DNA from: Escherichia phage vB_EcoM_DE16
Length of the DNA: 64,000 bases
Reading direction: 5' to 3' (one strand)
Sequence record: OP595145.1
Part shown: in pieces, positions 1-64,000 of the stretch
Position numbering within the stretch: position 1 is the stretch's first letter
Layout: every line of letters starts with the position of its first letter
Program-made: the position numbers and the translations under genes
The notes under the pieces: model-generated
Seen by the model: the letters and a program-made list of their open reading frames with translations, nothing else
What the model was told of the DNA's origin: nothing
Database searches by the model: none

Positions 1-1
1 T

Positions 2-784
2 GGAACCAAGTGGAGTGAGATTCCGGTAGTTGCAGCAGAGAAAGGATACAATCCTGTTGGTGTGGAGTCTATTACAGGGATATCTTCTACCTTTACAGGT
101 TATCTTGATAGTGGTAACTTCTATTCATTTTCCCCTGGTCGAGATGTTGAGACAGACGCAGAATTCCGCTCTCGTTTCAATGACAACGTTGACGAAGCTA
201 ACGCAGGGACACGAGCAGCTATTGTGAAAGCTCTGCTACTTACAGATGGTGTTACTAAGGTGAAGATTTATGATAACCCTACATTACATGATCAAGAACA
301 TGCTCCAGCTATGACTTTCCAGACTATAGTTTATGGTGGCAGTGCAGAAGAAATTGCAAATGTTATCTATAAAACCAAACCAATCAACACTTTGACACAC
401 GGAACAACTAACATAACAGTTACAACAGAAGATGGAGGACAAGAAATTATCCGCTTCTCTCCTGGTACTTCTGCTATGTATTCCGTAAAACTTGTTTATC
501 AAACTGTCAACGGAACAACTTTAAGTGGAACAGAAAAACAAAACATCGTAGAAGCTTTACAAAACCTGCAAGCTTACTTTGAGTTAGGTTCTTCAGTAAC
601 GAACGATCAAATCAAAGGTGTTATTTATGCAGCACTTGCTTTTGGACGCTTGACTTCTCTTCGTGTTTATGTTAAACTTAATACTGAGGATGACAGTAAA
701 TATACAGAGAATAATATAGTTCCTGCTTATAATGTTGTCCCTTCTTTTGACCTTGATAACATTTCTTACGAGTATGGAGTGTAA
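2..784 (+). CDS. baseplate wedge protein (gpJ/gp6-like), C-terminal part; 5' end lies outside the window
   Basis: Frame-2 ORF open from the window edge; first in-window start is an internal GTG at 62; sits directly upstream of a gpI-like gene and the tail fiber block. Confidence 0.45.
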   Translation, partial: GTKWSEIPVVAAEKGYNPVGVESITGISSTFTGYLDSGNFYSFSPGRDVETDAEFRSRFNDNVDEANAGTRAAIVKALLLTDGVTKVKIYDNPTLHDQEHAPAMTFQTIVYGGSAEEIANVIYKTKPINTLTHGTTNITVTTEDGGQEIIRFSPGTSAMYSVKLVYQTVNGTTLSGTEKQNIVEALQNLQAYFELGSSVTNDQIKGVIYAALAFGRLTSLRVYVKLNTEDDSKYTENNIVPAYNVVPSFDLDNISYEYGV

Positions 785-786
785 AA

Positions 787-1416
787 ATGGCAGTGAGTGT
801 TGACCATGTAACAACTTGGGCCAGTATCAATGAAGATGTTAAAAACCTTCTGATTGAAGATTTTAAATCTTCTCCTAACATTGTCAAGCTCCTCTACATC
901 GTATCCAGTGAAAAGCAAAAGATAGATCAGGCAATGATCTATCTTGCTAAACACCGCTTGATCTCTACAGCTACAGGCAAATACCTAGATATTCTAGGGG
1001 AAGAAATGGGGATCGAACGTAATGGCTCTGATGATGAAGAGTATAGAACAATATTAAAAATCAGGGCTTACCGCGTAGCCTCATCGGGGACTCGTGGTGA
1101 CATAATTGATATCTTCGCCCGTTTCACAGGAACAGAGCGTGAAACGCTTAATACTTACGTAGGTTTGAATAAAACCTTTGATGTGTTTTTCTACAACCTG
1201 TGTCTTCAATCTGATCAAGCTTTAGAGCAGTTGCTAAGTGTTTTCCCTATTATTAGTAGCTACCGTCTTGGAGCAAAAGCAGGATCAGCTTTTGGTTTTA
1301 GTTCTTATTATGCTACCAAACCGCCTCATGGTATTGGTGGTTTAGGTTCCCTGTACATGGAATCTACTGGGGATGAAACAGGACGCATGTGTACGCTTCT
1401 CAAGCAAATAGATTAA
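787..1416 (+). CDS. baseplate/tail protein, P2 gpI-like
   Basis: ATG 3 nt after the upstream stop; 209 aa; position between baseplate J-like and fiber genes; family assignment by pattern only. Confidence 0.4.
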   Translation: MAVSVDHVTTWASINEDVKNLLIEDFKSSPNIVKLLYIVSSEKQKIDQAMIYLAKHRLISTATGKYLDILGEEMGIERNGSDDEEYRTILKIRAYRVASSGTRGDIIDIFARFTGTERETLNTYVGLNKTFDVFFYNLCLQSDQALEQLLSVFPIISSYRLGAKAGSAFGFSSYYATKPPHGIGGLGSLYMESTGDETGRMCTLLKQID

Positions 1417-1425
1417 GGAGTTTAA

Positions 1426-2487
1426 ATGGCGAAGCCAATATATTATCCTGACTGGGCTACACAAACTGTAACGCTCCCAGGAACTTTAAACACAAACAAA
1501 ATTAGACCTAAAGAAACCATCCGCACAGTTGGTATGGATTATGGTCAAATCATGACTTGCGAAGAAATGAACTGGATTCTTAATAATATCGGTTTATGGA
1601 TTCGCTATTTGGTGGATGATTTTCTTCCAACTTTACCTAATACCTACTTGCCTTTAGTGGGAACTAAGATTACAATGGCAGGTGATGCTACTGGTGAGGC
1701 CACTTGGAACGGTAACAAAGAAGTTACTTTATCTATCCAAGTTCAAGATAACAGTCATAATCACTTGTCAGCAAACATTACAGATGCTACTAGTTCAACA
1801 GTAACACCAAACGTGTTGGTAAAACGTGATGCGGGTGGTGCTATTTATGGTGGTGATGTTTATGTTAACGGTACTTCCACAACAGATCCTGCAACACTGT
1901 TCTTCAAAAACTTTGCAGGACAAACAAATGGTGAGATTTCTGCCGAGTATCAAAGCGGAGGTCAGCTTTACATCTATCGTAGAAATCCTAACACAGGTAG
2001 TGTATTGGCAGGTGTTCGTTTATATGATGCAGGTTATGTTCTAATAGATAATCCAAGATCGAACAGTGGACAAGATACTTCTAACGGAAATGCTTTAGTT
2101 CGTTTAGATTATCTGAACTCTCGTTTGACTTCCCTTCAGAACACATTGCAGACGAATATTAACACTGTTCAAAACAACTTGAATAATGTTAACAACAACC
2201 TCTCTTCTCGTATAAACAATGTAGAAAGTAATCATCAAAGTCAGATTACAAATAACTACAACTATGCTAACGGAACCTTTGTAAGAGATATTCGTTATAC
2301 TAGCCAAGGTGTGTATTATCCGCCAGGGAACGAGGTTTCTTGGACTTATATCTGTTCTTCTGGTTATGTTCTTTCTGGTATTATCGTACAGGAAACAGGA
2401 CGTAGCTCTGCGGATAACATCGGTGGGGTTTACTTCAAACGCCTCCAGCGCAACGTTAACGGAAACTGGTACGATATTGGAGGCTAA
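1426..2487 (+). CDS. tail fiber-like protein
   Basis: AAGGAG RBS; 353 aa; Asn/Gln/Leu-rich heptad-like segment (NTLQTNINTVQNNLNNVNNNLSSRINNVESN) typical of fiber shafts. Confidence 0.45.
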   Translation: MAKPIYYPDWATQTVTLPGTLNTNKIRPKETIRTVGMDYGQIMTCEEMNWILNNIGLWIRYLVDDFLPTLPNTYLPLVGTKITMAGDATGEATWNGNKEVTLSIQVQDNSHNHLSANITDATSSTVTPNVLVKRDAGGAIYGGDVYVNGTSTTDPATLFFKNFAGQTNGEISAEYQSGGQLYIYRRNPNTGSVLAGVRLYDAGYVLIDNPRSNSGQDTSNGNALVRLDYLNSRLTSLQNTLQTNINTVQNNLNNVNNNLSSRINNVESNHQSQITNNYNYANGTFVRDIRYTSQGVYYPPGNEVSWTYICSSGYVLSGIIVQETGRSSADNIGGVYFKRLQRNVNGNWYDIGG

Positions 2488-3033
2488 ATGATATTTACAA
2501 ACTTTAAAAAATATATTCCTGAAGACCCTGAACTAAAAGAATTGGTAGAAGCAGAGAACATTCTTTTTCTTCGTTGCGATCAAGGTTACGACTGGTATGA
2601 TTTACGTAGCACAGAATTCAATAACGATAAAATGAAAGTCGTTTTTGATGATCAAAATCGTATTGTGTTTTGGAATACTGATCCTACACTACTTTGCCCT
2701 GAAGATCTTTCTATAGCACAAGTAGACTTTAATATAGATACTTTTGAGGATATTAGGAACAAGGTTCTGGATTTAGAAACCTTAACTCTTAAGGATAAAG
2801 AGTATTCCCGTGAAGAGTTGATGACACAAGCTAGTGCAAAAATTCGCTCTTTACAAGAAACAGCGGTAGCACTTATAACACCTTTACAGTATGCTAAAGA
2901 TTTAGAAATGGCTACTGAAGACGAATTAGCTTATCTTAAAAATCTTCAAGTTTATGTAGTTAAACTAAATCGTGTTCCGCTTCAAAAAGACTATCCTTAC
3001 GCTATAGATTGGCCTACATTACCGACAGAATAA
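2488..3033 (+). CDS. hypothetical protein, possibly tail fiber assembly/chaperone
   Basis: ATG overlaps upstream stop (TAAATG); GGAGG RBS; function inferred from position only. Confidence 0.3.
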   Translation: MIFTNFKKYIPEDPELKELVEAENILFLRCDQGYDWYDLRSTEFNNDKMKVVFDDQNRIVFWNTDPTLLCPEDLSIAQVDFNIDTFEDIRNKVLDLETLTLKDKEYSREELMTQASAKIRSLQETAVALITPLQYAKDLEMATEDELAYLKNLQVYVVKLNRVPLQKDYPYAIDWPTLPTE

Positions 3034-3042
3034 GGGATCACT

Positions 3043-3378
3043 ATGGAATTTCAAGAAGCATGGGGACTTGCAAAGGATGCAATAATCCCTTTAATCGGAG
3101 TCATCTGGTTCTTTTTCAAACAAAAAATGGATAAATTCGGCTCTGATCTTGAGGAAATGGAGGAGAAAAGTCGAGAGCTAGAGAAGAAGTTGGTCTTTGT
3201 TGAATCAACTTATGCAACTAAAGCCGAACTTACCCAGATGCTAAATCAAATTAACTCTACATTAATGGCAAATAATAACACCCTTGAGCAAAAAATTGAA
3301 AAGATTATGGACCTCAAGAATGCGACTATCCAAATGATGCTAGATGACATAGTTAAACGTACACAGAATAAGGGGTAA
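3043..3378 (+). CDS. small membrane-anchored coiled-coil protein
   Basis: N-terminal hydrophobic helix (IIPLIGVIWFFF) followed by charged coiled-coil-like region; 111 aa. Confidence 0.35.
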   Translation: MEFQEAWGLAKDAIIPLIGVIWFFFKQKMDKFGSDLEEMEEKSRELEKKLVFVESTYATKAELTQMLNQINSTLMANNNTLEQKIEKIMDLKNATIQMMLDDIVKRTQNKG

Positions 3379-3381
3379 TTA

Positions 3382-6300
3382 ATGGCAACATTCCCAACAT
3401 ATCCAGCAACGTCTCTCGAACAGGGCGTAGACCTGGTTATTTTCTCATCTAACCAACTCCATGATGTTATTAATGGAAGTGCTACAGAGAGTATTGAAAC
3501 AGAATCAGGGTTGATACCAACCCTGAGAAAAGCCCTTGTTGACAACTTTTTCTTTAAAAGCCCATTGGATTGGGCGCAAGGCACAAACGAAACAGTTTTT
3601 AACCAACTTCGTTATTTCCAGAATGGAGTATTGAGCGGTTATTACTATGCCCCTAACGCTACATTGGTTAACCCAATCCCTATGCAAGGGACTCCAGTAG
3701 GAGATAACAACTGGGTATTGTGGGGACTGAAAACAGAACAATTAGCAACAGAAGTCACCCCGTGGGTATACTCTGGTGCAACGGGTTATGAAACAGTAAT
3801 TAGTCCTCCTTACATCTTTGATAGTGCTATTGTTACGATCAATGGTGTTATTCAGGTTCTGGGGGAAGCTTTCCGTATAGAAGATAGTAAGATCATCTTA
3901 TCTGAACCTTTGGGACACGATCCTGCAACAGGACTACCAAACAAGCTTTTTGCTTATATTGGTAAAATCGTAGCTTCAGCAGATACAGATCCTAATCTAG
4001 AGAACCGTCTTGTTAGTTTAGAAACAAAAACGGAAGAACTAACAGAAAGCATGGATAAAGTCCCTCTGCAAACTATTGCTCGTAAATATGGTTTGTTAGA
4101 TGATGAGGTGGCTTACGCAACAGCAGGTCAATCGTTAACAGGGATTAAAGCTCTGTATGATCCAGTAGCACAGTCTTCCTACACATTACCTCCTAACATC
4201 ACAGGAACTTTAACATCCTTGTCTGTTTCTGGAGTAATGACTTATTCTGGGGGGTCTGTAGATCTTTCTGCACTAGCTGTTGAACGTGGACAGTTTGTTC
4301 ATTTGCCTACAAGCTTTGGTAATAACGTAACTCTGACAGCTAAAAATCAGACGATTGGACGTGGTGCTGGTCGTTATCGTTGGGCTGGAAGTTTACCAAA
4401 AAGTATTTTGGCTTCTGATACATTGGAGACAAGCGGTGGATTAGGTCCAAATGCATGGGTTCTGACCAATACAGAAGGACTGTTAACCCCTCGTGGTGGA
4501 ACATACAACGATTTATTCGATGTTGTCTACTTGTCAGAATTTGCTAACAACACAACAACATATACCACACCAGAAGCAGCTTTCCAAGCGGCACTGTTAG
4601 CAGCAAAAGCTTCGAAAAGCAAGATTCTCGATGCTTACGGTTGCGATATGACTTTCACGACAAGCTCTTTTGATATTCAAGGTATCACTTTGCGTGGGGG
4701 TGTGTTCCGTGGTCAACGCGACTATCGTGTGCAAAATGCTACAGTAGAAGGCACAACTTTCCGTAACTCTCGTGTTATGTATTGGGGTGGTGCTGTGCGC
4801 ATGTTCGATTGTTTGTGGGACGGTGCTCCTCGCGCAGGTCAAGTTGGTAGCTTGGTATTCCAAGGCAACCCAATATCAGGTACTTTTGAAATTGATAATT
4901 GTACTTTTAAAAACGGGTTATACGGCATCCTTCAACAAGGAACAGGGGAACCAGTAACACGTGGTGTCTTCCGTAACCTTACCTTCATGGACATGCAAGG
5001 TGATGCAATAGAACTGAACGTCATCAATAAACATTATGACGATGGTTGTGTGATTGAGAATATTTACCTGTCTAATATCGATGGAACTAATGCTCCTATT
5101 CCTCTGTCCAACTGGGGTATCGGTATTGGTGTAGCTGGTAAAGGACCATATGGTTACGGAATCCCTGATGATCAATATTGTAAGAATATTACAATTCGTA
5201 ACGTTTTTGCAAAACGTTGCCGTCAGATTGTCCACGTAGAAGTTGGTCGTAATATCTCTATCGAAAACATTCATGGCGATCCAGACCAGACTGTATCTGT
5301 TGGGACAGGTTTGGCAACTGGCGCAGTTGTAATGTATGGAAGTAAAGATTTTACGATTGATGGTGTTTATGGAGAGCCTAAAACAGACGGTAGCACACTT
5401 GCAAGTAATATCCGTATGATTTATTTGGAGTGGGGAACTAACGCAGTTCTGGACGAAGAGGGTAATCCGGTAGTTCCGGCACAGGGCAGACCTTCAAATC
5501 CATGCTTTAACTATTCTGTTCGTAACATTCACACCAAAACTGGGCGTGTTTTTGCGGGAGTTTCCGCTGGGCCAGGTTATGAAAACAGAGTTAGCTTTGA
5601 AAATATTCGTTGCGCTGCATTGCAGTTGTTCGGTATAGCTTCTTGGCTTTCAATGTCTAACATCACCTGTAATATCTTCGATTGTGTTGGTCAACCTGAA
5701 TCTGGTCCAGGGACATTTTATGATGGATTCTTCCGTAGAGAAAAATCTGTTCTTGAAATGGTTAACGTAAACTGTTACCCAGATGGCAAGACGATGGTTA
5801 CTGGTCGTCCACAGTGGAGCCGTTGCCGTTACTCGGATATTCATCGTGTCAACTGTAATGTTGAAGCTAATATGTATACCAATATCGCAGGTGGTATTGG
5901 AGCTATTGTAGGGACAACGGGCAAAGTTTATTACTTAGAGCCTAATCCTAGTCGAAACATTGATGGAATGCATTTCCCAACAGGGAAAGAGTTTGACAAA
6001 GGGGATATGATAGTCAAGGCGGATAATACGTTCTTCCTTGTAACAACAAGTGGGGCATATATTCCAGATATCCCAGCTTTCGGTATTCGAGCTACACAGG
6101 CAGGAGATACCTTCCTGACACAGAACTTGACTCCTAACGGGACAGCAACAAATGCTTCTTGGTTGTATCATTACCCTCTGTCAGCAGGGACACGTATCCG
6201 TATTCCTGGTGCTGGTGTAGGTGGAGCAGATTTGGACACAGTTATTACTCGTGCACCTTATCAAGATAATGATACGTGGACTAACCCAGTTAAAATAGAC

Positions 6301-6435
6301 ATTGCAGATCCAATTGTAACGCCTACAAGTGCTGGAGTTAGAATTAAAACCATACCTAATGATTCCAGTAATGTTTCTGTAGGTAATACTGCGGTTATTC
6401 GCCCAACGCCAGTAGTAGATGTGCCAACAACCTAA
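3382..6435 (+). CDS. tailspike/tail fiber protein with beta-helix-like repeat core (possible depolymerase)
   Basis: 1017 aa; AAGGGG RBS; recurrent N-I-x-I/V-x-N and Gly-rich turn motifs (NITIRNVFAKRC, NISIENIHGD) as in parallel beta-helix spikes. Confidence 0.5.
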   Translation: MATFPTYPATSLEQGVDLVIFSSNQLHDVINGSATESIETESGLIPTLRKALVDNFFFKSPLDWAQGTNETVFNQLRYFQNGVLSGYYYAPNATLVNPIPMQGTPVGDNNWVLWGLKTEQLATEVTPWVYSGATGYETVISPPYIFDSAIVTINGVIQVLGEAFRIEDSKIILSEPLGHDPATGLPNKLFAYIGKIVASADTDPNLENRLVSLETKTEELTESMDKVPLQTIARKYGLLDDEVAYATAGQSLTGIKALYDPVAQSSYTLPPNITGTLTSLSVSGVMTYSGGSVDLSALAVERGQFVHLPTSFGNNVTLTAKNQTIGRGAGRYRWAGSLPKSILASDTLETSGGLGPNAWVLTNTEGLLTPRGGTYNDLFDVVYLSEFANNTTTYTTPEAAFQAALLAAKASKSKILDAYGCDMTFTTSSFDIQGITLRGGVFRGQRDYRVQNATVEGTTFRNSRVMYWGGAVRMFDCLWDGAPRAGQVGSLVFQGNPISGTFEIDNCTFKNGLYGILQQGTGEPVTRGVFRNLTFMDMQGDAIELNVINKHYDDGCVIENIYLSNIDGTNAPIPLSNWGIGIGVAGKGPYGYGIPDDQYCKNITIRNVFAKRCRQIVHVEVGRNISIENIHGDPDQTVSVGTGLATGAVVMYGSKDFTIDGVYGEPKTDGSTLASNIRMIYLEWGTNAVLDEEGNPVVPAQGRPSNPCFNYSVRNIHTKTGRVFAGVSAGPGYENRVSFENIRCAALQLFGIASWLSMSNITCNIFDCVGQPESGPGTFYDGFFRREKSVLEMVNVNCYPDGKTMVTGRPQWSRCRYSDIHRVNCNVEANMYTNIAGGIGAIVGTTGKVYYLEPNPSRNIDGMHFPTGKEFDKGDMIVKADNTFFLVTTSGAYIPDIPAFGIRATQAGDTFLTQNLTPNGTATNASWLYHYPLSAGTRIRIPGAGVGGADLDTVITRAPYQDNDTWTNPVKIDIADPIVTPTSAGVRIKTIPNDSSNVSVGNTAVIRPTPVVDVPTT

Positions 6436-6441
6436 TGGAAT

Positions 6442-6466
6442 AGAGGGGGATTCCCCCTCTTCTTCC
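6442..6466 (+). terminator. rho-independent terminator-like hairpin
   Basis: AGAGGGGGA-TT-CCCCCTCT stem-loop followed by T-rich run, 7 nt after the stop. Confidence 0.55.
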
Positions 6467-6496
6467 AATAGAATGGTCTAATGATAGGAGAGATAA

Positions 6497-8521
6497 ATGA
6501 ATTTAACAAGACCTAATAGTGCGATAGCCGATCTGGTAGAAGCTACTTATCGAAAACGTCGCAGCTTTGAGGCAGGTTTTACATTACGTAATTCCCGTGA
6601 AGTTTTGCTGTTAGCAGCAGAAGGGAATTATTACCAATGGAAAGGAACTTTTCCTAAAGTTGTTCCAGCAAACTCTACGCCAGCCACCACAGGTGGTATT
6701 TCTTCCCTTGCATGGCAAAGTGTTGGGACCGCTGATGATATAGCAATTATCAATGCCAAGTTTACAGCAATGCAGCAACAGATTGATGATCTGTCGGAAA
6801 CAATACCTGAAGCTGGTAAATCGGCTTATCAGATCGCACTTGATAATGGTTTTGTTGGAACAGAAGCACAATGGCTTGCTTCTTTGAAAGGGGATACTGG
6901 TGCTCAACTTAATATTAAAGGATCATTAGCAAGCACTAGTGAACTACCATCCACAGGTAACGTTGCAGGGGATGGTTATATCGTAGGTGATGTAATCTAC
7001 GCTTGGGATGGTTCTGTTTGGAAACTTATTTCTTCTCTTGGGCCAGAAGGTAAATCAGCTTACGAGGTATGGTTGGCAGATGGTAATACAGGATCTGTTT
7101 ATGATTTTCTTACCTCTATAAAAGGTGATAAAGGTGATGTTGGTCCTACAGGGCCACAGGGAGCACCTGGTGTTAACGCCAACGGTTTTGATTATCGTGG
7201 GGATTTGCCTTCTACAAGTAACTTACCACAACCTAACTCTGAAAACGTAAGCCAAGCTTATTCTATCAATGGTAATCTTTATGTCTCTAATGGGACAGCT
7301 TGGGTCAACATGGGTAATATTGTTGGTCCTCAAGGTCCACAAGGTGAGGCAGGTAAAGACGGTCTTGATGGAACAGATGGAGATGAAGGGAAATCTGCAT
7401 ATCAAAGTTGGCTGGATGCTGGTAATGAAGGGACAGAAGTAGATTTTATTGCCTCACTTAAAGGTCCAAAAGGAGACAAGGGTGATCAAGGAGAGCGAGG
7501 TCCACAAGGTGAACTAGGTCCACAAGGACCAGTGGGTGCAACAGGATCAGGTTTAGAGATTATCGGGGTTCTGAACAGTGAAGCTGAACTTCCTCCTACT
7601 GGAGAAGTAGGTGATGCATATAAAATTAATAATGATTTGTATGTTTGGATTCAAGATGCTACGGAATGGATGAATGTTGGCAGTCTTGGAGGAACATCAA
7701 TTACAGCTAAAGGTCATGTTCCGAACAGTGAAGCTCTCCCTGTTTATAATAACTATGGTGATGCCTATTTAACTGAAGACACTAGTAATCTTTACATCTA
7801 TACCTACGATCAAGACACCAATTCCGCATCTTTTGTTGACATGGGAAGTATTAAAGGCGACAAAGGTGAAAAAGGGGATAAAGGAGATAAGGGTGATCCT
7901 GGAACAAACGGAACCAACGGTACTGATGGGACCAACGGTAAGGACGGCGCACAGTGGTTTGTAGCAACAACTAATCCAGTTGCAGGAGACGGTGTTATCA
8001 ATGATTACGCTTTCAACACTACCACTGGAGCAGTGTTTAAGAAAACAGATTCTTCTACATGGACACTTATAGGAACTCTTCCTAGTATACCAGAAGCACC
8101 TCAAGACGGCTTGACGTATGGTCGTTCTGATGGGAACTGGATCGAAATATCAGGATCAGATCCTACAGAAGCTATAACACCAACTAAAGTTACAGCAGGT
8201 TTCATGGAACTTGAAACAACTACTGCCAACTCTGGAGCATCTTGGACTCCTTCTGGAACTTCCAATATGTATGTTGTTACAGTAACTGACGCTCTGACAG
8301 TTGGAGCATGGCCTGGTGTCACTGGCTCTACAAAGCCTAAAGCGTTTTCAGCAATGATTTATTTGATTCAAGATACAACGGGACACACGGTTACACTAGA
8401 TGCGTCTTATGGAGCACTGAATGATACAGAAATAGCAACTACTGCTAACGCAGTAACAATTTTGCAATTAACGTATCCTGGTGTGGGTGATATCGTGGAC
8501 ATGGTTGTTGTAACACGATAA
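6497..8521 (+). CDS. tail fiber protein with collagen-like Gly-X-Y repeats
   Basis: 674 aa; several G-X-Y runs (GDKGDVGPTGPQGAPG; GPQGPQGEAGKDGLDGTDGDEGK; GPKGDKGDQGERGPQGELGPQGPVGATG; GDKGEKGDKGDKGDPGTNGTNGTDGTNGKDG). Confidence 0.6.
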   Translation: MNLTRPNSAIADLVEATYRKRRSFEAGFTLRNSREVLLLAAEGNYYQWKGTFPKVVPANSTPATTGGISSLAWQSVGTADDIAIINAKFTAMQQQIDDLSETIPEAGKSAYQIALDNGFVGTEAQWLASLKGDTGAQLNIKGSLASTSELPSTGNVAGDGYIVGDVIYAWDGSVWKLISSLGPEGKSAYEVWLADGNTGSVYDFLTSIKGDKGDVGPTGPQGAPGVNANGFDYRGDLPSTSNLPQPNSENVSQAYSINGNLYVSNGTAWVNMGNIVGPQGPQGEAGKDGLDGTDGDEGKSAYQSWLDAGNEGTEVDFIASLKGPKGDKGDQGERGPQGELGPQGPVGATGSGLEIIGVLNSEAELPPTGEVGDAYKINNDLYVWIQDATEWMNVGSLGGTSITAKGHVPNSEALPVYNNYGDAYLTEDTSNLYIYTYDQDTNSASFVDMGSIKGDKGEKGDKGDKGDPGTNGTNGTDGTNGKDGAQWFVATTNPVAGDGVINDYAFNTTTGAVFKKTDSSTWTLIGTLPSIPEAPQDGLTYGRSDGNWIEISGSDPTEAITPTKVTAGFMELETTTANSGASWTPSGTSNMYVVTVTDALTVGAWPGVTGSTKPKAFSAMIYLIQDTTGHTVTLDASYGALNDTEIATTANAVTILQLTYPGVGDIVDMVVVTR

Positions 8522-8525
8522 CAGA

Positions 8526-8549
8526 AGCCCCGAAAGGGGCTTTCTTTTT
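8526..8549 (+). terminator. rho-independent terminator
   Basis: AAGCCCC-GAAA-GGGGCTT hairpin followed by TTCTTTTT. Confidence 0.65.
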
Positions 8550-8562
8550 ATGGAGGGTTTAA

Positions 8563-11235
8563 ATGTTTCCAATTCCAATATTTACTATTATGACCAGCAC
8601 TGGTGTCGTTCCTCTGCCAGCAGGTATTGTTAAAAAAGTAATTACTTTAGATTACCCAGATAACGCTGGTAATTCTAACAGCAGTTTAGCAATTTTGCTT
8701 AATGATGGTAGATTGTTTACTCAAGGCGCAAACCTCTTTGGTGAGATTGCAGATGGAACTCGTAGTGCACGATTCAATAATTTCCACTTAGCTTCTACTG
8801 TAGTAGCAGATGTGTTTACCGCAGATCGTTGTTTTGTTATTAAAACTAACAGTGGGGGATGGCAATATTCAGGATTGACAGCAGGGTTGGTAGGATCTAT
8901 AGCAGCAGGTGGTACGGATGCATGTGTAACTACTTGGACCAGCTTTCCATCTGTAATAACAGGGACTATTTCTTTAGCCAATCTTAAAGAGGTTAAAGGA
9001 GGGTATAACAATACTCTCTGGTTAATGAATAGTGGTGTTCTTTATGGATCGGGTCAAAACACAGTAGGCAGTTTAGGTGCAAGCACTACTAACGAAGTTT
9101 CTACTCCTCGTCAGATAACAAGCGCAGCAGTTGCTTTTGATGCAGGTTACAACCAATGCTCTTATGTCAACAATGTGGGAACCTTGCGTGTTTGTGGAGC
9201 TAGTAAAGGTTTAGCAGGTAATAATAACACAACAACCGCTTTTGTCAATGCCAAGATATCCACTACTGAAACAGTGTATGTCAAAGATTACATCAATACA
9301 GTTTCCCAGACAATAGTTGTAGGAGATACCTCCGGTGGTACGGGTACGGTAAACTACTTATATGTTAGGTCTAATACAGAAACAACCTACACTAAACTGG
9401 ACACCTTTGCAGCAGGTTTCTCAACATGGAAGTTTCCACCAAGCCGCCACTCTTTTTTCGTTGGGATCAATAATTCCTTGTGGGCTATTGGTAAGAACTA
9501 CACTGCAAACTTAGGTTTGGGGTATGATTCTGCGAGCGGAGATCCGCTTCAAGTGGGAAAACCAGTTAAACCTGAAGGAGTGGGTTCCTGGGATATAAAC
9601 AAGCTCACAAGCGTTCATACGCTGAATATGGATGTTACTAACCAATTAGGTTATCAAGGAACCTTTTTCGTTTATAACGGGGATATGTATTATTCCGGTA
9701 TTTGGAAAGATGGGAAAGCCTCGTATCTGTTCAATAGTGGTTTAAACTATAATAAATTCACACCAATAGCAAGCTCTGTGATTACAGGGGATGTGCTGGC
9801 AACTAGCTTAACTACAGATTCTTTAGGAATTTGTATTGTAGGTGGAACTAAACAGTTGACGCATTCTGTTAGCCCAGAAGGAGGTAAACTTTTCAATATT
9901 AAATACACTTCTTCTGCCCCTGCAAACATGACAATATCATCTACTGGTTTAATGACTTTCCATGCAGAAGGTGGTTTTGATGCAGGTATGACAGCCTTAA
10001 ACGCTGAAGGAACAACTTTATCAGATACCTCTGGAGGATATGCTTCAACATTAAGTGTTTACACCCCTAGCTTATCTGCGATGGATGTAGGAACAACACA
10101 AACAATGGTAGCAGAAATAACGCCAACAGGGGCAGCAAGCTTACCTGGTATGGTTGTTGAGTATACAACTACAGATCCTAATGTTGCTACAGTAGATCCT
10201 ACAACTGGTGTAATAACTGGTGTTGGTGATGGTGGTTGTAGAATTGGTTGCACAGCTACGTATCAAGGTGTTGTTACCGCTTCTGATAGTTCTTATTTAA
10301 CGGTGAACGCTGTTGCGGGAAAGGAGTTAGCTCCATCTCCGAGTAGTAGTTTAACGGTTCTAAACGGATATTTCAACCACTCGGCAGATGGGGCAATCAC
10401 GTTCCCAATTTTATCGGGTACTGTCACACCAGCTAACTTTGTAGTTAAGGTGGATGACGTTGTAATACCTTCAAATAAAGTAATATTTAGAAATAAAGCT
10501 TTCTCTACAGTGGATAGTTATCCAGCAGGAGAATATAGACTGGCTATTGAATTTGCAAGTGCTTCAGTAGTGAATAGTGTTGATGTGTCTATGGAAGCAA
10601 ATCCAGATCTTTTAGAATTATGGGGCGGCAACAGAATTGGTTATTCTACAAGCCCAGCCTCACAATTCTTAAAAGGTTGTGCTAACTTAAGACGAATAAC
10701 TTCTGATTGTTTTAGTAACACATCTTACACCGGAACATCTATAAGTGGTATCTTCTCTGGCTGTACAAGTTTGACAGCTATCCCTGAAGGATTATTCAGT
10801 GATGCTTTATTTCCTTCAATGACAACAATGTCAAGCACGTTTGAAGGTTGTACATCTTTAACATCTATTCCTTCAGATTTATTTAAGAATCTGTCAAAAG
10901 TTACAAGATATTCTTACACCTTTAAAGATTGCACCTCTCTTGCAGAAGTTCCAGCAGGAATGTTTGATAATATTCCAACGAAAGTGACCTCTTTAACAGC
11001 TACATTCCAAGGTTGTTTAGCACTTACAGATTTTAATAAAATCTTTAATGACAATCCAGGGTTAACTGTTTGTGGTAAACGTGGATCATTATCTTCTTTC
11101 TTTAGTGGATGCACAAATCTTACAGGAACAGGAACAACATTAACAAATACATTAGGCGGAGTAGCTAATAGTTACCTATTCAGGTATTGCACAAAACTTT
11201 CTGATTATAATAATATTCCTTCGGGTTATAAATAA
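8563..11235 (+). CDS. tail fiber / receptor-binding protein with Ig-like segment and C-terminal BspA-type LRR-like repeats
   Basis: 890 aa; GGAGGG RBS; C-terminal ~200 aa carry at least 5 copies of F-x-G-C-T-S/N-L-T-x-I/V-P-x-x-L/M-F. Confidence 0.5.
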   Translation: MFPIPIFTIMTSTGVVPLPAGIVKKVITLDYPDNAGNSNSSLAILLNDGRLFTQGANLFGEIADGTRSARFNNFHLASTVVADVFTADRCFVIKTNSGGWQYSGLTAGLVGSIAAGGTDACVTTWTSFPSVITGTISLANLKEVKGGYNNTLWLMNSGVLYGSGQNTVGSLGASTTNEVSTPRQITSAAVAFDAGYNQCSYVNNVGTLRVCGASKGLAGNNNTTTAFVNAKISTTETVYVKDYINTVSQTIVVGDTSGGTGTVNYLYVRSNTETTYTKLDTFAAGFSTWKFPPSRHSFFVGINNSLWAIGKNYTANLGLGYDSASGDPLQVGKPVKPEGVGSWDINKLTSVHTLNMDVTNQLGYQGTFFVYNGDMYYSGIWKDGKASYLFNSGLNYNKFTPIASSVITGDVLATSLTTDSLGICIVGGTKQLTHSVSPEGGKLFNIKYTSSAPANMTISSTGLMTFHAEGGFDAGMTALNAEGTTLSDTSGGYASTLSVYTPSLSAMDVGTTQTMVAEITPTGAASLPGMVVEYTTTDPNVATVDPTTGVITGVGDGGCRIGCTATYQGVVTASDSSYLTVNAVAGKELAPSPSSSLTVLNGYFNHSADGAITFPILSGTVTPANFVVKVDDVVIPSNKVIFRNKAFSTVDSYPAGEYRLAIEFASASVVNSVDVSMEANPDLLELWGGNRIGYSTSPASQFLKGCANLRRITSDCFSNTSYTGTSISGIFSGCTSLTAIPEGLFSDALFPSMTTMSSTFEGCTSLTSIPSDLFKNLSKVTRYSYTFKDCTSLAEVPAGMFDNIPTKVTSLTATFQGCLALTDFNKIFNDNPGLTVCGKRGSLSSFFSGCTNLTGTGTTLTNTLGGVANSYLFRYCTKLSDYNNIPSGYK

Positions 11236-11237
11236 GA

Positions 11238-11266
11238 AAAGGAGCCATTTGGCTCCTTTCTTTTAT
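11238..11266. terminator. bidirectional rho-independent terminator between convergent gene blocks
   Basis: AAAGGAGCC-ATTT-GGCTCCTTT hairpin flanked by A-run and T-run; lies between plus-strand stop (11235) and minus-strand stop (11300). Confidence 0.65.
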
Positions 11267-11299
11267 TCAGCATTCAACCTCACACACTTGAAACAAACC

Positions 11300-12232
11300 T
11301 TAGAAGCAATGCAGGAAGTTTCGACCATATTGCAGTCCAATAGGAGCAAATGGAATATCATCGTCGAAGTCCATTGGAGGTTCTTCTTGATTACTTGGAG
11401 TTGGTTCTGGTTGTGGTTCAGGCTTCTTAACTTCTTTCTTCTCTTCTTTCTTAGGTTGTTCTGCGGAACCACGAATGGCAGCAGCAACTTTATCAGACAG
11501 AGCCAGAACTTTACGAGCAGAGTCAATCAGATCTTCTACAGATACAGTCTTAATGGTATGGTCTTTACAAGCATTGAGAATAGCGTGACCAACAGATGCC
11601 CCAAGATCATAATCATTAATATCAACGCCACGAGATTCAGCAATTTCCGATTTCAGCGTGACAGTTGCAGATTGAACAACCCCAGCGATATCGAAAGCAT
11701 CACCTTTAACACCATTACGAATCAGTTCCAGTGCACCATTTACTGCGTGACCAGTTTCCAGACCTACAGTATCACGTTTTTTATAGGACTGCTTAGGAGC
11801 AGCATCGTTGGAACCTTTATTGCCAGAAGATTTGTTAGACTTCTGAACACCATCGGTAGACAATACTGTAATACGAGATTTTTTAGTATTGTAGTAAGTT
11901 TTACCGCCTTTATTATCAACGCGATCAATATCAATACTTACTTCTACACCTTTTTCAATAGTGATCCAATTATCACCTTCTTTGACTTGCAGGTTTTCAT
12001 AACCTTCTTTCAGTTCAATGTCACCAAGAGAAATCCAAACACCTTTCTCATCTGGTTTAGCACCTTTCTCTTTCAGAACAAGAGAAGCTCGGTGAGTTGA
12101 AACAATCGTTTTTCCTTCCCAATGAAAAGTTTTAGGTTCAGCGAATTTATCCAGTTTAACGTAGTCTACGATACCAGTTGCATAAGTTACGGTTTTGCCT
12201 TTACGATCAGTTTCAGTATTAATTACGGACAT
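11300..12232 (-). CDS. SSB-like protein carrying an E. coli SSB C-terminal tip motif (PMDFDDDIPF) followed by a 15-aa extension
   Basis: 310 aa; AGAGGAG RBS; acidic Pro/Glu-rich linker then MDFDDDIPF; N-terminal domain not recognisable by eye. Confidence 0.45.
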   Translation of the reverse strand: MSVINTETDRKGKTVTYATGIVDYVKLDKFAEPKTFHWEGKTIVSTHRASLVLKEKGAKPDEKGVWISLGDIELKEGYENLQVKEGDNWITIEKGVEVSIDIDRVDNKGGKTYYNTKKSRITVLSTDGVQKSNKSSGNKGSNDAAPKQSYKKRDTVGLETGHAVNGALELIRNGVKGDAFDIAGVVQSATVTLKSEIAESRGVDINDYDLGASVGHAILNACKDHTIKTVSVEDLIDSARKVLALSDKVAAAIRGSAEQPKKEEKKEVKKPEPQPEPTPSNQEEPPMDFDDDIPFAPIGLQYGRNFLHCF

Positions 12233-12248
12233 TATTATCTCCTCTACA

Positions 12249-12641
12249 TTACATTAATTTTGCACAGAAAGAACGGAGTCTTTCCATATCATCTTGCTCT
12301 AACAGGTATTTACCTTTACCTATTCCAACTCCAATTTCACCATTAGGAAAATGAACTATTTGCACTGGGAAACCTCCGAGTTTAATTGTGGCAGCTTTGC
12401 CTTCTTCGTCTATAACGTTTCGGATTGTATCTTGCAGTGAAATGAATTCTTTGTTTGTAACGGTGGTTTCAATTATTTCAGATGTTTCAACACGAGCAGT
12501 TAGCTTCTTGTTTCCACCTTGAATAACCAAAATTTGAAAATAAAAAGAGTTGTCAAGACCTACAACATTTTTCTCAACTAGTGTCAAACTGGTATAGTTT
12601 CCATAAACAGTTTCAACAGCTATCTTAGAACGTTCAGTCAT
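12249..12641 (-). CDS. hypothetical protein
   Basis: 130 aa ORF with ATG start, tightly packed in the minus-strand operon. Confidence 0.4.
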   Translation of the reverse strand: MTERSKIAVETVYGNYTSLTLVEKNVVGLDNSFYFQILVIQGGNKKLTARVETSEIIETTVTNKEFISLQDTIRNVIDEEGKAATIKLGGFPVQIVHFPNGEIGVGIGKGKYLLEQDDMERLRSFCAKLM

Positions 12642-12686
12642 TGAATGCTATCCTATCATAAAATGTTTAATATTGTCAAGCTTTAA

Positions 12687-13280
12687 TTACCAAGGAATAT
12701 CATCTTCTTCCAATCTGGTATCTACTTGAGGTGGACGTGGAACCTTAACCTCTTTCACAAAACGAAGATATGGGAAACGTGTAGCAATTTTAATAACATG
12801 TTTGGCATCTTCTCTAACATCTTTGTGCAAGAAGCAGATCCCTGTTTCCAAGGTTGTTTCAAAATCTTCAGAATAATAACAATCCTTCCCATCAAATGCA
12901 GCCTGGCAGATGGACAGATCGAACTCATTTAGAAAGGTTGTCATTACGCTTGTTTCCATAATCATAAGGTTGCAAAGCTGACCATCACGTTCAAACTCAA
13001 AAACGTGTTTAAGACCAGTAACACCTTCATAATTGTCAGAAGCCTCTTTGTTTCCTAGTTTACGAATATTGGTTCCCATTAAAGCAGATGCAATTAATCC
13101 TTGTATTTGTTCTTCAGTCCGATGTGCAGGAAGGGATGTATAGAAATCCAGATCACGTCCAGCAATATCAAGAATACGCCAATCACGAACAGCACCGCCA
13201 GCCAAGACAGAATTAGGATCAGCGATCTTTAATACGGTAAGAATCTCTTTGGCAATATTGATTTGTTTTGATTTAGTCAT
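12687..13280 (-). CDS. nucleotidyltransferase-fold-like protein with SSB-tip-like acidic C-terminus (EEDDIPW)
   Basis: 197 aa; GG-x13-DLD arrangement (LAGGAVRDWRILDIAGRDLDF) compatible with pol-beta-type NTase; true C-terminus is ...LEEDDIPW. Confidence 0.4.
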   Translation of the reverse strand: MTKSKQINIAKEILTVLKIADPNSVLAGGAVRDWRILDIAGRDLDFYTSLPAHRTEEQIQGLIASALMGTNIRKLGNKEASDNYEGVTGLKHVFEFERDGQLCNLMIMETSVMTTFLNEFDLSICQAAFDGKDCYYSEDFETTLETGICFLHKDVREDAKHVIKIATRFPYLRFVKEVKVPRPPQVDTRLEEDDIPW

Positions 13281-13491
13281 TGATACGCTCCACAGTTACT
13301 TTTACAACATCGTCCATATTAATCTCATCCCCCAAGACCTCAATAACACCTTCCTCATAAAGTCGAGCACATTCTTCCCACACTTCAGCTTCCGTCATTC
13401 CACCTGCAATCTTATTTGCAAGACCTTTAATAACATCTTCATTTTGTTCATCAATAAGAATTGAAACATTAAAGCTCACTAATTTACGCAT
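13273..13491 (-). CDS. hypothetical protein
   Basis: 72 aa; AAGGAG RBS 6 nt upstream of ATG. Confidence 0.4.
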   Translation of the reverse strand: MRKLVSFNVSILIDEQNEDVIKGLANKIAGGMTEAEVWEECARLYEEGVIEVLGDEINMDDVVKVTVERIND

Positions 13492-13501
13492 TGTTTTCTC
13501 C

Positions 13502-13669
13502 TTATACTTCTAAACGGAAAGTTTCTTTAGATACAAAATCGTATCCACCTTTTTCAAGCCAGTCATTGTAAACCTCATCAGCTTGAGACTCTATCATAAA
13601 ATACCGAGTGGTAACTTCGTCTCCGACAATACGCACAATTTTATAGCAAATCATGATACCATTTCCCAT
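13502..13669 (-). CDS. hypothetical small protein (55 aa), not in supplied ORF track
   Basis: ATG overlaps upstream stop (TAATG); GAGGAAG RBS; translated by hand to MGNGIMICYKIVRIVGDEVTTRYFMIESQADEVYNDWLEKGGYDFVSKETFRLEV. Confidence 0.35.
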   Translation of the reverse strand: MGNGIMICYKIVRIVGDEVTTRYFMIESQADEVYNDWLEKGGYDFVSKETFRLEV

Positions 13670-13860
13670 TAATCTTCCTCCAGATCAATTTCATTATAAC
13701 AATGTATACAGAAACCATCATTGTGCATATGTTGTTCATAAGACATATCTTTACCACAAGACCAACAACGGATATCCCCATCGTCCCATTCACGTTCTTC
13801 TTCGCCTTCAAATTCATCTGGTAGGTAAGGCATACCAAAATAATCTAAATCGTAACTCAT
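13669..13860 (-). CDS. small zinc-ribbon protein (CxxC...CxxC)
   Basis: Track ORF 13669..13965 trimmed to the internal ATG at 13860 preceded by AGGAG; CWSCG...CIHC pairs; the longer version would run through the polymerase terminator hairpin. Confidence 0.4.
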   Translation of the reverse strand: MSYDLDYFGMPYLPDEFEGEEEREWDDGDIRCWSCGKDMSYEQHMHNDGFCIHCYNEIDLEED

Positions 13861-13873
13861 ATCTTCTCCTATA

Positions 13874-13891
13874 AAGGGGCAGAAGCCCCTT
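13874..13891 (-). terminator. intergenic GC hairpin after the DNA polymerase gene
   Basis: AAGGGGC-AGAA-GCCCCTT stem-loop; weak U-tract. Confidence 0.35.
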
Positions 13892-13909
13892 ATAAAACAA
13901 TACGTTAGA

Positions 13910-16507
13910 TCAATGACAGGATGCCCAGGAATTACCCACATCATATCCGGCAGTAAGCTGAACATTAAGATTGTAAAATTCTCCAGCCTTAGTAACAGCT
14001 AAGGCAGCAAGTTCACCTGCCCGACTATAGGCTGTAAACCATCCACCTTTGGGAGATTCATGAATGTTAGCCCAAATTTGCCCTGTCTCTTTTTCCTTAT
14101 TATGCTTCCATTCTTCGACTTTAGCAAGGCATTCTTTATCAATTTTCTTTTGTTCTTCAGGATCGTCTACTTTCTTCCAACCTAATGATTCAGGTGAAAA
14201 CCATTTGAATTCTACAAGGTTACGAGAAACTTCAAGCTGGGCTTCATCGTGGTATGCAATCATTTGTTGCACGAAGTCTTTATTCTTCCAATCATCTTTA
14301 AAGAAGTCAACACTTAGTCCTTCTTCTTCGATCATGTCGTCATAAATAACCATTGCACGTTTAGCACAGATAACCCCACCACTTTGGAACAGAGAGTTAA
14401 GAATCGCGTGAGCAGAACGAGTAGGAACCTTACGACCGTCAATACCCAAAACATATTGTTTACCAGTCTTAACCCAGAAATCGTTTAAACGTTCTTTAAG
14501 ACGCGCCAATGGGAATGCAGCTTCCCAGAAAGCATCGAACACCAATTGACCTGTAAACTTATCGCTACCAATTGTTTTAGCAACCTTGTCGGCTTGTGCA
14601 CCATAGGTAATACCATACTTAACAGATTTAGCAGGACTACGTTCAAATTTACGTCCAATAGTTTCAGTGATACGTTTTGCCATCATTGTGTGAACATCAT
14701 TAGGTTTCTCTAACAACAGGGCGTTACAATACTCGTGTGGCTCCGGCTCGTACCGCCAACAGTAGTGTGATTCAATTTTTGCTTCCAAAGAGTCGAAGTC
14801 GTAGCCGATCTGGAAGTATTTAGGAACCTCCACACCAAACAAGTTACGCATCTCCCATCCAAACAAAGATGTGACACGAGGAATATTAGCTACAGACCTA
14901 TGCTTCATACGCGAGGTTGCAGCATCACATGTAGCGGCTGGGGTAGGAATACGCCCATCCGCCCTTACTGCGGCTAAGAAACCTTTATCGTATTCTTGAT
15001 CTTCTTCATCTTCTTCCCAATCAGCACCGCCACCTAAAATAGAGTTCCTACGATGTTTATACGTTAAGTATTCTACAATCTGTGTAGCATAAGGGAATTT
15101 CTCACCCAAAGCTTGCAGGTTAGGACAGATTTCTTTTTCCTGACCTTTGGTAAAGCATGGGTTAGTCAATACTTTAAGACCGCGACCTTTACCTTTTGCT
15201 ATACGCTCTTGAATCTTCCTTTCCAAAGTTTCCGGTGTGCACTCCAGATGATCACAACGATCCTGACAAAAATTAGAAGATAGAGTTTGCTCAACGTAAG
15301 CTCGAATACCTTTCTGAAGTTCTTCCTCGCTCTTTTTAATCTTGGTGCCAGATTTAAGAGTCAAGTCTTTATCTTTATATTCAGACGGTACCCAACCTAA
15401 TCCTACAAGCCAGTTTTTAATATGGGTAGTATCGTTCAATGTTGCAGGGATGTTAGGATCACACAAAGGCTCATCTGCTGCAACTGGCAGTTTCCACTCT
15501 TTCCCCAACATCACTAACCACCAATCTCCATCCCTCTCTTCCAAATGACCATCATGTTTCTTAGCAAAATTGATCATATGGTTAGTTGGCTCTAAGTTCT
15601 TTTTAATTTGCAACTTAGGTGGAATAAAAGCCTTAAGATAACCTTTTGTTGCTGGTTTAGGTGGCAAAATAGGCTCAACGAGTAAACGAAGACGCTCCAT
15701 TTCTGCATCCAAAAAAGCAAGGTTCTCTTCTGCTTGCTTCATGTTAAAAGCAAACCCACGGTGTTCCTGGCGTGTAATAATGTCTGCTACACGTTGTTCA
15801 AGTTCAAATGGACCTTCCCATTTATCATAATCACCCCATTCTTCCATAAGGTAATTATATACGCTCGTATTGGCTTTGTTGTCATAGATACAGTAATAAA
15901 GCATATCAGCAGCAAAAGTCTTAAATCGATCTTCTTCTGGAATCTCTTTACGGAAATCTATTTTTACATCACCCCCTGCCTTTCGAGAAAGTGCTGCCAA
16001 ACTATGTCCTGATTTGCCTTCAATCTTTCGATCTGGGTTTAACACTTTACTCAAAATCAAGGAGTCAATAAGTTTTACCTTATTTTTGCCCCACGTATTA
16101 TATTTAACACTGTAATCTAAGCCATAAAACAGTTTTGTAGCCAACCAGTCATAGTTGATACCGTTGTGAGCCACAGCCATTTCAACCAGATATTCAGGCT
16201 TATCTTTAAAATAACCTTCATGATTAATAAAGTCTGGGAAATCTTTTAGTTGAAAATGTGTGTAATCTTGCGCCACATACTCTTTAAGAACATATGTGTA
16301 TTTACCATCTGACTCTTCATAAGGACGCCCATCAAAGATGTATTTAGGGCCATCGTGGAAAGCTACTATTTCTCCTGTTTCATGGTTCTCTAAGACAATA
16401 CAGTGCATTTGAAATGTGTCTTTGAGACGATAAGGACTAGCTAAATAATCGATAGTGTCATTATTCAACAATCCGTTTGCTTCAATATCCCATGTAAACT
16501 TACTCAC
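13910..16507 (-). CDS. DNA polymerase, family A, T7 gp5-like, with N-terminal 3'-5' exonuclease
   Basis: 865 aa; N-terminus MSKFTWDIEANGLL mirrors T7 gp5 MIVSDIEANALL (Exo I); motif B-like ERSPAKSVKYGITYG; motif C YHDE; C-terminus ...NSWASCH like T7 ...PNWAICH; GTG start after AGGAGG, overlapping upstream stop (TAGTG). Confidence 0.85.
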   Translation of the reverse strand: MSKFTWDIEANGLLNNDTIDYLASPYRLKDTFQMHCIVLENHETGEIVAFHDGPKYIFDGRPYEESDGKYTYVLKEYVAQDYTHFQLKDFPDFINHEGYFKDKPEYLVEMAVAHNGINYDWLATKLFYGLDYSVKYNTWGKNKVKLIDSLILSKVLNPDRKIEGKSGHSLAALSRKAGGDVKIDFRKEIPEEDRFKTFAADMLYYCIYDNKANTSVYNYLMEEWGDYDKWEGPFELEQRVADIITRQEHRGFAFNMKQAEENLAFLDAEMERLRLLVEPILPPKPATKGYLKAFIPPKLQIKKNLEPTNHMINFAKKHDGHLEERDGDWWLVMLGKEWKLPVAADEPLCDPNIPATLNDTTHIKNWLVGLGWVPSEYKDKDLTLKSGTKIKKSEEELQKGIRAYVEQTLSSNFCQDRCDHLECTPETLERKIQERIAKGKGRGLKVLTNPCFTKGQEKEICPNLQALGEKFPYATQIVEYLTYKHRRNSILGGGADWEEDEEDQEYDKGFLAAVRADGRIPTPAATCDAATSRMKHRSVANIPRVTSLFGWEMRNLFGVEVPKYFQIGYDFDSLEAKIESHYCWRYEPEPHEYCNALLLEKPNDVHTMMAKRITETIGRKFERSPAKSVKYGITYGAQADKVAKTIGSDKFTGQLVFDAFWEAAFPLARLKERLNDFWVKTGKQYVLGIDGRKVPTRSAHAILNSLFQSGGVICAKRAMVIYDDMIEEEGLSVDFFKDDWKNKDFVQQMIAYHDEAQLEVSRNLVEFKWFSPESLGWKKVDDPEEQKKIDKECLAKVEEWKHNKEKETGQIWANIHESPKGGWFTAYSRAGELAALAVTKAGEFYNLNVQLTAGYDVGNSWASCH

Positions 16508-17301
16508 TATTCCTCCTTTCTAATGTTCTCCAGAACCCACTGAAGTTCTTTTAAACTTAAACTTCTTACTCCCGCAGTTTTACTAGCTTCAGCTTTAAGT
16601 AACGGGTAAGCCTCAATGATACGCGTTTTAAGATCAGAAGTCAAGGCTTTTAAAAAATAGGTAGATGCTTCAGATAAAGAATCTTCTTCTGATAACACTT
16701 TACCTGCACTTGCTCCCGCTCTCCTAACGGCTATATCGTAGTCTTTACTGTTACCTAATACGAATAGTCGATTCTCTCCTAAAACAACGGGAGAACGCTT
16801 CTCGTTGCGTTTAATCCATATCTGGAATACACAAGGAACATCCCAAGGTTCTCCATGAAGAATAAAAGATCCTTTTGGACATTCTTCTTCGTAAAGAAGA
16901 TGCATATGGGGATTTAGTTTGTGTGCAAAAAAGATTTTTTGAAATGTGCGAGGCAAGATAAAACAAATACCACCTTCGTTATCCAGCATTTCAGCACAAT
17001 GGTTAAAGAATTTAATGGCAAGACTAGCATTTTTTCCAAATGGAGGATTACCGACAAAAGCAGTTACACTACCAACAGACTCAACAGATTGAGCTAAAAA
17101 ATCTGCCTCAATACAATCTTCAAACTTAGGGTCAATATCAAAAGAAGTTATGTTTTTAAAACAAGAAGAGAAAGCTCCTTCTCCCGCAGATGGTTCTACG
17201 TAGTTAGCTTCCTCTCCAAAAATTTCTTTGATCTTATCACATAAGAACCCCGCATAAGCGGGGTTAGTGTAATATTGATCAAGTGTGTTCAACTTGCTCA
17301 A
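16507..17301 (-). CDS. N6-adenine DNA methyltransferase-like protein
   Basis: 264 aa; motif I-like VEPSAGEGAF then motif IV GNPPFG; TTG start after AAGGAGG; stop overlaps polymerase start. Confidence 0.6.
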   Translation of the reverse strand: MSKLNTLDQYYTNPAYAGFLCDKIKEIFGEEANYVEPSAGEGAFSSCFKNITSFDIDPKFEDCIEADFLAQSVESVGSVTAFVGNPPFGKNASLAIKFFNHCAEMLDNEGGICFILPRTFQKIFFAHKLNPHMHLLYEEECPKGSFILHGEPWDVPCVFQIWIKRNEKRSPVVLGENRLFVLGNSKDYDIAVRRAGASAGKVLSEEDSLSEASTYFLKALTSDLKTRIIEAYPLLKAEASKTAGVRSLSLKELQWVLENIRKEE

Positions 17302-17310
17302 TAGTCCTCC

Positions 17311-17742
17311 TTAGTTGTTAGCGAACTCAATAGTGAGGTCCACTTTACCATCATCAGAAATAACCATGTTTTTGGTATTTTTAAAGATGATATCTACTTT
17401 ACCTTCACTTACACGACAGAATGCAACACCATCTGCAACTTTATCAATATAATATTTGTAAGAAAGAATACCCACTTTACTACGACCAGCACCTTTTGTG
17501 AAAGAAGGGCTTACATCGAAACGGAAACCTTTAGAAGAAACAACACGGTAAGAACGTCCAGTTGGGATATGTTCAATAACAGAGACATTGTTCTCAACAA
17601 CTTTTACAGCAAACTCTTCAGGATGATCCTCAACAATCATGTGCGGAATGGCAAATGCCAACGCTTGTTTGTGTTTAATAACACCAGCACCCAGAGCACC
17701 AGCAGCTTTAACTTTTGCATTCAGATCGATTGTCATACGCAT
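17311..17742 (-). CDS. hypothetical protein
   Basis: 143 aa; GAGGAG RBS before ATG. Confidence 0.4.
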   Translation of the reverse strand: MRMTIDLNAKVKAAGALGAGVIKHKQALAFAIPHMIVEDHPEEFAVKVVENNVSVIEHIPTGRSYRVVSSKGFRFDVSPSFTKGAGRSKVGILSYKYYIDKVADGVAFCRVSEGKVDIIFKNTKNMVISDDGKVDLTIEFANN

Positions 17743-17811
17743 TTTTACTTCTCCTCTTGTTTGGTTGATGAGACAAGTATAAGTCCCTTCCGCAAAGTTG
17801 TCAACAGGTAT

Positions 17812-17837
17812 TTTTAATAAAAGGGCCGAAGCCCTTA
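17812..17837 (-). terminator. rho-independent terminator after primase-helicase gene
   Basis: AAGGGC-CGAA-GCCCTT hairpin followed on the minus strand by TTTTATTAAAAAT; includes the stop codon. Confidence 0.6.
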
Positions 17838-19613
17838 ATAGTTGCTATCCGTAGGCAAATTAGCAGGATTGTTGAAATACTGCTCTTTGTCATGCAGAGT
17901 TGCAGTTCTAATGTCATAGTAAAACTGCCCTGCTGGACCAGTCTCTGAGAACTCACGGTTTTTTAGGATAAAGCAATGAGTCGTATTTCGTTCTACAGGG
18001 TCTTCAGCGGCTTTATCTCGTTCCAAAGCCAAGGTAATACCAGCACCTTTAGCCAAGAAACTACTACCCATTGCATCGTCCTCTGTTAAGTGTTCATTGC
18101 CACCATTAGCCGATTTCTTAACGTGTGAGATGACAATAATAGTTATAGCATACTCTTTCATGATGCGCTTCAACCATGTTGCTAACTCTTCCTGGGCTTG
18201 AACATCCATACCAGAAAGCAAATCAGAATAAGGGTCGATAACAAGAATTGTTACTCCAAAATAGATGATCATCTCCAAAACTTTTTCTTTGATAGACTCC
18301 ACATCTGCTCCACGATCATCACACACATAAAAACGTGGTGATCCATCTTCTCTTTCGTAAAAATCTAGGATTTTTTCTTTATTCTCTTCCAAGATTTGAA
18401 ATTTCTCTTCCGGTGTTTTCCTATGTAGAGGAATGTGCAGGAAAGAGGACAACAGGTTACGAGAATATTTCTTATAGGTTGCTTCCAATGACAGAATACC
18501 GAGGGTATGTTCTGGGTGTGCAACAATAATATGTTTGGTGATCTCGTTCACCATCAAAGTTTTACCGATACTGGTCTTTGCCAGGATGACTGTAATCTCT
18601 TCCTCTACTAAACCACCACCCAGCATATTTGCAGCAACACGCATAAAAGGAGGCAAGGTAATCATCTTGGATTCCAAACATTCTAATGCAGCTTCATACA
18701 AGACATTAGAAGCATAAACACCTGCTGGGGTGTATAGACGAGCACTCCAAAAAGCTTTTACGAAATCCTTTGCACGACCTTCTTCCAGATACTGATTGGC
18801 ATCCTTAAGATCCATCTGCATACGGTAGACTTTGTTACGAGGCAGCACCTTAACAATATTTTCAAATGCCTCATTACCCGCTTTGTCATTATCCATGCAA
18901 ACAATAATCTTCTTAAATTTTTCAAAGAAAGGATATTGTGCCTGAACTTGTTTATACATACTGGTTTCACCAGTTGTGCCACTTACTACTGCTGGAAGCT
19001 CATATTTGTTGTCCAAGTTTTCAGACAGCATTTGATAAGCTGCCAGAGCATCGTGTTCACCACCTGTAATTACCACAGTATGAGAACGATCTGCAAAACG
19101 AATTTGTCCAAAAAGATCTACATCTTTACCTACTTGACCAATAGGTTTACTGAAATCTTTAGGATGAATACGACGCTTAAAACCAACCAATTCTTTACCG
19201 ATGGTAGTCGGATATAAACAACTTTCTACTACCATCTGATCCCCTTCCTGACGGTATTCATAACGAACACCATAGAAAGATGAAACTTTTTCTTTAATGC
19301 CTCGATAACCACGTGGGTTGGTTGATGTTTCTTGAACAATTTTACGATGAATCTGTTTATTAAATTCCGAACCCACAATCTCCTCCTCTTCTTCTAAAAC
19401 TTCACCATTTTCTCGTAACCATTCTACGCTAGGAATAGTGTATTCACACGCAAAGCACTTAGCACCTTTATGCTCTCCATTAGAATCTAATCCATAAACC
19501 ATCAGGTTATTACGAGAGCGATCCTTGCCATTTTTCATGCAGCGCGGACAACCTGTATGCCCTTCCTTGCTAAGATCAACATCAAATCCATATTTAGTTA
19601 TAATGTGCGACAC
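17835..19613 (-). CDS. bifunctional DNA primase/helicase, T7 gp4-like
   Basis: 592 aa; N-terminal Cys4 zinc ribbon (CPRC...CFAC); TOPRIM-like GGEHDALAAYQ; DnaB-type helicase Walker A AKTSIGKT; GTG start after AGGAGAA. Confidence 0.8.
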   Translation of the reverse strand: MSHIITKYGFDVDLSKEGHTGCPRCMKNGKDRSRNNLMVYGLDSNGEHKGAKCFACEYTIPSVEWLRENGEVLEEEEEIVGSEFNKQIHRKIVQETSTNPRGYRGIKEKVSSFYGVRYEYRQEGDQMVVESCLYPTTIGKELVGFKRRIHPKDFSKPIGQVGKDVDLFGQIRFADRSHTVVITGGEHDALAAYQMLSENLDNKYELPAVVSGTTGETSMYKQVQAQYPFFEKFKKIIVCMDNDKAGNEAFENIVKVLPRNKVYRMQMDLKDANQYLEEGRAKDFVKAFWSARLYTPAGVYASNVLYEAALECLESKMITLPPFMRVAANMLGGGLVEEEITVILAKTSIGKTLMVNEITKHIIVAHPEHTLGILSLEATYKKYSRNLLSSFLHIPLHRKTPEEKFQILEENKEKILDFYEREDGSPRFYVCDDRGADVESIKEKVLEMIIYFGVTILVIDPYSDLLSGMDVQAQEELATWLKRIMKEYAITIIVISHVKKSANGGNEHLTEDDAMGSSFLAKGAGITLALERDKAAEDPVERNTTHCFILKNREFSETGPAGQFYYDIRTATLHDKEQYFNNPANLPTDSNY

Positions 19614-19625
19614 TTTGTTCTCCTG

Positions 19626-19904
19626 TTAAAATGGTTCGTTAGTCTCCATCATATATTCTGCTTCTAGTTCTTCCATGTGCTTTCTAAATTGGAAAGCAAT
19701 TTCTGCTACAGTTACATTTAAATCTTTTTCAAAAACTTCTGTAGAGCCTTCGTAAAAACGAATACCGTCAATTAAAAGCCCTCCGTGGTAATCCCAATCA
19801 CTTTCACGAGAAAGCGGGTTAGGCTCTTCATAATAGTAATCCACCTCCACGACTAAGGCTTTCCCGTTACGAGTGGTGTATTCAAAATCAAAAGTGTTAA
19901 TCAT
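19626..19904 (-). CDS. hypothetical protein
   Basis: 92 aa; ATG overlaps upstream stop. Confidence 0.4.
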   Translation of the reverse strand: MINTFDFEYTTRNGKALVVEVDYYYEEPNPLSRESDWDYHGGLLIDGIRFYEGSTEVFEKDLNVTVAEIAFQFRKHMEELEAEYMMETNEPF

Positions 19905-20848
19905 TATAGCTCCTCAAATAAAAGTCTACGACGCTCATTCAACACATCAATGTGATAATGAGTCCTGACATACTTAGCTAATGCTAATCCTTTCTCCATG
20001 CAAACATCGGGAGCACTTAATAAGTATTCCGTAATATCTTTCCACTCGGAAGGTGTTTCAGCAAAGAATAACAGATCTTTAAACTCTTGTGTATGATAAT
20101 TCTCACGAGGAGAACAAATCAAAGGTAAACCCTTAGCACCTGCCTCAAGAATTTTAAGATTGCTTTTTGCATTATTAAACACGTTATCAATCAATGGCGC
20201 AAGACTGACTTGATGACCATCGTAAGATTCCATGTAGTTGGCATATGGTCTTACACCTTCATAAACACAAGTTGGTGCTACATTTTCTCTGATTACAGAC
20301 CATTCACGACTACTTAAAACTTCAGAATCCCTACGAAAACCACATATTGTAAGATCTTTACCAAAATCGGGCAAGATAGCCAAATCTTGTTTATGTGTTT
20401 CACTTCCAGCCCAGACTAATGGAGTTTTGGAGTAGCGATCACGGGTCAACACAAATTGACCTTCATCGTAAGGAAGTCCATTAGGGATTATGTGCACATT
20501 ATCATTGTATTGTGAAAGTTCAACTTGCAAGGCAGGTGTCGTAGTTGTAACAAGGTCACTGTGCTCTAAAAACCATTTTAAATGTTCACGAATACCTGAT
20601 TCAAAAATACCTTCTAACATGTGTCCTTTTGGAATAACTAAAGAGTCATCCAAATCCATAACCATTTTAAAGCCTAGGTTTTTAAGGGCTAAAAAGCCCT
20701 CTTTACCTTTTGTTGGCACTCCGTTAAAAACGAAAACGTTGTGTTTAGGTTGTGAAGAGAACTGCCTTGAGTAAGGCAGCACTACCCTATGGAAATCGCA
20801 GACACTATAATTGATTCCGTTACGATTGTCAAGAATTATTTGTCCCAT
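19904..20848 (-). CDS. glycosyltransferase-like protein (paralog 1 of a tandem pair)
   Basis: 314 aa; shares CDFHRV, NN-x-KSNLKILEAGAKG-x-P and VRTHY blocks with the next gene. Confidence 0.5.
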   Translation of the reverse strand: MGQIILDNRNGINYSVCDFHRVVLPYSRQFSSQPKHNVFVFNGVPTKGKEGFLALKNLGFKMVMDLDDSLVIPKGHMLEGIFESGIREHLKWFLEHSDLVTTTTPALQVELSQYNDNVHIIPNGLPYDEGQFVLTRDRYSKTPLVWAGSETHKQDLAILPDFGKDLTICGFRRDSEVLSSREWSVIRENVAPTCVYEGVRPYANYMESYDGHQVSLAPLIDNVFNNAKSNLKILEAGAKGLPLICSPRENYHTQEFKDLLFFAETPSEWKDITEYLLSAPDVCMEKGLALAKYVRTHYHIDVLNERRRLLFEEL

Positions 20849-20855
20849 ACTTCAC

Positions 20856-21803
20856 CTACAAACTTTCAATAACCTGGCGTCGCAATTCGTTTGCATCTGC
20901 CAGATTATAATGTGTTCGAACATGTTCAGCCAAGAACAAGCCACGATCTTCCCGATAGTTTGGATTGCGAAGAAGCTTAACAATTTCGTAATGCCATTCT
21001 GCTTTATTCTCTGCGTAAGCAACAGCACGAGCATCTACAGGGTTAAAATAAGGTAACACCTTAGAACAAACAATCGGAATACCTTTTGCCCCAGCTTCCA
21101 GGATTTTGAGATTACTTTTGCAATTATTAAAATCATTATCTACCAAAGGAGCTATAGCAATAGCATGACTTTCGTAAACACTCATGTAATTATCTAAATC
21201 TTTTACAGCAGCTTTATATTTAGCGTTTGGTAAATTTCTGCGAATCTTAATCCACTCTTGTCCCGTGATGCTCTGTGATGCTTCATATCCCGCAATAGTA
21301 AGAAGTTCATCATCGAAAGTATTAGAGACTAGTCGTAAGTCGGGTTCGTGACTAGCACCGCCAGCCCATACAACAGGGGTACCGGATGAACGATCATTTG
21401 ACAAAGTGAATTGTCCACTATCAAAAGGAAGTGCATTTCGGATCACAACAACATTCCTATTTAAGTGACGGATCTTATATGCCAAGTATTCCGTAGTCAC
21501 AATAACCACATCAGCAAGCTTAACCATAGCCACAATAGCATGAGTGTTTGACTCGTATAAACTTGCCAAATAATGCTCTGGATTAAGTTGGTAAAAATCA
21601 TCTAAGTCTACAACAATCTTAACACCTTGACGTTTCAAAGATAAAACGTATTCTGCACCTTTAGAGTGGATACGGTTAAACACAACAACATCTTTCTTAG
21701 GTTGAATATTACTGTTGTTAAATGGTATAACAATACGATGATAGTCACAACCGCTGTGAGGTTTTGCATCAATTTTTAGTTTAGACCATTTTTTATTTGA
21801 CAT
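20856..21803 (-). CDS. glycosyltransferase-like protein (paralog 2 of a tandem pair)
   Basis: 315 aa; colinear similarity to 19904..20848 over the whole length (CDYHRI, NNCKSNLKILEAGAKGIPIV, HVRTHY). Confidence 0.5.
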   Translation of the reverse strand: MSNKKWSKLKIDAKPHSGCDYHRIVIPFNNSNIQPKKDVVVFNRIHSKGAEYVLSLKRQGVKIVVDLDDFYQLNPEHYLASLYESNTHAIVAMVKLADVVIVTTEYLAYKIRHLNRNVVVIRNALPFDSGQFTLSNDRSSGTPVVWAGGASHEPDLRLVSNTFDDELLTIAGYEASQSITGQEWIKIRRNLPNAKYKAAVKDLDNYMSVYESHAIAIAPLVDNDFNNCKSNLKILEAGAKGIPIVCSKVLPYFNPVDARAVAYAENKAEWHYEIVKLLRNPNYREDRGLFLAEHVRTHYNLADANELRRQVIESL

Positions 21804-22476
21804 GTGCTAGTGCCTCCTCATAGGAAATTCGGATTTTCCCATTTTTAATATCCTCTAAAGATGCTTTATATTCTTCCCAGTTAATCCCAATAGCAGCTTC
21901 TTTCTCTTCTTTTGTCAGGTTAGCAAAAGGCATAGGATTGTTTCCAAAAACATCGTCTGGGTGGATATAAGCCATGATACGAAGTGGACAAGGTGTTGCC
22001 TGAATACCATGATTCAAACCAGCAGCTTGCAAACGGTGTCCCCATTCAGCATCTTCAAAACCATAACCGTGAGTGTAAGGACGGAAATAACCCATCTTCT
22101 CAACAACGGCACGAGAATACATTGCAAATTGACACATTGCAAGTTCCCAGAGAATAACTTCTCCTTTGCTTCCAACAACTTTATCTTTGAAATACTCCGG
22201 CATACCAAAGAAATCCCATCCTCCAGAAACAGCCTGATCTACAAAGTATGTTTCCCATCCTTCCATGACTGGGTAGCAATCATCGTCAAAAATAAACCAA
22301 TAATCATAACCTTCTTCATAAAACTGGTGCATAAGTTCATTCCTGGCATAAGCTACACCTTTACGATCTGGATCGTTGAATACTCGAAAATCTGCACGTG
22401 GATCTGTTACAAGGTAGTCTTTAAGTGGACGGACACCTACAGTGATAACACCCACTCCGATTTTAATATTTTCCAT
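21793..22476 (-). CDS. glycosyltransferase, GT-A fold-like (DxD)
   Basis: 227 aa; GVAYARNELM...WFIFDDDCYP resembles a nucleotide-sugar transferase DxD region. Confidence 0.45.
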   Translation of the reverse strand: MENIKIGVGVITVGVRPLKDYLVTDPRADFRVFNDPDRKGVAYARNELMHQFYEEGYDYWFIFDDDCYPVMEGWETYFVDQAVSGGWDFFGMPEYFKDKVVGSKGEVILWELAMCQFAMYSRAVVEKMGYFRPYTHGYGFEDAEWGHRLQAAGLNHGIQATPCPLRIMAYIHPDDVFGNNPMPFANLTKEEKEAAIGINWEEYKASLEDIKNGKIRISYEEALAHVK

Positions 22477-22484
22477 TATCTCTC

Positions 22485-23048
22485 CTAAATAGTTTTACTG
22501 TGATCGTGACAGTGTAATAAATGATGTATAGACCGTTGAGGATTTGTTTGACCTAATCTGTAAATGTGGAACAGATACATTCCCCGCATCAATCCTAACC
22601 TTTTTCCTTTTTCGTGTAAAGTGCGAGAGAAAATTAAGTCAAATTGAATAGATTTTTCTTCGAAAGGAATTTCATTCCATAGTGATTTCCTAAAAAGCAA
22701 AAAGAAACCTGCCAGAGGTGTTCCGAAAGGAACTTCTTCAACACTCACTTTATGATATTCTCTTGCAATCTTAGCATATTCTATATGGTTTAGAATATCT
22801 GGATCATCGTTAATTTGGTTAGAGAAAAGCTGATAACCACTGCCTAACCTGTTACAAGTTGCACCTATTACATCAAAAGGCGGGTTTGACATAACAAGCT
22901 CTTCAAGCATAGATGGTTGATCAGGTAGGAGGAACATTGTATCGGTATCTCTTAAACACACCCAACTATCATCTGGAAGAACGGCAATGGCTTCATTGAT
23001 AGCCTTGCCGATATTTCCTGTCAGATAGGGAGTAATATAATAAATCAT
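22485..23048 (-). CDS. putative glycosyltransferase-like protein (DxD-type)
   Basis: 187 aa; WVCLRDTDTMF D-x-D-like motif; weak assignment. Confidence 0.3.
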   Translation of the reverse strand: MIYYITPYLTGNIGKAINEAIAVLPDDSWVCLRDTDTMFLLPDQPSMLEELVMSNPPFDVIGATCNRLGSGYQLFSNQINDDPDILNHIEYAKIAREYHKVSVEEVPFGTPLAGFFLLFRKSLWNEIPFEEKSIQFDLIFSRTLHEKGKRLGLMRGMYLFHIYRLGQTNPQRSIHHLLHCHDHSKTI

Positions 23049-23064
23049 TCTCCCCTCCGTTATA

Positions 23065-23256
23065 TTAACTGTCGGCTACAATCCCACGTTTAATCATTTC
23101 TTGTTGAATCTGGATCACACGATCTCGTGCTTCCATATATTCTTTAAAAGATTCTTGAAGATGGTCACGAGCTACGTCTCGTAGCTTAATCAGTTTGTCG
23201 TTTGTCACTTCTTGAAGAGAGATTTCGCCAGTTTCATTGGTCCCAAGCGTTTTCAT
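23065..23256 (-). CDS. hypothetical protein
   Basis: 63 aa charged helical ORF. Confidence 0.35.
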   Translation of the reverse strand: MKTLGTNETGEISLQEVTNDKLIKLRDVARDHLQESFKEYMEARDRVIQIQQEMIKRGIVADS

Positions 23257-23464
23257 TTACAACCTCCTTAATAGCTACTGCACAGTTCTTACAAATACAT
23301 TGACCTTTGTTCTTAGAAATTTCAATGTAAGGTTCATTTTCGTTTTCTCCGCGTCGTGAGTCGTATATTACTGTATTGAAGCAGACAACGCAAATGTTTT
23401 TAATAACGACATATTTTTGCACTTTCTGTTTAGTGCGAAAATTGACTTCAATGACTTCTCCCAT
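23234..23464 (-). CDS. small zinc-ribbon protein
   Basis: Track ORF trimmed to internal ATG (MGEVIEV...) with GGGGAG RBS and ATGA overlap with upstream stop; CVVC...CKNC. Confidence 0.35.
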   Translation of the reverse strand: MGEVIEVNFRTKQKVQKYVVIKNICVVCFNTVIYDSRRGENENEPYIEISKNKGQCICKNCAVAIKEVVNENAWDQ

Positions 23465-23748
23465 CAGTGAATCTCCCCTAAAATGTTGTTTTGAGACATT
23501 ACTGCGGAGCATTCTACAGCATCATGAGTCCTTGCAAAACGCTCCCACAACACAGCATCTACTTTAAGAACCATACAAGGATAAATACTGTCGTTGATCA
23601 TGTCAATGCTATATTTATCTACATCCTTTTCATCTTCCATAAACAAAGTAGCGTATGCTTCTAAATGCTTACGGGTGTAGTATACATCCTCCTCGGTAAG
23701 ACCGACAACCAGGTAACTTGCTACAACAACAGTATTATCTTCTTGCAT
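23464..23748 (-). CDS. hypothetical protein
   Basis: Track ORF trimmed to internal ATG (MQEDNTVV...) preceded by AGGGGAG, directly after the endolysin stop. Confidence 0.35.
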   Translation of the reverse strand: MQEDNTVVVASYLVVGLTEEDVYYTRKHLEAYATLFMEDEKDVDKYSIDMINDSIYPCMVLKVDAVLWERFARTHDAVECSAVMSQNNILGEIH

Positions 23749-23749
23749 T

Positions 23750-24271
23750 TTAACTCCCCTTTGGTAGATAGAAACCATGCACTTTATCTCGATAAACAAG
23801 ACGCATATCACGTTCCCAGTGTGTCCTTATATTCCGTTTCTTGAAGTATAGAGCACCTTTAGTAACATCTAAAACAGACCGCAATTCAGGAAAATGTTTC
23901 TCTAAATAAAGTAAACGCTCCGCTATTGCTTTTGCTTCCTGCCATTTATCTTTTTCTGTTACGTTAAAAGTTTTCGCATATGAGAATTGCCCTTTCTGGA
24001 ACAAAACTCCTCTGACTGTGTTAGGGAAGTAGGTATCATTTCTTCTGTTGATTACCACATTCCCAACGGCATTCATTCCTTTTTTACCCAGACCGCGACC
24101 TTCTGCGTAAATTGCACAAGCTAATAGAATTTTATCATTATATTGCTTTGTACATTTGTGAACTACTTTAGCGGTTTTTACGTTTGCAGCTTCGGCTTTC
24201 GCCACAACAGGTGTAAATGTAAAAGCAGTTAAGGATAGTAACGCAACTGTTACAAAGTTTTTTATCAGCAA
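23750..24271 (-). CDS. endolysin, SleB/CwlJ-type cell wall hydrolase with N-terminal signal peptide
   Basis: 173 aa; signal-like LLIKNFVTVALLSLTAFTFTPVVAKA; core LACAIYAEGRG...VGNVVINRRNDTYFPNTVRGVLFQKGQFS; TTG start after AAGGAGG. Confidence 0.6.
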   Translation of the reverse strand: MLIKNFVTVALLSLTAFTFTPVVAKAEAANVKTAKVVHKCTKQYNDKILLACAIYAEGRGLGKKGMNAVGNVVINRRNDTYFPNTVRGVLFQKGQFSYAKTFNVTEKDKWQEAKAIAERLLYLEKHFPELRSVLDVTKGALYFKKRNIRTHWERDMRLVYRDKVHGFYLPKGS

Positions 24272-24332
24272 ATTTTGCCTCCTTTTTAAGTTAACGAATT
24301 TCTAGTATAACACGATAGAGGCTTTATTGCAA

Positions 24333-24352
24333 GAGGGGGATTTCTCCCCCTC
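24333..24352 (-). other. intergenic GC hairpin
   Basis: GAGGGGGA-TTTC-TCCCCCTC stem-loop between TerD-like gene and endolysin; no clear U-tract. Confidence 0.35.
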
Positions 24353-24370
24353 AAAATCATTTGTTAATTA

Positions 24371-24973
24371 TTATGGACATTCATACCATTCTTTTTTACC
24401 ACCGAAGGCCATCACCACATCACAAATATCCAGACCAGCTTTACCTACACCATATGCTTTCAGCTTCCATTCTCCATCTTCACGAACCAAGGAAGCCACG
24501 TGGCAGATTGTGTTGCCAGCTACTTCAGGAGCCAGGAAGTCAAAATCCAGAATTTCCACATTGCGCTCGGAGTCGAAGATTTTAAGCATACCTTCAGAAG
24601 CATGACCAAAACGTTTCAGACCTGTATCATCATCAATGGTCAGAACAAAGGCAATCTCTTGTGCATCAGGAGAGATTTTAGCCAGAGTAATATCAATCTG
24701 CTCCATGCTGCCAGTTCCATCACGAACATCATCACCAGCGAAGGTAGAACGTTCAGGATCAAACTTGTTAGCATAGCAAACCAGATGACGTGCAGACAGC
24801 ATTTCAGGATTGCCAGCGGCATTGTGACGACAAACCAGTGCACTTACATCCAGGTCCAGTTTAGAATCAGATTTCCAAGAGAATTCCAGGCGCAGTTCTT
24901 TCAGAGCCGGAGCAACTTTCTTCAGGGAAATTTTTTCGCTAGAGCCTTTTTTCAGGGAAATTTTATCAGTCAT
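24371..24973 (-). CDS. terD: TerD-family protein
   Basis: 200 aa; N-terminal KISLKKGSSEKISLKK repeat, LDLDVSALV, GDDVRDGTGS, EIAFVLTIDD and GEWKLKAYGVG match the bacterial TerD pattern. Confidence 0.75.
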   Translation of the reverse strand: MTDKISLKKGSSEKISLKKVAPALKELRLEFSWKSDSKLDLDVSALVCRHNAAGNPEMLSARHLVCYANKFDPERSTFAGDDVRDGTGSMEQIDITLAKISPDAQEIAFVLTIDDDTGLKRFGHASEGMLKIFDSERNVEILDFDFLAPEVAGNTICHVASLVREDGEWKLKAYGVGKAGLDICDVVMAFGGKKEWYECP

Positions 24974-24988
24974 CTTTTGTCTCCTCTA

Positions 24989-25258
24989 TTATTTAAGTGT
25001 AATACCAGTTACAGTCAATTCTACTTCCAAAAGCTTAGATGTGTTTTGGATTGATACTAATTGTGCATGATGGTTTAGTTCTACAGCAGAATAATCATTC
25101 TCCCCATCATCTACTTTTAAATAAACAATAACTTCACTAAGGTCTAAACCATTTTCGTCAAATGCAGTTTCATAGACGAAAGTATCTCCTACATCCAAAT
25201 CTTTAATGGTAAGGCATCGTTTATTTACTTTTTGCTCATCAATTTCGAAGTTTAACAC
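24989..25258 (-). CDS. hypothetical protein (paralog A, C-terminus ...LEVELTVTGITLK)
   Basis: 89 aa; GTG start after AGGAGG; directly upstream of terD; paralog of 26280..26558. Confidence 0.4.
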   Translation of the reverse strand: MLNFEIDEQKVNKRCLTIKDLDVGDTFVYETAFDENGLDLSEVIVYLKVDDGENDYSAVELNHHAQLVSIQNTSKLLEVELTVTGITLK

Positions 25259-25487
25259 TTCTTCCTCCTAATGTTATCTCCGGTTTGTATATACGAAGAA
25301 TTATAGCATTTTCATTTTCTTTGTCAACCCATTCTTCATAATCGGGCCATACATGAATCTCTACTCTATTCGCAATATCTTCCATCCGCACAGTCCCAAT
25401 GAAATACTCTTTGAGACTGCGCATAATGAAAGCTTCTCTCTCGCGCCAATAATTTTCTACGACTTGAGAGGCAAGCTCGTCGATCAT
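25239..25487 (-). CDS. hypothetical protein
   Basis: 82 aa; ATGA overlap with upstream stop. Confidence 0.35.
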   Translation of the reverse strand: MIDELASQVVENYWREREAFIMRSLKEYFIGTVRMEDIANRVEIHVWPDYEEWVDKENENAIILRIYKPEITLGGRSVKLRN

Positions 25488-26278
25488 TTTTTAGCACCTA
25501 CTTTAACAACCCACTCTCCGAACTCTTCAGATAAGAGTTTGTCATAAAGCTCTGAATCTGTCAAGTCTAAATCTTTAATGCCAATAAAACCAACATTATC
25601 ATAAGCATTTGCCAGTTCTTTCAGGAAGCCAAACTTCTCATTACCAACGCCAACCATGAACCAATAGATAGGCTTATTCTTATTTTCTTCAATAAGACGA
25701 CGAACAGCACTAGGATCACCATTCTCACCATCTGTCTGGAAGAATACAACACCAGGGGTAACGTCAGCACCTGGTTCAGATACAGCTACAACCTTTTCAC
25801 GCTCTACAGACACTGTTTCAGTTTTACCAAGCAGACGATTAAAGAAGCCTTTCTTTGGAGCCTCCTCTTGTACCACTTGTTTAGTGGTAATATATTTGGT
25901 AACAGTGCCAAAATACTCATCGTAGATATCTGCCATTACAGGGGCGTAATTTGTTCCACCTCCGATACGAACATTACGCATACATTTACCAACATAGTCA
26001 TCGTAAACGTCTGCTGTTGCTGGAGTAAGCTCTTGAGAACTCGTATTGAAGGCCCACATGTCAATTTGTTCATTATCGTCGAACAGCATACCAAAAGGAA
26101 GCAGTTTACCTACAAAATCACTCACTACCCCACGAGCATATAGACTATGCATACTACCAGAAATATCTAGAGCACATGCTACACGAAGAACAATCTTACC
26201 TTCATTCAGGTTCTTATTCTTTTTCAGAGAGAAAGCAAGGTTTTCTTGACGTTTTTTCAGGCTGATTTTCTCGGACAT
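25484..26278 (-). CDS. von Willebrand factor A (vWA) domain protein with TerD-like N-terminal repeat (TerY-like)
   Basis: 264 aa; N-terminal MSEKISLKKRQENLAFSLKK; MIDAS motif ALDISGSM. Confidence 0.65.
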   Translation of the reverse strand: MSEKISLKKRQENLAFSLKKNKNLNEGKIVLRVACALDISGSMHSLYARGVVSDFVGKLLPFGMLFDDNEQIDMWAFNTSSQELTPATADVYDDYVGKCMRNVRIGGGTNYAPVMADIYDEYFGTVTKYITTKQVVQEEAPKKGFFNRLLGKTETVSVEREKVVAVSEPGADVTPGVVFFQTDGENGDPSAVRRLIEENKNKPIYWFMVGVGNEKFGFLKELANAYDNVGFIGIKDLDLTDSELYDKLLSEEFGEWVVKVGAKK

Positions 26279-26279
26279 A

Positions 26280-26558
26280 TTATTTCTCCTTCTTAAGTGT
26301 AATGTTGGTAACTTCTAAATCTACTTCCACCATATTTGTATCTGGTGGGATACAATGAGTATAGCCTCGTTGTGCTAGTGATCCATTAATACAAATCGCA
26401 CTGTTTGTGGAATTTTTAATGAACACCAAGTTACGGTAGGTATCCAACCCTGCGTCTTCATAGGCATCATAATACATGAATGTGGCCCCTATGCCAAGAT
26501 CTTCGAAAGCAATAGGCAAATCCTGACACTTTTCTTCTTGAATATTGAATCTAAACAC
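26280..26558 (-). CDS. hypothetical protein (paralog B, C-terminus ...VEVDLEVTNITLKKEK)
   Basis: Track ORF trimmed to GTG preceded by GAGGAGG; colinear with paralog A; directly upstream of the vWA gene. Confidence 0.35.
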   Translation of the reverse strand: MFRFNIQEEKCQDLPIAFEDLGIGATFMYYDAYEDAGLDTYRNLVFIKNSTNSAICINGSLAQRGYTHCIPPDTNMVEVDLEVTNITLKKEK

Positions 26559-27114
26559 GCATACCTCCTCTACCAATTTTGAAGCCCAAATCGTAAGCTT
26601 CCTTAGTGATCTTTTGTAACTCACTTATAGGAAGTGTTACAAGAGGATCATCTTCTTCAATTTCCATCTTGTCATCTTCTGTTTCAATGAGAGTATTATG
26701 CACTTTGTGATAAGGGTTGTCAACACGTTTAAACTTATTCTTTTCTGTGCTGAAAAAACAATCTGGATCTTCTTCACCATCACCCCAACCTTGGTTAGGA
26801 TCTCCGTCAGATTGTTCTGTAGGGATTTCACCTGTAAAGTACTCTTCCAGCACCATAGCAATACCGTCCCTTGGATTTGAGGAATGCATTAAATCACAAA
26901 CCTTACCCCAATCCATAGCCCATTCGAACCGTTCACGAACGCCATTTTCATCCTCCTTTCCAGAGAAAACACAACCATAACTATCATAGTTGCCATACAT
27001 CTCTTCAATAACAACACCATCCTTCAAAAGAAAGAGATAACAAGGTGATCCGTCGAAAGAAGTAGAAAGGGCAGCTTTGCCAGATTCCTTACACAAAAAA
27101 CTAAAACAACCCAT
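26551..27114 (-). CDS. hypothetical protein
   Basis: 187 aa; acidic, Cys-containing; ATG start. Confidence 0.4.
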   Translation of the reverse strand: MGCFSFLCKESGKAALSTSFDGSPCYLFLLKDGVVIEEMYGNYDSYGCVFSGKEDENGVRERFEWAMDWGKVCDLMHSSNPRDGIAMVLEEYFTGEIPTEQSDGDPNQGWGDGEEDPDCFFSTEKNKFKRVDNPYHKVHNTLIETEDDKMEIEEDDPLVTLPISELQKITKEAYDLGFKIGRGGMRV

Positions 27115-27317
27115 TACAAACCCTCCTTCAGATTATCAAGAGCTACAGTGGTTTCACAAAAGTCTCCATACGTTTTATGATGTTCCAGAAAAGCTTCGGG
27201 TCCACCCCAATCATTATCTTGTGTATTCCAGCCATCAATAAAAGCATCTTCAATGATTGTGATCAGTTCTTGTCGGGTTAACTGGATAATATCAGGATCG
27301 TTATCGTAGTTAAACAT
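27114..27317 (-). CDS. hypothetical protein
   Basis: 67 aa; start overlaps upstream stop. Confidence 0.35.
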   Translation of the reverse strand: MFNYDNDPDIIQLTRQELITIIEDAFIDGWNTQDNDWGGPEAFLEHHKTYGDFCETTVALDNLKEGL

Positions 27318-27483
27318 CTTCTTCCTCCTCTAAAATATGAAACCCGTAATTACAATAGTCCTGAAATGTTTCGTGTGCAAGATCTTCTATATCCTCTTGA
27401 GACATATCATCTTCAATTTCGATATCCACAACCTCATTGCATCCACACCAAGCAGTTTCAATATTCACTCGTAATATTTTCAT
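27310..27483 (-). CDS. hypothetical small acidic protein (57 aa), not in supplied ORF track
   Basis: AGGAGGAATA RBS plus ATG overlapping upstream stop; hand translation MKILRVNIETAWCGCNEVVDIEIEDD...; coordinates approximate. Confidence 0.3.
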   Translation of the reverse strand: MKILRVNIETAWCGCNEVVDIEIEDDMSQEDIEDLAHETFQDYCNYGFHILEEEEDV

Positions 27484-27680
27484 TATTCCTCCTCCTCGTT
27501 GAAGTCGATATCTGCAAGTAGTTGGAATTTACGGAAGTTACGACAACCTTCATAAATATAACAATCACGACAAACTGCTAGAACACTTGGGGGATATATG
27601 CCTCCCATCGGTGCGAATCGTTTTTCGTCATCATAACGGACACCAATGTCTTCATCAATTATATAGATACGGATTCTCAT
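27483..27680 (-). CDS. hypothetical Cys-containing small protein
   Basis: 65 aa; ATGA overlap with the TelA-like gene. Confidence 0.35.
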   Translation of the reverse strand: MRIRIYIIDEDIGVRYDDEKRFAPMGGIYPPSVLAVCRDCYIYEGCRNFRKFQLLADIDFNEEEE

Positions 27681-28789
27681 TTACCAAGCCCTCGTTTCAC
27701 AGCAGCTACCATCCCGTCTTCCAGAGATTGAACTTCATTAATATAATCAACACGAGCAGCACGGGCTTCCGTATTGATGCGGTTAGTTTCTTCCAACATC
27801 TTAACCAAGTTTTCCTGATCGTGACGCAGAGTTTCAATATCCAACACTTGACGGTTAGCCAGTGCTGCTGCTTCGATCTGATTCTGTGTGGCAAGATCGC
27901 TACCCAGTTTAATTGCCAGGTTAAATTCGTCAAGAACGTTATTCTGCGTCTCTGCTGCTTTCATTTGACGTAAGCTCTCGATATACATGGAGAAGTTAGC
28001 AGAGTAAGCAGGAATAACATTATTTACTATGTTACGCGCAGATCGCATTAAGCTTGCAGAAACTTTTTGCATACCTTGTACACGCGGTCCCATTTGGACA
28101 CACAGTAGGCGCAATGCTTTTAAATCTGCAATACGAATCTCCAGAAGATCCAAAGTATCTCGGATCACTTGTCGCTGTTCTACTGCATCTTCTGGAAGAG
28201 CAGCCAAAGCTTGTTCTTCTTTTTCATAGGTTGCTGTTAGAAGCTGCATATCTCGGTTCAAACTTGCAGCATATTGTCCAATAGCTTGATGTAGCTTTTC
28301 AAGATATACCAAGGAATCTTCTTCTTTGCGAATATCCATTTGAAGGTTCTTTACCAACTCTTCAATACGGTTATTAACATTATCAAACTCCCCAAACAGG
28401 TCTTCTTTCATACCCATAACTTTTTTAATGAGTTTAGTAATACCCTTGCTTTGTTTAATAGAGTTTGGATCAAGTTGTTTTGCCTGTTTAATCAAAGCTG
28501 TGAGTCGTTCACTCATCTGATCACCTTGATTACTACGTTGATGTTTTAATACCTCGGCATTCAAGGAACGCAAGGTTGTTCCTGCCTCTGCCCCGATTTC
28601 TTCGATTTCTTGCCTGGTCATAGAAGGCAAAGCTGGTACTTCTTGCGGTGCGGCTGGTGCATAAACAGGACTGGCATCTAACACGCTTGGAGCGAATACA
28701 GATTTACTGGCATCTGTTGTTGCAGCAAATACGCTCATTTCAGGCTTCTTCTGACCACCAGTAGCTGCTTTTAAAAATGGACTTGTCAT
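27677..28789 (-). CDS. TelA/KlaA-like toxic-anion-resistance family protein (predicted all-helical)
   Basis: 370 aa, helical/coiled-coil composition, size and neighbourhood (TerD, vWA, TerC) fit TelA; no sharp motif. Confidence 0.45.
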   Translation of the reverse strand: MTSPFLKAATGGQKKPEMSVFAATTDASKSVFAPSVLDASPVYAPAAPQEVPALPSMTRQEIEEIGAEAGTTLRSLNAEVLKHQRSNQGDQMSERLTALIKQAKQLDPNSIKQSKGITKLIKKVMGMKEDLFGEFDNVNNRIEELVKNLQMDIRKEEDSLVYLEKLHQAIGQYAASLNRDMQLLTATYEKEEQALAALPEDAVEQRQVIRDTLDLLEIRIADLKALRLLCVQMGPRVQGMQKVSASLMRSARNIVNNVIPAYSANFSMYIESLRQMKAAETQNNVLDEFNLAIKLGSDLATQNQIEAAALANRQVLDIETLRHDQENLVKMLEETNRINTEARAARVDYINEVQSLEDGMVAAVKRGLGK

Positions 28790-29376
28790 TCTTCATTCTC
28801 CTCTTCTGCATCTCTTATATATGGTGAAACACCGTACTCTTTAGCTACTTTAACCCAATCGTCCCATTTATACAACCATAATTTTCCTTCTGTCCCTTCT
28901 TTATCTGATTTCAACCACATATTAGGTTGCTTACCTGGGTACATGCGATTAGGTTTACGATTATAACCTCTAACACATCTTGTCGCAAACCTATCTACCA
29001 GAACAAGAACATATTTATATTCGTGGTTCAACGGCTCTTTGGAAGTGGCTTTAGGATTAGCCCCTAATTCTGCTGCCAGTTTTTGCCAATGAGCACCGTG
29101 CCTACTAAACTTACCCATACAACCATCAATAGCATGAGCAATTTCGTGCTTCATTGTATCTACGATCATATCTCTTGTGGAGTTCTTATGCAAGTGCCAA
29201 TTTACAACAACAATTTTATCTCGGTAGTTGCACCAACCGAAAGAGTTATTCACTTTGTTTCTAACACAAGCTTTATATCCTGCTTCACGTAACATGTTGT
29301 AGTAAACAGGAAAATCTTCTTTTATTTCCTGCATCACTTCCCACCACAAGAGTTGCAAGTCTCTCTCGGTATGCAT
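28786..29376 (-). CDS. SprT-like zinc metalloprotease domain protein
   Basis: 196 aa; HEIAH (HExxH) followed by GKFSRHGAHW. Confidence 0.5.
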   Translation of the reverse strand: MHTERDLQLLWWEVMQEIKEDFPVYYNMLREAGYKACVRNKVNNSFGWCNYRDKIVVVNWHLHKNSTRDMIVDTMKHEIAHAIDGCMGKFSRHGAHWQKLAAELGANPKATSKEPLNHEYKYVLVLVDRFATRCVRGYNRKPNRMYPGKQPNMWLKSDKEGTEGKLWLYKWDDWVKVAKEYGVSPYIRDAEEENEE

Positions 29377-29379
29377 AAC

Positions 29380-29973
29380 TTACACCTTAAAAGCGAAATG
29401 TGTGGTCGTGGCTTCAAAATCAGGGCCAGATAAACTTGCACTGAAATCTGAAATATTTGTAATTAAAAAGCTTTTATGCATACCTAACACAGCCACGCTT
29501 TCAATATCTTCTACTAACATTTCAATCATGTTAGAAACATGGCTGAACGTATAGTTTTGTTTTTTGATGGTGTAGAAAGAAAGACTCCCACCTGCTGTAT
29601 AAGATACCTCTTCAAAATCTTTAATCGTATATTGTGTGCCATCAGTAAAGAAAATGGTAGCTTTATTAGTAGCACGTTTCTTGTTTTTTGGTCCTTTTTT
29701 ACGTTTACTGCGAGTAGGCAAACCATTTGGAAATACCGTAGCTACAAATTCTTCAGGAGAAACCTCCTTACCGAAATCATAACCGTAAGAAACAGCGTCT
29801 ATAAACTCGTCGTCTTCATTTTTAAAATAATGAAAATAGGGCCAATTTGAGAGATTATCGAGCATCTTGTGCTCATCCACAGCAGAGAACGTATCCCTCA
29901 AAGCACGTGTGATTTGCAAAGCATTAGGCAAACTTTTAACACCTGTAATGGAAGTACGAATAGAAATTGTCAT
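29380..29973 (-). CDS. hypothetical protein
   Basis: 197 aa ORF with ATG start. Confidence 0.4.
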   Translation of the reverse strand: MTISIRTSITGVKSLPNALQITRALRDTFSAVDEHKMLDNLSNWPYFHYFKNEDDEFIDAVSYGYDFGKEVSPEEFVATVFPNGLPTRSKRKKGPKNKKRATNKATIFFTDGTQYTIKDFEEVSYTAGGSLSFYTIKKQNYTFSHVSNMIEMLVEDIESVAVLGMHKSFLITNISDFSASLSGPDFEATTTHFAFKV

Positions 29974-29987
29974 TGTTTTTCTCCTTA

Positions 29988-30425
29988 TTAACGTCGCTTG
30001 CTACGAGATGAACTCTTTTTACTTAAAGGGCTATTGTAAGATTTACGAGTTGTATAGCTACTATTTGTTTTAAAAGTTTGTCTCGGCTTTTCATAAGTTT
30101 TTATCTCTTGTTTAGGCTTACCATAAAAATTAGTTTTCGGTTTAGGTGTATTATAATGCTTATTAATAATCGTTCTGTTATCGTTATAATCTCCACTGCT
30201 ACGATTACTACCGCCACTCATCATATGCCCTAACAACATACCTGTAGCAAACTCACCAACACCGCTACTACTAGAACCGCCACCATTGTTGATAATAGTT
30301 GTATCTCCGTCAGATCCTTGTTGAGCGTATTGTTGAGGAGGTTGTTGGTATTGTGCAGGATTTGTTTCATCCTCGCAAGCTGTTAAAAAGATACAACCAA
30401 TTAAAATCAGGGCTAGTTTTTTCAT
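29988..30425 (-). CDS. lipoprotein (lipobox LTAC), Gly/Ser-rich with basic C-terminus
   Basis: Track ORF trimmed to ATG (MKKLALILIGCIFLTAC...) preceded by GAGGAAAG; signal peptidase II lipobox. Confidence 0.45.
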   Translation of the reverse strand: MKKLALILIGCIFLTACEDETNPAQYQQPPQQYAQQGSDGDTTIINNGGGSSSSGVGEFATGMLLGHMMSGGSNRSSGDYNDNRTIINKHYNTPKPKTNFYGKPKQEIKTYEKPRQTFKTNSSYTTRKSYNSPLSKKSSSRSKRR

Positions 30426-30612
30426 ATTTGCTTTCCTCGTTTTGGCTATTAATACATCTGTGTTTGAAATCTCCAGAGAAGCAATAAAGTTGCTCTCCAT
30501 CTCGGTATAAACTCACTTTACTGCCGTTGATTATGCTTGTCAATACAAAAATTACAACAAACAACCCTATTGCAAAACAGATATTTTCAAACACAACCAA
30601 CAAGTATTTCAT
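30367..30612 (-). CDS. small membrane protein whose 3' end overlaps the lipoprotein gene
   Basis: 81 aa; N-terminal TM helix; ATGA coupling to upstream gene; 59-nt out-of-frame overlap with lipoprotein start. Confidence 0.35.
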   Translation of the reverse strand: MKYLLVVFENICFAIGLFVVIFVLTSIINGSKVSLYRDGEQLYCFSGDFKHRCINSQNEESKYEKTSPDFNWLYLFNSLRG

Positions 30613-30959
30613 TTTAAAAATACCTCATCATCAGTTTCATTATCCCAGAAGAACAAATCCCAACCACTTGGATCATTCCATTTGGCTGCTGGAGAAGTCC
30701 ATATTTGCTCAATATCAATATTCAAAACTTCACCGTTTCGTTTTGAAACAGCTTTAGTTAATTCCCAACGGGATACAGGCTCCACTTCCCCTGAACCACT
30801 CCCACAACAAGCTACAACATTAGGAGGCAAATTAATTGGATCTTTGGTCACAATCATAACGCTTACCCCAGGGTAAACTTTTGAAAGATAATCTGAAATA
30901 TAATCCACATCACCAGATAAATCCCAAACAAGTTCTTGAATTTCATCAAAATTATTCAT
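30609..30959 (-). CDS. hypothetical protein
   Basis: 116 aa acidic ORF. Confidence 0.4.
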   Translation of the reverse strand: MNNFDEIQELVWDLSGDVDYISDYLSKVYPGVSVMIVTKDPINLPPNVVACCGSGSGEVEPVSRWELTKAVSKRNGEVLNIDIEQIWTSPAAKWNDPSGWDLFFWDNETDDEVFLK

Positions 30960-31001
30960 AAGTCTCTCCTATAAAATAGCCTCCCGAAGGAGGCTCATCT
31001 A

Positions 31002-31976
31002 TTAAACAGCAGCTTCTTCTTTTTCAGGGAAGATAAAGCTTGCAATAACACCAAGAGCTAATGTGCCTAGAACAATCATCAGACTTACGTTAGGGGAAAT
31101 ATCATGCGGGAGGAATGACCACTTGGCATGAAGTGTTTCACCGAACGGGTGATACATAAGTTTAGCACCAACAAACACCAGAACCACAGCAACAGCTTTC
31201 TCTAAGTGAACCAGATATTTCACAGCTACACTTAACACAAAGAAAAGTGCACGTAAACCAAGAACAGCCATCAGCATTGCAGAATAAACTAGCAGAGGTT
31301 CTTGTGTCACCCCGATCACAGCCGGAACTGAATCAAAAGAGAAGACAATATCTGTAAGCTCAATAACAAACACACAAAGAAGAGCAGGAGTTGCATATTT
31401 AATACCATTCTTAATGGTAATGAACTTTTCACCATCTAGTGCATTGTGCACAGGCAGAACTTTACCTACTAAACGAACAGCCCAATGCTTAGAGTAATCA
31501 ATATCCTCTTCTTCGTCACCACCTTTGATGATAGCCACGGCAGACCAAGCTACAATCAAACCGAACAACACTTGGACCGACCAATGAAGGTTAAACAAAG
31601 CGGTCCCTGCTGCAACAAAAATACCTCGGAAGACAATGGCTCCTGCAATCCCCCAAAGTAAAATCTTATGTTGGAGATGTGTGCTCTTAATTCCAAAGCT
31701 TGCAAAAATTGCCATGAACACCATCAGGTTATCTACAGAAAGACTCTTTTCCAACACATAACCACTTAGGAAAAGCGCGGCAAACTCTTTACCATGTTCT
31801 ACCCAAATGAATGCGTAATATCCTAAAGCTAAAGCAATCCAAAAAACAGACCAAAGCAAAGCAGATTTAATTCCAATTTCTTTATTCTCTTTATGACCAA
31901 AGAAATCGATACCAATAGACAATGCCAAAATACCAACTAAAACAACTACATCAATAATTGGGAAACCGAGTTGCAT
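31002..31976 (-). CDS. terC: TerC-family integral membrane protein
   Basis: 324 aa multi-pass membrane protein; SLSVDNLMVFMAIF and FSFDSVPAVIGVTQEPLLVYSAMLMAVLGLRALFF match TerC signatures. Confidence 0.75.
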   Translation of the reverse strand: MQLGFPIIDVVVLVGILALSIGIDFFGHKENKEIGIKSALLWSVFWIALALGYYAFIWVEHGKEFAALFLSGYVLEKSLSVDNLMVFMAIFASFGIKSTHLQHKILLWGIAGAIVFRGIFVAAGTALFNLHWSVQVLFGLIVAWSAVAIIKGGDEEEDIDYSKHWAVRLVGKVLPVHNALDGEKFITIKNGIKYATPALLCVFVIELTDIVFSFDSVPAVIGVTQEPLLVYSAMLMAVLGLRALFFVLSVAVKYLVHLEKAVAVVLVFVGAKLMYHPFGETLHAKWSFLPHDISPNVSLMIVLGTLALGVIASFIFPEKEEAAV

Positions 31977-32055
31977 TCTTTTCTCCTCTCTTTGCGGGGA
32001 ACTATTCCCCGCTTCATGTGATATATCTTACTCTTTTTAAGAACTATGTCAACAC

Positions 32056-32277
32056 TTATTTTGTTGAATGAGAGGAAAAGATTCCTCGTAATACCGCCAG
32101 AATAAACGAAACACAAACCACGGTCCAGAAGGTTACTGGGACAGTGATATCTGCATGACCCATAACTTCAGCAACATAGTTGTAAGCCAGCAACAGTAAC
32201 CAAGCTGGAATCAAACTAAGCATAAAAGCAATAACAAAAAAGCTTACCACTGCAACAATACCTGCAAAAACACCCAT
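32056..32277 (-). CDS. small two-helix membrane protein
   Basis: 73 aa; two hydrophobic segments. Confidence 0.4.
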   Translation of the reverse strand: MGVFAGIVAVVSFFVIAFMLSLIPAWLLLLAYNYVAEVMGHADITVPVTFWTVVCVSFILAVLRGIFSSHSTK

Positions 32278-32289
32278 ACTAATCTCCTC

Positions 32290-32763
32290 TTAAAGTTTAT
32301 AAATAGTCACATCGTGACCTGTTTTTACTAAAGTTTCTTCAATCATCACTTGGATGATAGCCCAATTACCTCCGGCATGTCCCGCTCCAATCATAGGTAA
32401 ACCGATCTTACATTTTTGGTCACGGAGAAGCAAATCATTAGCCATAGCTATTAGTGCATCGTATAGGGCATCATAGTCCAACTGACGACCTTTAGCATTA
32501 TATCCGTAACGGTATTGCCCGTATAGATTATATACCAAAGGGTCTGATTGTTCGTCTGGCACCCCTAAACTAAAAGAACCTAACTTACTTTGATCACCAG
32601 CCATTGTGTCTAAATCTGCCGCATATGCATAAGGGAATGCTCGTTTAATTTGCGGAGCAATTCCTGCCCCCATATTACACATACAATTGCAACAATGAGC
32701 AATAACAGTTACTTCACCTGCTTTAGCGGCATCAATAAGATTACCTGTTTTCATTTTAAGCAT
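32290..32763 (-). CDS. macro-domain-like protein (ADP-ribose binding/processing fold)
   Basis: 157 aa; VIAHCCNCMCNMGAGIAPQI and IGLPMIGAGHAGGNW resemble the macro-domain N-x6-GGG and G-x-G-x-G loops. Confidence 0.5.
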   Translation of the reverse strand: MLKMKTGNLIDAAKAGEVTVIAHCCNCMCNMGAGIAPQIKRAFPYAYAADLDTMAGDQSKLGSFSLGVPDEQSDPLVYNLYGQYRYGYNAKGRQLDYDALYDALIAMANDLLLRDQKCKIGLPMIGAGHAGGNWAIIQVMIEETLVKTGHDVTIYKL

Positions 32764-32775
32764 TTTAGCTCCTTA

Positions 32776-33603
32776 TTACAGAATGTGTTGTTTTGTGTAA
32801 CGATCCAAGAATTCAAAGTTTTCAGCATACTTTGAAATTCGGTTGTAACCTTCTCCCAAACATCCGAAGAAAAGTTGCTCTACATAGTAGTGTGGCAATT
32901 GGCTAAGAATGATTTTGAAGTCTTCGTGATTTTGGCCCATAAGATACTTAATAGGACGAACAAGACACTGTGCATCACGTTCTTCATTAATCATTTTAAC
33001 AAACGCTTCTGGTGTATTAATATAATTAAAATTCAGTTTAGCTTCGGTATCTGCTTGATTACCTTCATATTTTGCAAAATACAAGAAGTAAACATCATTT
33101 TTAACTTGATTTTCATCAAGGATCTCAATCAGTTTGTCTTCATGAGTTCCAGTGATATTTACATCATCAATAAACACAAGCTTCTTATCACCCCAGAATT
33201 CTTTGTTGCAGTAGAATGTATCCCCATCGATAAGTTTCTTACGACTAGCTTTATCCAAGAAACCATAATCGTTGATATAGCTAACTTTACGATGAATAAT
33301 ATCCAGTTCTGCTGAACGACCTTGATCATATTGTGATTGCAACATATTAAAGTAATTAATAAAATGATCTGTCATCATTGTTGCAGCATTATGCACATGG
33401 TTGTAAGGAGAAGGAATGATAACAAATTGTTCCCCAATATGTTTCATTGCCACTTGAGCAAAAAACTGAAGTGCCAATTCTTTACCCATACGACGCGCAG
33501 CCTGGTTACTACCAAATTTCAATTTTGAATAATCTTGGATATCAAAAGTAGCAGTTTCCAGGTCATCAAATTTATTTGCAAAAATTTGAGTTTGATTACG
33601 CAT
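32776..33603 (-). CDS. type I phosphoribosyltransferase-like protein
   Basis: 275 aa; PRPP-loop-like KLVFIDDVNITGTH. Confidence 0.5.
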   Translation of the reverse strand: MRNQTQIFANKFDDLETATFDIQDYSKLKFGSNQAARRMGKELALQFFAQVAMKHIGEQFVIIPSPYNHVHNAATMMTDHFINYFNMLQSQYDQGRSAELDIIHRKVSYINDYGFLDKASRKKLIDGDTFYCNKEFWGDKKLVFIDDVNITGTHEDKLIEILDENQVKNDVYFLYFAKYEGNQADTEAKLNFNYINTPEAFVKMINEERDAQCLVRPIKYLMGQNHEDFKIILSQLPHYYVEQLFFGCLGEGYNRISKYAENFEFLDRYTKQHIL

Positions 33604-34252
33604 TTACAATTTCTCCTCTTTTAAGTTTCTCTAGTAAGTCGTTAGGGTTCTTAATATGACAGAAGTTAATCCCTATGTCAACACATTTACCATCAAATTC
33701 TTCGCTGTCCCCAACATGTAAAATCTCTTCAGCCTTCAAAGGAATGCTTGAATATGTGGCGGTCCTAACAAAGAATCTAGGATCTGGTTTACACAACAGA
33801 TGTTCGTCTGAAAAATGCATAAATTCAAAACAATTCCAACTGTCGAACATACAAGCACGACGCAAAATATCCCCAGATATAAAATTAGTATTGCTTTTAA
33901 TACTAAGATCATATTTACCAGACAAGTATAGCAAACAAACTGGCAAATCTAAAGCAATATGTGGAGGAAATTTAAGAAACCATTGCTCACACTCAAAACG
34001 CATTTGTGCAGATTCTACAGGGGTTAAACCTATCTTTCTTCCCAACATATTCCATGCATATGCTACACCTTCTGCACACCCATTTAGTGCAGCATTATCC
34101 ATAATTTCTTTGGCATCTTTATATGCTTCTTTTGCCGCACGTTCAGACATTCTACCATATGTAGCAATAGTGTGCGTACGTGCATCTGCATAGTTTTGAT
34201 TGGCAGAAATAAGAGTATTCCATACATCAAAAGAGATATGTTTTATTGTCAT
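33596..34252 (-). CDS. HAD-superfamily hydrolase (phosphatase)-like protein
   Basis: Track ORF trimmed to ATG after GGTGGG; motif I-like FDVWNTL, conserved Lys (CKPDPRFF), motif IV-like HVGDSEEFD. Confidence 0.5.
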   Translation of the reverse strand: MTIKHISFDVWNTLISANQNYADARTHTIATYGRMSERAAKEAYKDAKEIMDNAALNGCAEGVAYAWNMLGRKIGLTPVESAQMRFECEQWFLKFPPHIALDLPVCLLYLSGKYDLSIKSNTNFISGDILRRACMFDSWNCFEFMHFSDEHLLCKPDPRFFVRTATYSSIPLKAEEILHVGDSEEFDGKCVDIGINFCHIKNPNDLLEKLKRGEIVNA

Positions 34253-34253
34253 A

Positions 34254-34859
34254 CTAGGCCCACCATGCATCAAGATTTAAGTTACTGTCTACCACAACTT
34301 GTTCTATGTGGTAGCCTTTTATCTGTATGCCACTGTTCAAGAGCATATCATATGCTTCATTGAAACGCAACTTATCTTCTGCGGAATATAAGCGAGCATT
34401 ATAAAATCGGTAATCAATTTCTTCAGCATTAGAAGAAATACGGAAGAAGTTTGTTTCTACTTCGGGATCACTTGCTGAAGTCTTAATGTGAACTTCTCCA
34501 TAATTTTCTTTACTTAGATCCATGAAAAGAACACAGGCAACATGTTTAAACATTCGTTCCAGTTTGTAACGAACAACATTGAAACCTGCATTCTCAAGTT
34601 TTTCTACACACTGCAACATTAAAGTAGTGTCGAGATCGCTTTGATACTTTGTTAACATACGATCACGTTGAGACTTTGTATCCCGATGTAAATCAATTGT
34701 TGTGCATTTTGCACCAATAATCTTAGCTGCTTTCATCAACTCTTCAGAACTAACGTTAGATAAAGTAAGATGAAAATGGGCTTTCCACACTTTTTTAGCA
34801 GGGACACCAAAAGATTTATCCCCACTATTCGGCATGTTGACTACTACACTATGTTGCAT
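34254..34859 (-). CDS. hypothetical protein (one H-x-T-x motif, weak 2H-phosphoesterase-like hint)
   Basis: 201 aa; HFHLTL motif; second motif not clear. Confidence 0.35.
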   Translation of the reverse strand: MQHSVVVNMPNSGDKSFGVPAKKVWKAHFHLTLSNVSSEELMKAAKIIGAKCTTIDLHRDTKSQRDRMLTKYQSDLDTTLMLQCVEKLENAGFNVVRYKLERMFKHVACVLFMDLSKENYGEVHIKTSASDPEVETNFFRISSNAEEIDYRFYNARLYSAEDKLRFNEAYDMLLNSGIQIKGYHIEQVVVDSNLNLDAWWA

Positions 34860-34874
34860 TACTTATCTCCTCAC

Positions 34875-35066
34875 TTAAAATGGAAGTCTTTGAAGTTCAT
34901 CTCCTCCGATATCAAGTAATTTAGCAACATCTCGATCAGAAAGCAACTCTTTTCTTTGTAAAATATCCACAAGGGTTGCAAGAATGTCCTTAACGTCCCG
35001 ATCACTGTTCTTCAAAAGTTCTCCTGCCGTCCCTACTTTATCTCCTACAGCAAAATATGTAACCAT
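34875..35066 (-). CDS. hypothetical small protein
   Basis: Track ORF trimmed to ATG after AGGAGG; 63 aa. Confidence 0.3.
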   Translation of the reverse strand: MVTYFAVGDKVGTAGELLKNSDRDVKDILATLVDILQRKELLSDRDVAKLLDIGGDELQRLPF

Positions 35067-35079
35067 GAAACCTCCTAAG

Positions 35080-35550
35080 TTAATCTGATTGCCAACCACT
35101 TGCCGTTTTGGTCCATAATCTTTGATTATCTGACCCTCTGAAAGGTTTTGTAGTTGGATTGTTTATTTCATACTTTCCGTCTACAATAATGTCAACAAGA
35201 TTTTTAATATATAAAGGCACTTCCTCAAAAGTATATCCTGTATACACCATTATATCTTTGCTTGACCCATAAACGTCTCTAACCTTTTCTATAAGGCTTT
35301 TAACATTGTAAATATTCTGCGGATCTAATGGTTCTCCTCCTAAAATTGTTAAACCTTTTACAAACGGTCTTGACAAATCTTTTAAAACTTGCTCTACATT
35401 TTCGTGAGTAAATGGTTTCCCGTAAGAATAAGACCAGGCTTTCTGGTTAAAACAGCCACGACAACCGTGGCTACAACCACTAACCCAGAGGGAGCACCTA
35501 ACTCCCTCACCATTAATAAGATCTACAGGTTCATATCCTGCAAAATTCAA
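35080..35550 (-). CDS. nrdG: anaerobic ribonucleoside-triphosphate reductase activating protein (radical SAM)
   Basis: 156 aa; CxxxCxxC cluster (GCSHGCRGC); colinear with T4 NrdG including C-terminal RGSDNQRLW. Confidence 0.85.
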   Translation of the reverse strand: MNFAGYEPVDLINGEGVRCSLWVSGCSHGCRGCFNQKAWSYSYGKPFTHENVEQVLKDLSRPFVKGLTILGGEPLDPQNIYNVKSLIEKVRDVYGSSKDIMVYTGYTFEEVPLYIKNLVDIIVDGKYEINNPTTKPFRGSDNQRLWTKTASGWQSD

Positions 35551-37361
35551 AGATGTTTCTCCCTTTGCAAAACTTCCTGCATTTTACCTTTGTTATAAGG
35601 CCGTGAATTAGGGGCAGAAAGATACCCTGATACACGTCTAACTACAGAAATAGTTTCTTCTTCATGGTTGCCACAATCAGGGCACTCAAACCCTTTAGCC
35701 GTTGCCTTAAATTCTCCATGAAAACCACACTTAAAGCATTGATCCACGGGCTGATTAATACCAAAATAGTGAATATGTTCATAAGCGTAGTCTACTAAAG
35801 TCTCCAAAGCTTCTAAGTTATTCTTTAAGTTTGGTGTTTCGACATAACTTATGTTACCACCATTGCTAATCTGTGCAAAACCTGCTTCATAATCCCATTT
35901 TTCAAAAGGATTTGTTACCAACCATACAGGTTGATGAAAAGAGTTGGTAAGATAGTCTCTTTCTACCAAACCTGGGTATTTTTCATTTAAAGCTGTTGCA
36001 AACTTATAGCACAAGGATTCTGCTGGAGTTCCATAGAGACTAAACGCCAGTTTAGATCGTTCTTTAAACACAGCACACACATCTTTCATATGTTGCAGAA
36101 TGTTTTTACCAAGTTCCTTTTTATCTTTTTCTTCTGGATAAAGGATTTCCAAAGCTTCAGCAAGACCTACATAACCAATACTAATAGAAGCATAACCATC
36201 TTCAAACAAAACACCAATTTCATCGTTGGCATTTAAACGCGCTAAAGCCCCTTCCATGAAAAGAATAGGGTTTTCAGATGCTTTGGTATGTCTAATACGG
36301 TTTACACGTAGCATGTGAGCATCATAGGCTATCTCCATATGCTTATTAAGAAGATCGGTGAAAGATTCTCCTTTGCTTCTCGCTTCCGCAGCAATCAGAG
36401 GCAAGTTGATAGAAACTACTCCAAGGTTGAATCGTCCATCATATTTTTCTCCTTGTTCTGTGGCATAGTACGACAAAAAGGAACGACAGCCCATACTCGT
36501 AACGGTACCATCTGCTGATCCCGTAACTTCTTTGTTCAAAGGAACAGAAATAAAATCTGGATAAATACGATCAGCACAACATGCCAAAGCTTGTTGCTTA
36601 AGGTCATAGTTAGGATCACTAGGTTTCATGTTAACACCTTCTTGTAAAAAGAAAATAACTTTAGGGAATACAGGCGTTACATGATCTTTGCCTAGACCAT
36701 TACTATGCACTTTAAGATAGTTAGCTGTGATCATTCTGCCAAAAACAGAGGTATCCAGACCCATACTGATTGTAATAAAAGGAGATTGTCCATTTACACT
36801 CATTAAAGTATTAACCTGATACAAGAGAGTTTGCATAGCATCATATACATCTTGTTCAGTCATTTCTAGGGCTTCTTTCCTTGCATAACAACCGTAGCGA
36901 CGTTTGGTTATCTCCATGTTTTTAAGGAAACTAGCTTCAACATAAGGACTAAGACCTTTATCAATGTGCGCACACGTCTGACCGCCATACTGACTGGAGG
37001 CAACAGCTTGGATGATTTGAGTTAGCACTGTAGTAGCTACTCCAATAGATTTTGGTTTTTCTATCTGTGCAGCACCGATCTTAAAACCATTCTCTAACAT
37101 ATCTTGATAATTAACAAGACAACAGTTTGTAAGAGGAGAGAGTAGATAATCCAAGTCGTGAATATGTCCAAAACCTTCTGTATGCCATTCTGACAAGTTT
37201 TTTGGCAGTATCTGTGTCATTGCCATATGTTTGCTTAAAATCCCCGCCAAGAGATCCCTGTGCGTGTTAACGAGGTGGGAAGGTTTGTTTGCATTCTCTC
37301 TAGTGTATGTTTCTGAAGTGCGATCTAAAAAAGAAAAAACATCTTGGTACAAATCTTTCAT
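35547..37361 (-). CDS. nrdD: anaerobic ribonucleoside-triphosphate reductase (glycyl radical enzyme)
   Basis: 604 aa; N-terminal ENANKPSHLVNTHRDLLAGILSKH close to T4 NrdD; C-terminal Zn ribbon CFKCG...CPDCG and glycyl-radical motif RRVSGY. Confidence 0.9.
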   Translation of the reverse strand: MKDLYQDVFSFLDRTSETYTRENANKPSHLVNTHRDLLAGILSKHMAMTQILPKNLSEWHTEGFGHIHDLDYLLSPLTNCCLVNYQDMLENGFKIGAAQIEKPKSIGVATTVLTQIIQAVASSQYGGQTCAHIDKGLSPYVEASFLKNMEITKRRYGCYARKEALEMTEQDVYDAMQTLLYQVNTLMSVNGQSPFITISMGLDTSVFGRMITANYLKVHSNGLGKDHVTPVFPKVIFFLQEGVNMKPSDPNYDLKQQALACCADRIYPDFISVPLNKEVTGSADGTVTSMGCRSFLSYYATEQGEKYDGRFNLGVVSINLPLIAAEARSKGESFTDLLNKHMEIAYDAHMLRVNRIRHTKASENPILFMEGALARLNANDEIGVLFEDGYASISIGYVGLAEALEILYPEEKDKKELGKNILQHMKDVCAVFKERSKLAFSLYGTPAESLCYKFATALNEKYPGLVERDYLTNSFHQPVWLVTNPFEKWDYEAGFAQISNGGNISYVETPNLKNNLEALETLVDYAYEHIHYFGINQPVDQCFKCGFHGEFKATAKGFECPDCGNHEEETISVVRRVSGYLSAPNSRPYNKGKMQEVLQREKHL

Positions 37362-37424
37362 TATTAATCCTTATTTTGTGAGTAGAACTATTATTCTACC
37401 TCTTTCAACCGAAAAAAGCTTTGA

Positions 37425-37455
37425 GGGAAATCAAAAAAGGCGCAAAGTGCGCCTT
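37425..37455 (-). terminator. rho-independent terminator after the 449-aa gene
   Basis: Minus-strand AAGGCGC-ACTTT-GCGCCTT hairpin followed by TTTTTTGATTT. Confidence 0.65.
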
Positions 37456-37461
37456 TAAGTT

Positions 37462-38811
37462 TTATCGTTTGGAGAGGAATTGTCTTCCCATGATCTTACC
37501 ATTCTTTACAGCGGTCCCATCATGTCCATTATAATCCCAAGTTCCGTCGATATTACGCAAGAAACTATCACGAACAGTGTAGGCTTTACCGTTCTCTACT
37601 TTACTTTCTTCCACAATGATCGCCATAACAAGCTTATTTTCAATTTCGGTAGTAACCGATTCTTTGATACCCTCTGTAACTTCACGATCATATTGGATAT
37701 AAACTCGCTCCTCAGTCACTTGCACGTCTACCACATTTTTAAATGTGTAGGTCTGTTGTGTAGTGTAGAGGACACGAACGACACTCTTCTTACCTACTGG
37801 CGGCTTCTGACGACGTTTGCGGTAACGTGGAGACGGGTTAAGTTTAATATAGCCTACAATGTCTGATCCATCTCCAGAGTGGCTCCAATAAAGTGTCTCT
37901 GCCAACAAACCTTTTCCTTGGTCCCCATTTCGAAAAAGAACATCAACAGGACCATCACAAGGGCGTTTACCTCCGATGTGGGCTTGGTATTTTGCTGTTC
38001 TTGGGAGAACAAAATATTCTTCAATCTGCCATTCACTATCGTATTTCTCCCACTCAAAGTGGTTGGCTTTGCATACTTCTAAAACACCATTTTTGTAACG
38101 GACTTGAACAAAGTCCTCACAAGGTTGAATACCTGTATTAGGAATATAGGTAGGCTCTGTGTCTTCTGGTTCAAAAGTCTCTTTTTGTTGTTCCACATCT
38201 TCCACTTTTCTTACATGCTTAGTATAAAACATATCTTTAAACTCCTGTGCTTCAACCTCAACTGCAAATTCATGTTCTCTGACAGCCGGAGGCACAAGGC
38301 TTCCACACTCAAGATGTAGAGCATCCAGACCTGCCATTTTATCGTAAAAGATAACTTTTCGATACTTCTTACCGTCTTCTGGAATAGCAGGGTCTACTCG
38401 TTTAAGACGGGAAGCATCGCTTTTAGTCCAAAAACTCTTCCCTGTTGTATTATTGAAAGTAGTAATCATTTCTCCAATTTCTTCTTCAGAAAGGTTACTA
38501 GTGTCTGTGTAAACATCTTCAATTTTTAGCATTTTAGTTTTCTTAAAAATTAAATCTAGCATTGCATCTCCTGTAAAACGTAGTTCATTATCTCCTACTG
38601 TCGGCTCTCCAGTAAATTCATCGGTCCCGACTGTGTGACAGATGTATGGAAAATTTGTGCAACCGTGTAAAAGAGCATATTGTCCTGTAAGTTTAGGATC
38701 TGTCTCTTTAGTCCAACCATATGCAATCTCAATAGCTTTGCAAAGCTTATCGAACAAGCCCCGATTGTTTGCCGCTGTTACCAAATCTTGCTTATGTGCA
38801 TATACATTCAT
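37462..38811 (-). CDS. hypothetical protein (449 aa)
   Basis: Long ORF with ATG start and own terminator; no motif recognised. Confidence 0.45.
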   Translation of the reverse strand: MNVYAHKQDLVTAANNRGLFDKLCKAIEIAYGWTKETDPKLTGQYALLHGCTNFPYICHTVGTDEFTGEPTVGDNELRFTGDAMLDLIFKKTKMLKIEDVYTDTSNLSEEEIGEMITTFNNTTGKSFWTKSDASRLKRVDPAIPEDGKKYRKVIFYDKMAGLDALHLECGSLVPPAVREHEFAVEVEAQEFKDMFYTKHVRKVEDVEQQKETFEPEDTEPTYIPNTGIQPCEDFVQVRYKNGVLEVCKANHFEWEKYDSEWQIEEYFVLPRTAKYQAHIGGKRPCDGPVDVLFRNGDQGKGLLAETLYWSHSGDGSDIVGYIKLNPSPRYRKRRQKPPVGKKSVVRVLYTTQQTYTFKNVVDVQVTEERVYIQYDREVTEGIKESVTTEIENKLVMAIIVEESKVENGKAYTVRDSFLRNIDGTWDYNGHDGTAVKNGKIMGRQFLSKR

Positions 38812-39362
38812 AATAACCCTCCTCGTTTTATTGCAATAGATGCCCTAGGCTCTGCGATACCAGTGGCGTATAAATATGGATGACCTTGTGGAGAAGTTCT
38901 CATCCCAAACGAACCTAATTCTAACCCATACATATCTTCCACGTCAAGACCAATATCTGTCTCTATGATTTGAGTTTGAACTTTGTAATACGTCCAAAAG
39001 AAATAGCGCATAGTTTCGGCATATTCTTTGACGGACGCTCCTGGATAAAACTCAATAATTTCCAACTTTAAGAAAATGTTAAAATGAGCATCATCCAATT
39101 CTTCTTCTGTTCGGTAGCAAGGTGTTAGAGCCATATAAGGATGATCTGTTGAAAATTCAAACCCATCTTTCTCCATCTGGAGGAAAGACTGCTCTGCACT
39201 GGCTACGTAGAACTTACCATTAGGATGCCCCAAGGGGCGATCCTCTTTACCTTCTGGTAATGTATATGCAAGGATATCCGCATCTACAAGATAAGGGACT
39301 TCCAACATCTCCGCAAATCGCCCGTAGTAATCAATAGCTTGAGCAATAACAGCTACGTTCAT
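38808..39362 (-). CDS. hypothetical protein
   Basis: 184 aa; ATGA overlap with downstream gene. Confidence 0.4.
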   Translation of the reverse strand: MNVAVIAQAIDYYGRFAEMLEVPYLVDADILAYTLPEGKEDRPLGHPNGKFYVASAEQSFLQMEKDGFEFSTDHPYMALTPCYRTEEELDDAHFNIFLKLEIIEFYPGASVKEYAETMRYFFWTYYKVQTQIIETDIGLDVEDMYGLELGSFGMRTSPQGHPYLYATGIAEPRASIAIKRGGLL

Positions 39363-39610
39363 GATCTTCCTCCTGTGCGGAAAGCGCGTTTAGTAATGTT
39401 GGACATAATGATTAAATCTTGTAAAGTCATATCTGGGAACTGTTGTTCTAAAACTCCCTCAACAGCACCTATAATATCTGACAATTCAACAAGTTGCATT
39501 ATTTTGCAATCCTGTTCAACAGCATCAAAAAGTTCTTCTACTTCCTCTTTAATCTTTTCTATGCTGCCATAAGGTTGTTTCTTAATGTCTGTTATGTGAT
39601 ACCCCGCCAT
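39359..39610 (-). CDS. hypothetical protein, possibly MazG-like helical NTP pyrophosphohydrolase
   Basis: 83 aa; EEVEELFDAVEQD...ELSDIIGAVEGVL pattern. Confidence 0.3.
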   Translation of the reverse strand: MAGYHITDIKKQPYGSIEKIKEEVEELFDAVEQDCKIMQLVELSDIIGAVEGVLEQQFPDMTLQDLIIMSNITKRAFRTGGRS

Positions 39611-41203
39611 TTAACGATCCTCTCTGATTTGATTAATCTTACGAGCAAGGGCAGCTATAAGCTTATCTTCTTCGGATACAGGAGCCGTGCTCTTACCTAA
39701 ACGATGCATGTCTAGAATCTCTTGAACAGTCCGGTTCCATTGTAGACATTTAATACAACGTGTATGTGCAACATACAGAAGATTTCGTTCTGATTCTTCA
39801 AGACCTACCCACTCACCCTTCTTATCATAATTAGAAGGGAAGTCATTTGCAACAATAACCTGATCCCATTCCAAACCTTTTGATTTGTGGGCTGTAGTTA
39901 AAGTAACTTTAGCCGTTGGAGAGTTACGGTGCATACGTAAAGTGTATGCAATATTATTAGCTTTACCAGAAACAACAATGTTTAAAAGTCGTTTTGCATC
40001 AGGATCTGATTCTGCACACTCTACAAATTCTTCCCAAGAAGTGTAAGGTAGAACTGTCTCATGCTTAACTTTGTCCAAATCACCTCTACGTAAAGCATTA
40101 ACACTATCAACCATAGAAATGAAATCTTTGGTATCTACGTTAATAATAATCTCTTCTCCGTTAGCGATTCGGTCCATAGCTTCGAGCAACAGGGTCAAAT
40201 TCTTACGGAAAATAATGGTGTAAGGTTTACTATAATCTACCACATCAGAATGAAAACTTCCAGTGACAGTATCATAACCTTTCCCTACCAGCGGATGCTT
40301 CAGAGGTGAGCGATCAGAAAGGATCGCATTAGCAATGTCCGCAACTTTAGGACCAAAGCGAAAACAAGCTGTCAGAGGCAACTCAACCCCATATGTAGCC
40401 GTTTGCTTCATCATGTTCTGGCTTCCACGGAACTGATAAATACTCTGAAACTCATCACCCACAACAACAATACGTTTAGCCGATTTAGCATTGCGAAGGA
40501 TAGACAGGAATGCAGGGTTAACATCCTGGAATTCATCTCCAAAAATAATATCGTATCCTAAATCTTCTTTACTCAATTCAAAGAGTTTCACATAGGTGTC
40601 ATGAGTCATAATGGTTTCTGATTTAGGATCAATACGCTCACGCCAAAGTTGCTTCGCATATTTAACAACTTCGTTAATAAGTTTTTGTTCGTTGATGTTC
40701 TTACGTTTAAGATCTGACATATGCACTTTAGGAAAATGTTTATGTCCAATATGTTCATCGTCAGAAAACTCGTATTTAGCTAAAGTTTGTTTTACCATTA
40801 ACCCGATCATTGCACGAGTCAGTAGCACTTTACCATTCTTATCGATCAAGTTCTGAATCTTGAATTTTTTAGCAATCTCACTACCAGTTCCAGCTACGTT
40901 AACATATTGACCTTCTGGACGAGACAATTTGTGTCGAAGGTTTTGTGGAAGACGCTGGTAGCAGATAGAATGTAGCGTTCGGCACATAACATTAGGCGGC
41001 ATTTTACGTCGAGCTTCCTCTGCCATACTTTTGTTAAACGCCAAGTATAGAATACTATCATTTGTGCCATTAGCCAACATATACAGTGTTGACGTTTTAC
41101 CTGATCCAGATTTAGCTTGAATTGTAACGAAACGATTTTCTTTATACCCGCTTTCAATAGCGTATTGTTCCTCGGTAGGTGTAAAACTCAATTGTGTAGA
41201 CAC
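39611..41203 (-). CDS. SF1 DNA helicase, UvrD/Rep-like
   Basis: 530 aa; Walker A AKSGSGKTSTL; motif II GDEFQDVN; motif III VVGDEFQSIYQFRGS; motif VI TAHKSKGLEWD. Confidence 0.75.
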   Translation of the reverse strand: MSTQLSFTPTEEQYAIESGYKENRFVTIQAKSGSGKTSTLYMLANGTNDSILYLAFNKSMAEEARRKMPPNVMCRTLHSICYQRLPQNLRHKLSRPEGQYVNVAGTGSEIAKKFKIQNLIDKNGKVLLTRAMIGLMVKQTLAKYEFSDDEHIGHKHFPKVHMSDLKRKNINEQKLINEVVKYAKQLWRERIDPKSETIMTHDTYVKLFELSKEDLGYDIIFGDEFQDVNPAFLSILRNAKSAKRIVVVGDEFQSIYQFRGSQNMMKQTATYGVELPLTACFRFGPKVADIANAILSDRSPLKHPLVGKGYDTVTGSFHSDVVDYSKPYTIIFRKNLTLLLEAMDRIANGEEIIINVDTKDFISMVDSVNALRRGDLDKVKHETVLPYTSWEEFVECAESDPDAKRLLNIVVSGKANNIAYTLRMHRNSPTAKVTLTTAHKSKGLEWDQVIVANDFPSNYDKKGEWVGLEESERNLLYVAHTRCIKCLQWNRTVQEILDMHRLGKSTAPVSEEDKLIAALARKINQIREDR

Positions 41204-41217
41204 GTATTTCTCCTCTC

Positions 41218-41733
41218 TTAATAAAAACTCTTGACAATCCTCATCATTTCCTTAGCTCTGCTGGCATAAGGTTCTTTTAGATTAGGTGGCAAATGTGCAT
41301 TAATGTACCCCATTTGTTTTTCCCATGTCCACTTATCTTTAAATCTTGGCATGGTGTCTCCTGCTAAACTGTTTTCTTTTCGTGTTTGAATAATCCAATT
41401 ACATGGAAAATGCACACCACCTTTACGGAAGGGAATATAATGTCCCAATGTGAATGCCTTATTGTTCTTTAAACGTCCAGCTAAATTAAGATTAACAATA
41501 AGACTACGAAACACGTAGTATTGATAAAGATTGTCAACAGTATATACAGAGTAGTATGCTCTAAGTGCATTATCTCGACTAAGATTACCAACATCCAAAC
41601 TGCACCAGTTTAAATTACTTGGATCGTAGTTGTGATTATCAATCCATTCTTCTCTTTCCTCAAATTCTGCATTAACAGCGGATTGCCCTGCTGTAGATAC
41701 AAAAAGAGAATTTGCATCAAAGAACATACTCAC
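41218..41733 (-). CDS. hypothetical protein
   Basis: 171 aa ORF. Confidence 0.4.
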   Translation of the reverse strand: MSMFFDANSLFVSTAGQSAVNAEFEEREEWIDNHNYDPSNLNWCSLDVGNLSRDNALRAYYSVYTVDNLYQYYVFRSLIVNLNLAGRLKNNKAFTLGHYIPFRKGGVHFPCNWIIQTRKENSLAGDTMPRFKDKWTWEKQMGYINAHLPPNLKEPYASRAKEMMRIVKSFY

Positions 41734-41741
41734 TCCCCCTT

Positions 41742-42095
41742 TTAGTTTACATCGTTTAGAGCATTACCAATCTTTAAGATAATAACATCGTTAAGAGCTT
41801 CTTCTCCATTAAGGCCAGAGAAAGCAGGAGTAACGAAAGTTACCATATAATAATGGTCTTCTTGTAGGATTGCGATAACGCCGTCTAGTTTAACATCTCC
41901 TGTGAAACGAAAAACTTTCAACTTTTGTTCTAAAGGAAGATCTCCTTCAACATTTAAAACCATATCTCCGACACCAAACTTTTCTGCCCCGATGTAGATG
42001 TAAGCTTGGTCCTCTTTTTTATGGTAATACAATGTTGCTTGTTTGTCTTGTAGTGTTGTGATACCAAACACATCTACATCAATAATATTTTTCAA
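41742..42095 (-). CDS. hypothetical protein
   Basis: Track ORF trimmed to TTG after GGGAGGAG (TTGA overlap with upstream stop); untrimmed version would overlap upstream gene by 60 nt. Confidence 0.3.
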   Translation of the reverse strand: MKNIIDVDVFGITTLQDKQATLYYHKKEDQAYIYIGAEKFGVGDMVLNVEGDLPLEQKLKVFRFTGDVKLDGVIAILQEDHYYMVTFVTPAFSGLNGEEALNDVIILKIGNALNDVN

Positions 42096-42460
42096 AAATT
42101 CTCCTCCCAAATCCAATAATTGTCTACATAAGTAGGATGCCTTTTGTCCCACTCTTTTCTAGCCCAGGCCACGGCTGCTACCAATACATCTCCATGACAA
42201 GGTTGAGGGGAGCAGAAGCAAACTAAATCTTTCCCTTCTAACTCTAATAAATCTTCAAGAGTGATCTTACCACAACGAATTTGCTCCCACAACCACTCTT
42301 TATACCTTTGTATAGTTGATCCTCGTGGTTCATCATCTTTTAACTTAAAAGGGTTTGCAAACTTAGAGGCTTTTAGTCCCATATGTGGCATTGCTCTACC
42401 AATATAAACAGCACCATCTGGGATTGTTTTGCCTAAATGGTAAAAGTTTAATACCTTCAT
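42092..42460 (-). CDS. hypothetical protein with C-x-C-x5-C-H-G-D motif
   Basis: 122 aa; VCFCSPQPCHGDVL. Confidence 0.4.
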   Translation of the reverse strand: MKVLNFYHLGKTIPDGAVYIGRAMPHMGLKASKFANPFKLKDDEPRGSTIQRYKEWLWEQIRCGKITLEDLLELEGKDLVCFCSPQPCHGDVLVAAVAWARKEWDKRHPTYVDNYWIWEENF

Positions 42461-42461
42461 A

Positions 42462-42824
42462 TTAACCTAAACACATACGTGCGATCAGACCTTGGATGAG
42501 TTTATCTGCTTCTTCACGATCATAGTCGGTATCTTCTATACCACCATCTTCGTCACGATAAACTTTACCTTCCAGGTACCCAGCATCGATCAAACCAATA
42601 ATCAAATCAAACTGCCAGCAAGAGTTACCGAAAGGGCGTTTTCCACTGAAACTGTCTTCTTCTTCCCAAAGTGTAGAGAGCAGTCGTCTGAAATATTCAC
42701 GCACAGTAACAGTGCCAAGATCATCGTCTTCAAAAACAACATCTAAAGCATCTGGTTCAGCTTTCTCTACAACAGGCACATAACGTTGACCATTAATAAC
42801 AACATCTACGATTGTTTCTCTCAT
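42462..42824 (-). CDS. hypothetical acidic protein
   Basis: 120 aa ORF. Confidence 0.4.
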   Translation of the reverse strand: MRETIVDVVINGQRYVPVVEKAEPDALDVVFEDDDLGTVTVREYFRRLLSTLWEEEDSFSGKRPFGNSCWQFDLIIGLIDAGYLEGKVYRDEDGGIEDTDYDREEADKLIQGLIARMCLG

Positions 42825-43183
42825 TTTTCCTCCTTTTTGTATTCAATGAACATATCTGCATAGTAAGCTTTACGTTCTTCAAATTTAGCAGGGTTTACCA
42901 CAATGAACAACACCTTTCTGTTGTCTTGTGGTTCTTTGACTGTAATATATAAATCTTTTGTGCAATAGAAACCTGTGGCTTTGTAAGCGTCACCCCAATT
43001 ATCCACTCCACGATCTATACGATCAAACTTACAGTTATACTTTTTATCATCCACCTGGTAGACAGCTTCACCACCATACCAAGTGAAGAATTGGCTACCT
43101 TCCACCCCAATCTTGAAACCATCACGGGCAGCTGTAGCATTGGTGGCAATCATCAACATCAGGACACAAAGTAGCCTTTTCAT
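42821..43183 (-). CDS. secreted/periplasmic protein (signal peptide)
   Basis: 120 aa; N-terminal MKRLLCVLMLMIATNATAA. Confidence 0.4.
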   Translation of the reverse strand: MKRLLCVLMLMIATNATAARDGFKIGVEGSQFFTWYGGEAVYQVDDKKYNCKFDRIDRGVDNWGDAYKATGFYCTKDLYITVKEPQDNRKVLFIVVNPAKFEERKAYYADMFIEYKKEEK

Positions 43184-43489
43184 TTAGAATTCCTCTTCAG
43201 TCTTCTGTCGGTTTTTGAAGAATACTACGTCATATACCTCTCCGTAACCATCATTTACACAAAACATAATAAAACGATCATCTTCTGCTGTTGGTGCACG
43301 ATGTTCAAGTTCAAAACTTTCAATAAAACCGCGTGAATTTACGTAGTAGATTTCATCCTCACCAGAGAACATCCAATCCCTGTCTATCAGATAGAAAGCT
43401 AAACTCACAGGCGACAACTCATCCTTCACAGAATCATTGTACAGCATGTGGGCTGCAACTGCCAAGCTTAAAGTCGGATTATACAACAT
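43184..43489 (-). CDS. hypothetical protein, tandem paralog 1
   Basis: 101 aa; shares DEIYY..., ELEHR..., DDRFIMFCVNDGYGEVYDVVFFK with the upstream gene; GAGGAGG RBS and TAATG coupling. Confidence 0.4.
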   Translation of the reverse strand: MLYNPTLSLAVAAHMLYNDSVKDELSPVSLAFYLIDRDWMFSGEDEIYYVNSRGFIESFELEHRAPTAEDDRFIMFCVNDGYGEVYDVVFFKNRQKTEEEF

Positions 43490-43797
43490 TACACCTCCTC
43501 GTCAGACTCATCTGCTTTAGAGAATACAACATTAAACGTTTCACCGCAACCATTATTTACGAAATACATGATAAAGTTTTCATCTTCGTCTACAGGGCCA
43601 CGGTATTCCAGTTCGTAGCTATACAGAGAACTATCGCTTGTGGCTCCCTGCGGATACCAGAAATAGATCTCATCGAAAGATTTAACCCACTTCAAACCTG
43701 TACGATCCTCAAACACTAATGAGGAAGGATTGTCAGCATCTTTGACAGCTTCTTCATAATCCTGGTGGAACTTGACTGCTGTTGATAATGTGCTCAT
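43489..43797 (-). CDS. hypothetical protein, tandem paralog 2
   Basis: Track ORF (GTG-initiated) trimmed to ATG after GAGGAGG; 102 aa; ...ENFIMYFVNNGCGETFNVVFSK. Confidence 0.4.
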   Translation of the reverse strand: MSTLSTAVKFHQDYEEAVKDADNPSSLVFEDRTGLKWVKSFDEIYFWYPQGATSDSSLYSYELEYRGPVDEDENFIMYFVNNGCGETFNVVFSKADESDEEV

Positions 43798-43970
43798 TAT
43801 GCCTCCTCGTAATGTTTGCAAACAACGTGTCTCCACGTCTTCTTATAATGTTCTCGCTTCGTCATAGCTTCTTGATAAGAGGGAATACGCTGTAACAGAA
43901 GTCTCCATTCGCAGTCTACGCCCATACGTCCGTACAAAGCATAACGAACATTGTTTTTCTTGTCTTGCAT
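43797..43970 (-). CDS. hypothetical small basic protein (57 aa), not in supplied ORF track
   Basis: GGAGGG RBS plus ATG; stop overlaps downstream ATG (TAATG). Confidence 0.3.
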   Translation of the reverse strand: MQDKKNNVRYALYGRMGVDCEWRLLLQRIPSYQEAMTKREHYKKTWRHVVCKHYEEA

Positions 43971-43989
43971 ACTCCCTCCGATCAGTTAA

Positions 43990-44187
43990 TTAAACTTTTT
44001 CCCAAGTACCAAAAGCACAGGAAGGGTAGATTCCAACTTGAGGGTTTCCGTTATCATCTTTGAAAGTAAAACTGTTGTTGTCTTTATCAAGAACTGTAGA
44101 ATAAATCTTACCAACAGTAACGCAGTTGGAAGCTTGACCCAGTTCAGTGAGAGTAAGACATTTCATTTTCTGTTTCTTTGTAGCCAT
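43990..44187 (-). CDS. hypothetical protein
   Basis: 65 aa ORF with ATG. Confidence 0.35.
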   Translation of the reverse strand: MATKKQKMKCLTLTELGQASNCVTVGKIYSTVLDKDNNSFTFKDDNGNPQVGIYPSCAFGTWEKV

Positions 44188-44269
44188 TTATAAAATCTCC
44201 TTAGTAAGTGAATCTTTATTCTACACAAAGAGCTTTGCACATGTCAAGTAACTCTTTGTCAGATTAGTC

Positions 44270-44539
44270 TTAATGATTAGTGATGTTGATGACAATCTTA
44301 GTTTCAACCTTAGCCCAACAGTAGTCTGCTTCATTAAAACGACTAGTCACAATGTATTCTCCTGCACGAGAACCTGTTAAGCACACTGCACCTGTATCTG
44401 TAGCTAAGTAGTAGTCCCGTTCTTGTTCACTTACTTCTGAATCGTAGTAGTAGAAAACAGACATAGGTTCAATTTCATCTAAACGATATAATTTTGGAAC
44501 AGGGGATTTCTCGATAAACTCGATAGAAGTCTTACTCAT
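44270..44539 (-). CDS. hypothetical protein
   Basis: 89 aa ORF. Confidence 0.35.
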   Translation of the reverse strand: MSKTSIEFIEKSPVPKLYRLDEIEPMSVFYYYDSEVSEQERDYYLATDTGAVCLTGSRAGEYIVTSRFNEADYCWAKVETKIVINITNH

Positions 44540-44733
44540 TTGTTTTCTCCTAGATCTAAACTAATTAAGAAGTCACGAAGGATGATCATTTGTTCTGTAG
44601 ATAATGATAATACACCTTCTCCATAAATATCACCAGACCATTCAGCAGTCAGATCTAGTGTACCAGTACCAGGAAACCAATCAATAGTGATCTGATTACC
44701 ATTAGAGTCAGGTAGTATTTCACTAACTAACAT
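44536..44733 (-). CDS. hypothetical protein
   Basis: Track ORF trimmed to ATG after AGGAGAG; 65 aa. Confidence 0.3.
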   Translation of the reverse strand: MLVSEILPDSNGNQITIDWFPGTGTLDLTAEWSGDIYGEGVLSLSTEQMIILRDFLISLDLGENK

Positions 44734-44910
44734 AACACACTCTCCTATTATTGTTCTTGATCTTACGATCATCTACCGATAAGAACAAGTACTTAAATCT
44801 CTGTTCTTCGAACATCTAACGATAGAGATTAATCTATTACATAATCTATACTCGCTATCGCTCGACCCTTCGGGGTTAGGGTAGCATATTTTTTTGAAAA
44901 AAGTCAACAT

Positions 44911-45228
44911 TTATTTTTTGGTAAGTAGATAAATCAATTGTTCACCTGCTTCTGGTGCATATAGTGATTTAGTATCGGAGTCAAAGAAGTGAGTGACCCC
45001 TGTTACTTTGGATACCTGAATAGATAATCGTGCAAGCTTAAGCAGATTATCCATTTCCGCAATCTTTGCACGAAATACTGCACGTGTAGCGTCAAAAGCT
45101 GCATGTGGCATGTATTTACGATTTAGACTACTACGTTTAAATTTACGATAATCTGCAATGATCCTGTTACGTTCTTTGTTCAAGTACTCTACCAGTGCAG
45201 TATATACGTGTGGTTCTTTGTTAGCCAT
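44911..45228 (-). CDS. hypothetical protein
   Basis: Track ORF trimmed to ATG (MANKEPHVY...) after AGGAGA. Confidence 0.35.
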   Translation of the reverse strand: MANKEPHVYTALVEYLNKERNRIIADYRKFKRSSLNRKYMPHAAFDATRAVFRAKIAEMDNLLKLARLSIQVSKVTGVTHFFDSDTKSLYAPEAGEQLIYLLTKK

Positions 45229-45433
45229 TGTTAATCTCCTCTTCATATGTTGGTAGTGCATGGTATGCGATCACAGGTGCCAAGTCAAAATAAAAATGAC
45301 CATTGATAACAGCTATCGTTCCATTGCGTGTTTTGTTAACTTCACAGAATCCCTTCTTGCCGTTTGCCATGATTACAAGCCACTCTCCGATAGGAACATC
45401 CTCAGTACCAGATACTTTAATCCATCCACTCAC
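45221..45433 (-). CDS. hypothetical protein
   Basis: 70 aa ORF. Confidence 0.35.
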   Translation of the reverse strand: MSGWIKVSGTEDVPIGEWLVIMANGKKGFCEVNKTRNGTIAVINGHFYFDLAPVIAYHALPTYEEEINNG

Positions 45434-45690
45434 TTTACTTCCCCTTTGTAATCGGACACTATACCAGGTCTTACTTTTGCCTTAAGATGTTTCAACTCTG
45501 CCATAGGAGTTGCCACTTGTATAAGGTTAATAATTTCAACCTCGTAGATAGTATACTCATAACCCGCATACTTCCCGATGGAATGCAGGTATTTGATAGC
45601 ATGTTCAGGTGAATCTGCTTCAACATACCCCAAATCTTTTGTAGTGCGGCCTTCACAGTCGCCTTCTGTAGTTACGTGATAAAGTGTCAT
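45430..45690 (-). CDS. hypothetical protein
   Basis: Track ORF trimmed to ATG (MTLYHVT...) after GAGGAGG. Confidence 0.35.
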   Translation of the reverse strand: MTLYHVTTEGDCEGRTTKDLGYVEADSPEHAIKYLHSIGKYAGYEYTIYEVEIINLIQVATPMAELKHLKAKVRPGIVSDYKGEVK

Positions 45691-45836
45691 AAAACCTCCT
45701 CGTAGTAAGGCAAAGCTTTGATTAACTGTTCTGAAGTGCCATTCTCTGTCCATGTAACCCCGTTGTCAAGAGAAACAAACCCTTTCTTATCGATAAATTT
45801 ACGGAGACAACCAGTGAACTTGTTTTTGTAGATCAT
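45687..45836 (-). CDS. hypothetical small protein (49 aa), not in supplied ORF track
   Basis: ATGA coupling at both ends; AAGGAAAG RBS; alternative to the 5' extension of track ORF 45430..45753. Confidence 0.3.
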   Translation of the reverse strand: MIYKNKFTGCLRKFIDKKGFVSLDNGVTWTENGTSEQLIKALPYYEEVL

Positions 45837-46267
45837 TTCTTCTTTCCTTTCTTTAATTTGTTGTGACCTTTACCCTTATAAAGCTTGTGATTACGAGCAG
45901 ACGGGTTATTTTGGTTCTCCAGTCGGCTAACAGGTGTATTCCAAAGGTTTCCTGCTACAAAAGATGCTGCCACAAGTTCTTCCAGGTATACAAAATCCAA
46001 AGCAGGTATCTTTGTTTCCCTCATCTCGCGTTCTACATTAGACAACACGCCTTCTTCCTTACTGTCTTCTTTTTCAATTACAGACCAACCCTCTTCCTGC
46101 CAAGCTTCCCCTCTGAACCAAGTTTCCATGTTATAACCTTGTTCGTCGAGAATAACACCATCTCGCATCTCAAACCATTCGCCACCACAAAAATGGCGGT
46201 GCTCAACACGTCTACCTTCCTTCATTGCTTCTTTAGCTTCGGGCCAAGTCAGTTTGATGTTTTGCAT
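45833..46267 (-). CDS. hypothetical protein with N-terminal region resembling DUF2829 (Tad2-like) proteins
   Basis: 144 aa; first gene of the leftward operon; N-terminal LTWPEAKEAMKEGRRV...GEWFEM; Lys-rich C-terminus; assignment tentative. Confidence 0.35.
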   Translation of the reverse strand: MQNIKLTWPEAKEAMKEGRRVEHRHFCGGEWFEMRDGVILDEQGYNMETWFRGEAWQEEGWSVIEKEDSKEEGVLSNVEREMRETKIPALDFVYLEELVAASFVAGNLWNTPVSRLENQNNPSARNHKLYKGKGHNKLKKGKKK

Positions 46268-46328
46268 TTGTTTTCTCCTTTTGTTTGGTAGGAGTTGATC
46301 TTAACAAGATTAAAAAGTATGTCAATAC

Positions 46329-46356
46329 TTGATCTGAAATTATTTTCAGGTATCAT
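46329..46356 (+). promoter_or_regulatory. candidate sigma70-like promoter for the rightward early operon
   Basis: TTGATC, 16-nt spacer, TATCAT; about 25 nt upstream of the first plus-strand early gene. Confidence 0.35.
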
Positions 46357-46381
46357 GTATGAACATTAACAAGAGAGGTAG

Positions 46382-46675
46382 ATGATGAACATTACTTTAG
46401 CAACTAAGAATATTTCTGAAACAATTAACGGTTTTGGTGTGATTGTAGCCTTGCACGGTAACAATGAGAAATGGTTGGCTTCTTTTGAAGAGGATCGTCA
46501 ACACAACATTATTTTAGATGCCCCTATAAAAGTTATGCATATCGTTGGTGAAAGCAAAGTGCTCACTTCCTCCCGTTCAAAAGAACAAATTACAAATGAA
46601 TTAGTAAAACTGCTTGACAATGTTCTTAACATGTTTGATAATGCACCCATCGATACAAAACGTGTCTTAATGTGA
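46382..46675 (+). CDS. hypothetical early protein
   Basis: 97 aa; AGAGAGG RBS. Confidence 0.4.
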   Translation: MMNITLATKNISETINGFGVIVALHGNNEKWLASFEEDRQHNIILDAPIKVMHIVGESKVLTSSRSKEQITNELVKLLDNVLNMFDNAPIDTKRVLM

Positions 46676-46687
46676 GAGGAGAACAAA

Positions 46688-46975
46688 ATGTACTATTCAC
46701 AAGACGAAGTAGCAAACATTAAACTGGCAGTGGGAGATCTTATTGTGTCACCTAACTACTATTGGGATAACACAGATTTGGTTGAAGTAGTAACCCATGT
46801 TGGAGTTGAAGGTATTGTGCTCTACACACTAGGTGGAGGTGTTGTTGGGGAAATGGAACGTTATACGACAACGAAGAAACTGGTAAGCTCTTATCACATG
46901 TTTTTACACCAAGGTTCGGAAGAGTATACAGCTTTCTTGTTGAAATTAGATGCAGATCGGGAGAAGGCACGATGA
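46688..46975 (+). CDS. hypothetical early protein
   Basis: 95 aa; GAGGAG RBS. Confidence 0.4.
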   Translation: MYYSQDEVANIKLAVGDLIVSPNYYWDNTDLVEVVTHVGVEGIVLYTLGGGVVGEMERYTTTKKLVSSYHMFLHQGSEEYTAFLLKLDADREKAR

Positions 46976-47328
46976 AAATTGTACACGATGAAATTCAAAT
47001 AGAAGAAAGTGACCTGATGGATTTGGATGCAGCTTTGGGGAAGGTAATCTATGCAGGAATTAAAGCCTTCCGTGAGAAGGCAAACAATAGCACGTTTGTC
47101 ATGATCCCCACTAAACTGATGCGTGTTTTGTATCCAAATAGAAGTGCGCCGTATACAGATGAAGAAGAGGAGACAGGTAGAAGAGAGTGGTTAAATATTT
47201 TAGAAAAGATGGAGAATGCTTTTATTGATAGTGGTAATCCAGAAATCGTGTATGCTCAAGATCAAAGGAAGGCACGATTAGAGGGCCGTCTTTTATTCGC
47301 TAGTTATTTTGATAATCTTTGGAGCTAA
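46972..47328 (+). CDS. hypothetical early protein
   Basis: 118 aa; ATGA overlap with upstream gene. Confidence 0.4.
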   Translation: MKIVHDEIQIEESDLMDLDAALGKVIYAGIKAFREKANNSTFVMIPTKLMRVLYPNRSAPYTDEEEETGRREWLNILEKMENAFIDSGNPEIVYAQDQRKARLEGRLLFASYFDNLWS

Positions 47329-47330
47329 AT

Positions 47331-47507
47331 ATGTCTGAATTCTTCACAATGGTTTTCTTAGGGATCTATCTGATTATTAGTGCTGTTGGCTTAATCATGT
47401 CTCTAATAGAGGAAATGGGAATTAAGTGGAATTGTGCATTCGGTATAGCTCTTATGCTCACTCCAGTTTGGATCTACATTTGCAAATCGGTTGAACTAAT
47501 TGGTTAA
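47331..47507 (+). CDS. small membrane protein
   Basis: Track ORF trimmed to ATG; 58 aa; two hydrophobic helices. Confidence 0.35.
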   Translation: MSEFFTMVFLGIYLIISAVGLIMSLIEEMGIKWNCAFGIALMLTPVWIYICKSVELIG

Positions 47508-47517
47508 TGGAGGTAAT

Positions 47518-47856
47518 ATGTTTAGTAAAGAAATGAGAGAGGTGATCGCTACTCTGGTAGTTGATCATGGTGTTGAAGTTGAGCGTCACGTTTGGAAAGA
47601 TGAGCCTCCTTTCTTTGATTTGGCATCACGGGCTAAAAGTCACATGTATCTCCTTGAAGATGATAAGGATTTTATTCTGCGTATGCGTTATGATCGAGAG
47701 TTTAGAATTCCTCTTGACACAGATCCTGATGATGTAGTATTGTGGTTGGCAGAGCATTTCGCATTTAACGCTCTACATGGAAGAAGTTTTGGTAATGAAC
47801 GTTGGGATACCATTTGTCGTAAACATAATATTGAACCAGAATACGGGAGTATGTAA
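47518..47856 (+). CDS. hypothetical early protein
   Basis: Track ORF (TTG) trimmed to ATG after GGAGG. Confidence 0.4.
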   Translation: MFSKEMREVIATLVVDHGVEVERHVWKDEPPFFDLASRAKSHMYLLEDDKDFILRMRYDREFRIPLDTDPDDVVLWLAEHFAFNALHGRSFGNERWDTICRKHNIEPEYGSM

Positions 47857-48107
47857 TGTTAAGTATCAAACCTAAAATGATTACTGAAGATCAAAAAGAT
47901 TACATTTATAAATGTGGTCGGGTGTGGAAAGAATACACTAAAGGTAATGAAGTTATTGTAGTTACGGAACATACTATTTCTTTATCAGATCTTTTTGGGG
48001 ATTATTTGCAAGTCATTAAAATTGGTATTGACAGAGGTTTGGTGCAGGTGTTAACATTATCCCAAGTTGAAGCAGAACACTTAGACAAAATCATTGTCGA
48101 GTTCTAA
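47856..48107 (+). CDS. hypothetical early protein
   Basis: 83 aa; TAATG coupling. Confidence 0.4.
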   Translation: MLSIKPKMITEDQKDYIYKCGRVWKEYTKGNEVIVVTEHTISLSDLFGDYLQVIKIGIDRGLVQVLTLSQVEAEHLDKIIVEF

Positions 48108-48120
48108 GAGGAGAAAGAAT

Positions 48121-48285
48121 ATGATCTCTTTAGAATCAATAGCTTTTAAGAAGGGGTATACCGCAGGGTTCAAGTTTGGTATGTTTAATAAAGTAAATCC
48201 ATATTGTCCAATGACACACAAAAAGGAATTCGAAGAATGGGAAGATGGATTTTCTAAAGGCTATCAGGCAAAAGGTTGGTTGTAA
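48121..48285 (+). CDS. hypothetical small protein
   Basis: Track ORF trimmed to ATG after AAGAGGAG; 54 aa. Confidence 0.35.
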   Translation: MISLESIAFKKGYTAGFKFGMFNKVNPYCPMTHKKEFEEWEDGFSKGYQAKGWL

Positions 48286-48294
48286 GGAGAGAAT

Positions 48295-48459
48295 ATGATT
48301 TTAAACTTCATCATCAACTTGTGTTTGACATTGGGATTACTCTGTGCAATAGTATCCCCTCTGGTTGGTGAATATTGTTCTGAACTGGCGATGTTTATAG
48401 TTCTTGGTGCGGCTATTGCTAATATGTTTGTCGCTGCGATTTGTATGTTGTGGGAATAG
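48295..48459 (+). CDS. small membrane protein (54 aa), not in supplied ORF track
   Basis: TAAGGAGAG RBS; two hydrophobic segments. Confidence 0.35.
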   Translation: MILNFIINLCLTLGLLCAIVSPLVGEYCSELAMFIVLGAAIANMFVAAICMLWE

Positions 48460-48470
48460 GAGGGAAGTTT

Positions 48471-48827
48471 ATGAAAAAACTAATCTTAGCCACATTGCTG
48501 GCTACCGTAAGCTTCACCACTTACGCTCAAAAATTTGTAGCAGTTAAAACGGATATTGGTAAAGATGTTGTGATCACAGGCAACAAATTTTACTATACAC
48601 CTGGAAATGGTGTTCTAGAAGAGTGCAAAGATGTTGAGGCATATACAGGAAAAGAAGATAACACGGAACGTCCTTTTTATTCGATTATAGCTACTTGCAA
48701 AAATGAAATAGTAGCTATTAAACAATACAAAGATGCCCCTGGAGGAGAGTACTTATTAGTCAAGAATATTAAGAGTGAAAAAACTGCAAAGTTTACAGTA
48801 ATTATTTTAAAAGGAGAAACGTTCTAA
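48471..48827 (+). CDS. secreted protein with signal peptide
   Basis: Track ORF trimmed to ATG after GGAGGGAAG; MKKLILATLLATVSFTTYAQ. Confidence 0.4.
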   Translation: MKKLILATLLATVSFTTYAQKFVAVKTDIGKDVVITGNKFYYTPGNGVLEECKDVEAYTGKEDNTERPFYSIIATCKNEIVAIKQYKDAPGGEYLLVKNIKSEKTAKFTVIILKGETF

Positions 48828-49966
48828 TGAAATACACTATTTTTGGAGATGTAGCTGTTGTAAATAAGGAATATGGCGTTGAAGCTAATAAACTTCCTGC
48901 TGGAGTTTGGGTTGTCAACTGCGATCCGCACGGTAACTACTCTTTAGCGCGTGGCGAAAGTTTCTCTCTTCCGAACACTCTTTATGGGGAAACTAAAGAT
49001 CGCGCCGCACATGTTATTAAAACATTTGCTCGTCGTAGTAAAGAAGGTAAAAATACTGGGGTGTTACTGACAGGCACAAAAGGTAGTGGTAAGACGATGT
49101 TAGCTAAACTAATTAGCATGTCCCTAATGTCCACAGAAGGTTTAGGTATTCCAACCATTTTGGTTACACAGCCTTACACAGATGCTGGATTCTTAGAATT
49201 TATGAGTAAAATTACAGATCGTGCTGTTGTTTTATTTGACGAATTTGATAAAGTGTATGCTAAGAAAGAAGATCAGGAAGCACTGTTGACCTTGTTGGAT
49301 GGAACAGGAAGTGGGAATAAACTTTACATCCTCACTAAAAATAGTGGCTATATCTCGGAATATTTTGTAAACCGTCCTAGTCGTATTTATTACAGTTTCA
49401 ATTACGATAAACTGTCTAGTGAAACTATGTTAGATTACTTGGATAAGAACTTGGTAAATAAAAAGCACGTAGATAACTTCCAACGTTTATGGGATGTTAG
49501 CACAGAGCTGTCTTTCGATGTTATTCAAGGCATTGTAGAAGAATTGAATTTCTATCCAAAAATGACTTTTAAAGAATGTCTTGAAATGATGGGTATTTCT
49601 TTAGGCAACGATGCTAAATGGAATGTGGCTTCTATCGTAGCTAATGGCAAAACCCTGAAGGTGAATTGGATCAATAACTGGCACGACTTCACCCCTACTA
49701 AGTTTTTGTCGGGTTCTTGTTCCCTGAACATCTATCTGCAAAGCTTGAAAGATGATGAAGTGGAAGCAATGGAAACCAACAGTTATGTTATCCTGGATGA
49801 AGATGGCGATCCACATATTGATCTGTGTGCAACTGCTGATGGTCTAACTTGTGATCTGATTGAAGGTGGTAAGATTCTGGTGATGAGCACTACACCAGGA
49901 AACACTCTGCGAGTGGTGCTGGAGCCTGTAACACAACGTTCCACTACACTGGGTAGCGTGTTCTGA
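48827..49966 (+). CDS. AAA+/P-loop ATPase
   Basis: 379 aa; Walker A GTKGSGKT; Walker B VVLFDEFD. Confidence 0.55.
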   Translation: MKYTIFGDVAVVNKEYGVEANKLPAGVWVVNCDPHGNYSLARGESFSLPNTLYGETKDRAAHVIKTFARRSKEGKNTGVLLTGTKGSGKTMLAKLISMSLMSTEGLGIPTILVTQPYTDAGFLEFMSKITDRAVVLFDEFDKVYAKKEDQEALLTLLDGTGSGNKLYILTKNSGYISEYFVNRPSRIYYSFNYDKLSSETMLDYLDKNLVNKKHVDNFQRLWDVSTELSFDVIQGIVEELNFYPKMTFKECLEMMGISLGNDAKWNVASIVANGKTLKVNWINNWHDFTPTKFLSGSCSLNIYLQSLKDDEVEAMETNSYVILDEDGDPHIDLCATADGLTCDLIEGGKILVMSTTPGNTLRVVLEPVTQRSTTLGSVF

Positions 49967-49982
49967 TACAGCACAAATAACT

Positions 49983-50008
49983 AAACCCGCTTCGGCGGGT
50001 TTTGTTAT
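49983..50008 (+). terminator. rho-independent terminator
   Basis: AAACCCGC-TTCG-GCGGGTTT hairpin followed by TGTTAT. Confidence 0.7.
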
Positions 50009-50046
50009 ATTGACTTCAGACTTATAGGGAGAGAGGATAGATAAAG

Positions 50047-51249
50047 ATGGCGAAGACGTTAGAACAGTATATAGGAGAATGTAAACCAATAGCGGAAGCT
50101 AAAGGATATGAGATTATAGGGATTGTAGAGCCATTTAAAGGTGTGCACACGAAGATGATCAACTTCTGCCCTAATCATGGGGAGTGGAGAACATCCACAT
50201 TTGCCAATTTTAAACGTGGTAAGTCTGGTTGCCCTGGGTGCAAAAATGAGAAAGCAAGACAAGACAACAGTAAAAACCTAGATTATTACCTTTCGGAATG
50301 TAAGCCTATTGCTGAAGCTAAGGGAATCGAGATTTTAGGCATTAATGGAGAGTTTATAGGTGTACATACAAAGATGATCAACCTTTGTCCTGAGCACGGG
50401 GAATGGCGAACATTAACATTTCATAATCTTAAGGGTGGTAGTGGTTGTCCTAAATGCGGTAACAAAAGATCTAGGAATTCTAAAATACTCCCAGACGATC
50501 AGCACATACAAGACTTCATTAATACAGGAAAGTTTAAAGAGGGTACAATCTTCACTAAAACAGATAAAAAACGAGGCCGCGATTCTTTATGGTGTGTAGA
50601 GTGTCCTACCTGCTCTCACGATGAGTATGTGCAAGCTGGGGTGTGTGATGGTAAGTTTTATGTCGCAGGGAATGACCTTAAACAAGGGAAGATTCCTTGC
50701 CGTTGTGCAACTAACTGTCATTACACAGAAGCCCAGATTACCTATAGGGTAAAAAAGGCAGTAGAAAGGAAAGGGTATATCTGGGTAGGTTGGATCGGGA
50801 AACCGTCTGTAAGATTAGGTAAGTTTAAATATGGATGTAAGAAACATGGGGTACAAATAGGACGTGCCAGTGGTTTGTTAAATCATGGCACTGGTTGTCC
50901 GCAATGTGCTAACCAGACACAACAACAATGTTACATTAACCACATTCATGATGAACAAGGTATTCTCTGTGCTTTGAAATTTGGAATTGCCAATAATAGT
51001 GATCGCCGTATCAAAAAACAAAATAGTCGTAATGTGTTTACTATGAAACAGGTCCAAGTGTGGCACTTCCCTACTGTGAAGCAATGCAAAGATGCAGAGA
51101 AGCGTTGTAAGCGTGTCCTTCACACGGAAGCAGTGAGCAAATATGCTATGCCAGATGGCTACACAGAAACAGTAGAGTTATCTTGCATGGCCTCAATACA
51201 AAACATTTATAAACTTTATGGTGGAACATTACAGGAGGAAACATGTTAG
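50047..51249 (+). CDS. Cys/His-rich protein with tandem ~55-aa zinc-ribbon-like repeats
   Basis: 400 aa; two near-identical modules (ECKPIAEAKG...GVHTKMIN-x-CP-x-HGEWRT-x-TF...GCP-x-CxN) plus further CxxC/CP-x-C pairs. Confidence 0.5.
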   Translation: MAKTLEQYIGECKPIAEAKGYEIIGIVEPFKGVHTKMINFCPNHGEWRTSTFANFKRGKSGCPGCKNEKARQDNSKNLDYYLSECKPIAEAKGIEILGINGEFIGVHTKMINLCPEHGEWRTLTFHNLKGGSGCPKCGNKRSRNSKILPDDQHIQDFINTGKFKEGTIFTKTDKKRGRDSLWCVECPTCSHDEYVQAGVCDGKFYVAGNDLKQGKIPCRCATNCHYTEAQITYRVKKAVERKGYIWVGWIGKPSVRLGKFKYGCKKHGVQIGRASGLLNHGTGCPQCANQTQQQCYINHIHDEQGILCALKFGIANNSDRRIKKQNSRNVFTMKQVQVWHFPTVKQCKDAEKRCKRVLHTEAVSKYAMPDGYTETVELSCMASIQNIYKLYGGTLQEETC

Positions 51250-51608
51250 TTGACGTTCAAATTATGCGCAATGAAAGGATGGATTTCTTTGAAGCAGTAG
51301 AGGAACATCTGATTCGATGGGATTATGAATTTGTTCCTGCTGGATGTGGACCAGTAGAGCATTTAGCGGAAGACGATGATGTATACATGATCATTCGTCA
51401 AGTGTACCAGACAGACCAGTGTGAAGAAACTCCCGAACTGATTTTGTTTGAGTGTAAAGATCTTGCAAAATATTTTGACTATGGCGGAAAAGAGGGTCAT
51501 AATCTCTCCAGATACAATAAACGTCTACTTATCTTAGACTACATGCGGAACAACAAACACAAACTCATCGACGCAGACGCAGTTTATGGCTACTGGTGGA
51601 TGGACTAA
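51243..51608 (+). CDS. hypothetical early protein
   Basis: 121 aa; start overlaps upstream gene. Confidence 0.4.
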   Translation: MLVDVQIMRNERMDFFEAVEEHLIRWDYEFVPAGCGPVEHLAEDDDVYMIIRQVYQTDQCEETPELILFECKDLAKYFDYGGKEGHNLSRYNKRLLILDYMRNNKHKLIDADAVYGYWWMD

Positions 51609-51621
51609 CAAAGGAGAAATT

Positions 51622-51801
51622 ATGGCACGTTTAGCAGATCATGAAATCTTTAAACCTATTCTGAACCACTATGATGAACTTAAAGCAGTGTTGGATTGTT
51701 ATAGAGAGGATGAAGAACGTTTGGAAGTCAATCTTAAGATAGTTCTGATGAAAGCTTTTCAAGACGGGCAAGCTAAAGTTTTAGAAGGCATGAAAAAATG
51801 A
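51622..51801 (+). CDS. hypothetical small protein
   Basis: Track ORF trimmed to ATG after AAAGGAG; 59 aa. Confidence 0.35.
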   Translation: MARLADHEIFKPILNHYDELKAVLDCYREDEERLEVNLKIVLMKAFQDGQAKVLEGMKK

Positions 51802-52340
51802 GAATAACTGATGAATATGTATTCTTCTTTTCACATAAAGATGTGTTTAGTAATTGGTATATTGCACCCTTTACAGAAACTGAACCAGGTTACAATGAGA
51901 CTTTCTGTTGTGTTGAGCAATATATGATGTGGCGTAAGGCTTTGCTGTTCAAGGATCATGCGATTGCAGCAGCTATCCTTGATCACTCGACTATACGTGA
52001 CAACGAGAGGAAACAAGCTTATTACAAACGTATGGGTAGGGCAGTGTCGGATTTTGATAACAACGTATGGGAAGAGAACCGTGAGCGTATTGTTATGCGA
52101 GGTTTATGCTTGAAATATGTACAGAATCCAGATTTGTATGCAGACTTACACCTTTACCAATACAAAACGTTTGTTGAAGCAAGCCCCTACGATAAGGTTT
52201 ACGGAATTGGAATGGGGATGTATGAACCAGGGGTGCTAAACCCTGCCACCTGGAAAGGGCAGAATCTTTTAGGCAAATATCATAATAAACTGATCGAAAT
52301 ACTTTTCCCAGACAAAATACCGCAAAGACGATATTTGTGA
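51798..52340 (+). CDS. NADAR (YbiA-like) domain protein
   Basis: 180 aa; FFFS...FSNWY, FCCVEQYMMWRKALLF, ASPYDKVYGIGMG follow the NADAR pattern. Confidence 0.55.
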   Translation: MRITDEYVFFFSHKDVFSNWYIAPFTETEPGYNETFCCVEQYMMWRKALLFKDHAIAAAILDHSTIRDNERKQAYYKRMGRAVSDFDNNVWEENRERIVMRGLCLKYVQNPDLYADLHLYQYKTFVEASPYDKVYGIGMGMYEPGVLNPATWKGQNLLGKYHNKLIEILFPDKIPQRRYL

Positions 52341-52395
52341 TATTTTAACTTTTTTCATTTTTAGAACAAAGGTGTCACTTTGTAGCACAGAAATA

Positions 52396-52430
52396 AGGCT
52401 CCTACAGCACCGTAGAGAGCCTATTATTTT
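52396..52430 (+). terminator. terminator-like hairpin after the NADAR gene
   Basis: AGGCTCCTAC-AGCACC-GTAGAGAGCCT imperfect stem followed by ATTATTTT. Confidence 0.45.
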
Positions 52431-52581
52431 GTCCTATACAAACCTTGTCTTTTTCAGTTTGCATCACTAGGATTCGATCTGAGTGGGTTCCTGAAGGTCT
52501 GCCAATAAGATTAAAGGTTATCTCAAATTCCCATTACCTATTATCTCAAAAATCCCTCAAATTATTTAAACTTTTTAAGAA

Positions 52582-52758
52582 TTTACAAAAGTGAAAGTTG
52601 AAAACCAAAATTTAAAGTTTAGGAAAATTATCTTAAAATGTTAGATACAAAACAAAACTCAAAAGTCAAGGAAAATTTTAAAAATTTTGCGCGCCCACAG
52701 TATTTAAAGTTTTTTTGCTTTTACAAAAATGAAAGTACAAAAGCAAAATTTAAAGTTT
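52582..52758. repeat. AT-rich direct repeats (two ~39-bp copies) with embedded TTTAAAGTTT near-palindromes
   Basis: TTTACAAAAGTGAAAGTTGAAAACCAAAATTTAAAGTTT (52582-52620) vs TTTACAAAAATGAAAGTACAAAAGCAAAATTTAAAGTTT (52720-52758). Confidence 0.6.
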
Positions 52759-52807
52759 ACAAAAATTTATGCAGGTGGGAATGAGAAGAGTTCTCATGTG
52801 GAAATGC

Positions 52808-52886
52808 AAATGATAATGATTCGCATTTAGGTTTATAAATGAGATTGATTCTTATTCAATAAGGTAAATGATAATCATTCTCATTT
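52808..52886. promoter_or_regulatory. two Fur-box-like palindromic operators
   Basis: AAATGATAATGATTCGCATTT (52808-52828) and AAATGATAATCATTCTCATTT (52866-52886) vs Fur consensus GATAATGATAATCATTATC; also palindrome AATGAGAAGAGTTCTCATG at ~52779-52797. Confidence 0.45.
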
Positions 52887-53117
52887 AGAGAATGACGCGC
52901 AGGGGCGGTGTTTGTCTCGCGCTCCCGTGTCCCCTCGCCATGTAATAAGAATAACAGATCCAGCCAGGAAAGCAAGCGATTATTTTATCTTTACATTTCT
53001 TTACAAATATATAGCGCCCAGCCTACCGGCGATCAACCTTCCAACCAGCGCCCTGGTATGTTAGCCCCGCCTTTACGCCGTGGGGTGGCGCTTCCTCTTC
53101 TGTATGTAAAACAGTAT

Positions 53118-53160
53118 AAGCCCGATCCCTGGGCTTGTCAAGATTATTTTTTGTTTTCTT
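53118..53160 (+). terminator. terminator-like hairpin at the end of the GC-rich island
   Basis: AAGCCC-GATCCCT-GGGCTT stem then TTTTTTGTTTTCTT 10 nt downstream. Confidence 0.3.
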
Positions 53161-53519
53161 GCCAGGATAGGACACCTAACCAAAAATGCATATCGCCCCG
53201 CGCCCCTGGTGGGATCTTGCTTTCCCCGCCGCCACTGCAAGCCCATAAATAACCATCAGCGAACGGATCAAAGTTTTCTATTTCTTCCACCTTATGATCG
53301 CCCAGGTTGAGAACGGTTTCAACCTTTAAGCCCGTTGCGCTTGCTACCTGGTGCACCGTGCCGCCTTGCCAGCCCAATGAGTGCATAAGGTGTAATGTAG
53401 TATTTGTCATGGTATCGCCCTTTCTTTGTTGTGCGCCCTGGTTGGCGCGGTAGAAAGATGATAGCCGTTTCCTTCATATACAGCAAGCAAAAAGAAAATA
53501 AAAAAGATTGAAAAAGTGG

Positions 53520-53548
53520 TTGACGTTCCTCACCTGGTAGCGTAGTAT
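53520..53548 (+). promoter_or_regulatory. sigma70-like promoter with long leader
   Basis: TTGACG, 17 nt, TAGTAT; ~135-nt leader before ATG 53683. Confidence 0.4.
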
Positions 53549-53682
53549 TCATCTTGTCGAGGGGGCGCGGCACAACGACAATAAACAACAGGAGGGCGCA
53601 ATGTAGGACGGGCAAAGGTGAGGATCTCCATAATCCACCGTCCACCAACAAAAAACATCATTCATCACCTGGAGTTAAAATC

Positions 53683-53880
53683 ATGGCAACATTGCACATA
53701 GTAGCGAAAGCAGGACAAATCAGCGTCGTGGTAAACGGTTTTACTGAGTTCAGTCATCCCCAGGATGATCATGAAACGGTTTTATCTTTTATTGATTCCT
53801 TGTTAGAAATGGGAGTCATTACAGAAGACCAGCACGCTACAAAATGCAAGCGCGTTAATCAAATTGCAGGGATAGAATAA
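53683..53880 (+). CDS. hypothetical early protein
   Basis: Track ORF trimmed to ATG after GGAG; 65 aa. Confidence 0.35.
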   Translation: MATLHIVAKAGQISVVVNGFTEFSHPQDDHETVLSFIDSLLEMGVITEDQHATKCKRVNQIAGIE

Positions 53881-53886
53881 AAAGTA

Positions 53887-53946
53887 TTGACAACAAACAA
53901 CAACCTGATAAGATGTATCACATAGGGCGGGAAGTGGTTTCCCGCT
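53887..53946 (+). promoter_or_regulatory. promoter plus 5'UTR stem-loop cassette
   Basis: TTGACA, 16 nt, TAAGAT; hairpin GGGCGGGAA-GTGG-TTTCCCGC; then AGAGAGATTATCATC-ATG. Confidence 0.5.
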
Positions 53947-53970
53947 CGTAACAGAAGAGAGATTATCATC

Positions 53971-54243
53971 ATGGCATCATATAGCGCAACAATGATCGTA
54001 GCTGGCACAACTGGTAAACCTATGAGCGGTGGCGGATCTTTCGCTAATATCAATATTGACGGGCGTTTATCCCTGGACGCAGCGATTGCCATTGCACGGG
54101 AAACATTTAAAAAAGAATGTAATTTCAATAAGCAAGATTATTTAGGTTTCGCTATTGAAAAAACCGCGCGCTTTGTTGATTATAAAAGCCCGAAAATGAT
54201 CGACACTACACTAAAAGCGCAAGATGTAGCGTTTTTGCTTTAA
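53971..54243 (+). CDS. hypothetical early protein
   Basis: 90 aa; cassette-supplied RBS and ATGGC start. Confidence 0.45.
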   Translation: MASYSATMIVAGTTGKPMSGGGSFANINIDGRLSLDAAIAIARETFKKECNFNKQDYLGFAIEKTARFVDYKSPKMIDTTLKAQDVAFLL

Positions 54244-54246
54244 GGC

Positions 54247-54302
54247 TTGACATTAACGAATAATTTGTTAATATGTTACATAAAGCGGGAATAGTTCCCG
54301 CT
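54247..54302 (+). promoter_or_regulatory. promoter plus 5'UTR stem-loop cassette
   Basis: TTGACA, 16 nt, TAATAT; hairpin AGCGGGAA-TAG-TTCCCGCT. Confidence 0.5.
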
Positions 54303-54319
54303 ATTTGTAAGGTGGTAGA

Positions 54320-54577
54320 ATGTTTTACATCAAATTAAAAGGTCACGTGATCGCGTTCAAAGATAACGCTTTTTACAGATTAGCAAAATATGCGTTAATA
54401 CATCCCCACTATGTTTATATAAGGGGGCGTGATGAAATAAATATCTTTGATCAAACAACATGCGAGAACATCGAGATCCGCAAGGTTGGCGTACGTGACT
54501 ATCGTACATCTTTCTACCCTTGCAAGGATTCAGCAAGTCTTTTTAAAGTATGCCAATTGTTGAAAAAAGGTGGTTAA
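54320..54577 (+). CDS. hypothetical early protein
   Basis: 85 aa; GGTGG RBS. Confidence 0.4.
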   Translation: MFYIKLKGHVIAFKDNAFYRLAKYALIHPHYVYIRGRDEINIFDQTTCENIEIRKVGVRDYRTSFYPCKDSASLFKVCQLLKKGG

Positions 54578-54578
54578 T

Positions 54579-55136
54579 ATGGGCCGCGAATATGTGATCC
54601 AGTCTTGGGTAAAACATGAAGCAGATGATCCGCGCATCATTCCCGATCATCTTATCGATGAATCCACGGGATATAGCGGTGAGCAAATAGGTAACAGATT
54701 AGCACGTAGTAACGGCAACGTAAAAGCGCGTTATGTGCGCCCTGGCTGGCTGGCAAATGGTAACGCTGATTTATCCAGTGCGGAAGATGCGAGCGACGGC
54801 GCGAAAGATAATCCTTTGTACAAAATTGATCCGGCTTTTCGTGTCCTGGATGAATACCCCAGCAAGATAGCGGCGCTCGATCAGGCCCTGGAAAGTAAGC
54901 GCATCACCTGGACCGCTTACAACATGGCAAAAAACGTACTTGATGGTAAATTGATTCAAGCTGAAAGAAAATTAGCCAAAATTGCAGCCATAGCCCAGGA
55001 GGAAGACGAGGAGACAACGGAAGAGGAAGAGTACGAAGAGATCCCGCCGTTGTTGTGTGTTGATGCTTTTCCTGATTATCAGCCGACAGAGGAAGAAAAA
55101 AGGATCGCACTAGAAAACTTTGAAAATAGTCTTTGA
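54579..55136 (+). CDS. hypothetical protein with acidic C-terminal region
   Basis: Track ORF trimmed to ATG after AAAGGTGG; 185 aa. Confidence 0.4.
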   Translation: MGREYVIQSWVKHEADDPRIIPDHLIDESTGYSGEQIGNRLARSNGNVKARYVRPGWLANGNADLSSAEDASDGAKDNPLYKIDPAFRVLDEYPSKIAALDQALESKRITWTAYNMAKNVLDGKLIQAERKLAKIAAIAQEEDEETTEEEEYEEIPPLLCVDAFPDYQPTEEEKRIALENFENSL

Positions 55137-55189
55137 CATATCGCCGCCACTGGCATAATATTTACCACGTAGGGCGGCAATGGTGCCGC
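55134..55189 (+). promoter_or_regulatory. promoter plus 5'UTR stem-loop cassette
   Basis: TTGACA, CATAAT/TAATAT; hairpin GGCGGCA-ATGG-TGCCGC. Confidence 0.5.
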
Positions 55190-55218
55190 TCATAGTGAAA
55201 TTATGCAAGAGGCTTACA

Positions 55219-55314
55219 ATGATTAATAAAGAAAATAGCTTGACGGTTGGAACGATTAACGCTATCATTCTAGCCGTTCCATTTTGGGTTGTAGTAGCGG
55301 CTATTATTTTCTAA
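55219..55314 (+). CDS. small membrane peptide (31 aa), not in supplied ORF track
   Basis: CAAGAGG RBS; MINKENSLTVGTINAIILAVPFWVVVAAIIF. Confidence 0.3.
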   Translation: MINKENSLTVGTINAIILAVPFWVVVAAIIF

Positions 55315-55322
55315 AAATATTC

Positions 55323-55383
55323 TTGACAACGTTTTTTAATCTGATAAGATGTATCACATAGGGCGGCGGAATACTTCCCCGCC
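55323..55383 (+). promoter_or_regulatory. promoter plus 5'UTR stem-loop cassette
   Basis: TTGACA, 16 nt, TAAGAT; hairpin GGGCGGCGGAA-TAC-TTCCCCGCC. Confidence 0.5.
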
Positions 55384-55406
55384 AAAACAAAAAAAAGGGT
55401 AACACA

Positions 55407-55769
55407 ATGAGCAAGCAAATCAATACTATCATGTTTAATCTGGTATCTTTCCGCGATGATATGAAAAATTTACCACGTGAAACGGTTGATATCCATGTTT
55501 CAGCTTATCGCGCCCTTATTGATATGTTACCGCTAAAACGTGATCAACATGCCGCTAATATGATGCTTAATGCTATGCTTAAAAAGATGATTCAAACGGA
55601 TCTTACTCTGGCGTATGAGTATCAAGGGCGCTTATATGCGACTTACAACAAAGCGGTACCTGGTCTGGGAAGTACCGAAGAGTTGCACGGCTTAAACCTG
55701 GATCAAAACACTTGGGATAGTATGCGCCGCGTTATGGTATGGGCCGAAAGCGGTAAAATTTACGAATAA
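55407..55769 (+). CDS. hypothetical early protein
   Basis: 120 aa. Confidence 0.45.
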   Translation: MSKQINTIMFNLVSFRDDMKNLPRETVDIHVSAYRALIDMLPLKRDQHAANMMLNAMLKKMIQTDLTLAYEYQGRLYATYNKAVPGLGSTEELHGLNLDQNTWDSMRRVMVWAESGKIYE

Positions 55770-55775
55770 AAACGG

Positions 55776-55832
55776 TTGACACTGTTTAAACTTCTGGTAT
55801 AGTTTATCACGTAGGGCGGCAATGGTGCCGCC
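55776..55832 (+). promoter_or_regulatory. promoter plus 5'UTR stem-loop cassette
   Basis: TTGACA, 16 nt, TATAGT; hairpin GGCGGC-AATGG-TGCCGCC. Confidence 0.5.
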
Positions 55833-55852
55833 AACAATAAAAGGTTAACATC

Positions 55853-56032
55853 ATGGCTATCATTGCAAAAACTGAGATTATAGGTTTAGATTCGATCCTC
55901 CTGGCTTATGAGGAAACTTTAAAAATGTATGTAGTGACCTATGGTGATTATGTGCGTGAATACGAATACATTGATCTTGCTTTCGAATGTTACATTCGCC
56001 AGGTCAATAAAGCCTATAACGATTATCGTTAA
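55853..56032 (+). CDS. hypothetical small protein (59 aa), not in supplied ORF track
   Basis: AAAGG RBS; ATGGCT start as in other cassette genes. Confidence 0.35.
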   Translation: MAIIAKTEIIGLDSILLAYEETLKMYVVTYGDYVREYEYIDLAFECYIRQVNKAYNDYR

Positions 56033-56051
56033 AAGTTTTAGTCTTATACTA

Positions 56052-56103
56052 TTGACAATGAGTGATAGTATAAGCATAATAACTTTTATCGGGAATACTT
56101 CCC
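56052..56103 (+). promoter_or_regulatory. promoter plus short 5'UTR stem-loop cassette
   Basis: TTGACA, 17 nt, CATAAT; hairpin GGGAA-TAC-TTCCC. Confidence 0.45.
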
Positions 56104-56129
56104 ACTAACCAAAAAGAGAGATTATCATC

Positions 56130-56495
56130 ATGGCTATTAATATCAATGTTTCCGCTTATGCTACCCTGGCTAACACGGCTAAAATTGAATTATCCAGCAT
56201 TGAAGCGGTGCACATTAGCGCCCGTCGCTGGTTTCAACAGTCCTACGGTAACACATATTTTTCTTTAATGGTTGACGTTGAGATCGGCGGTAAACTGATC
56301 GAGGTGGTTAACGTTCCGTTTCAATATGGCTATGGTGATCATTTTGATACCGTCGCCCTGGAAGAATTTAGCAAGGTTATTAATATGGAAGGTAAAGAGT
56401 TTTCACGCGGCGCGTATCTTTCCCGTTTTTGCCGTGACAATGGGATCACTGTATACAGTCATGCGAGCGATGTTAAACGTAAAAAAGATTTATAA
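56130..56495 (+). CDS. hypothetical early protein
   Basis: 121 aa; AGAGAGATTATCATC-ATGGCT. Confidence 0.45.
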   Translation: MAININVSAYATLANTAKIELSSIEAVHISARRWFQQSYGNTYFSLMVDVEIGGKLIEVVNVPFQYGYGDHFDTVALEEFSKVINMEGKEFSRGAYLSRFCRDNGITVYSHASDVKRKKDL

Positions 56496-56501
56496 AAAGC
56501 A

Positions 56502-56560
56502 TTGACAGCACGAATAAAAAGAGTAAACTGTATTACATAGAGAGCGGGAATACTTCCCGC
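56502..56560 (+). promoter_or_regulatory. promoter plus 5'UTR stem-loop cassette
   Basis: TTGACA, 16 nt, TAAACT; hairpin GCGGGAA-TAC-TTCCCGC. Confidence 0.5.
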
Positions 56561-56584
56561 CTCACTGAAAAAGAGATTAATATC

Positions 56585-56824
56585 ATGGCTAAATCAAAAA
56601 TGTTCTTAGGTCACAAAAATAAAACTCATTGGAATGTAAGCCTTTGGATTAATAATGACGAATCATTATATCGGTTGGCGAAAGAATTTATCGCCGCTAA
56701 TACTAATCGTAATGATGCTGCCCGTGATATGATGTTATTCCTGGAACAAACTGGACAAGATAAAACTCCAGACGGTTTCAAGTATAGCACTACAGCGATC
56801 CGCGCCGCGATGGTTGGAATGTAA
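56585..56824 (+). CDS. hypothetical early protein
   Basis: 79 aa. Confidence 0.45.
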   Translation: MAKSKMFLGHKNKTHWNVSLWINNDESLYRLAKEFIAANTNRNDAARDMMLFLEQTGQDKTPDGFKYSTTAIRAAMVGM

Positions 56825-56833
56825 TAAAAACAG

Positions 56834-56893
56834 TTGACAACGTTTAAAATTAGTGTAAGATGTATCACATAGGGCGGGAAGTGGTTTCCCGCC
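56834..56893 (+). promoter_or_regulatory. promoter plus 5'UTR stem-loop cassette
   Basis: TTGACA, 16 nt, TAAGAT; hairpin GGGCGGGAA-GTGG-TTTCCCGCC (same as the 53887 copy). Confidence 0.5.
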
Positions 56894-56914
56894 AAAACAG
56901 AGAGATTAAAGATT

Positions 56915-57142
56915 ATGGCTATCAATATTGTTCGCGTATCCGGCACCGTTGGCACTTCCCAGGTTATTGCAGTTGTAACAAACAAAAAGATTAATGATGT
57001 ATGTGAGATCTTGAATAAGTGGGCTGTTGCTAATTTTGGGGAATATGCAAGCGTCGAGTACATCGAATCCTACCAGGTGCCAACCATCAGCCTAACCGAT
57101 CTCAACGTTGATCGCCTGTTATGCCTGGATGAATTAATCTGA
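56915..57142 (+). CDS. hypothetical early protein
   Basis: 75 aa. Confidence 0.45.
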   Translation: MAINIVRVSGTVGTSQVIAVVTNKKINDVCEILNKWAVANFGEYASVEYIESYQVPTISLTDLNVDRLLCLDELI

Positions 57143-57151
57143 AAAAGATTG

Positions 57152-57207
57152 TTGACACGGGAAAGAAAAAGAGTAAACTGTATTACGTAGGGCGGCAATA
57201 GTGCCGC
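57152..57207 (+). promoter_or_regulatory. promoter plus 5'UTR stem-loop cassette
   Basis: TTGACA, 16 nt, TAAACT; hairpin GGCGGCA-ATAG-TGCCGC. Confidence 0.5.
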
Positions 57208-57232
57208 TCACAACAGAAGAGAGATTATCACG

Positions 57233-57448
57233 ATGGCTAATATCCGTACACTGTTAAAAAATGCAAGTCAAGTTTTATTTTCAGATGACGAGTATTTCAA
57301 TAAAGACATTACAGGCGTAAAAAATCTTAAAGATGTAAAGGATGTGATAGGTATTCGCGGATCTTTACGTAAAGGTGACTACTACGGCAATAAAGTACAA
57401 TATAAATTAAATCAGTCTTATGATTTTACTTTGACAATTATTTCATAA
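57233..57448 (+). CDS. hypothetical early protein
   Basis: 71 aa. Confidence 0.45.
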   Translation: MANIRTLLKNASQVLFSDDEYFNKDITGVKNLKDVKDVIGIRGSLRKGDYYGNKVQYKLNQSYDFTLTIIS

Positions 57449-57454
57449 AACCGC

Positions 57455-57516
57455 TTGCAATCTTAATAAAATAAAGTAAACTGTATTACATCAAGGCGGC
57501 GGAATGGTCCACCGCC
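57455..57516 (+). promoter_or_regulatory. promoter plus 5'UTR stem-loop cassette
   Basis: TTGCAA, 16 nt, TAAACT; hairpin GGCGGCGGA-ATGG-TCCACCGCC. Confidence 0.45.
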
Positions 57517-57540
57517 TAACAAAGAGAAGAGGAAAACACC

Positions 57541-57708
57541 ATGATCACTTTCGCTACCCGTGAAGCCGCTCGCAACGTTGCCCGTAAAGTTAACGCCGCC
57601 AACCTGGGCGCTACGTTTAAAGCACCTGTAAAAGATGAATCAGGGAAATGGATCTTCCCTGGTCTGCGTCATGCTGACAAGTTAGGTACTTTAAGCCTTA
57701 AAAAATAA
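57541..57708 (+). CDS. hypothetical small basic protein (55 aa), not in supplied ORF track
   Basis: AGAGGAAAA RBS; MITFATREAARNVARKVNAANLG... Confidence 0.35.
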   Translation: MITFATREAARNVARKVNAANLGATFKAPVKDESGKWIFPGLRHADKLGTLSLKK

Positions 57709-57711
57709 TCG

Positions 57712-57749
57712 TTGACTTTTCGTTATAGCGCCTTATAATGGGCGCTATA
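57712..57749 (+). promoter_or_regulatory. sigma70-like promoter with -10 box inside a perfect palindrome
   Basis: TTGACT, 16 nt, TATAAT; inverted repeat TATAGCGCC / GGCGCTATA brackets the -10. Confidence 0.45.
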
Positions 57750-57782
57750 GAGAAGAGAAACCACTACTAACAAGGAAACATC

Positions 57783-58004
57783 ATGATCACTTTCGCTATT
57801 GTCGCCGTTGTCGCTGGTCAGGTTTACGTAAACGATACATTCACCACAGAAGACAAGGCCGCAGGAGACATAACCGCCGTTTACAATAAGTGCAAGGCAG
57901 TAGAAAGGATGTTAGCGCCTTGTATGTTAATGAGTGAACGCCAGGACGGGATAACAGTGTTTACTAACATTGAAACAGGGTACCAAATGGTAGTAACAAA
58001 ATAA
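57783..58004 (+). CDS. hypothetical early protein
   Basis: 73 aa; hydrophobic N-terminus MITFAIVAVVAG. Confidence 0.4.
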   Translation: MITFAIVAVVAGQVYVNDTFTTEDKAAGDITAVYNKCKAVERMLAPCMLMSERQDGITVFTNIETGYQMVVTK

Positions 58005-58007
58005 AGC

Positions 58008-58065
58008 TTGACACGGATTTAATTTTCAGTAAACTGTTACACGTAGGGCGGGAATAGTTCCCGCT
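58008..58065 (+). promoter_or_regulatory. promoter plus 5'UTR stem-loop cassette
   Basis: TTGACA, 16 nt, TAAACT; hairpin GGGCGGGAA-TAG-TTCCCGC. Confidence 0.5.
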
Positions 58066-58082
58066 AAAAAGAGAGAAAGACC

Positions 58083-58436
58083 ATGAAAGCACAAAATGCA
58101 ATTAAAGAGTACATCCTTGCCGCTATCGATTTTAATGATTACGGTATTACAACCGAAAAAGAGAAGATCGCGGAATTGATGCGCCGTTTTAATTCAGAGT
58201 ACTGGTACCCTGATAACCAATCACGTTTTAATTATAGTATTGTTAAAGCACTTGCATCATGGTTACAAGGTTTGCCATCAGATATCAATATCGCTTTCGA
58301 ATATTGGGAAATTGATCGCTTGTTAACATCCTGGGGATACATTAAAGAGAATAGCAACGATGATAAAATCCAACGAGAAAGGGAAAATTATTGGCTTTAT
58401 ATTGCAGGCGTGATCCTTGCTTGCTCTTATGAATGA
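58083..58436 (+). CDS. hypothetical early protein
   Basis: 117 aa. Confidence 0.45.
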   Translation: MKAQNAIKEYILAAIDFNDYGITTEKEKIAELMRRFNSEYWYPDNQSRFNYSIVKALASWLQGLPSDINIAFEYWEIDRLLTSWGYIKENSNDDKIQRERENYWLYIAGVILACSYE

Positions 58437-58442
58437 TAAACC

Positions 58443-58496
58443 TTGACAATTTTACAAAACAGTTTAAATTAACAATATAGCGGCAATGGTGCCGCT
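58443..58496 (+). promoter_or_regulatory. promoter plus 5'UTR stem-loop cassette
   Basis: TTGACA, 16 nt, TAAATT; hairpin AGCGGCA-ATGG-TGCCGCT. Confidence 0.5.
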
Positions 58497-58515
58497 CATA
58501 TGAAGAGGAAACAAA

Positions 58516-58662
58516 ATGAATACATCTAATCGCGCAGAAAAAATTCAATCTTCCAAGATCCGCAAGGCCTGGAACGAGGAAGTGATCCGCAAAGGCGACA
58601 AGCGCAATAAAACAAAGCGCGGGAAGAGTGACAAATATAATTGGATGGATTTAGAGGATTAA
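58516..58662 (+). CDS. hypothetical small basic protein (48 aa), not in supplied ORF track
   Basis: GAAGAGGAAA RBS; followed by a strong terminator. Confidence 0.35.
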   Translation: MNTSNRAEKIQSSKIRKAWNEEVIRKGDKRNKTKRGKSDKYNWMDLED

Positions 58663-58668
58663 CATAAC

Positions 58669-58696
58669 AAGGGCGCACCAAGCGCCCTTTCTTTTT
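58669..58696 (+). terminator. rho-independent terminator
   Basis: GGGCGC-ACCAA-GCGCCC hairpin followed by TTTCTTTTTAT. Confidence 0.7.
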
Positions 58697-58717
58697 ATAT
58701 GTAGAGGATAAACAAAG

Positions 58718-58903
58718 ATGACTTTAAACGAGCTTAAAACAGCCTACAACGCAACGTTAAAAATAGCCGTGCGTTACCGTGATGCGTACGGTTTTATCGC
58801 GCAGGGCGTGATCCTGGGCTTTTCTGACGATGGTTTGATCTATGTTGATGCACATCATAACAAGGTAAAACCTGAAAACGTCATTAGCATAAAATATCTT
58901 TAA
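58718..58903 (+). CDS. hypothetical early protein
   Basis: 61 aa; GAGGA RBS. Confidence 0.4.
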   Translation: MTLNELKTAYNATLKIAVRYRDAYGFIAQGVILGFSDDGLIYVDAHHNKVKPENVISIKYL

Positions 58904-58909
58904 AAGTGG

Positions 58910-58969
58910 TTGACACCATAACCGGACCTGTTAAACTGTATTACATCAGGCGGGGAATAGTTCCCCACC
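58910..58969 (+). promoter_or_regulatory. promoter plus 5'UTR stem-loop cassette
   Basis: TTGACA, 16 nt, TAAACT; hairpin GGCGGGGAA-TAG-TTCCCCACC. Confidence 0.5.
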
Positions 58970-58988
58970 ATACAAAAAGGTAAATATT

Positions 58989-59195
58989 ATGATCACAACA
59001 AAACAAGAAAAAATTATTACAGACATTGCCGCAGTAGCCGCTATTGCTATTATTGGTACCTACTATGACACCGCGCGTCCTTCCTCCTTGCATGAGGTCG
59101 CCGCCGTTGCATCAGTTGGCGTACTGTTTTACGTTGGTAAACGCTATTTATCACCAATGATTAACAAGCTGACACCGTGGAAAAATAAAGGTTGA
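58989..59195 (+). CDS. small membrane protein
   Basis: 68 aa; two hydrophobic segments. Confidence 0.4.
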   Translation: MITTKQEKIITDIAAVAAIAIIGTYYDTARPSSLHEVAAVASVGVLFYVGKRYLSPMINKLTPWKNKG

Positions 59196-59250
59196 TCCTG
59201 TTTTATATTGTGTTATAGTTATCGTGTAGGGCGGCAATGGTGCCGCGCCC
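59192..59250 (+). promoter_or_regulatory. promoter plus 5'UTR stem-loop cassette
   Basis: TTGATC, 16 nt, TATAGT; hairpin GGCGGCA-ATGG-TGCCGC then GCCCTTTT. Confidence 0.45.
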
Positions 59251-59266
59251 TTTTGAGGATGCAATC

Positions 59267-59551
59267 ATGAGTAAAGCTAACACCGTGTTAATGTTTTCCC
59301 TAGTTAATGATGCCGCTCACTTGTCCAACATGACGCAGGAGGGTAACACATTAACGGCAACATTCACCAATAAGCTTGACCGAGTGATCATCATCTCACT
59401 GAAAACAGTTAGTAAAGGCTTTTACTCGTTAGCTTATCATTGGATCACCGATACCGATGAGACAAGCCAGGACTATAGCGCCCCTTTCCCTGAATCAATG
59501 GCACGGGAGATCATCGCCGCCGTTGTAAATGATGGTTTGTTTACTGCATAA
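59267..59551 (+). CDS. hypothetical early protein
   Basis: Track ORF trimmed to ATG after GAGGA; 94 aa. Confidence 0.4.
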   Translation: MSKANTVLMFSLVNDAAHLSNMTQEGNTLTATFTNKLDRVIIISLKTVSKGFYSLAYHWITDTDETSQDYSAPFPESMAREIIAAVVNDGLFTA

Positions 59552-59566
59552 AAATTTAGAAAAGGC

Positions 59567-59623
59567 TTGCAATAATTTTGAGATAGTGTATATTTAATTC
59601 ATAGGGCGGCGGGAATAGTTTCC
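59567..59623 (+). promoter_or_regulatory. promoter plus degenerate 5'UTR stem-loop cassette
   Basis: TTGCAA, 16 nt, TATATT; decayed hairpin GGGCGGCGGGAATAGTTTCC. Confidence 0.4.
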
Positions 59624-59646
59624 AAAGCAAACGAGAGGATTACACG

Positions 59647-59766
59647 ATGAGCAAGTACACAGTAGAATACACGGTAGAAAATCCGGCAGTATCCGAAGGT
59701 AAAAAGATGACATTTGCCATCAGTATAATCGCTTTCGTTGTCACTATCTTATCAATCATCTTATAA
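59647..59766 (+). CDS. small membrane peptide (39 aa), not in supplied ORF track
   Basis: GAGAGGA RBS; C-terminal TM segment; coordinates approximate. Confidence 0.3.
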   Translation: MSKYTVEYTVENPAVSEGKKMTFAISIIAFVVTILSIIL

Positions 59767-59776
59767 GGTGCACACC

Positions 59777-59938
59777 ATGAAAACAACAGACATTATCAAA
59801 GAGATCGCCCTTGCCGCTGGCGTTGAAGTCGAGGAAGTGATCGCGCTCAATCTTACAGAAAACGATCTGCGCAACTATGAAGCGGAAAGCGTGAAAGCAA
59901 GCGGCGCGGTCCTGGTATATGATCCGGCTAACAAGTAA
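59777..59938 (+). CDS. hypothetical small protein
   Basis: Track ORF trimmed to ATG after AGGTG; 53 aa. Confidence 0.35.
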   Translation: MKTTDIIKEIALAAGVEVEEVIALNLTENDLRNYEAESVKASGAVLVYDPANK

Positions 59939-59947
59939 GGGGATAAC

Positions 59948-60058
59948 ATGAATCCGAAAGATATGCAAGCATGGAAAGGGTACGACGATCTAAGCGCCTT
60001 GCGCAATAAGTCAAGCCGTAACCTTAGACGGTTGGAAGCAAAGAAAAAGAAAAAATAG
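59948..60058 (+). CDS. hypothetical small basic peptide (36 aa), not in supplied ORF track
   Basis: AAGGGG RBS; Lys-rich C-terminus. Confidence 0.3.
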   Translation: MNPKDMQAWKGYDDLSALRNKSSRNLRRLEAKKKKK

Positions 60059-60059
60059 T

Positions 60060-60115
60060 TTGACAAGTCCGCCTAGTCTGATAATATATATCTTGTAGGG
60101 CGGCAATGGTGCCGC
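60060..60115 (+). promoter_or_regulatory. promoter plus 5'UTR stem-loop cassette
   Basis: TTGACA, 17 nt, TAATAT; hairpin GGGCGGCA-ATGG-TGCCGC. Confidence 0.5.
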
Positions 60116-60136
60116 TCACAAGAAGAGAGAAAAATC

Positions 60137-60421
60137 ATGAAAATCACAAAAAGCCTAACTAATTATGCAGCACGTCGCGGATTATGTTTAACCGTTGAAA
60201 ACTTAGGGAAAGAAGACTTTTTGTGTTTTTGGGAGCTTGAAAATGATTGCGAGTGGATGTTTTCTTATTCTATCTGCGAAGATCAAAACGGTTGTTTGTT
60301 AACCTGGCGCGGTAATATCTATTTACCGGAAGAAATTAAAGAAGAGTTACCAGGTACGATCATGACAGAGAGACAGCTTAAGGAAATGATTAATTTTGTA
60401 GGGCAAAACATTAAAAAATAA
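60137..60421 (+). CDS. hypothetical early protein
   Basis: 94 aa. Confidence 0.45.
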   Translation: MKITKSLTNYAARRGLCLTVENLGKEDFLCFWELENDCEWMFSYSICEDQNGCLLTWRGNIYLPEEIKEELPGTIMTERQLKEMINFVGQNIKK

Positions 60422-60422
60422 T

Positions 60423-60483
60423 TTGACAGCACGCAAACAACGTAGTAAAGTTTACCACATAGGGCGGCGGAATGGTCCACCGC
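60423..60483 (+). promoter_or_regulatory. promoter plus 5'UTR stem-loop cassette
   Basis: TTGACA, 17 nt, TAAAGT; hairpin GGCGGCGG-AATGG-TCCACCGC. Confidence 0.5.
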
Positions 60484-60506
60484 TCACAACAGAAGAGAAA
60501 CAAATC

Positions 60507-60677
60507 ATGATCCCGACTATGTTTTATGTATCGCGCAAAGGTCACAATATTTTTTGGTCTGAAGATTTAAATGAAGCTATGACGTTTGCCCGTGATCGTG
60601 TTGCTATCGGTGGCGTTAACATCACCGTAACCGATGAAAACGGCATTGAATACTATAACGGCGACAATGAAGAGTAA
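60507..60677 (+). CDS. hypothetical small protein
   Basis: Track ORF trimmed to ATG downstream of the cassette; 56 aa. Confidence 0.4.
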   Translation: MIPTMFYVSRKGHNIFWSEDLNEAMTFARDRVAIGGVNITVTDENGIEYYNGDNEE

Positions 60678-60684
60678 TCAACAA

Positions 60685-60702
60685 GGCGGGATTAATCCCG
60701 CC
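60685..60702 (+). other. intergenic palindromic hairpin without promoter boxes
   Basis: GGCGGGAT-TA-ATCCCGCC perfect palindrome. Confidence 0.4.
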
Positions 60703-60721
60703 TGTATTAAAGGGTAATATA

Positions 60722-60859
60722 ATGAAAACTTTCAACGCAACAGCCTCGACAATTGGTTATATTATTACAGTGCAAGCCGTTGACCTGGTAGCGGCAGCAA
60801 ACAAGATTAAAAAGATGATCCCAACAGGCAGCGAATTTTCCGTTTGGGAAGTAAAATAA
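60722..60859 (+). CDS. hypothetical small protein (45 aa), not in supplied ORF track
   Basis: AAAGGG RBS; MKTFNATASTIGYIITVQAVDL... Confidence 0.3.
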   Translation: MKTFNATASTIGYIITVQAVDLVAAANKIKKMIPTGSEFSVWEVK

Positions 60860-60862
60860 AGC

Positions 60863-60923
60863 TTGACAATAATTTGTTATCTAGTAAAGTGTATTACGTA
60901 GGGCGGGGCAATGGTGCAACGCC
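60863..60923 (+). promoter_or_regulatory. promoter plus degenerate 5'UTR stem-loop cassette
   Basis: TTGACA, 15 nt, TAAAGT; hairpin GGGCGGGGCAATGGTGCAACGCC. Confidence 0.4.
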
Positions 60924-60942
60924 TACTAATGAGGGTAGAATC

Positions 60943-61047
60943 ATGTTAGAGAAAATTTTCACGGTTGCAGTGGTTGGCCTGGCGTTATCGGTTGGAGTAG
61001 TTGCAACTATGGCTAATATGATCCTATCTTCCCACGGTATCGGTTAA
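60943..61047 (+). CDS. small membrane peptide
   Basis: Track ORF trimmed to ATG after GAGGG; 34 aa hydrophobic. Confidence 0.3.
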   Translation: MLEKIFTVAVVGLALSVGVVATMANMILSSHGIG

Positions 61048-61048
61048 G

Positions 61049-61273
61049 GTGAAACAAATGATCACGAATAAGACAGGTAAAACGGAATTTTTACGCAGCT
61101 TGCAAGTTGGTAAACCTGAGATTTGGCATTGTACTAAATCCGCGCATAATGAAATGAAAGATTTTACCGCTACTTTACAACGTGTTAAAATATCTATCAC
61201 ACAGAAAAAAGCCTTGTTAGTAGTAGAAAACGAGATCCCGCAAACTATTATTATTGTCGAGCGTACAGCATGA
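61049..61273 (+). CDS. hypothetical early protein
   Basis: 74 aa; AAGGTG RBS. Confidence 0.4.
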   Translation: MKQMITNKTGKTEFLRSLQVGKPEIWHCTKSAHNEMKDFTATLQRVKISITQKKALLVVENEIPQTIIIVERTA

Positions 61274-61656
61274 AAACAGAAATCATTATTGAAATCATCA
61301 ACGGCTATAAAGAAGCCTTTATTTTTGCTGAATCAGCAAGGGATCATGAAGGTAATTTTATTGATAACTTAGACGATTATGATTTTTCTCCTAGCGCAGA
61401 TCAACGGATCGCCCAGGATGTAACAGCCTTTATTAATGCTAATCTTGCCGCTATCTCTGAGGCAATGAGCGACGGCGCAACAGCCAACCAGATCGGGAAT
61501 GATTTACATTTTACCCGTAACGGTCACGGCGTAGGCTTTTGGGATCGCCCTGAAATATACACCACTAACACAGCCAACCGCCTAACCAATGCAGCTAAGT
61601 TTATGCCGAACGTGTCGGCTTACATTGGTGAAGATAATTTGATTTATATTGAATAA
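61270..61656 (+). CDS. hypothetical early protein
   Basis: 128 aa; ATGA coupling. Confidence 0.45.
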   Translation: MKTEIIIEIINGYKEAFIFAESARDHEGNFIDNLDDYDFSPSADQRIAQDVTAFINANLAAISEAMSDGATANQIGNDLHFTRNGHGVGFWDRPEIYTTNTANRLTNAAKFMPNVSAYIGEDNLIYIE

Positions 61657-61662
61657 AAAGTA

Positions 61663-61718
61663 TTGACACAGATCGCCAGTGTGCTAATATTTACCACGTA
61701 GGGCGGCAATGGTGCCGC
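61663..61718 (+). promoter_or_regulatory. promoter plus 5'UTR stem-loop cassette
   Basis: TTGACA, 16 nt, TAATAT; hairpin GGGCGGCA-ATGG-TGCCGC. Confidence 0.5.
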
Positions 61719-61739
61719 TCCCCGAAAAAGGTAAACATT

Positions 61740-61931
61740 ATGAAAACCATCTCCTACCTGGAATCGAATAACATGTTTTTTGCGCCCGTTGATGAAATCA
61801 TCGAAGCATTAAACAACGAGGAAGGGATCAAAGGTTTATCTTATAGCCAACTTTTAGGAATGGTTGCAGCAAATGAAGAGCTTGCTTACTATGTTGAAAA
61901 TTTTGATGAAGCTGTAATCTTTACAAAATAA
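61740..61931 (+). CDS. hypothetical early protein
   Basis: 63 aa. Confidence 0.4.
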   Translation: MKTISYLESNNMFFAPVDEIIEALNNEEGIKGLSYSQLLGMVAANEELAYYVENFDEAVIFTK

Positions 61932-61934
61932 TCC

Positions 61935-61991
61935 TTGATCTAATCTCTTAGATAACTTATATTTAATGCGTAGGGCGGCAATGGTGCCGCC
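61935..61991 (+). promoter_or_regulatory. promoter plus 5'UTR stem-loop cassette
   Basis: TTGATC, 17 nt, TATATT; hairpin GGGCGGCA-ATGG-TGCCGCC. Confidence 0.5.
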
Positions 61992-62009
61992 GATAATGAG
62001 GAAAGTAAA

Positions 62010-62309
62010 ATGGAAACTATCGCTATTGTTACCGTAGAAAAACTGGTTGTTGGTGATGTATTCGCGTTAATGGTGCCTAACAGTAGCAAGCTGGGCGCTT
62101 ATGAAGTGATGGATCATAAAAATGAATCATTTGGCGACGGTTGCACAATGGCGGTAAAATCTTTAAAGGATGGAATCATCCGTCAAGCTAATTGGCACAA
62201 AGGGAATCAAGTCGGATTAATATCAGCTAATTTCTTGCCAGAAGAGCAAACGTTAGACCAACTATCAGGCGGTAAGACGTTAGCCGAACTACTGGAAACA
62301 GCGATCTAA
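62010..62309 (+). CDS. hypothetical early protein
   Basis: 99 aa. Confidence 0.45.
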   Translation: METIAIVTVEKLVVGDVFALMVPNSSKLGAYEVMDHKNESFGDGCTMAVKSLKDGIIRQANWHKGNQVGLISANFLPEEQTLDQLSGGKTLAELLETAI

Positions 62310-62317
62310 TCAACAAA

Positions 62318-62333
62318 GGGGCGGCAACGCCCC
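62318..62333 (+). other. intergenic GC hairpin (second family), no promoter boxes
   Basis: GGGGCG-GCAA-CGCCCC. Confidence 0.4.
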
Positions 62334-62353
62334 ACATCAGAAAGGAAAAGATT

Positions 62354-62590
62354 ATGAGTATTGCAACAGTATTAACCGCCGTTAAAACCGCTGAATCATC
62401 CGGCTTGCATGTTGAGCTTATAGATCAACCAGGTGGCGATCTCCTTGTCCAGGTTTACCCGCCGAAAGTAGGAGATGATTATTATTGGTGCTATTCTGAT
62501 ACGTTCGAACAAGTAGACACGAAAGCGATCACAGCTTTTATTTTAAAAGCCATTGAAGAAAATAACTTTCATCATAACATCAAGCAATAA
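62354..62590 (+). CDS. hypothetical early protein
   Basis: 78 aa. Confidence 0.45.
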   Translation: MSIATVLTAVKTAESSGLHVELIDQPGGDLLVQVYPPKVGDDYYWCYSDTFEQVDTKAITAFILKAIEENNFHHNIKQ

Positions 62591-62599
62591 ACCATAAGC

Positions 62600-62615
62600 G
62601 GGGCGGTAACGCCCC
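62600..62615 (+). other. intergenic GC hairpin (second family), no promoter boxes
   Basis: GGGGCG-GTAA-CGCCCC. Confidence 0.4.
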
Positions 62616-62645
62616 ATTAAACGCAATAGGAAGAGGCTAGAAAGC

Positions 62646-62930
62646 ATGAAAAAGATGATCGCAGTAGTTGCCCTGGTTGTTGGTATTAACGCGCCTGTAA
62701 TGGCTAATGAGTTGCCTGAATCCATCACGTTAACCGATATCAACGCAATAAACCGGATCGGTGTTAATTATCGCCTATGCCTTGCCGCTAAAACTTTCCA
62801 GGATGGCACGACAGAATACCACGGATTCGAGGGTATCCGCTGCGGTGAGCTTGCACGCGACCTTAAGGAAGATCCAGACCTTGAGGCCATACCGATGACC
62901 GTAAACGGTAAAGCCCAGGTAAACCGCTAA
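62646..62930 (+). CDS. secreted protein with signal peptide
   Basis: 94 aa; MKKMIAVVALVVGINAPVMA. Confidence 0.45.
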   Translation: MKKMIAVVALVVGINAPVMANELPESITLTDINAINRIGVNYRLCLAAKTFQDGTTEYHGFEGIRCGELARDLKEDPDLEAIPMTVNGKAQVNR

Positions 62931-62932
62931 CC

Positions 62933-63067
62933 ATGAGAAAGGTAATCATCACAATGGGGATCGTAGTAGCAACGCTGGCGCTTATTCCCTTCCTGGTTGA
63001 ATATGTGCTGATTAATGTTGTCCTGGTAGTCAGTGACCTATTGGAAACGGTTGGCAACTGGTTTTAA
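62933..63067 (+). CDS. small membrane peptide (44 aa), not in supplied ORF track
   Basis: ATG 2 nt after upstream stop; two hydrophobic segments. Confidence 0.3.
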   Translation: MRKVIITMGIVVATLALIPFLVEYVLINVVLVVSDLLETVGNWF

Positions 63068-63075
63068 GATAAATA

Positions 63076-63105
63076 AACAGGGCTTGTTTTTGTCCTGTTT
63101 TTTGT
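63076..63105 (+). terminator. weak terminator-like hairpin
   Basis: AACAGG-(12-nt loop)-CCTGTT then TTTTTTG. Confidence 0.3.
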
Positions 63106-63242
63106 TATACTTATTGAACGGGCGGCACCTGGGAGCAGGTGAAGATAATCACCGGACGACCCCGCTATATATTGATAGCTAACATCTATCAAACAACAAA
63201 ACATCAAAGGAATAAACTATCAAATCTTTACAATCCTACCTA

Positions 63243-63301
63243 TTGACACCGGATCACGCTTACATTATCATTTATCACGTAGGGCGGGAATGTTTCCCGC
63301 C
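63243..63301 (+). promoter_or_regulatory. promoter plus 5'UTR stem-loop cassette
   Basis: TTGACA, 15 nt, CATTAT; hairpin GGGCGGGAA-TGT-TTCCCGCC. Confidence 0.5.
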
Positions 63302-63319
63302 TGATTTAGGAGTCATATC

Positions 63320-63553
63320 ATGATCGAACAAATTAAAAGCACTAAACCAAATGTTAACGGTAATGTTTCTCACTTTATCGGGGATAATGAAAGAGGTACA
63401 CCGTACGCCGCCGTAACCGTTCAACCGAACGGGGATTATTGGTTTACCGTGTACGGATCTTACTCTTTTGGACGTTCGGCACATGATAAGATCTTGCAAG
63501 TGGTTAAGCCTACTGGGAAGAATATCACAGCAGAAAAATTTTATAAAAAATAA
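63320..63553 (+). CDS. hypothetical early protein
   Basis: 77 aa; AGGAG RBS. Confidence 0.45.
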   Translation: MIEQIKSTKPNVNGNVSHFIGDNERGTPYAAVTVQPNGDYWFTVYGSYSFGRSAHDKILQVVKPTGKNITAEKFYKK

Positions 63554-63554
63554 C

Positions 63555-63615
63555 TTGCTTTATAGCTCTTGTTAACTTATAGTTATTGCGTAGGGCGAGC
63601 AATACAGCAAGCCCA
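63555..63615 (+). promoter_or_regulatory. promoter plus degenerate 5'UTR stem-loop cassette
   Basis: TTGCTT, 17 nt, TATAGT; decayed hairpin GGGCGAGCAATACAGCAAGCCC. Confidence 0.35.
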
Positions 63616-63631
63616 CAAAGAGGAAAAGAAG

Positions 63632-64000
63632 ATGAGCAAATCAGCAATTAAAGCAGTTGAAAAAGCGCAAGAAGTGATCGCAACGTCAACCACTGGCGCA
63701 AAGGTTAATCTCGTTGGTTATCTGACAGATGAAACTATCCGTAAAAATTGGCATAATGCTGATTTACTGGCTTGCTTATTGATTAATAGTGTCGCTAATG
63801 CTTTCCAGTGTGAAACAGCCGAGAGCCTGGAGGAAAACTTGTTTGATAATATGGATCAAGCCATTGAAACCTATATACAATCAAACCTGGATAGCTGGAA
63901 CAGTAAAACATGGCCCGACAATTTACGCGATACAACTGATCAACTGATCCGCCTTGCCCTGATGGTTGAACGCGATAACGTTCACAACCGCACAAAGTAA
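63632..64000 (+). CDS. hypothetical early protein
   Basis: Track ORF trimmed to ATG after AGAGGAAAAG; stop at window end. Confidence 0.4.
   Translation: MSKSAIKAVEKAQEVIATSTTGAKVNLVGYLTDETIRKNWHNADLLACLLINSVANAFQCETAESLEENLFDNMDQAIETYIQSNLDSWNSKTWPDNLRDTTDQLIRLALMVERDNVHNRTK

What the first reader, a model, noticed from the sequence alone, without database searches (positions are those of the whole stretch)
50047..51249. Cys/His-rich early protein built from a tandemly duplicated ~170-bp module
Nucleotides about 50083-50255 and 50296-50468 are about 75% identical direct repeats. They encode two copies of ECKPIAEAKG(Y/I)EI(I/L)GI...GVHTKMIN-x-CP-x-HGEWRT-x-TF-x-N...GCP-x-C, and further CxxC / CP-x-C pairs follow. 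A multi-zinc-ribbon protein expressed early could be a nucleic-acid binder, a host RNA polymerase or nuclease inhibitor, or a degenerate homing-endonuclease relative.
Basis: seen in the sequence. Interest (0 to 1): 0.5.

Follow-up and report, generated by a model that had tools for sequence, protein, structure and literature searches.

The report
Zinc-finger-array GIY-YIG phage endonuclease gene
The Cys/His-rich gene encodes a putative homing-type DNA endonuclease of a large E. coli phage: four zinc-finger DNA-reading modules (the first two a tandem duplicate) followed by an intact GIY-YIG nuclease domain, a gene architecture already described in other phages and therefore ordinary.

Summary
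ORF 50047-51249 (400 aa) starts with two tandem 73-aa modules (period 219 nt, 74% nt and 66% aa identity; alignment score 247 against 25±5 for shuffles).

Repeated zinc-finger arrays in this family were described by Barth et al. 2023. The gene is therefore not degenerate and not an inhibitor, and 'early' expression is untested.

One local point is worth noting. The gene fills a fixed cassette between an AAA ATPase gene and a small ORF across the subfamily. The flanks are 96-100% identical, but the finger-module sequences are deeply divergent and the number of leading modules varies from one to three.

Verdict: a member of a known kind, low interest.

The parts
49983..50002 (+). Terminator-like GC hairpin (AAACCCGCTTCGGCGGGTTT + T-run) between the AAA ATPase gene and the endonuclease gene. 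It marks the upstream edge of the variable cassette.
   Evidence: 8-bp stem, 5 GC pairs. The same or an alternative hairpin sits at this position in all alleles compared. Nucleotide identity to related phages collapses from about 49930-50030 onward.
50027..50037 (+). Purine-rich ribosome-binding site (GGGAGAGAGGA), 9 nt upstream of the ATG at 50047.
   Evidence: Read from the sequence. Its resemblance to a T7-type promoter core is chance: 21 matches with <=2 mismatches against 18.2 expected.
50047..51249 (+). Complete ORF, 400 aa: CapR/DUF723 zinc-finger array plus T5orf172-like GIY-YIG nuclease (putative free-standing homing-type endonuclease).
   Evidence: PHROG 681 'endonuclease', E=4.7e-78; 99.4% identical to Ro121c4YLVW gp109 'endonuclease'; AF2 mean pLDDT 92.7.
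50047..50265 (+). Zinc-finger module M1 (aa 1-73, A-type: helix, three strands, C41-x2-H44 ... C62-x2-C65). First copy of the tandem duplicate.
   Evidence: module HMM E=1.7e-28; secondary structure H5-18, E22-26, E36-41, E45-51, H63-74.
50266..50484 (+). Zinc-finger module M2 (aa 74-146, A-type; C114-x2-H117 ... C134-x2-C137). Second copy of the tandem duplicate.
   Evidence: E=4.1e-26; sister to M1 in a module NJ tree; M1 vs M2: pS 0.775, pN 0.26.
50485..50718 (+). Zinc-finger module M3 (aa 147-224, B-type; C186-x2-C189 ... C218-x-C220, the CapR CxxC...CxC pattern).
   Evidence: Best Pfam CapR stretch is aa 155-221, covering profile positions 2-67 of 67. Ligands are invariant or near-invariant.
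50719..50919 (+). Zinc-finger module M4 (aa 225-291, A-type; C264-x2-H267 ... C284-x2-C287).
   Evidence: E=6.8e-25. All four ligands are invariant in 41 homologues.
50920..51246 (+). GIY-YIG-fold nuclease domain of T5orf172/MUG113 type (aa 292-400), with Y296 on strand 1, K311-x-G313 on strand 2, R321 in helix 1, E351 in helix 2 and E374 in the conserved DGYTET loop.
51229..51249 (+). Conserved 3' end (GAGGAGGAAACATGTTAG). It holds the RBS and the ATG (51243) of the downstream 121-aa ORF, overlapping the endonuclease stop. It marks the downstream edge of the cassette.
   Evidence: identical in all alleles, including the otherwise 35%-identical ESCO13 allele. ORF 51243..51608.

Best explanation
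The gene encodes a modular, sequence-specific DNA endonuclease of the T5orf172 branch of the GIY-YIG superfamily. This is the type called 'T5orf172 homing endonuclease with CapR-type DNA-binding domains' in Vibrio phage ICP1.

Four independently folded ~70-aa zinc-finger modules are arranged as beads on a string in the order A-A-B-A. The first two are an old tandem duplicate. I infer that each binds one Zn through a Cys/His knuckle plus a CxxC or CxC, and that together they read an extended DNA site. The C-terminal ~110-aa GIY-YIG domain then cuts nearby, with Arg321 and Glu374 in the catalytic roles.

The gene is free-standing, in a fixed slot between an AAA ATPase gene and a small ORF of a Phapecoctavirus. 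I infer that during mixed infections it cleaves related phage genomes that carry a different allele of the slot, and is copied or retained through recombinational repair. Adding, losing or swapping finger modules would change the site that is read.

Shown here: the repeat, the domain architecture, ligand and catalytic-residue conservation, the fold, homology to ICP1 gp165, and the mosaic locus. Inferred: zinc binding, DNA binding, cleavage, and homing or exclusion.
For: Repeat and modules:
- Period 219 nt, 74% nt and 66% aa identity, score 247 against 25±5 for shuffles.
- Pfam CapR homology domain E=2.4e-28 in 4 stretches; DUF723 E=1.9e-8.
- PHROG 681 'endonuclease' E=4.7e-78.
- Zn-ligand columns are invariant or >=90% conserved in 41 homologues.

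Nuclease domain:
- AF2 C-terminal model has pLDDT 95.7 and pTM 0.87 with beta-beta-alpha-beta-alpha topology.
- Y296, K311, G313, R321, E351, G371, E374 and T375 are invariant in 36 diverse C-terminal domains.
- T5orf172 or MUG113 is the only recurrent Pfam hit among them (19 and 15 of 36).
- dN/dS is 0.15-0.25 in the nuclease domain.

Link to the published family:
- Colinear BLASTP match to ICP1 ORF165/gp165, E=5e-32 over aa 1-327.
- gp165 is named as a CapR-domain T5orf172 putative HEG in PMC8096241.
- That paper showed that the four Cys of CapR are needed for DNA binding.
- PMC8263062 showed that a T5orf172 nuclease (Odn) cuts DNA in vitro and is killed by mutating the conserved Glu.
- PMC10448857 reports that 87% of T5orf172 HEGs carry CapR/DUF723/DUF4397 fingers, often repeated, and that the repeats recombine.

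Locus:
- Flanks are 96-100% identical between phages, while the intergenic region plus the finger-coding part falls to 0-75%. The last ~300 nt recover to 91-98%.
- Alleles carry 1, 2 or 3 leading A modules.
Against: - No biochemical data exist for this protein or any close relative.
- The Pfam T5orf172 and MUG113 hits are below the gathering thresholds (18.3 vs 20 bits; 19.9 vs 22.3).
- A profile of the domain finds no PDB sequence.
- The hhalign match to the gp165 C-terminus is weak (probability 9.7%).
- The classic HEG signature of sporadic presence/absence is not seen. Essentially every related genome (about 70 of 74 records) has an endonuclease in this slot, and synteny holds in the sister genus Justusliebigvirus.
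- The only 'empty' site (EP57) is in a 130-kb record of doubtful assembly and fuses the two neighbouring ORFs.
- No target site is known.
Confidence: 0.8

Rival explanations
1. Domesticated, phage-beneficial nuclease, analogous to ICP1 Odn. The finger array targets a competitor (a satellite, plasmid, prophage or rival phage) rather than promoting the gene's own spread. Allelic diversity of the fingers would then reflect an arms race with that target.
For: - The gene is retained at the same position in essentially all Phapecoctavirus records and in Justusliebigvirus muut and PsgM04F, unlike typical sporadic HEGs.
- All modules and the nuclease are under purifying selection (dN/dS 0.09-0.36).
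- No frameshifted or truncated allele was seen. The one apparent case, vB_EcoM_01, is an N-run assembly gap.
- Barth et al. propose Odn-like anti-satellite T5orf172 nucleases in the related phages Muut, Inny and Mt1B1_P17.
Against: - Those Odn-like proteins carry RepA_N domains copied from the target, and this one does not.
- No target was identified.
- Very high synonymous divergence in the finger region (dS > 1) against near-identical flanks fits replacement by recombination from a pool of HEG modules at least as well.
Confidence: 0.3
2. Mainly a DNA-binding regulator. On this view the zinc-finger array acts as a transcriptional repressor, like PLE CapR or I-TevI autorepression, and the nuclease domain is inactive or secondary.
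For: - CapR itself is a domesticated copy of this finger domain and represses the ICP1 capsid operon by DNA binding (PMC8096241).
- I-TevI represses when no cleavage site is in range (cited in PMC10448857).
- The gene sits among small regulatory-looking genes and is translationally overlapped with the next ORF.
Against: - CapR lacks a nuclease domain. Here the domain is complete, confidently folded, has invariant Y/R/E residues and is the most conserved part of the protein (89-92% aa identity between alleles).
- A pure regulator would not need it.
Confidence: 0.1
3. One reading: a zinc-ribbon inhibitor of host RNA polymerase or of a nuclease, or a decayed homing-endonuclease remnant.
For: Only the Cys/His richness and the location in a region of small uncharacterised genes.
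Against: - Every part of the protein is accounted for by CapR/DUF723 DNA-binding modules and a GIY-YIG nuclease fold.
- Catalytic motif residues are intact and invariant.
- There are no frameshifts or stops.
- Nothing resembles known RNAP-binding phage proteins in the Pfam, PHROG, NCBIfam or structure searches.
Confidence: 0.03

Closest known systems
Vibrio phage ICP1 gp165 (ORF165), with gp174, gp121, gp53 and gp130: T5orf172-family putative homing endonucleases with CapR homology domains (Netter 2021, PMC8096241; Barth 2023, PMC10448857)
   Same: - Colinear homology over aa 1-327 (27% identity, E=5e-32).
- The same Pfam CapR repeats, four stretches in both.
- The same C-terminal T5orf172-like domain, scoring just under the Pfam cutoff in both (18.3 and 18.0 bits).
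- Repeated finger modules, with evidence of module gain and loss.
   Different: - Different phage lineage and host (Stephanstirmvirinae of E. coli versus Mohonavirus of V. cholerae).
- Module order here is A-A-B-A, whereas gp165's first module aligns best with the B-type (second HSP).
- ICP1 HEGs vary in presence between isolates. This one is fixed in its slot and varies by allele.
PLE CapR (capsid repressor of the V. cholerae phage satellite PLE)
   Same: The same zinc-finger DNA-binding domain (Pfam PF21817 is named after it). The CxxC...CxC ligand pattern is present in module M3, and mutating these Cys in CapR abolishes DNA binding.
   Different: CapR is a 15.5-kDa stand-alone domain with no nuclease and acts as a repressor. 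The window protein has four such modules plus an intact nuclease domain.
I-TevI and the free-standing Seg GIY-YIG endonucleases of phage T4
   Same: [quoted passage not shown]
- Free-standing placement between conserved phage genes, as for the Seg genes (established knowledge).
   Different: - Domain order is reversed: here the nuclease is C-terminal, in I-TevI it is N-terminal.
- The motif is the T5orf172 variant (YIN...KFGIA), not GIY...YIG.
- The DNA-binding part is four large CapR/DUF723 modules rather than a minimal Zn finger plus minor-groove helix plus HTH.
- There is no detectable sequence similarity.
ICP1 Odn (Gp88), an origin-directed T5orf172 nuclease (Barth 2021, PMC8263062)
   Same: A T5orf172-type nuclease domain fused to a swappable DNA-binding domain. 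Nuclease activity was demonstrated and depends on the conserved Glu (E180), which corresponds by motif to E374 here.
   Different: Odn's DNA-binding domain is a RepA_N domain captured from its satellite target, and it is a proven anti-satellite weapon. The window protein has CapR/DUF723 fingers and no known target.

Membership tests
CapR homology domain / DUF723 zinc-finger DNA-binding modules (Pfam PF21817, PF05265) | Significant match to the family profile, above the curated cutoff. | tested here: met
   CapR 98.6 bits against a cutoff of 24.2, E=2.4e-28, 4 stretches. DUF723 34.6 bits against 20.9.
CapR homology domain / DUF723 zinc-finger DNA-binding modules (Pfam PF21817, PF05265) | Two conserved ligand pairs per module (CxxC/CxxH ... 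CxxC/CxC, about 17-28 residues apart). | tested here: met
   Ligand sets are C41/H44/C62/C65, C114/H117/C134/C137, C186/C189/C218/C220 and C264/H267/C284/C287. Columns are invariant or >=90% conserved in 41 homologues.
CapR homology domain / DUF723 zinc-finger DNA-binding modules (Pfam PF21817, PF05265) | Zinc binding and sequence-specific DNA binding. | not testable with these tools
   Shown only for PLE CapR, by Cys-to-Ser mutants and EMSA (PMC8096241).
T5orf172 / MUG113 branch of the GIY-YIG nuclease superfamily (Pfam PF10544, PF13455) | Match to the Pfam profile above the gathering score. | tested here: inconclusive
   The isolated domain scores 18.3 bits (cutoff 20) for T5orf172 and 19.9 bits (cutoff 22.3) for MUG113. 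These are the only recurrent hits among 36 homologous domains (19 and 15 members, best E=1.2e-5). The reference HEG ICP1 gp165 also scores only 18.0 bits.
T5orf172 / MUG113 branch of the GIY-YIG nuclease superfamily (Pfam PF10544, PF13455) | GIY-YIG fold (three-stranded sheet flanked by helices, beta-beta-alpha-beta-alpha). | tested here: met
   [not shown]
T5orf172 / MUG113 branch of the GIY-YIG nuclease superfamily (Pfam PF10544, PF13455) | Conserved catalytic Tyr (strand 1), Arg (helix 1) and Glu. | tested here: met
   Y296, R321 and E374 are invariant in 36 diverse domains, together with K311-x-G313 and E351. Their equivalence to I-TevI Y6/R27/E75 and Odn E180 is inferred from motif order and secondary structure, not from a residue-level superposition.
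T5orf172 / MUG113 branch of the GIY-YIG nuclease superfamily (Pfam PF10544, PF13455) | Endonuclease activity. | not testable with these tools
   Demonstrated in this family only for ICP1 Odn (PMC8263062).
Free-standing homing endonuclease gene (functional class) | A self-contained gene inserted between conserved genes, with sequence discontinuity at its borders. | tested here: met
   Flanks are 96-100% identical. Identity collapses exactly from the ATPase stop codon to within the gene, or to its last 20 nt in the ESCO13 allele.
Free-standing homing endonuclease gene (functional class) | Sporadic presence/absence among close relatives, and decaying copies. | tested here: not met
   An endonuclease occupies the slot in essentially all 74 related records and in the sister genus. 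The only absence (EP57) is in a dubious 130-kb record. The apparent truncated copy is an assembly gap.
Free-standing homing endonuclease gene (functional class) | Cleavage of the cognate allele that lacks the gene (or carries a different allele), and super-Mendelian inheritance. | not testable with these tools
   Needs in vitro cleavage assays and phage crosses.

The most novel reading that the evidence does not exclude
The slot between the ATPase gene and the small downstream ORF may be a long-lived 'specificity cassette' of the whole subfamily Stephanstirmvirinae. On this reading a conserved GIY-YIG nuclease is kept in place, while its zinc-finger modules are duplicated, lost and swapped (1-3 leading modules, dS > 1) between phages that are otherwise 96-100% identical. 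Co-circulating phages would then carry mutually incompatible nuclease alleles that cut each other's genomes. Examples of such pairs are Ro121c4YLVW/Ro121lw and ECO340P1/ECO340P2, each pair reported from the same host strain. That would make it an inter-phage exclusion or allelic-incompatibility system rather than a transient selfish HEG.
Probability: 0.25. Interest if true: 0.5.

Novelty: new member of a known kind. Interest (0 to 1): 0.2.

Why it matters
It matters little beyond correct annotation. The gene should be read as a CapR/DUF723 zinc-finger array joined to a T5orf172 (GIY-YIG) endonuclease, not as an unknown early zinc protein or an inhibitor.

Tried and rejected
1. T7-like promoter. 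'TTATAGGGAGA' just upstream of the ATG resembles a T7-type promoter core, but there is one exact copy and 21 matches with <=2 mismatches against 18.2 expected. It is read as the RBS instead.
2. Sigma-70 promoter directly upstream. None was found between the terminator hairpin and the ATG, so the 'early' label cannot be supported or refuted.
3. Paralogues in the window. tblastn with the whole protein, the nuclease domain and module 1 found only the gene itself.
4. Foldseek of the full-length model against the PDB. Nothing reached E <= 0.001. The tandem dsRBD proteins (Loqs-PB, R2D2, DRB4, PKR) at probability <= 0.23 share only the alpha-beta-beta-beta-alpha topology of the modules and were not pursued. 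Slx1 appeared weakly.
5. Profile of the nuclease domain against PDB sequences. No hit even at E <= 10.
6. hhalign of that profile against the ICP1 gp165 C-terminus. The right motifs aligned, but probability was only 9.7%.
7. A 'shorter allele' in vB_EcoM_01. This is an artefact, 397 N's across the repeat.
8. An 'empty site' in vB_EcoM_EP57. The junction joins 49957 to about 51229 and fuses the ATPase to the downstream ORF. The 130-kb record has other gaps, so it is not accepted as a clean HEG-less allele.
9. Positive selection on the fingers. dN/dS is 0.09-0.36 everywhere and dS is saturated in M1/M2 comparisons, so there is no evidence for it. The divergence looks old or imported rather than rapid in situ.
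10. Recent duplication. M1 and M2 are sister modules (NJ tree without bootstrap), but synonymous sites are saturated (pS 0.775), so the duplication is not recent.
11. Clustering of polymorphisms at the ATPase 3' end as a possible target site. There are 8 variable sites in the last 60 nt against a mean of 2.8 per bin. This is suggestive only and not significant after correction for 19 bins.
12. NCBIfam gave nothing useful for the protein.
Full report
**1. The observation**

The window holds an ORF at 50047..51249 on the + strand (400 aa; 24 Cys, 14 His). No competing ORF longer than 81 aa lies on the other strand.

The repeat finder reports two co-linear direct-repeat blocks, 50077-50124 / 50296-50343 (79%) and 50134-50221 / 50353-50440 (77%), both spaced 219 nt. 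A gapped local alignment joins them into 50077-50235 versus 50296-50451, 119/160 = 74% identical. The period is 73 codons.

At protein level the two modules are 46/70 identical, with a BLOSUM62 score of 247. One thousand shuffles of module 2 give 25.2 ± 4.9, maximum 51.

The quoted peptide motifs and the later CxxC / CPxC pairs are all present. The only flaw is that its first-copy start (50083) is 6 nt out of register with its second-copy start.

**2. Where the window comes from**

The gene is 99.2-99.4% identical to genes in six phage records. These include Escherichia phage vB_EcoM-Ro121c4YLVW (genus Phapecoctavirus, subfamily Stephanstirmvirinae; ~150-kb myoviruses), where RefSeq calls it gp109 'endonuclease'.

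The upstream neighbour (48827-49966) is an AAA ATPase. Downstream lie a 121-aa ORF that overlaps the stop codon, a 71-aa ORF, and a NADAR-domain protein.

**3. Domain architecture**

Family searches:
- Pfam finds the CapR homology domain (PF21817) in four stretches (E=2.4e-28, 98.6 bits against a cutoff of 24.2).
- DUF723 scores E=1.9e-8.
- Weak MUG113/T5orf172 hits fall at aa 301-365.
- PHROG 681 'endonuclease' matches end to end (E=4.7e-78).

A module HMM built here separates three A-type modules from one B-type module:
- A-type: M1 (aa 1-73), M2 (aa 74-146), M4 (aa 225-291).
- B-type: M3 (aa 147-224), which is the best match to the Pfam CapR profile.

The likely Zn ligand sets are:
- M1: C41/H44/C62/C65
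- M2: C114/H117/C134/C137
- M3: C186/C189/C218/C220
- M4: C264/H267/C284/C287

In an alignment of 41 homologues these columns are invariant or at least 90% conserved.

AlphaFold2 with that alignment gives mean pLDDT 92.7 and pTM 0.55. That combination means confident domains with undefined mutual orientation, which fits beads on a string. Each A module is predicted as helix, three strands, short helix, then a helix that starts at the CxxC.

**4.

Residues 292-400 are the most conserved part of the protein. In 36 diverse homologous domains Y296, K311, G313, R321, E351, G371, E374 and T375 are invariant.

Scanned alone, the domain scores 18.3 bits on T5orf172 (cutoff 20) and 19.9 bits on MUG113 (cutoff 22.3). 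Among the 36 homologues these two related families are the only recurrent hits: 19 and 15 members, best E=1.2e-5.

A profile search of PDB sequences found nothing. Foldseek with the full-length model was not significant.

**5. Direct link to a described family**

BLASTP against Vibrio phage ICP1 ORF165 gives a colinear match over aa 1-327 (27% identity, E=5e-32). ORF165 itself shows CapR in four stretches and T5orf172 at 18.0 bits.

What the literature says:
- Netter et al. 2021 (PMC8096241) name gp165, gp174, gp121, gp53 and gp130 as putative homing endonucleases. These combine CapR-homology DNA-binding domains with a C-terminal T5orf172 domain.
- The same paper showed that the four conserved Cys of the satellite protein CapR are needed for DNA binding.
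- Barth et al. 2021 (PMC8263062) showed that a T5orf172 nuclease (Odn) cuts DNA in vitro and is inactivated by mutating the conserved Glu.
- Barth et al. 2023 (PMC10448857) report that 200 of 229 T5orf172 HEGs carry CapR, DUF723 or DUF4397 zinc fingers, and that many carry several of them as 'beads on a string'.
- They also report that nucleotide-level repeats between these modules recombine, causing in-frame deletions, duplications and domain swaps.

The finding is an instance of exactly that architecture.

tblastn finds relatives in 398 phage records: Vibrio 148, Escherichia 141, Klebsiella 35, and others. The metagenomic protein search finds 209 clusters, almost all annotated DUF723 + CapR.

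**6. The locus in related phages**

All related genomes examined have an 'endonuclease' between the ATPase gene and the small ORF, but in several allelic forms:

| Protein length | Example phages | Leading A modules |
|---|---|---|
| 330-332 aa | G1, tuntematon | 1 |
| 394 aa | phAPEC8, nepoznato | 2 |
| 400 aa | this window | 2 |
| 402 aa | ukendt | 2 |
| 486 aa | ESCO13 | 3 |

The general formula is [A]n-B-A-nuclease.

Sliding nucleotide identity shows flanks at 96-100%. Identity collapses to 0-75% from the ATPase stop codon through the finger-coding part, then returns to 91-98% in the last ~300 nt. In the ESCO13 allele only the last 20 nt are shared. Those last 20 nt carry the RBS and ATG of the downstream ORF.

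Amino-acid identity of the window protein to the other alleles (ESCO13 aside, which is 35-44% in every region including the nuclease domain) is 42-68% in M1/M2, 56-80% in M3, 56-70% in M4, and 89-92% in the nuclease domain. Synonymous divergence is above 1 or saturated in the leading fingers M1/M2 (0.8-3.0 in M3 and M4), against 0.2-0.4 in the nuclease domain. dN/dS is 0.09-0.36 throughout.

The finger regions are thus old, or imported from a divergent pool by recombination, rather than fast-evolving in place. All parts are under purifying selection.

In a neighbour-joining tree of modules (no bootstrap), the window's M1 and M2 are each other's closest relatives, which indicates an allele-specific tandem duplication. 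Their synonymous sites are saturated (pS 0.775, pN 0.26), so the duplication is not recent and both copies have been maintained.

Synteny of ATPase and endonuclease also holds in the sister genus Justusliebigvirus (muut) and in PsgM04F.

**7. Mechanism proposed**

- Shown: the repeat, the four finger modules with conserved ligands, an intact GIY-YIG-fold domain, homology to published T5orf172 HEGs, and a mosaic cassette-like locus.
- Inferred from the family (CapR EMSA, Odn cleavage, I-TevI paradigm): each module binds Zn and a few base pairs. The array reads a long site, and the tethered nuclease cuts nearby using R321 and E374.
- Inferred from the locus: in mixed infections the enzyme cuts genomes with a different allele, and repair copies or retains the cutter's cassette. 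Changes in module number or identity re-target it.

The classic HEG signature of sporadic presence was tested and not met. I therefore give appreciable weight (0.3) to a domesticated, phage-beneficial nuclease of the Odn type.

**8.

- 'Nucleic-acid binder' and 'homing-endonuclease relative' are right.
- 'Degenerate' is wrong.
- 'RNA polymerase or nuclease inhibitor' has no support.
- 'Early' is untested. A terminator-like hairpin (49983-50002) precedes the gene, and no sigma-70-like promoter lies between it and the ATG. The T7-like 'TATAGGGAGA' is chance and serves as the RBS. The repeated strong promoter cassettes of this region start only at about 53.9 kb. No transcript data were found.

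**9. Novelty and score**

The kind is known and published. The gene is already annotated 'endonuclease' in RefSeq, and a related Justusliebigvirus homologue (phage alia, about 50% identical) is named 'CapR homology domain-containing protein' in UniRef.

No paper found here treats the Phapecoctavirus members or their allelic series, so I file it as a new member of a known kind.

Interest is 0.2. A specialist would not be surprised. The allelic series at a fixed slot is a tidy natural experiment on finger number and specificity, and it allows the somewhat more novel reading of an inter-phage incompatibility cassette (probability about 0.25).

Noticed in passing
window 53870-59260: At least six copies of a repeated unit: TTGACA - 17 nt - TAAACT/TAAGAT - GTATyACAT - AGGGCGG..., followed by a GC hairpin (for example GGGCGGCAATGGTGCCGC) and, about 25-40 nt later, the start of a small ORF. 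These look like strong host-type (early) promoters with a conserved 5'-UTR stem-loop (families D1-D6, D8). The endonuclease gene has no such unit upstream.
   Followed up: partly
window 52340-53570: About 1.2 kb with no annotated gene in the near-identical RefSeq phage. It is AT-rich and has a 29-nt-period triple repeat at 52780-52888 and a 72-nt pair at 52558/52696. No tRNA was found. It could be an origin or a regulatory region.
   Followed up: no
window 51798-52340: The 180-aa protein is a NADAR-domain protein (Pfam E=1.8e-35; NCBIfam riboflavin-intermediate N-glycosidase domain E=6e-33). Several GenBank records label it 'GTP cyclohydrolase II', which looks like a mis-annotation.
   Followed up: partly
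window 51229-51249 and ORF 51243-51608: The endonuclease stop codon overlaps the ATG of the next ORF (GGAGGAAACATGTTAG). These last 20 nt are conserved even in the ESCO13 allele, which is otherwise unrelated at nucleotide level. As a result every allele ends in ...EETC. This suggests translational coupling and defines the cassette's downstream edge.
   Followed up: yes
L009 (PP129558.1, Escherichia phage vB_EcoM_01), equivalent to window 50177-50605: The public record has 397 N's exactly across the tandem-repeat part of this gene. It is an assembly gap, probably caused by the repeat, and makes the gene appear truncated in that annotation.
   Followed up: yes
L008 (OR544956.1, vB_EcoM_EP57), equivalent to window 49957-51229: This 130-kb record lacks the endonuclease gene entirely. 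The ATPase ORF is fused in frame to the downstream ORF (a 502-aa CDS). The record has other gaps in the same region, so it may be an assembly artefact rather than a natural empty site.
   Followed up: partly
window 49945-49965 (last 22 nt of the ATPase gene): Six of the 53 variable sites of the 1140-nt ATPase gene, among seven phages, fall in its last 22 nt, next to the cassette. This could be a recombination-junction scar or a target-site polymorphism. It is not significant after correction for multiple bins.
   Followed up: partly
Database records H2, H5 and H78-H80: Near-identical Phapecoctavirus genomes are deposited as 'Acinetobacter phage vB_AbaM_ABPW7', 'Campylobacter phage B15/A145/C3...' and 'Pseudomonas phage PsgM04F'. 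These host labels are doubtful for an E. coli phage lineage.
   Followed up: no
window 19497-19724 (- strand, inside ORF 17835..19613): Weak tblastn similarity (E about 0.7-3) of the CxxC regions of the endonuclease to a 592-aa ORF. It is probably an unrelated zinc-ribbon motif.
   Followed up: no

Follow-up and report, generated by a model that had tools for sequence, protein, structure and literature searches.

A NADAR-domain protein of Escherichia phage vB_EcoM_DE16 and its probable role in the reversal of DarT1-type DNA ADP-ribosylation

The stretch of DNA analysed here (referred to below as the window) comprises 64,000 nucleotides of Escherichia phage vB_EcoM_DE16 (sequence record OP595145.1). 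At 51798-52340, on the forward strand, it carries a gene for a NADAR-domain protein of 180 aa, which is defined by the ORF listing together with profile, fold and orthologue matches. The ORF is exactly as described in an earlier, sequence-only reading of this DNA: it begins with an ATG at 51798, encodes 180 aa and ends at 52340, stop codon included. The motifs cited in that reading are also all present (FFFS at residues 9-12, FSNWY at 17-21, EQYMMWRKALLF at 40-51 and GIGMG at 136-140), but the gap between FFFS and FSNWY is of four residues (HKDV) and not of one. Inspection of the sequence shows a Shine-Dalgarno-like AGAAGG (51783-51788, forward strand) 9 nt 5' of the ATG. The ATG itself overlaps the stop codon of the preceding small ORF (ATGA at 51798-51801), and this overlap suggests that translation of the NADAR gene is coupled to that of the upstream ORF. 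Since no Rfam family is found in 51500-54500 at E <= 0.1 and there are no tRNA genes within the 64-kb window, no known RNA element lies under or beside the gene.

The NADAR gene is the last of a translationally coupled, co-directional block on the forward strand (46382-52340). This block is split by a bidirectional intrinsic terminator (49983-50002), a GC-rich hairpin that has a perfect stem of 8 bp and T-runs on both strands, located between the AAA ATPase and endonuclease genes. The immediate unit is therefore composed of the endonuclease, ORF121, ORF59 and NADAR genes, whose frames overlap or abut. The first of these four genes (50047-51249, forward strand) specifies an endonuclease-like protein with CapR, DUF723 and GIY-YIG-like (MUG113) domains; its N-terminus is duplicated internally and its length varies among relatives. 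ORF121 (51243-51608, forward strand; 121 aa, phrog_24465), taken from the ORF listing, overlaps the end of the endonuclease gene. ORF59 (51622-51801, forward strand; phrog_22330) encodes 59 aa from an ATG that follows AAGGAG, within a mechanical ORF that opens at 51586, and is annotated in phage tuntematon as a 180-nt CDS.

The position of the gene at the end of an operon, as originally proposed, is borne out. It is the last co-directional gene, and an intrinsic terminator predicted by RNA folding (52396-52430, forward strand) is located 56 nt past its stop codon. This consists of a bulged, GC-rich hairpin of 9-10 bp followed by UAUUAUUUUG, with a folding energy of -18.1 kcal/mol (z = -4.1). 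In phAPEC8 an ARNold terminator is annotated at the equivalent site; a simple terminator scan missed the present one because of the bulge. The description of the operon as 'early' is plausible. A candidate sigma-70-like promoter (TTGATC-16-TATCAT, 46329-46356, forward strand), identified only as a consensus match, lies ahead of the first forward gene at 46382 and faces a divergent promoter (TTGACA-16-TAAGAT) on the reverse strand; such divergent hexamers at the start of the block are compatible with transcription by the host polymerase, that is, early transcription. A simple scan of the region shows no enrichment of promoters over shuffled sequences (42 found, 33.3 +/- 5.9 expected), and a literature search retrieved no transcription data on phAPEC8-like phages. 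In the other direction, the 1.2-kb region 3' of the NADAR gene includes no convincing ORF, falls to a GC trough of 25% and contains arrayed palindromes that resemble Fur boxes; the array is kept in both of the phage genera compared below.

Membership of the NADAR superfamily was assessed with curated profiles, as the sequence-only reading had suggested, and the protein scores above the cut-offs of both Pfam and NCBIfam, well beyond what coincidence would give. The Pfam NADAR model (PF08719, DUF1768) matches with an E-value of 1.8e-35 and 123 bits (gathering cut-off 35.1), and the match spans profile positions 3-154 of 163, corresponding to residues 11-161 of the 180 in the protein. No Pfam domain other than NADAR is found at E <= 1. 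The NCBIfam model TIGR02464 ('riboflavin biosynthesis intermediates N-glycosidase'), which is an equivalog-domain model, gives 114.2 bits for a cut-off of 73.7, and phrog_1017 matches with an E-value of 5e-51. In addition, the PADLOC candidate-system component PDC-M42C matches with 121 bits. Among solved structures, the single sequence retrieves only PDB 8BAU (E 1.3e-13). A family profile retrieves 8BAU with an E-value of 4e-35 (124 bits) and Escherichia coli YbiA (2B3W) with 6.5e-16 (62 bits), and does not retrieve any DarG1 structure at E <= 0.01.

An AlphaFold2 model built with 60 homologues has a mean pLDDT of 95.5 and a pTM of 0.89, with disorder confined to the last four residues. When it was compared with the PDB using Foldseek, the only significant matches were again 8BAU (TM 0.78) and YbiA 2B3W (TM 0.68). 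The predicted structure has the alpha+beta fold of the superfamily (a helical core with small beta-hairpins at the flanks) and, at the level of a model, confirms that the protein is a NADAR-superfamily member. Profile match, fold and the presence of the residues that bind ADP-ribose and support catalysis all agree with this assignment.

These residues can be identified by comparison with 8BAU, the complex of ADP-ribose with the NADAR protein of Phytophthora nicotianae var. parasitica (PnNADAR). In PnNADAR the ADP-ribose is contacted by E43, K50, R79, W89, R93, E125, D130 and W133, and the equivalents of E43, K50 and E125 are required both to remove ADP-ribose from guanine and to give rescue from DarT1 (Schuller et al. 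2023, PMC11543638; the numbering of the 8BAU chain is offset by 2 from the residue numbers given there). The absence of catalytic residues had been named as an outcome that would speak against the NADAR assignment. They are not absent: in the alignment with 8BAU seven of the contacts are identical in the phage protein (E40, K47, R81, W91, R95, E127 and D132) and the eighth, W133, is replaced by Y135. This Trp-to-Tyr change, in the motif YGI, is conservative and common to the Bas60 orthologue discussed below. E40, K47, W91, E127 and D132 are invariant among the 60 homologues and R81 is kept in at least 90% of them.

Three of these positions, placed by the same alignment, are particularly informative. 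Glu40 (codon 51915-51917, forward strand) corresponds to E43 of PnNADAR, E88 of E. coli C7 DarG1 and E36 of T4 AdfN, and the equivalent Glu in PnNADAR touches the distal ribose (PMC11543638). Lys47 (codon 51936-51938, forward strand) corresponds to K50 of PnNADAR, K95 of C7 DarG1 and K43 of T4 AdfN; this Lys coordinates phosphate and is essential (PMC11543638, PMC11825919). Glu127 (codon 52176-52178, forward strand) corresponds to E125 of PnNADAR and E167 of SCO5665. The residue at this catalytic position distinguishes the subfamilies: the NADAR and YbiA types have Glu, DarG1 has Asp and the T4 type has His (PMC11543638, PMC12945103). From its sequence, the phage protein belongs to the Glu-type 'NADAR proper' branch, like the Phytophthora NADAR.

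A megablast search with 50000-53500 gives full-length matches with 98% identity to Escherichia phage vB_EcoM_UP17 and to other phAPEC8-like myoviruses (genus Phapecoctavirus, subfamily Stephanstirmvirinae), and the window is thus from a phapecoctavirus. At the protein level, the orthologues phAPEC8 gp010 (YP_007348624) and tuntematon gp050 are 92-93% identical, and those of Bas60 and muut 56-58% identical. The first two are labelled 'hypothetical protein' in RefSeq, and several GenBank records name the orthologue 'GTP cyclohydrolase II' or 'COG3236'. We reject the label 'GTP cyclohydrolase II': the protein has no RibA domain and the Pfam search identifies NADAR alone. Judging from this domain content, the label is a carried-over fusion annotation.

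The NADAR gene occurs in every one of the 70 phapecoctavirus records with a match to this local block of genes (70 tblastn hits with at least 80% identity) and is thus a constant feature of the genus as sampled. Another 56 records, of Justusliebigvirus type, contain it too, and remoter homologues (34-58% identity) are found by tblastn in 648 further phage records, many of them large myoviruses that infect Staphylococcus, Listeria, Enterococcus, Bacillus, Klebsiella and other hosts. Pairwise dN/dS is 0.18-0.22 in comparisons with phAPEC8 and tuntematon and 0.03-0.09 in closer pairs; the gene is under purifying selection. Within the genus, amino-acid variation is concentrated at residues 52-72 (helix 2 and the lineage-specific loop that follows it) and the catalytic positions are all invariant. 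No ART gene lies next to the closest of the bacterial homologues that we examined, which stand alone or in prophage-like contexts.

The biological role of such proteins has recently been addressed experimentally. T4 gp30.3 (AdfN) strips ADP-ribose from DarT1-modified DNA and counters DarTG1 (Johannesman et al. 2025, PMC11825919). In the same study two NADARs from other phages and unrelated to gp30.3, AdfN-Bas32 and AdfN-Bas60, both neutralise DarT1 in uninfected E. coli and allow RB69, T5 and Bas25 to form plaques again on DarTG1 hosts, and are without effect on the thymidine-specific DarTG2 (PMC11825919). AdfN-Bas60 groups with non-YbiA bacterial NADARs in that study (Johannesman et al., PMC11825919). 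The proteins of Bas60, Bas32 and T4 are the only ones for which neutralisation of DarT1 together with phage rescue has been shown (PMC11825919).

Bas60 (PaulScherrer, MZ501100) is one of the phi92-like phages Bas60-62. The only NADAR match that we found in it is bas60_0111, labelled 'putative YbiA-like N-glycosidase', and it is the GenBank annotation of this sole match that leads us to equate AdfN-Bas60 with bas60_0111. The protein encoded at 51798-52340 is 58% identical to bas60_0111 (QXV83846) over 172 aa (E 6e-69). The order of genes is the same in both genera: AAA ATPase, CapR/DUF723-type endonuclease, NADAR, an AT-rich repeat region and a small reverse-strand gene. The level of identity and the shared genome position therefore define the two proteins as orthologues. 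The sequence-only reading had proposed a counter to DNA ADP-ribosylating toxins as one plausible role; this role has been demonstrated for the syntenic, 58%-identical Bas60 orthologue, one genus away, and the proposal is thereby supported.

We consider it probable that the protein is a stand-alone ADP-ribosyl N-glycohydrolase, the Phapecoctavirus orthologue of AdfN-Bas60, which would reverse DarT1-type DNA damage as a form of counter-defence. In the proposed mechanism, K47, R81, R95, W91 and Y135 would hold the ADP-ribose moiety while E40, E127 and D132 would place the distal ribose. The N-glycosidic bond between C1'' of this ribose and N2 of guanine on phage DNA would then be hydrolysed, which would lift a DarT1-type block to replication and yield a replicable template. 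A DarTG1-type defence would in this way be neutralised by catalysis, without binding of the toxin and whatever the structure of the toxin, as has been argued for AdfN (PMC11825919). Guanine-ADPr removal has been observed with every NADAR tested (PMC11125620, PMC12945103). For this particular protein we infer the enzymatic activity, the in vivo target and the timing of expression by analogy.

A further point in favour of an anti-DarT1 function is that the same phage encodes a macrodomain protein of the TARG1/DarG class. This protein (32290-32763, reverse strand; 157 aa, TARG1/DarG/SCO6735 class) is a putative AdfM homologue, with 37% identity to Tk.4 of T4, which was recently named AdfM and is an anti-DarTG2 factor. 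By analogy, this suggests that phAPEC8-like phages carry the two-enzyme DNA de-ADP-ribosylation kit of T4 (a NADAR and a macrodomain protein), gained independently. The macrodomain gene is located inside a Ter-like cluster, with TerD, vWA-TerF-like, TelA, TerC and PRTase_3 genes.

Several observations must be set against an anti-DarT1 function. The protein passes the TIGR02464 cut-off and, as far as can be judged from sequence comparison, is unlike DarG1 (it has the Glu, has no extension and gives no match to a DarG1 structure), and its homologues are numerous among phages that infect Gram-positive bacteria. Hydrolysis of guanine-ADPr in vitro is no guarantee of protection in vivo, since neither YbiA nor T4 gp30.3 rescued uninfected cells from DarT1 toxicity (PMC11125620). 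The 58% identity to the Bas60 protein also leaves room for a shift in specificity, and the differences seen within the genus fall mainly in residues 52-72.

If the reversal of DarT1-type damage is nevertheless the probable function, it could still be part of a wider activity. We regard as speculative, and on balance unlikely, the idea that the Stephanstirmvirinae NADAR, as a Glu-type enzyme, is a broad 'eraser' of ADP-ribosylation (on G and C, in both DNA and RNA), which together with the macrodomain protein would confer a general immunity to base ADP-ribosylating defence toxins, those of systems not yet described included. Were this true, the variable surface segment 52-72 might have arisen in an arms race with host factors. 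Somewhat less likely again is that the NADAR protein has by itself a wider or different de-ADP-ribosylation activity, directed at cytidine as well as guanine on DNA and/or RNA, and is aimed at toxins other than DarT1, either instead of it or in addition to it (for example, pierisin/ScARP-like, YarT-like or RNA-targeting ARTs). Removal of ADP-ribose from cytidine has been shown for other Glu-type NADARs, while Asp-type (DarG1) and His-type (T4) enzymes act only on G-ADPr (PMC12945103), and E127 is invariant in the family of 60 homologues. NADARs also reverse guanosine-ADPr on RNA (PMC11833690), the family is common in phages whose hosts have no documented DarTG1, and the match to the PADLOC component PDC-M42C (121 bits) could be understood in the same way. 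However, no bacterial anti-phage system is known to generate C-ADPr, the phenotype so far attributed to the orthologue is anti-DarT1 alone (PMC11825919) and no ART gene neighbours the closest bacterial homologues examined. Such a wider range of substrates extends the function proposed above and contradicts nothing in it.

A quite different role would be that of a YbiA-type housekeeping or salvage N-glycosidase, which would act on reactive intermediates of the riboflavin pathway, or on similar ribosylamino-pyrimidine nucleotides, in the management of the nucleotide pool. Nucleotide salvage was the other possibility raised in the sequence-only reading. The TIGR02464 score (114 bits against 73.7), the 30% identity to E. 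coli YbiA and the 'GTP cyclohydrolase II' and 'COG3236' labels on GenBank orthologues all point in this direction. Nevertheless, neither the operon neighbours nor the other ORFs scanned in the window include a riboflavin gene (RibA/RibD), and the protein has a single domain. The family profile scores PnNADAR (124 bits) above YbiA (62 bits), AdfN-Bas60 is placed with the non-YbiA NADARs (PMC11825919), and YbiA itself has guanine-ADPr hydrolase activity (PMC11125620). With no rib genes in the ORFs scanned, and hence no support from context, we judge a salvage function very unlikely.

It is just as improbable that the substrates, or simply the ligands, of the protein are ADP-ribose conjugates that are soluble or not part of the genome, such as ADPr-derived immune signals or ADP-ribosylated retron msDNA (with msDNA, the protein could block defence without catalysis): the proposal of Iyer et al. 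favours a soluble ADPr signal but is older than the biochemical work, the case of a phage NADAR with Retron-Eco1 in which enzymatic activity is not required (as cited by Johannesman et al., PMC11825919) has to be set against a strict conservation of catalytic residues that argues for catalysis, and the phenotype of the orthologue concerns DarT1-modified DNA (PMC11825919).

Reversal of DarT1-type DNA modification thus provides a likely function for phAPEC8 gp010 and its orthologues, which are core genes of E. coli phages in therapeutic use, and would allow the public labels, either 'hypothetical protein' or the wrong 'GTP cyclohydrolase II', to be corrected. It also leads to the prediction that phAPEC8-like phages resist DarTG1-type defence. 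The mechanism itself has already been demonstrated for the orthologue in the sister genus, and the present analysis extends this known biology by a further orthologue.

The NADAR proteins described to date allow the phage protein to be placed more precisely. E. coli YbiA (2B3W, COG3236) resembles it in fold (TM 0.68), in the Glu-type site and in the TIGR02464 model, whose cut-off the phage protein passes. The two are only 30% identical, YbiA is without the 11-residue GIGMG..P loop segment, and it is the product of a LexA-regulated, chromosomal housekeeping gene that does not rescue from DarT1 toxicity in vivo (PMC11125620).

DarG1 (for example, of E. coli C7 or Geobacter/Trichlorobacter lovleyi) would be expected to share the hydrolysis of guanine-ADPr, and the phage protein may be seen as the functional analogue of an 'orphan antitoxin'. 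It differs from DarG1 at the catalytic position, where DarG1 has an Asp (D171 in C7) and the phage protein Glu127, and in architecture, DarG1 having an N-terminal extension while the phage domain starts at residue 11. No DarT gene or ART domain is encoded beside the NADAR gene, whose neighbours are the AAA ATPase, the endonuclease and small ORFs. A strict DarG1-like orphan antitoxin was rejected: the catalytic residue and the architecture both differ, and there is no similarity at the profile level.

T4 gp30.3 (AdfN-T4) is a member of the same superfamily and has the same proposed role, the reversal of guanine ADP-ribosylation by DarT1. It is, however, only 20% identical, and the T4 type has a His where E127 stands, with no Glu aligning there. 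The T4-type NADAR needs the T-even context for full activity and clusters beside DarG1. An identity as a T4-type 'phage NADAR' was also rejected (20% identity to gp30.3, Glu127 and not His); the lineage of the present protein was acquired independently of the T4-type phage NADARs (PMC11825919).

The Phytophthora NADAR (8BAU, in complex with ADP-ribose) is the best structure match both by sequence and by fold. It belongs to the same Glu-type 'NADAR proper' branch and the ADP-ribose contacts are kept, although it is a eukaryotic protein with approximately 28% identity. Compared with it, the loop at 63-72 is longer in the phage protein, which is missing the insertion that precedes the C-terminal helix of PnNADAR.

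AdfN-Bas60, finally, comes from another genus (Justusliebigvirus, Escherichia phage PaulScherrer/Bas60). Six residues are inserted after residue 32 in the Bas60 protein, which also differs in the 52-72 segment and in the C-terminal tail, and the phage studied here has two extra small ORFs between the endonuclease and NADAR genes. The two proteins nevertheless share the subfamily Stephanstirmvirinae, a stand-alone form of approximately 180 aa, the gene neighbourhood and the catalytic residues, including the Tyr.

Most amino-acid differences among the phapecoctavirus alleles of the NADAR protein, the predicted guanine-ADP-ribose glycohydrolase, are concentrated in residues 52-72 (window 51951-52013), which comprise helix 2 and a lineage-specific loop; few occur in the C-terminal half. 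This variability could stem from recombination in that patch, or from diversifying pressure on a surface. A bacterial homologue (42% identity) is carried at 5001-5489 of Burkholderia multivorans contigs L007/L008. Since it is adjoined by Gp3-like and DUF7696 genes and by large unannotated ORFs, the locus resembles a prophage or mobile element, not a toxin-antitoxin pair.

The endonuclease-like gene (50047-51249, + strand) includes three stretches of CapR homology, a DUF723 domain and, at the C-terminus, a GIY-YIG-like domain (MUG113). A module of approximately 75 amino acids is duplicated in its N-terminus (LEQYIGECKPIAEAKGYEIIGI / LDYYLSECKPIAEAKGIEILGI). Relatives have versions of different length (999, 1185, 1191 and 1404 nt), and a bidirectional terminator lies upstream of the gene, which suggests that it is mobile or rapidly remodelled.

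Directly 3' of the hairpin terminator of the NADAR gene, approximately 1.1 kb (52440-53550) is without a convincing ORF, and no Rfam or tRNA match was found there. The GC content dips to 25% in a trough with direct repeats of 72 nt and 29 nt (52558-52767) and is then unusually high, at approximately 52%, across 52890-53400. ORF annotations in this GC-rich part disagree between records, being on opposite strands and mutually overlapping (52908-53252, + strand, in the phAPEC8 record; 53144-53410, - strand, in those of tuntematon and Bas60). The region may serve as an origin, have a regulatory role or specify a non-coding RNA.

Imperfect palindromes spaced at 29 nt are arrayed at 52780-52890 (AATGAGAAnnnTTCTCATT / AATGATAATCATTCTCATT). 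One of these (52864-52882) agrees with the Fur-box consensus of Escherichia coli, GATAATGATAATCATTATC, in 16 of its 19 positions; by chance, the window would be expected to contain 0.05 such matches. The array is kept in the related phages phAPEC8, tuntematon, Bas60 and muut, whose records annotate it solely as 'repeat_region'. The array could act as an element that titrates Fur or is regulated by iron, or as a set of operators or iterons.

Further downstream (53520-55810, + strand), small genes follow one another, with a candidate sigma-70 promoter ahead of each. These candidates (at 53887, 54247, 55323 and 55776) are near-consensus with an extended -10 (TTGACA-16-TAAGAT/TAATAT/TATAGT) and have their counterparts in phAPEC8, where they are annotated as repeated PHIRE/MEME promoters. 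Such a layout is typical of early genes transcribed by the host polymerase.

The phage, which is lytic, also carries a tellurite-resistance-like (Ter) gene cluster on the - strand (24371-33603), with TerD (24371-24973), vWA-TerF-like (25484-26278), TelA (27677-28789), SprT-like (28786-29376), TerC (31002-31976) and PRTase_3/ComF-like (32776-33603) genes. NrdG and NrdD (35080-37361) and a UvrD-like helicase (39611-41203) come after it.

A macrodomain protein of 157 amino acids (32290-32763, - strand) matches Pfam Macro at 23 bits (cut-off 22). In the PDB it is matched best by SCO6735 (5E3B; E 1e-12), TARG1/OARD1 and the DarG macrodomains of T. aquaticus and M. tuberculosis. T4 Tk.4, an anti-DarTG2 factor recently given the name AdfM, shares 37% identity with it across 124 amino acids. 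The phage may thus encode an eraser of thymidine-ADPr in addition to one of guanine-ADPr.

Follow-up and report, generated by a model that had tools for sequence, protein, structure and literature searches.

The window analysed here, a stretch of 64,000 nucleotides (64 kb), belongs to a phAPEC8-like phage (Phapecoctavirus, Stephanstirmvirinae), and more than 60 phAPEC8-like phages are 95-99% identical to the region of interest. Rightward tail-fibre genes extend up to approximately 11 kb and are followed by a leftward block of replication and nucleotide-metabolism genes (approximately 11.3-46.3 kb), which encodes a family-A DNA polymerase, a T7 gp4-like primase-helicase, a helicase and ribonucleotide reductases. 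At the right end of this block, divergent promoters mark the change to rightward genes (Table 1). The initial annotation had placed the repeat locus exactly at this change of direction, a placement that is not borne out, since both the GC skew and the ORFs turn at approximately 46.3 kb, approximately 6 kb to the left of the repeats, and the genes leading up to the locus are already rightward. In phage phiWec186, an extra ORF of approximately 1.1 kb is inserted at the strand-switch region. Among the rightward genes, the one for a CapR-domain/HNH-type endonuclease (50047-51249) ranges in length from 999 to 1461 nt in close relatives and is probably a mobile homing endonuclease.

To the right of the locus, a small leftward gene is followed by approximately 40 very small rightward cassette genes, which fill the window from 53554 to 64000 and continue to the genome end. 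An individual near-consensus promoter (TTGACA-16-TAAnnT, in many cases with TG upstream) precedes about 20 of them, and several also have a terminator. This field is an early 'host-takeover' segment, and TTGACA-16-TAAnnT is the real early promoter type of the phage.

The position of the locus relative to the genome ends can be read from phage Schickermooser, which is 95-97% identical to the window and carries an exact 329-bp repeat at both ends of its record. The last base of the window corresponds to position 149376 of that record, and the terminal repeat begins approximately 1.5 kb past the right end of the window, approximately 12.7 kb to the right of the repeat array. In phage BME3, the annotated terminal repeat lies approximately 12 kb from the homologous site. 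The module described below is thus approximately 12-14 kb, or 8-9% of the genome, from the terminal repeat (genome-terminus sources: PMC6563267, PMC12210895).

The gene-free stretch and its repeat array

The gene-free stretch spans approximately 800 bp (52341-53143). It had been given as approximately 370 bp in the initial annotation, whose view that the repeats are non-coding was upheld in that no conserved ORF was found in the array, the plus-strand ORFs there not being kept among relatives. The ORF annotated as gp009 in phAPEC8 (window 52908-53252, plus strand) was rejected as a gene, since indels in relatives interrupt it; its position coincides in part with that of the conserved non-coding element. 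This ORF is annotated as a hypothetical protein, was entered split as a 'frameshift' in Schickermooser and is probably a mis-annotation.

Within the stretch, the parts follow one another in a fixed order: a terminator, short TATCTCAAA motifs, a three-unit array, four Fur-box-like palindromes and a highly conserved element, termed element E. On the minus strand, element E has two predicted sigma-70 promoters and two candidate small RNAs, together with an exact match to the CpxR consensus. The terminator hairpin is also annotated in phAPEC8 and is 84% conserved in phages PsgM04F and phiWec186. It is predicted to close the rightward operon and to be the next strong stop for leftward transcription. 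The locus had been described as lying between two terminators; only the left hairpin with its T tail is of the classical kind, and the right 'terminator' turned out to be a Fur-like palindrome.

Table 1 Features in and around the gene-free stretch, with positions in the window
Feature	Position	Strand	Remarks
Divergent promoters	46298-46356		Between leftward replication block and rightward genes; real strand switch
Rightward genes	46382-52340	+	AAA ATPase, CapR/HNH endonuclease, NADAR
Predicted intrinsic terminator hairpin (GGCTCCTAC-AGCACC-GTAGAGAGCC)	52397-52431 (hairpin 52397-52421)	both	T-rich tails; from the sequence
Three short TATCTCAAA-type motifs	52518-52562	+	TTATCTCAAAT at 52518, TTATCTCAAAA at 52541, CCCTCAAAT at 52554; spacing 23 and 13 bp
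Repeat unit 1	52558-52629	+	Kept in PsgM04F, phiWec186 and Klebsiella phage phi1_175008; copy-specific bases AAAACCAAA retained
Degenerate, shortened middle unit (ATTATCTTAAAA ... CAAAACTCAAAAGTCAAGG)	about 52627-52692	+	Ends in palindrome AAAATTTTAAAAATTTT; from unit alignment
Repeat unit 3	52696-52767	+	82% identical to unit 1; copy-specific AAAAGCAAA retained in PsgM04F, phiWec186 and phi1_175008
Four 19-bp Fur-box-like palindromes (AATGAKAAT-N-ATTMTCATT)	52780-52885	none	Starts at 52780, 52809, 52838 and 52867; 29-bp phase
Candidate small RNA 2	52862-52941	-	GC-rich hairpin, then 9-bp AU-rich hairpin, then U-rich tail; fold z-score -3.24
Predicted sigma-70 promoter P2 (TTGCTT-16-TATTCT)	52948-52975	-	In alignment, hexamers kept, spacer varies
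Exact CpxR consensus GTAAA-N5-GTAAA (GTAAAGAAATGTAAA)	52990-53004	-	Just upstream of P2 -35; sole match in window
Candidate small RNA 1	53005-53106	-	Core GGCGGGGCUAAC...GGUUGGAAGGU..AUCGCC nearly invariant in two subfamilies; fold z-score -2.25
Predicted sigma-70 promoter P1 (TTGACA-17-TATACT)	53113-53141	-	11/12 match; hexamers kept at 17-18 bp in every lineage, spacer sequence free
Small gene, 88 aa, phrog_19316	53144-53410	-	Co-oriented with P1 and P2; annotated in most relatives

Three related motifs were found where three CTCAAAT(T) repeats had been reported (52530-52565), their sequences and positions being refined as listed in Table 1. TATCTCAAA itself occurs three times in the 64 kb, two of the copies being among these motifs, which resemble ATTATTTAAA, the left end of each long unit. 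Counted as TTATYT(C)AAA, the short sites number 5-6 copies, and the 21-23 bp spacing applies to the first three only. Mydovirus carries a TATCTCAAA-type motif at the equal relative place.

The two 39-bp direct repeats reported previously, at 52582-52620 and 52720-52758, match at 35 of 39 positions with an offset of 138 bp and proved to be the core of a longer, 72-nt repeat pair (units 1 and 3). With the degenerate middle unit counted, the array consists of three units of approximately 69 bp. Extra copies of a near-palindrome were confirmed as well: TTTAAAGTTT occurs three times at the locus and five times in the whole window against 0.83 expected, and none of the shuffles gave five. No second copy of the repeat halves or of the whole 560-bp stretch was found elsewhere in the 64 kb. 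The array is 78.5% AT over 200 bp, the highest value of the 64 kb, and is the thermodynamically least stable 100-, 200- and 300-bp segment in the window.

The organisation of the array is conserved to a greater extent than its sequence. The order of the module recurs in Justusliebigvirus and in four genera of Vequintavirinae, and the repeat sequences are lineage-specific: TTATTTAAAG in Stephanstirmvirinae, CTCGATCG in most Vequintavirinae and ACTTGAGRGG in phage A73. The three copies are plain in the relatives, with spacings of 67/75 bp in alia, 75/67 bp in SSE121, 78/63 bp in CR9, 74/67 bp in Mydo and 84/64 bp in A73; an organisation of three units 63-84 bp apart is therefore retained in Justusliebigvirus, Seunavirus, Certrevirus, Mydovirus and A73. 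Because this organisation is kept while the unit sequence changes by lineage, the repeats are taken as sites for a co-evolving phage protein, and the array as a whole points to DNA sites for such a protein on very meltable DNA.

An ordinary sigma-70 promoter inside the repeats was rejected, as the sigma-70-like matches there are weak (9/12) and are lost in phi1_175008 and alia. The initial annotation had likewise favoured a cis-acting repeat array over a promoter, and these weak, unconserved matches, together with an organisation kept across two subfamilies, agree with that judgement. Pseudo-ToxI-like antitoxin repeats, an idea taken from phage phiTE, were dismissed for lack of any similarity to the array.

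Fur-box-like palindromes and element E

The palindromes between the array and element E appear to be sites for the host Fur protein, an assignment made by consensus match. Counted from the sequence, mismatches to the 7-1-7 consensus TGATAATnATTATCA number one in box 4 (TGATAATCATTCTCA), two in box 2 and four each in boxes 1 and 3; boxes 2 and 4 are rated as strong Fur-like boxes and boxes 1 and 3 as weak ones. Only one other site in the 64 kb matches the 7-1-7 consensus as well as boxes 2 and 4, and the best match in the window to the 19-bp Fur consensus GATAATGATAATCATTATC (16/19) lies at 52864. Among 5,426 E. coli genomes, the best match lies 73-104 bp upstream of sitA, and a Fur box upstream of the sit operon has been described (PMC6969025). 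Box 4 (AATGATAATCATTCTCATT) and the sitA operator (AATGATAATCATTTTCATT) are identical at 18 of 19 positions. In this match and in its close fit to the 7-1-7 consensus, box 4 is like the Fur operators of E. coli; unlike them, the four boxes stand at a regular 29-bp phase, lie downstream of promoters and not over them, and occur in a virulent phage. At least one Fur-like box is found directly before element E in every relative examined in Stephanstirmvirinae and Vequintavirinae.

Element E (52889-53112) is the best-conserved part of the gene-free stretch. It is 95-96% identical in PsgM04F and phiWec186 and 73% identical in phi1_175008, compared with 50% for the flanking gene there, and BLAST matches of 70-84% were obtained in Vequintavirinae (Seunavirus, Certrevirus, Mydovirus and others). 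Its identity between subfamilies exceeds that of the neighbouring genes. A host origin of the element was rejected, with no match in the 5,426 E. coli genomes. No Rfam family or tRNA matches element E, and a metagenome scan with a 14-mer gave 120 chance matches, none of them related.

An alignment of 25 distinct copies was used to read element E on the minus strand. P1 has counterparts in SSE121 (TTGCAA-17-TATAGT) and CR9 (TTGACG-17-CATAAT), and a hairpin formed by its GC-rich spacer may terminate the upstream small gene. P2 corresponds to TTGCAA-17-TATATT in CR9 and Mydo and to TTGATC-16-TATTAT in SSE121. The box upstream of P2 fits the CpxR consensus GTAAA-N4-8-GTAAA (PMC3158067) and 11 of the 12 lineages keep it unchanged. 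Its distance to the P2 -35 hexamer is 5 nt in Vequintavirinae and, one helical turn longer, 14-15 nt in Stephanstirmvirinae. By chance, 0.30 matches to the pattern are expected in the window, and at least one was found in 26 of 100 shuffles, so the pattern alone is not significant; the weight of the CpxR assignment comes from its conservation and position.

Two likely small RNAs are predicted downstream of these promoters. In RNA 2, the 9-bp hairpin is built from Fur box 4 and a conserved AGAAT, and the main helix shows two compensatory pairs and several GU/GC/AU switches that pair on the minus strand only, with 97.5% of cells paired against 29-51% with slid partners. In RNA 1, one covarying pair was found (GC in seven, AU in five) and little else, covariation being scant because the sequence is almost invariant. 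The minus strand came out only slightly better in the alifold strand test, and folding on this strand is therefore best argued from the GU pattern, which is the stronger evidence.

A possible transcription-fed origin of replication

The array appears to form the left half of a conserved non-coding control module, fenced by the predicted terminator on one side and by putative host-factor sites and inward-directed promoters on the other. Its AT-rich repeats are best explained as a protein-binding and unwinding array, made up of the three long units and the short TATCTCAAA-type sites. Among the functions considered for it, the binding and unwinding core of a transcription-fed replication origin is ranked first, with a probability of roughly 0.35, followed by a regulatory field for CpxR, Fur and small RNAs, then by an entry or sponge site like that of T5, and finally by a genome terminus; the remainder goes to other functions.

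The binding events, transcripts and replication function that we infer for such an origin would fit together as a lytic 'promoter plus unwinding element', comparable to the primary origin of T7 and to oriF of T4. Host RNA polymerase would initiate at the tandem leftward promoters P1 and P2, and transcription would cross a short structured G-rich leader and then the Fur-box array before entering the least stable DNA of the region. There, a lineage-specific phage protein on the repeat units would act with Pol A and the T7-like primase-helicase of the phage to melt the duplex and begin DNA synthesis, and the bidirectional terminator would close the unit. Fur on its boxes and CpxR at P2 would tune the amount of transcription that reaches the array.

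Several observations favour an origin. No other segment of 100-300 bp in the 64 kb is as AT-rich or as unstable as the array; its units are kept as an organisation across genera, with copy-specific bases conserved across lineages and with no conserved ORF or promoter inside them; P1 and P2 point into it from 170-370 bp away; and a conserved terminator stops transcription from the left. Moreover, a family-A DNA polymerase and a T7 gp4-like primase-helicase are among the replication proteins of the phage, and in T7 a replisome of this composition starts from origins made of a promoter and AT-rich DNA. Like the T7 primary origin and T4 oriF/oriG, the locus has tandem promoters directed into the least stable DNA of the region; it is intergenic and falls within the initial 10-15% of a linear genome whose terminal repeats are short. 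Unlike those origins, the promoters here are of the host sigma-70 type, the distance between promoters and AT-rich DNA includes the Fur-box array, and the AT-rich part consists of three long repeat units. With iteron origins (lambda ori, SPP1 oriL/oriR, P1 oriR, plasmid oriV), the array shares direct repeats in or next to an AT-rich stretch and a lineage-specific sequence.

Other observations weaken the case for an origin. The three units are far longer than the classical iterons of 17-22 bp, and neither a DnaA box (TTWTNCACA) nor an IHF consensus (WATCAANNNNTTR) was found in 52341-53560. No initiator-like gene adjoins the array, its neighbours being NADAR, the CapR/HNH endonuclease, the AAA ATPase and small uncharacterised proteins, and searches of Pfam, PHROG and PDB gave no support for any neighbouring protein as an initiator or DNA binder. 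The interval between the promoters and the array holds the Fur-like palindromes (approximately 110 bp) and, after RNA 2, a weak hairpin followed by a run rich in U that may act as a terminator; these could halt transcription before the unwinding element, so that transcripts may never arrive. The GC skew, which is dominated here by transcription, is greater on the left side of the locus than on its right side, opposite to the expectation for a simple bidirectional origin. No helical phasing of A-tracts at 10-10.5 bp was detected in the array, where an A-tract peak at 11.5 bp is the 12th harmonic of the 138-bp repeat. Finally, the core of RNA 1 is conserved beyond the needs of a primer RNA, which points to a trans-acting RNA.

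Other readings and wider meaning of the module

In a tentative alternative, less probable than an origin, the locus is a host-signal regulatory region and the module makes two small RNAs under the control of host CpxR (envelope stress) and Fur (iron). The array would then be an accessory silencer, an insulator or an operator field, bound by a phage protein or by a nucleoid protein such as H-NS, and would set or block transcription of the small RNAs or of a read-through RNA gated by Fur and ending at the terminator (52397-52431). The term 'regulatory hub' in the initial annotation is in keeping with the Fur-box array, the CpxR consensus and the two conserved promoters beside the repeats. A regulatory role is supported by the exact CpxR consensus one or two helical turns upstream of the P2 -35 hexamer and its near-complete invariance, by the two strong Fur boxes, one of them nearly identical to the sitA operator, by the compensatory and GU-type changes specific to the minus strand in the RNA 2 helix, and by the high identity of element E across subfamilies. 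However, the repeats lie downstream of both promoters and not upstream, where activator or UP-type sites act, and no conserved promoter was found in or beside the array. The Fur and CpxR assignments are made by consensus match only, and this reading gives no reason for three long lineage-specific units.

A counterpart of the locus may exist in T5, in Repeat Region 3 of the left terminal repeat, described as a candidate injection stop signal in a preprint that does not mention Fur (Davison, bioRxiv 10.1101/866236). By this analogy, which is unlikely to hold as an account of function, the module would act in cis at the inner boundary of the terminal early 'host-takeover' segment, where bound host proteins would hold back or arrange the entering DNA, or where host regulators would be titrated (a Fur sponge), and replication would not start there. 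In its favour, BLAST matches to the Fur-like palindromes were obtained in T5-like phages. In the T5-like phage phiR2-01, five Fur-like boxes are clustered (locus 2011-2187) against 0.54 expected; they occupy the non-coding end of its 9.9-kb terminal repeat, which corresponds to Repeat Region 3 of T5, beside direct repeats and a CTCAAAT-like run, and the parts have the matching order when counted from the genome end. In both systems, a long non-coding block with these three kinds of elements is found approximately 8% from a genome end and at the edge of an early gene segment, the distance of the module (8-9%) being close to the 7.9% of the T5 first-step segment. The intervening segment here consists of the approximately 40 small genes with their own TTGACA promoters, and the terminal repeat of Schickermooser has two further Fur-like boxes (at 77-91 and 256-270).

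The differences from the T5 region are also considerable. The module lies outside the terminal repeat, and most cassette genes are directed toward the genome end, opposite to the T5-like pre-early genes. The paired DnaA boxes that the Davison preprint proposes as the stop signal are absent from the module; among the relatives scanned, isolated single DnaA boxes occur in Mydo and phiTE and none elsewhere, whereas the T5-like locus has TTATCCACA. Conversely, the conserved promoters and candidate RNAs of the module were not found at the T5-like locus. The role of the T5 region is itself a proposal, and the analogy assumes which end enters first as well as stepwise entry in these myoviruses. No literature linking Fur to T5 was found in the papers searchable.

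A packaging or partition site, also proposed in the initial annotation, or a genome terminus is contradicted by the mapped terminal repeats and is very improbable: repeats next to host-factor-like sites do resemble cosB or pac layouts, and several public records begin or end within a few hundred bases of the locus, but record starts are arbitrary, the terminal repeats of Schickermooser and BME3 map approximately 12 kb or more away, and the 148-bp 'terminal repeat' of the phiWec186 record lies inside the extra ORF at the strand switch and is an assembly overlap.

In the rV5 genome paper, the region is marked only as a 'non-coding' box, and an origin was not found by skew analysis. In the papers searchable, the rV5, phi92 and phAPEC8 groups have no defined origin or control region, and neither a description of the module nor transcriptomes of these subfamilies were found. 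The conserved module around the repeats thus appears to be undescribed, the repeats themselves being an ordinary kind of feature.

A broader proposal, which we regard as doubtful, is that the locus is a host-state sensor common to several families of large virulent enterobacterial phages. If so, signals of iron and envelope stress would pass through Fur arrays, a CpxR-driven promoter and two conserved small RNAs to the repeat array, which, in its lineage-specific form, would gate replication or DNA entry, and the long-unexplained palindromes at the T5 injection stop would be Fur boxes. The shared Fur-like palindromes provide a new testable idea for the T5 injection-stop repeat region, and the module suggests that virulent phages read the iron and envelope status of their hosts. 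In addition, phages of the rV5, phi92 and phAPEC8 types are widely isolated for therapy, and a conserved module with testable host-factor sites offers engineering targets, showing where not to cut and what to delete.

Among the records compared, those of Campylobacter phages B15, C3 and A145 and of Acinetobacter phage ABPW7 show 91-99% identity in this region to phapecoctaviruses or justusliebigviruses of E. coli. For Pseudomonas phage PsgM04F the identity is approximately 72%, and its nearest match is the E. coli phage phiWec186. The host labels of the B15, C3, A145, ABPW7 and PsgM04F records look doubtful.

A short motif, GATATTTG/T, is present in two copies at the start of the non-coding stretch (window 52330-52346), overlapping the end of the NADAR gene. 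It occurs in 3-4 copies in the loci of Vequintavirinae and once in the Schickermooser terminal repeat (approximately 280-290), beside a Fur-like box.
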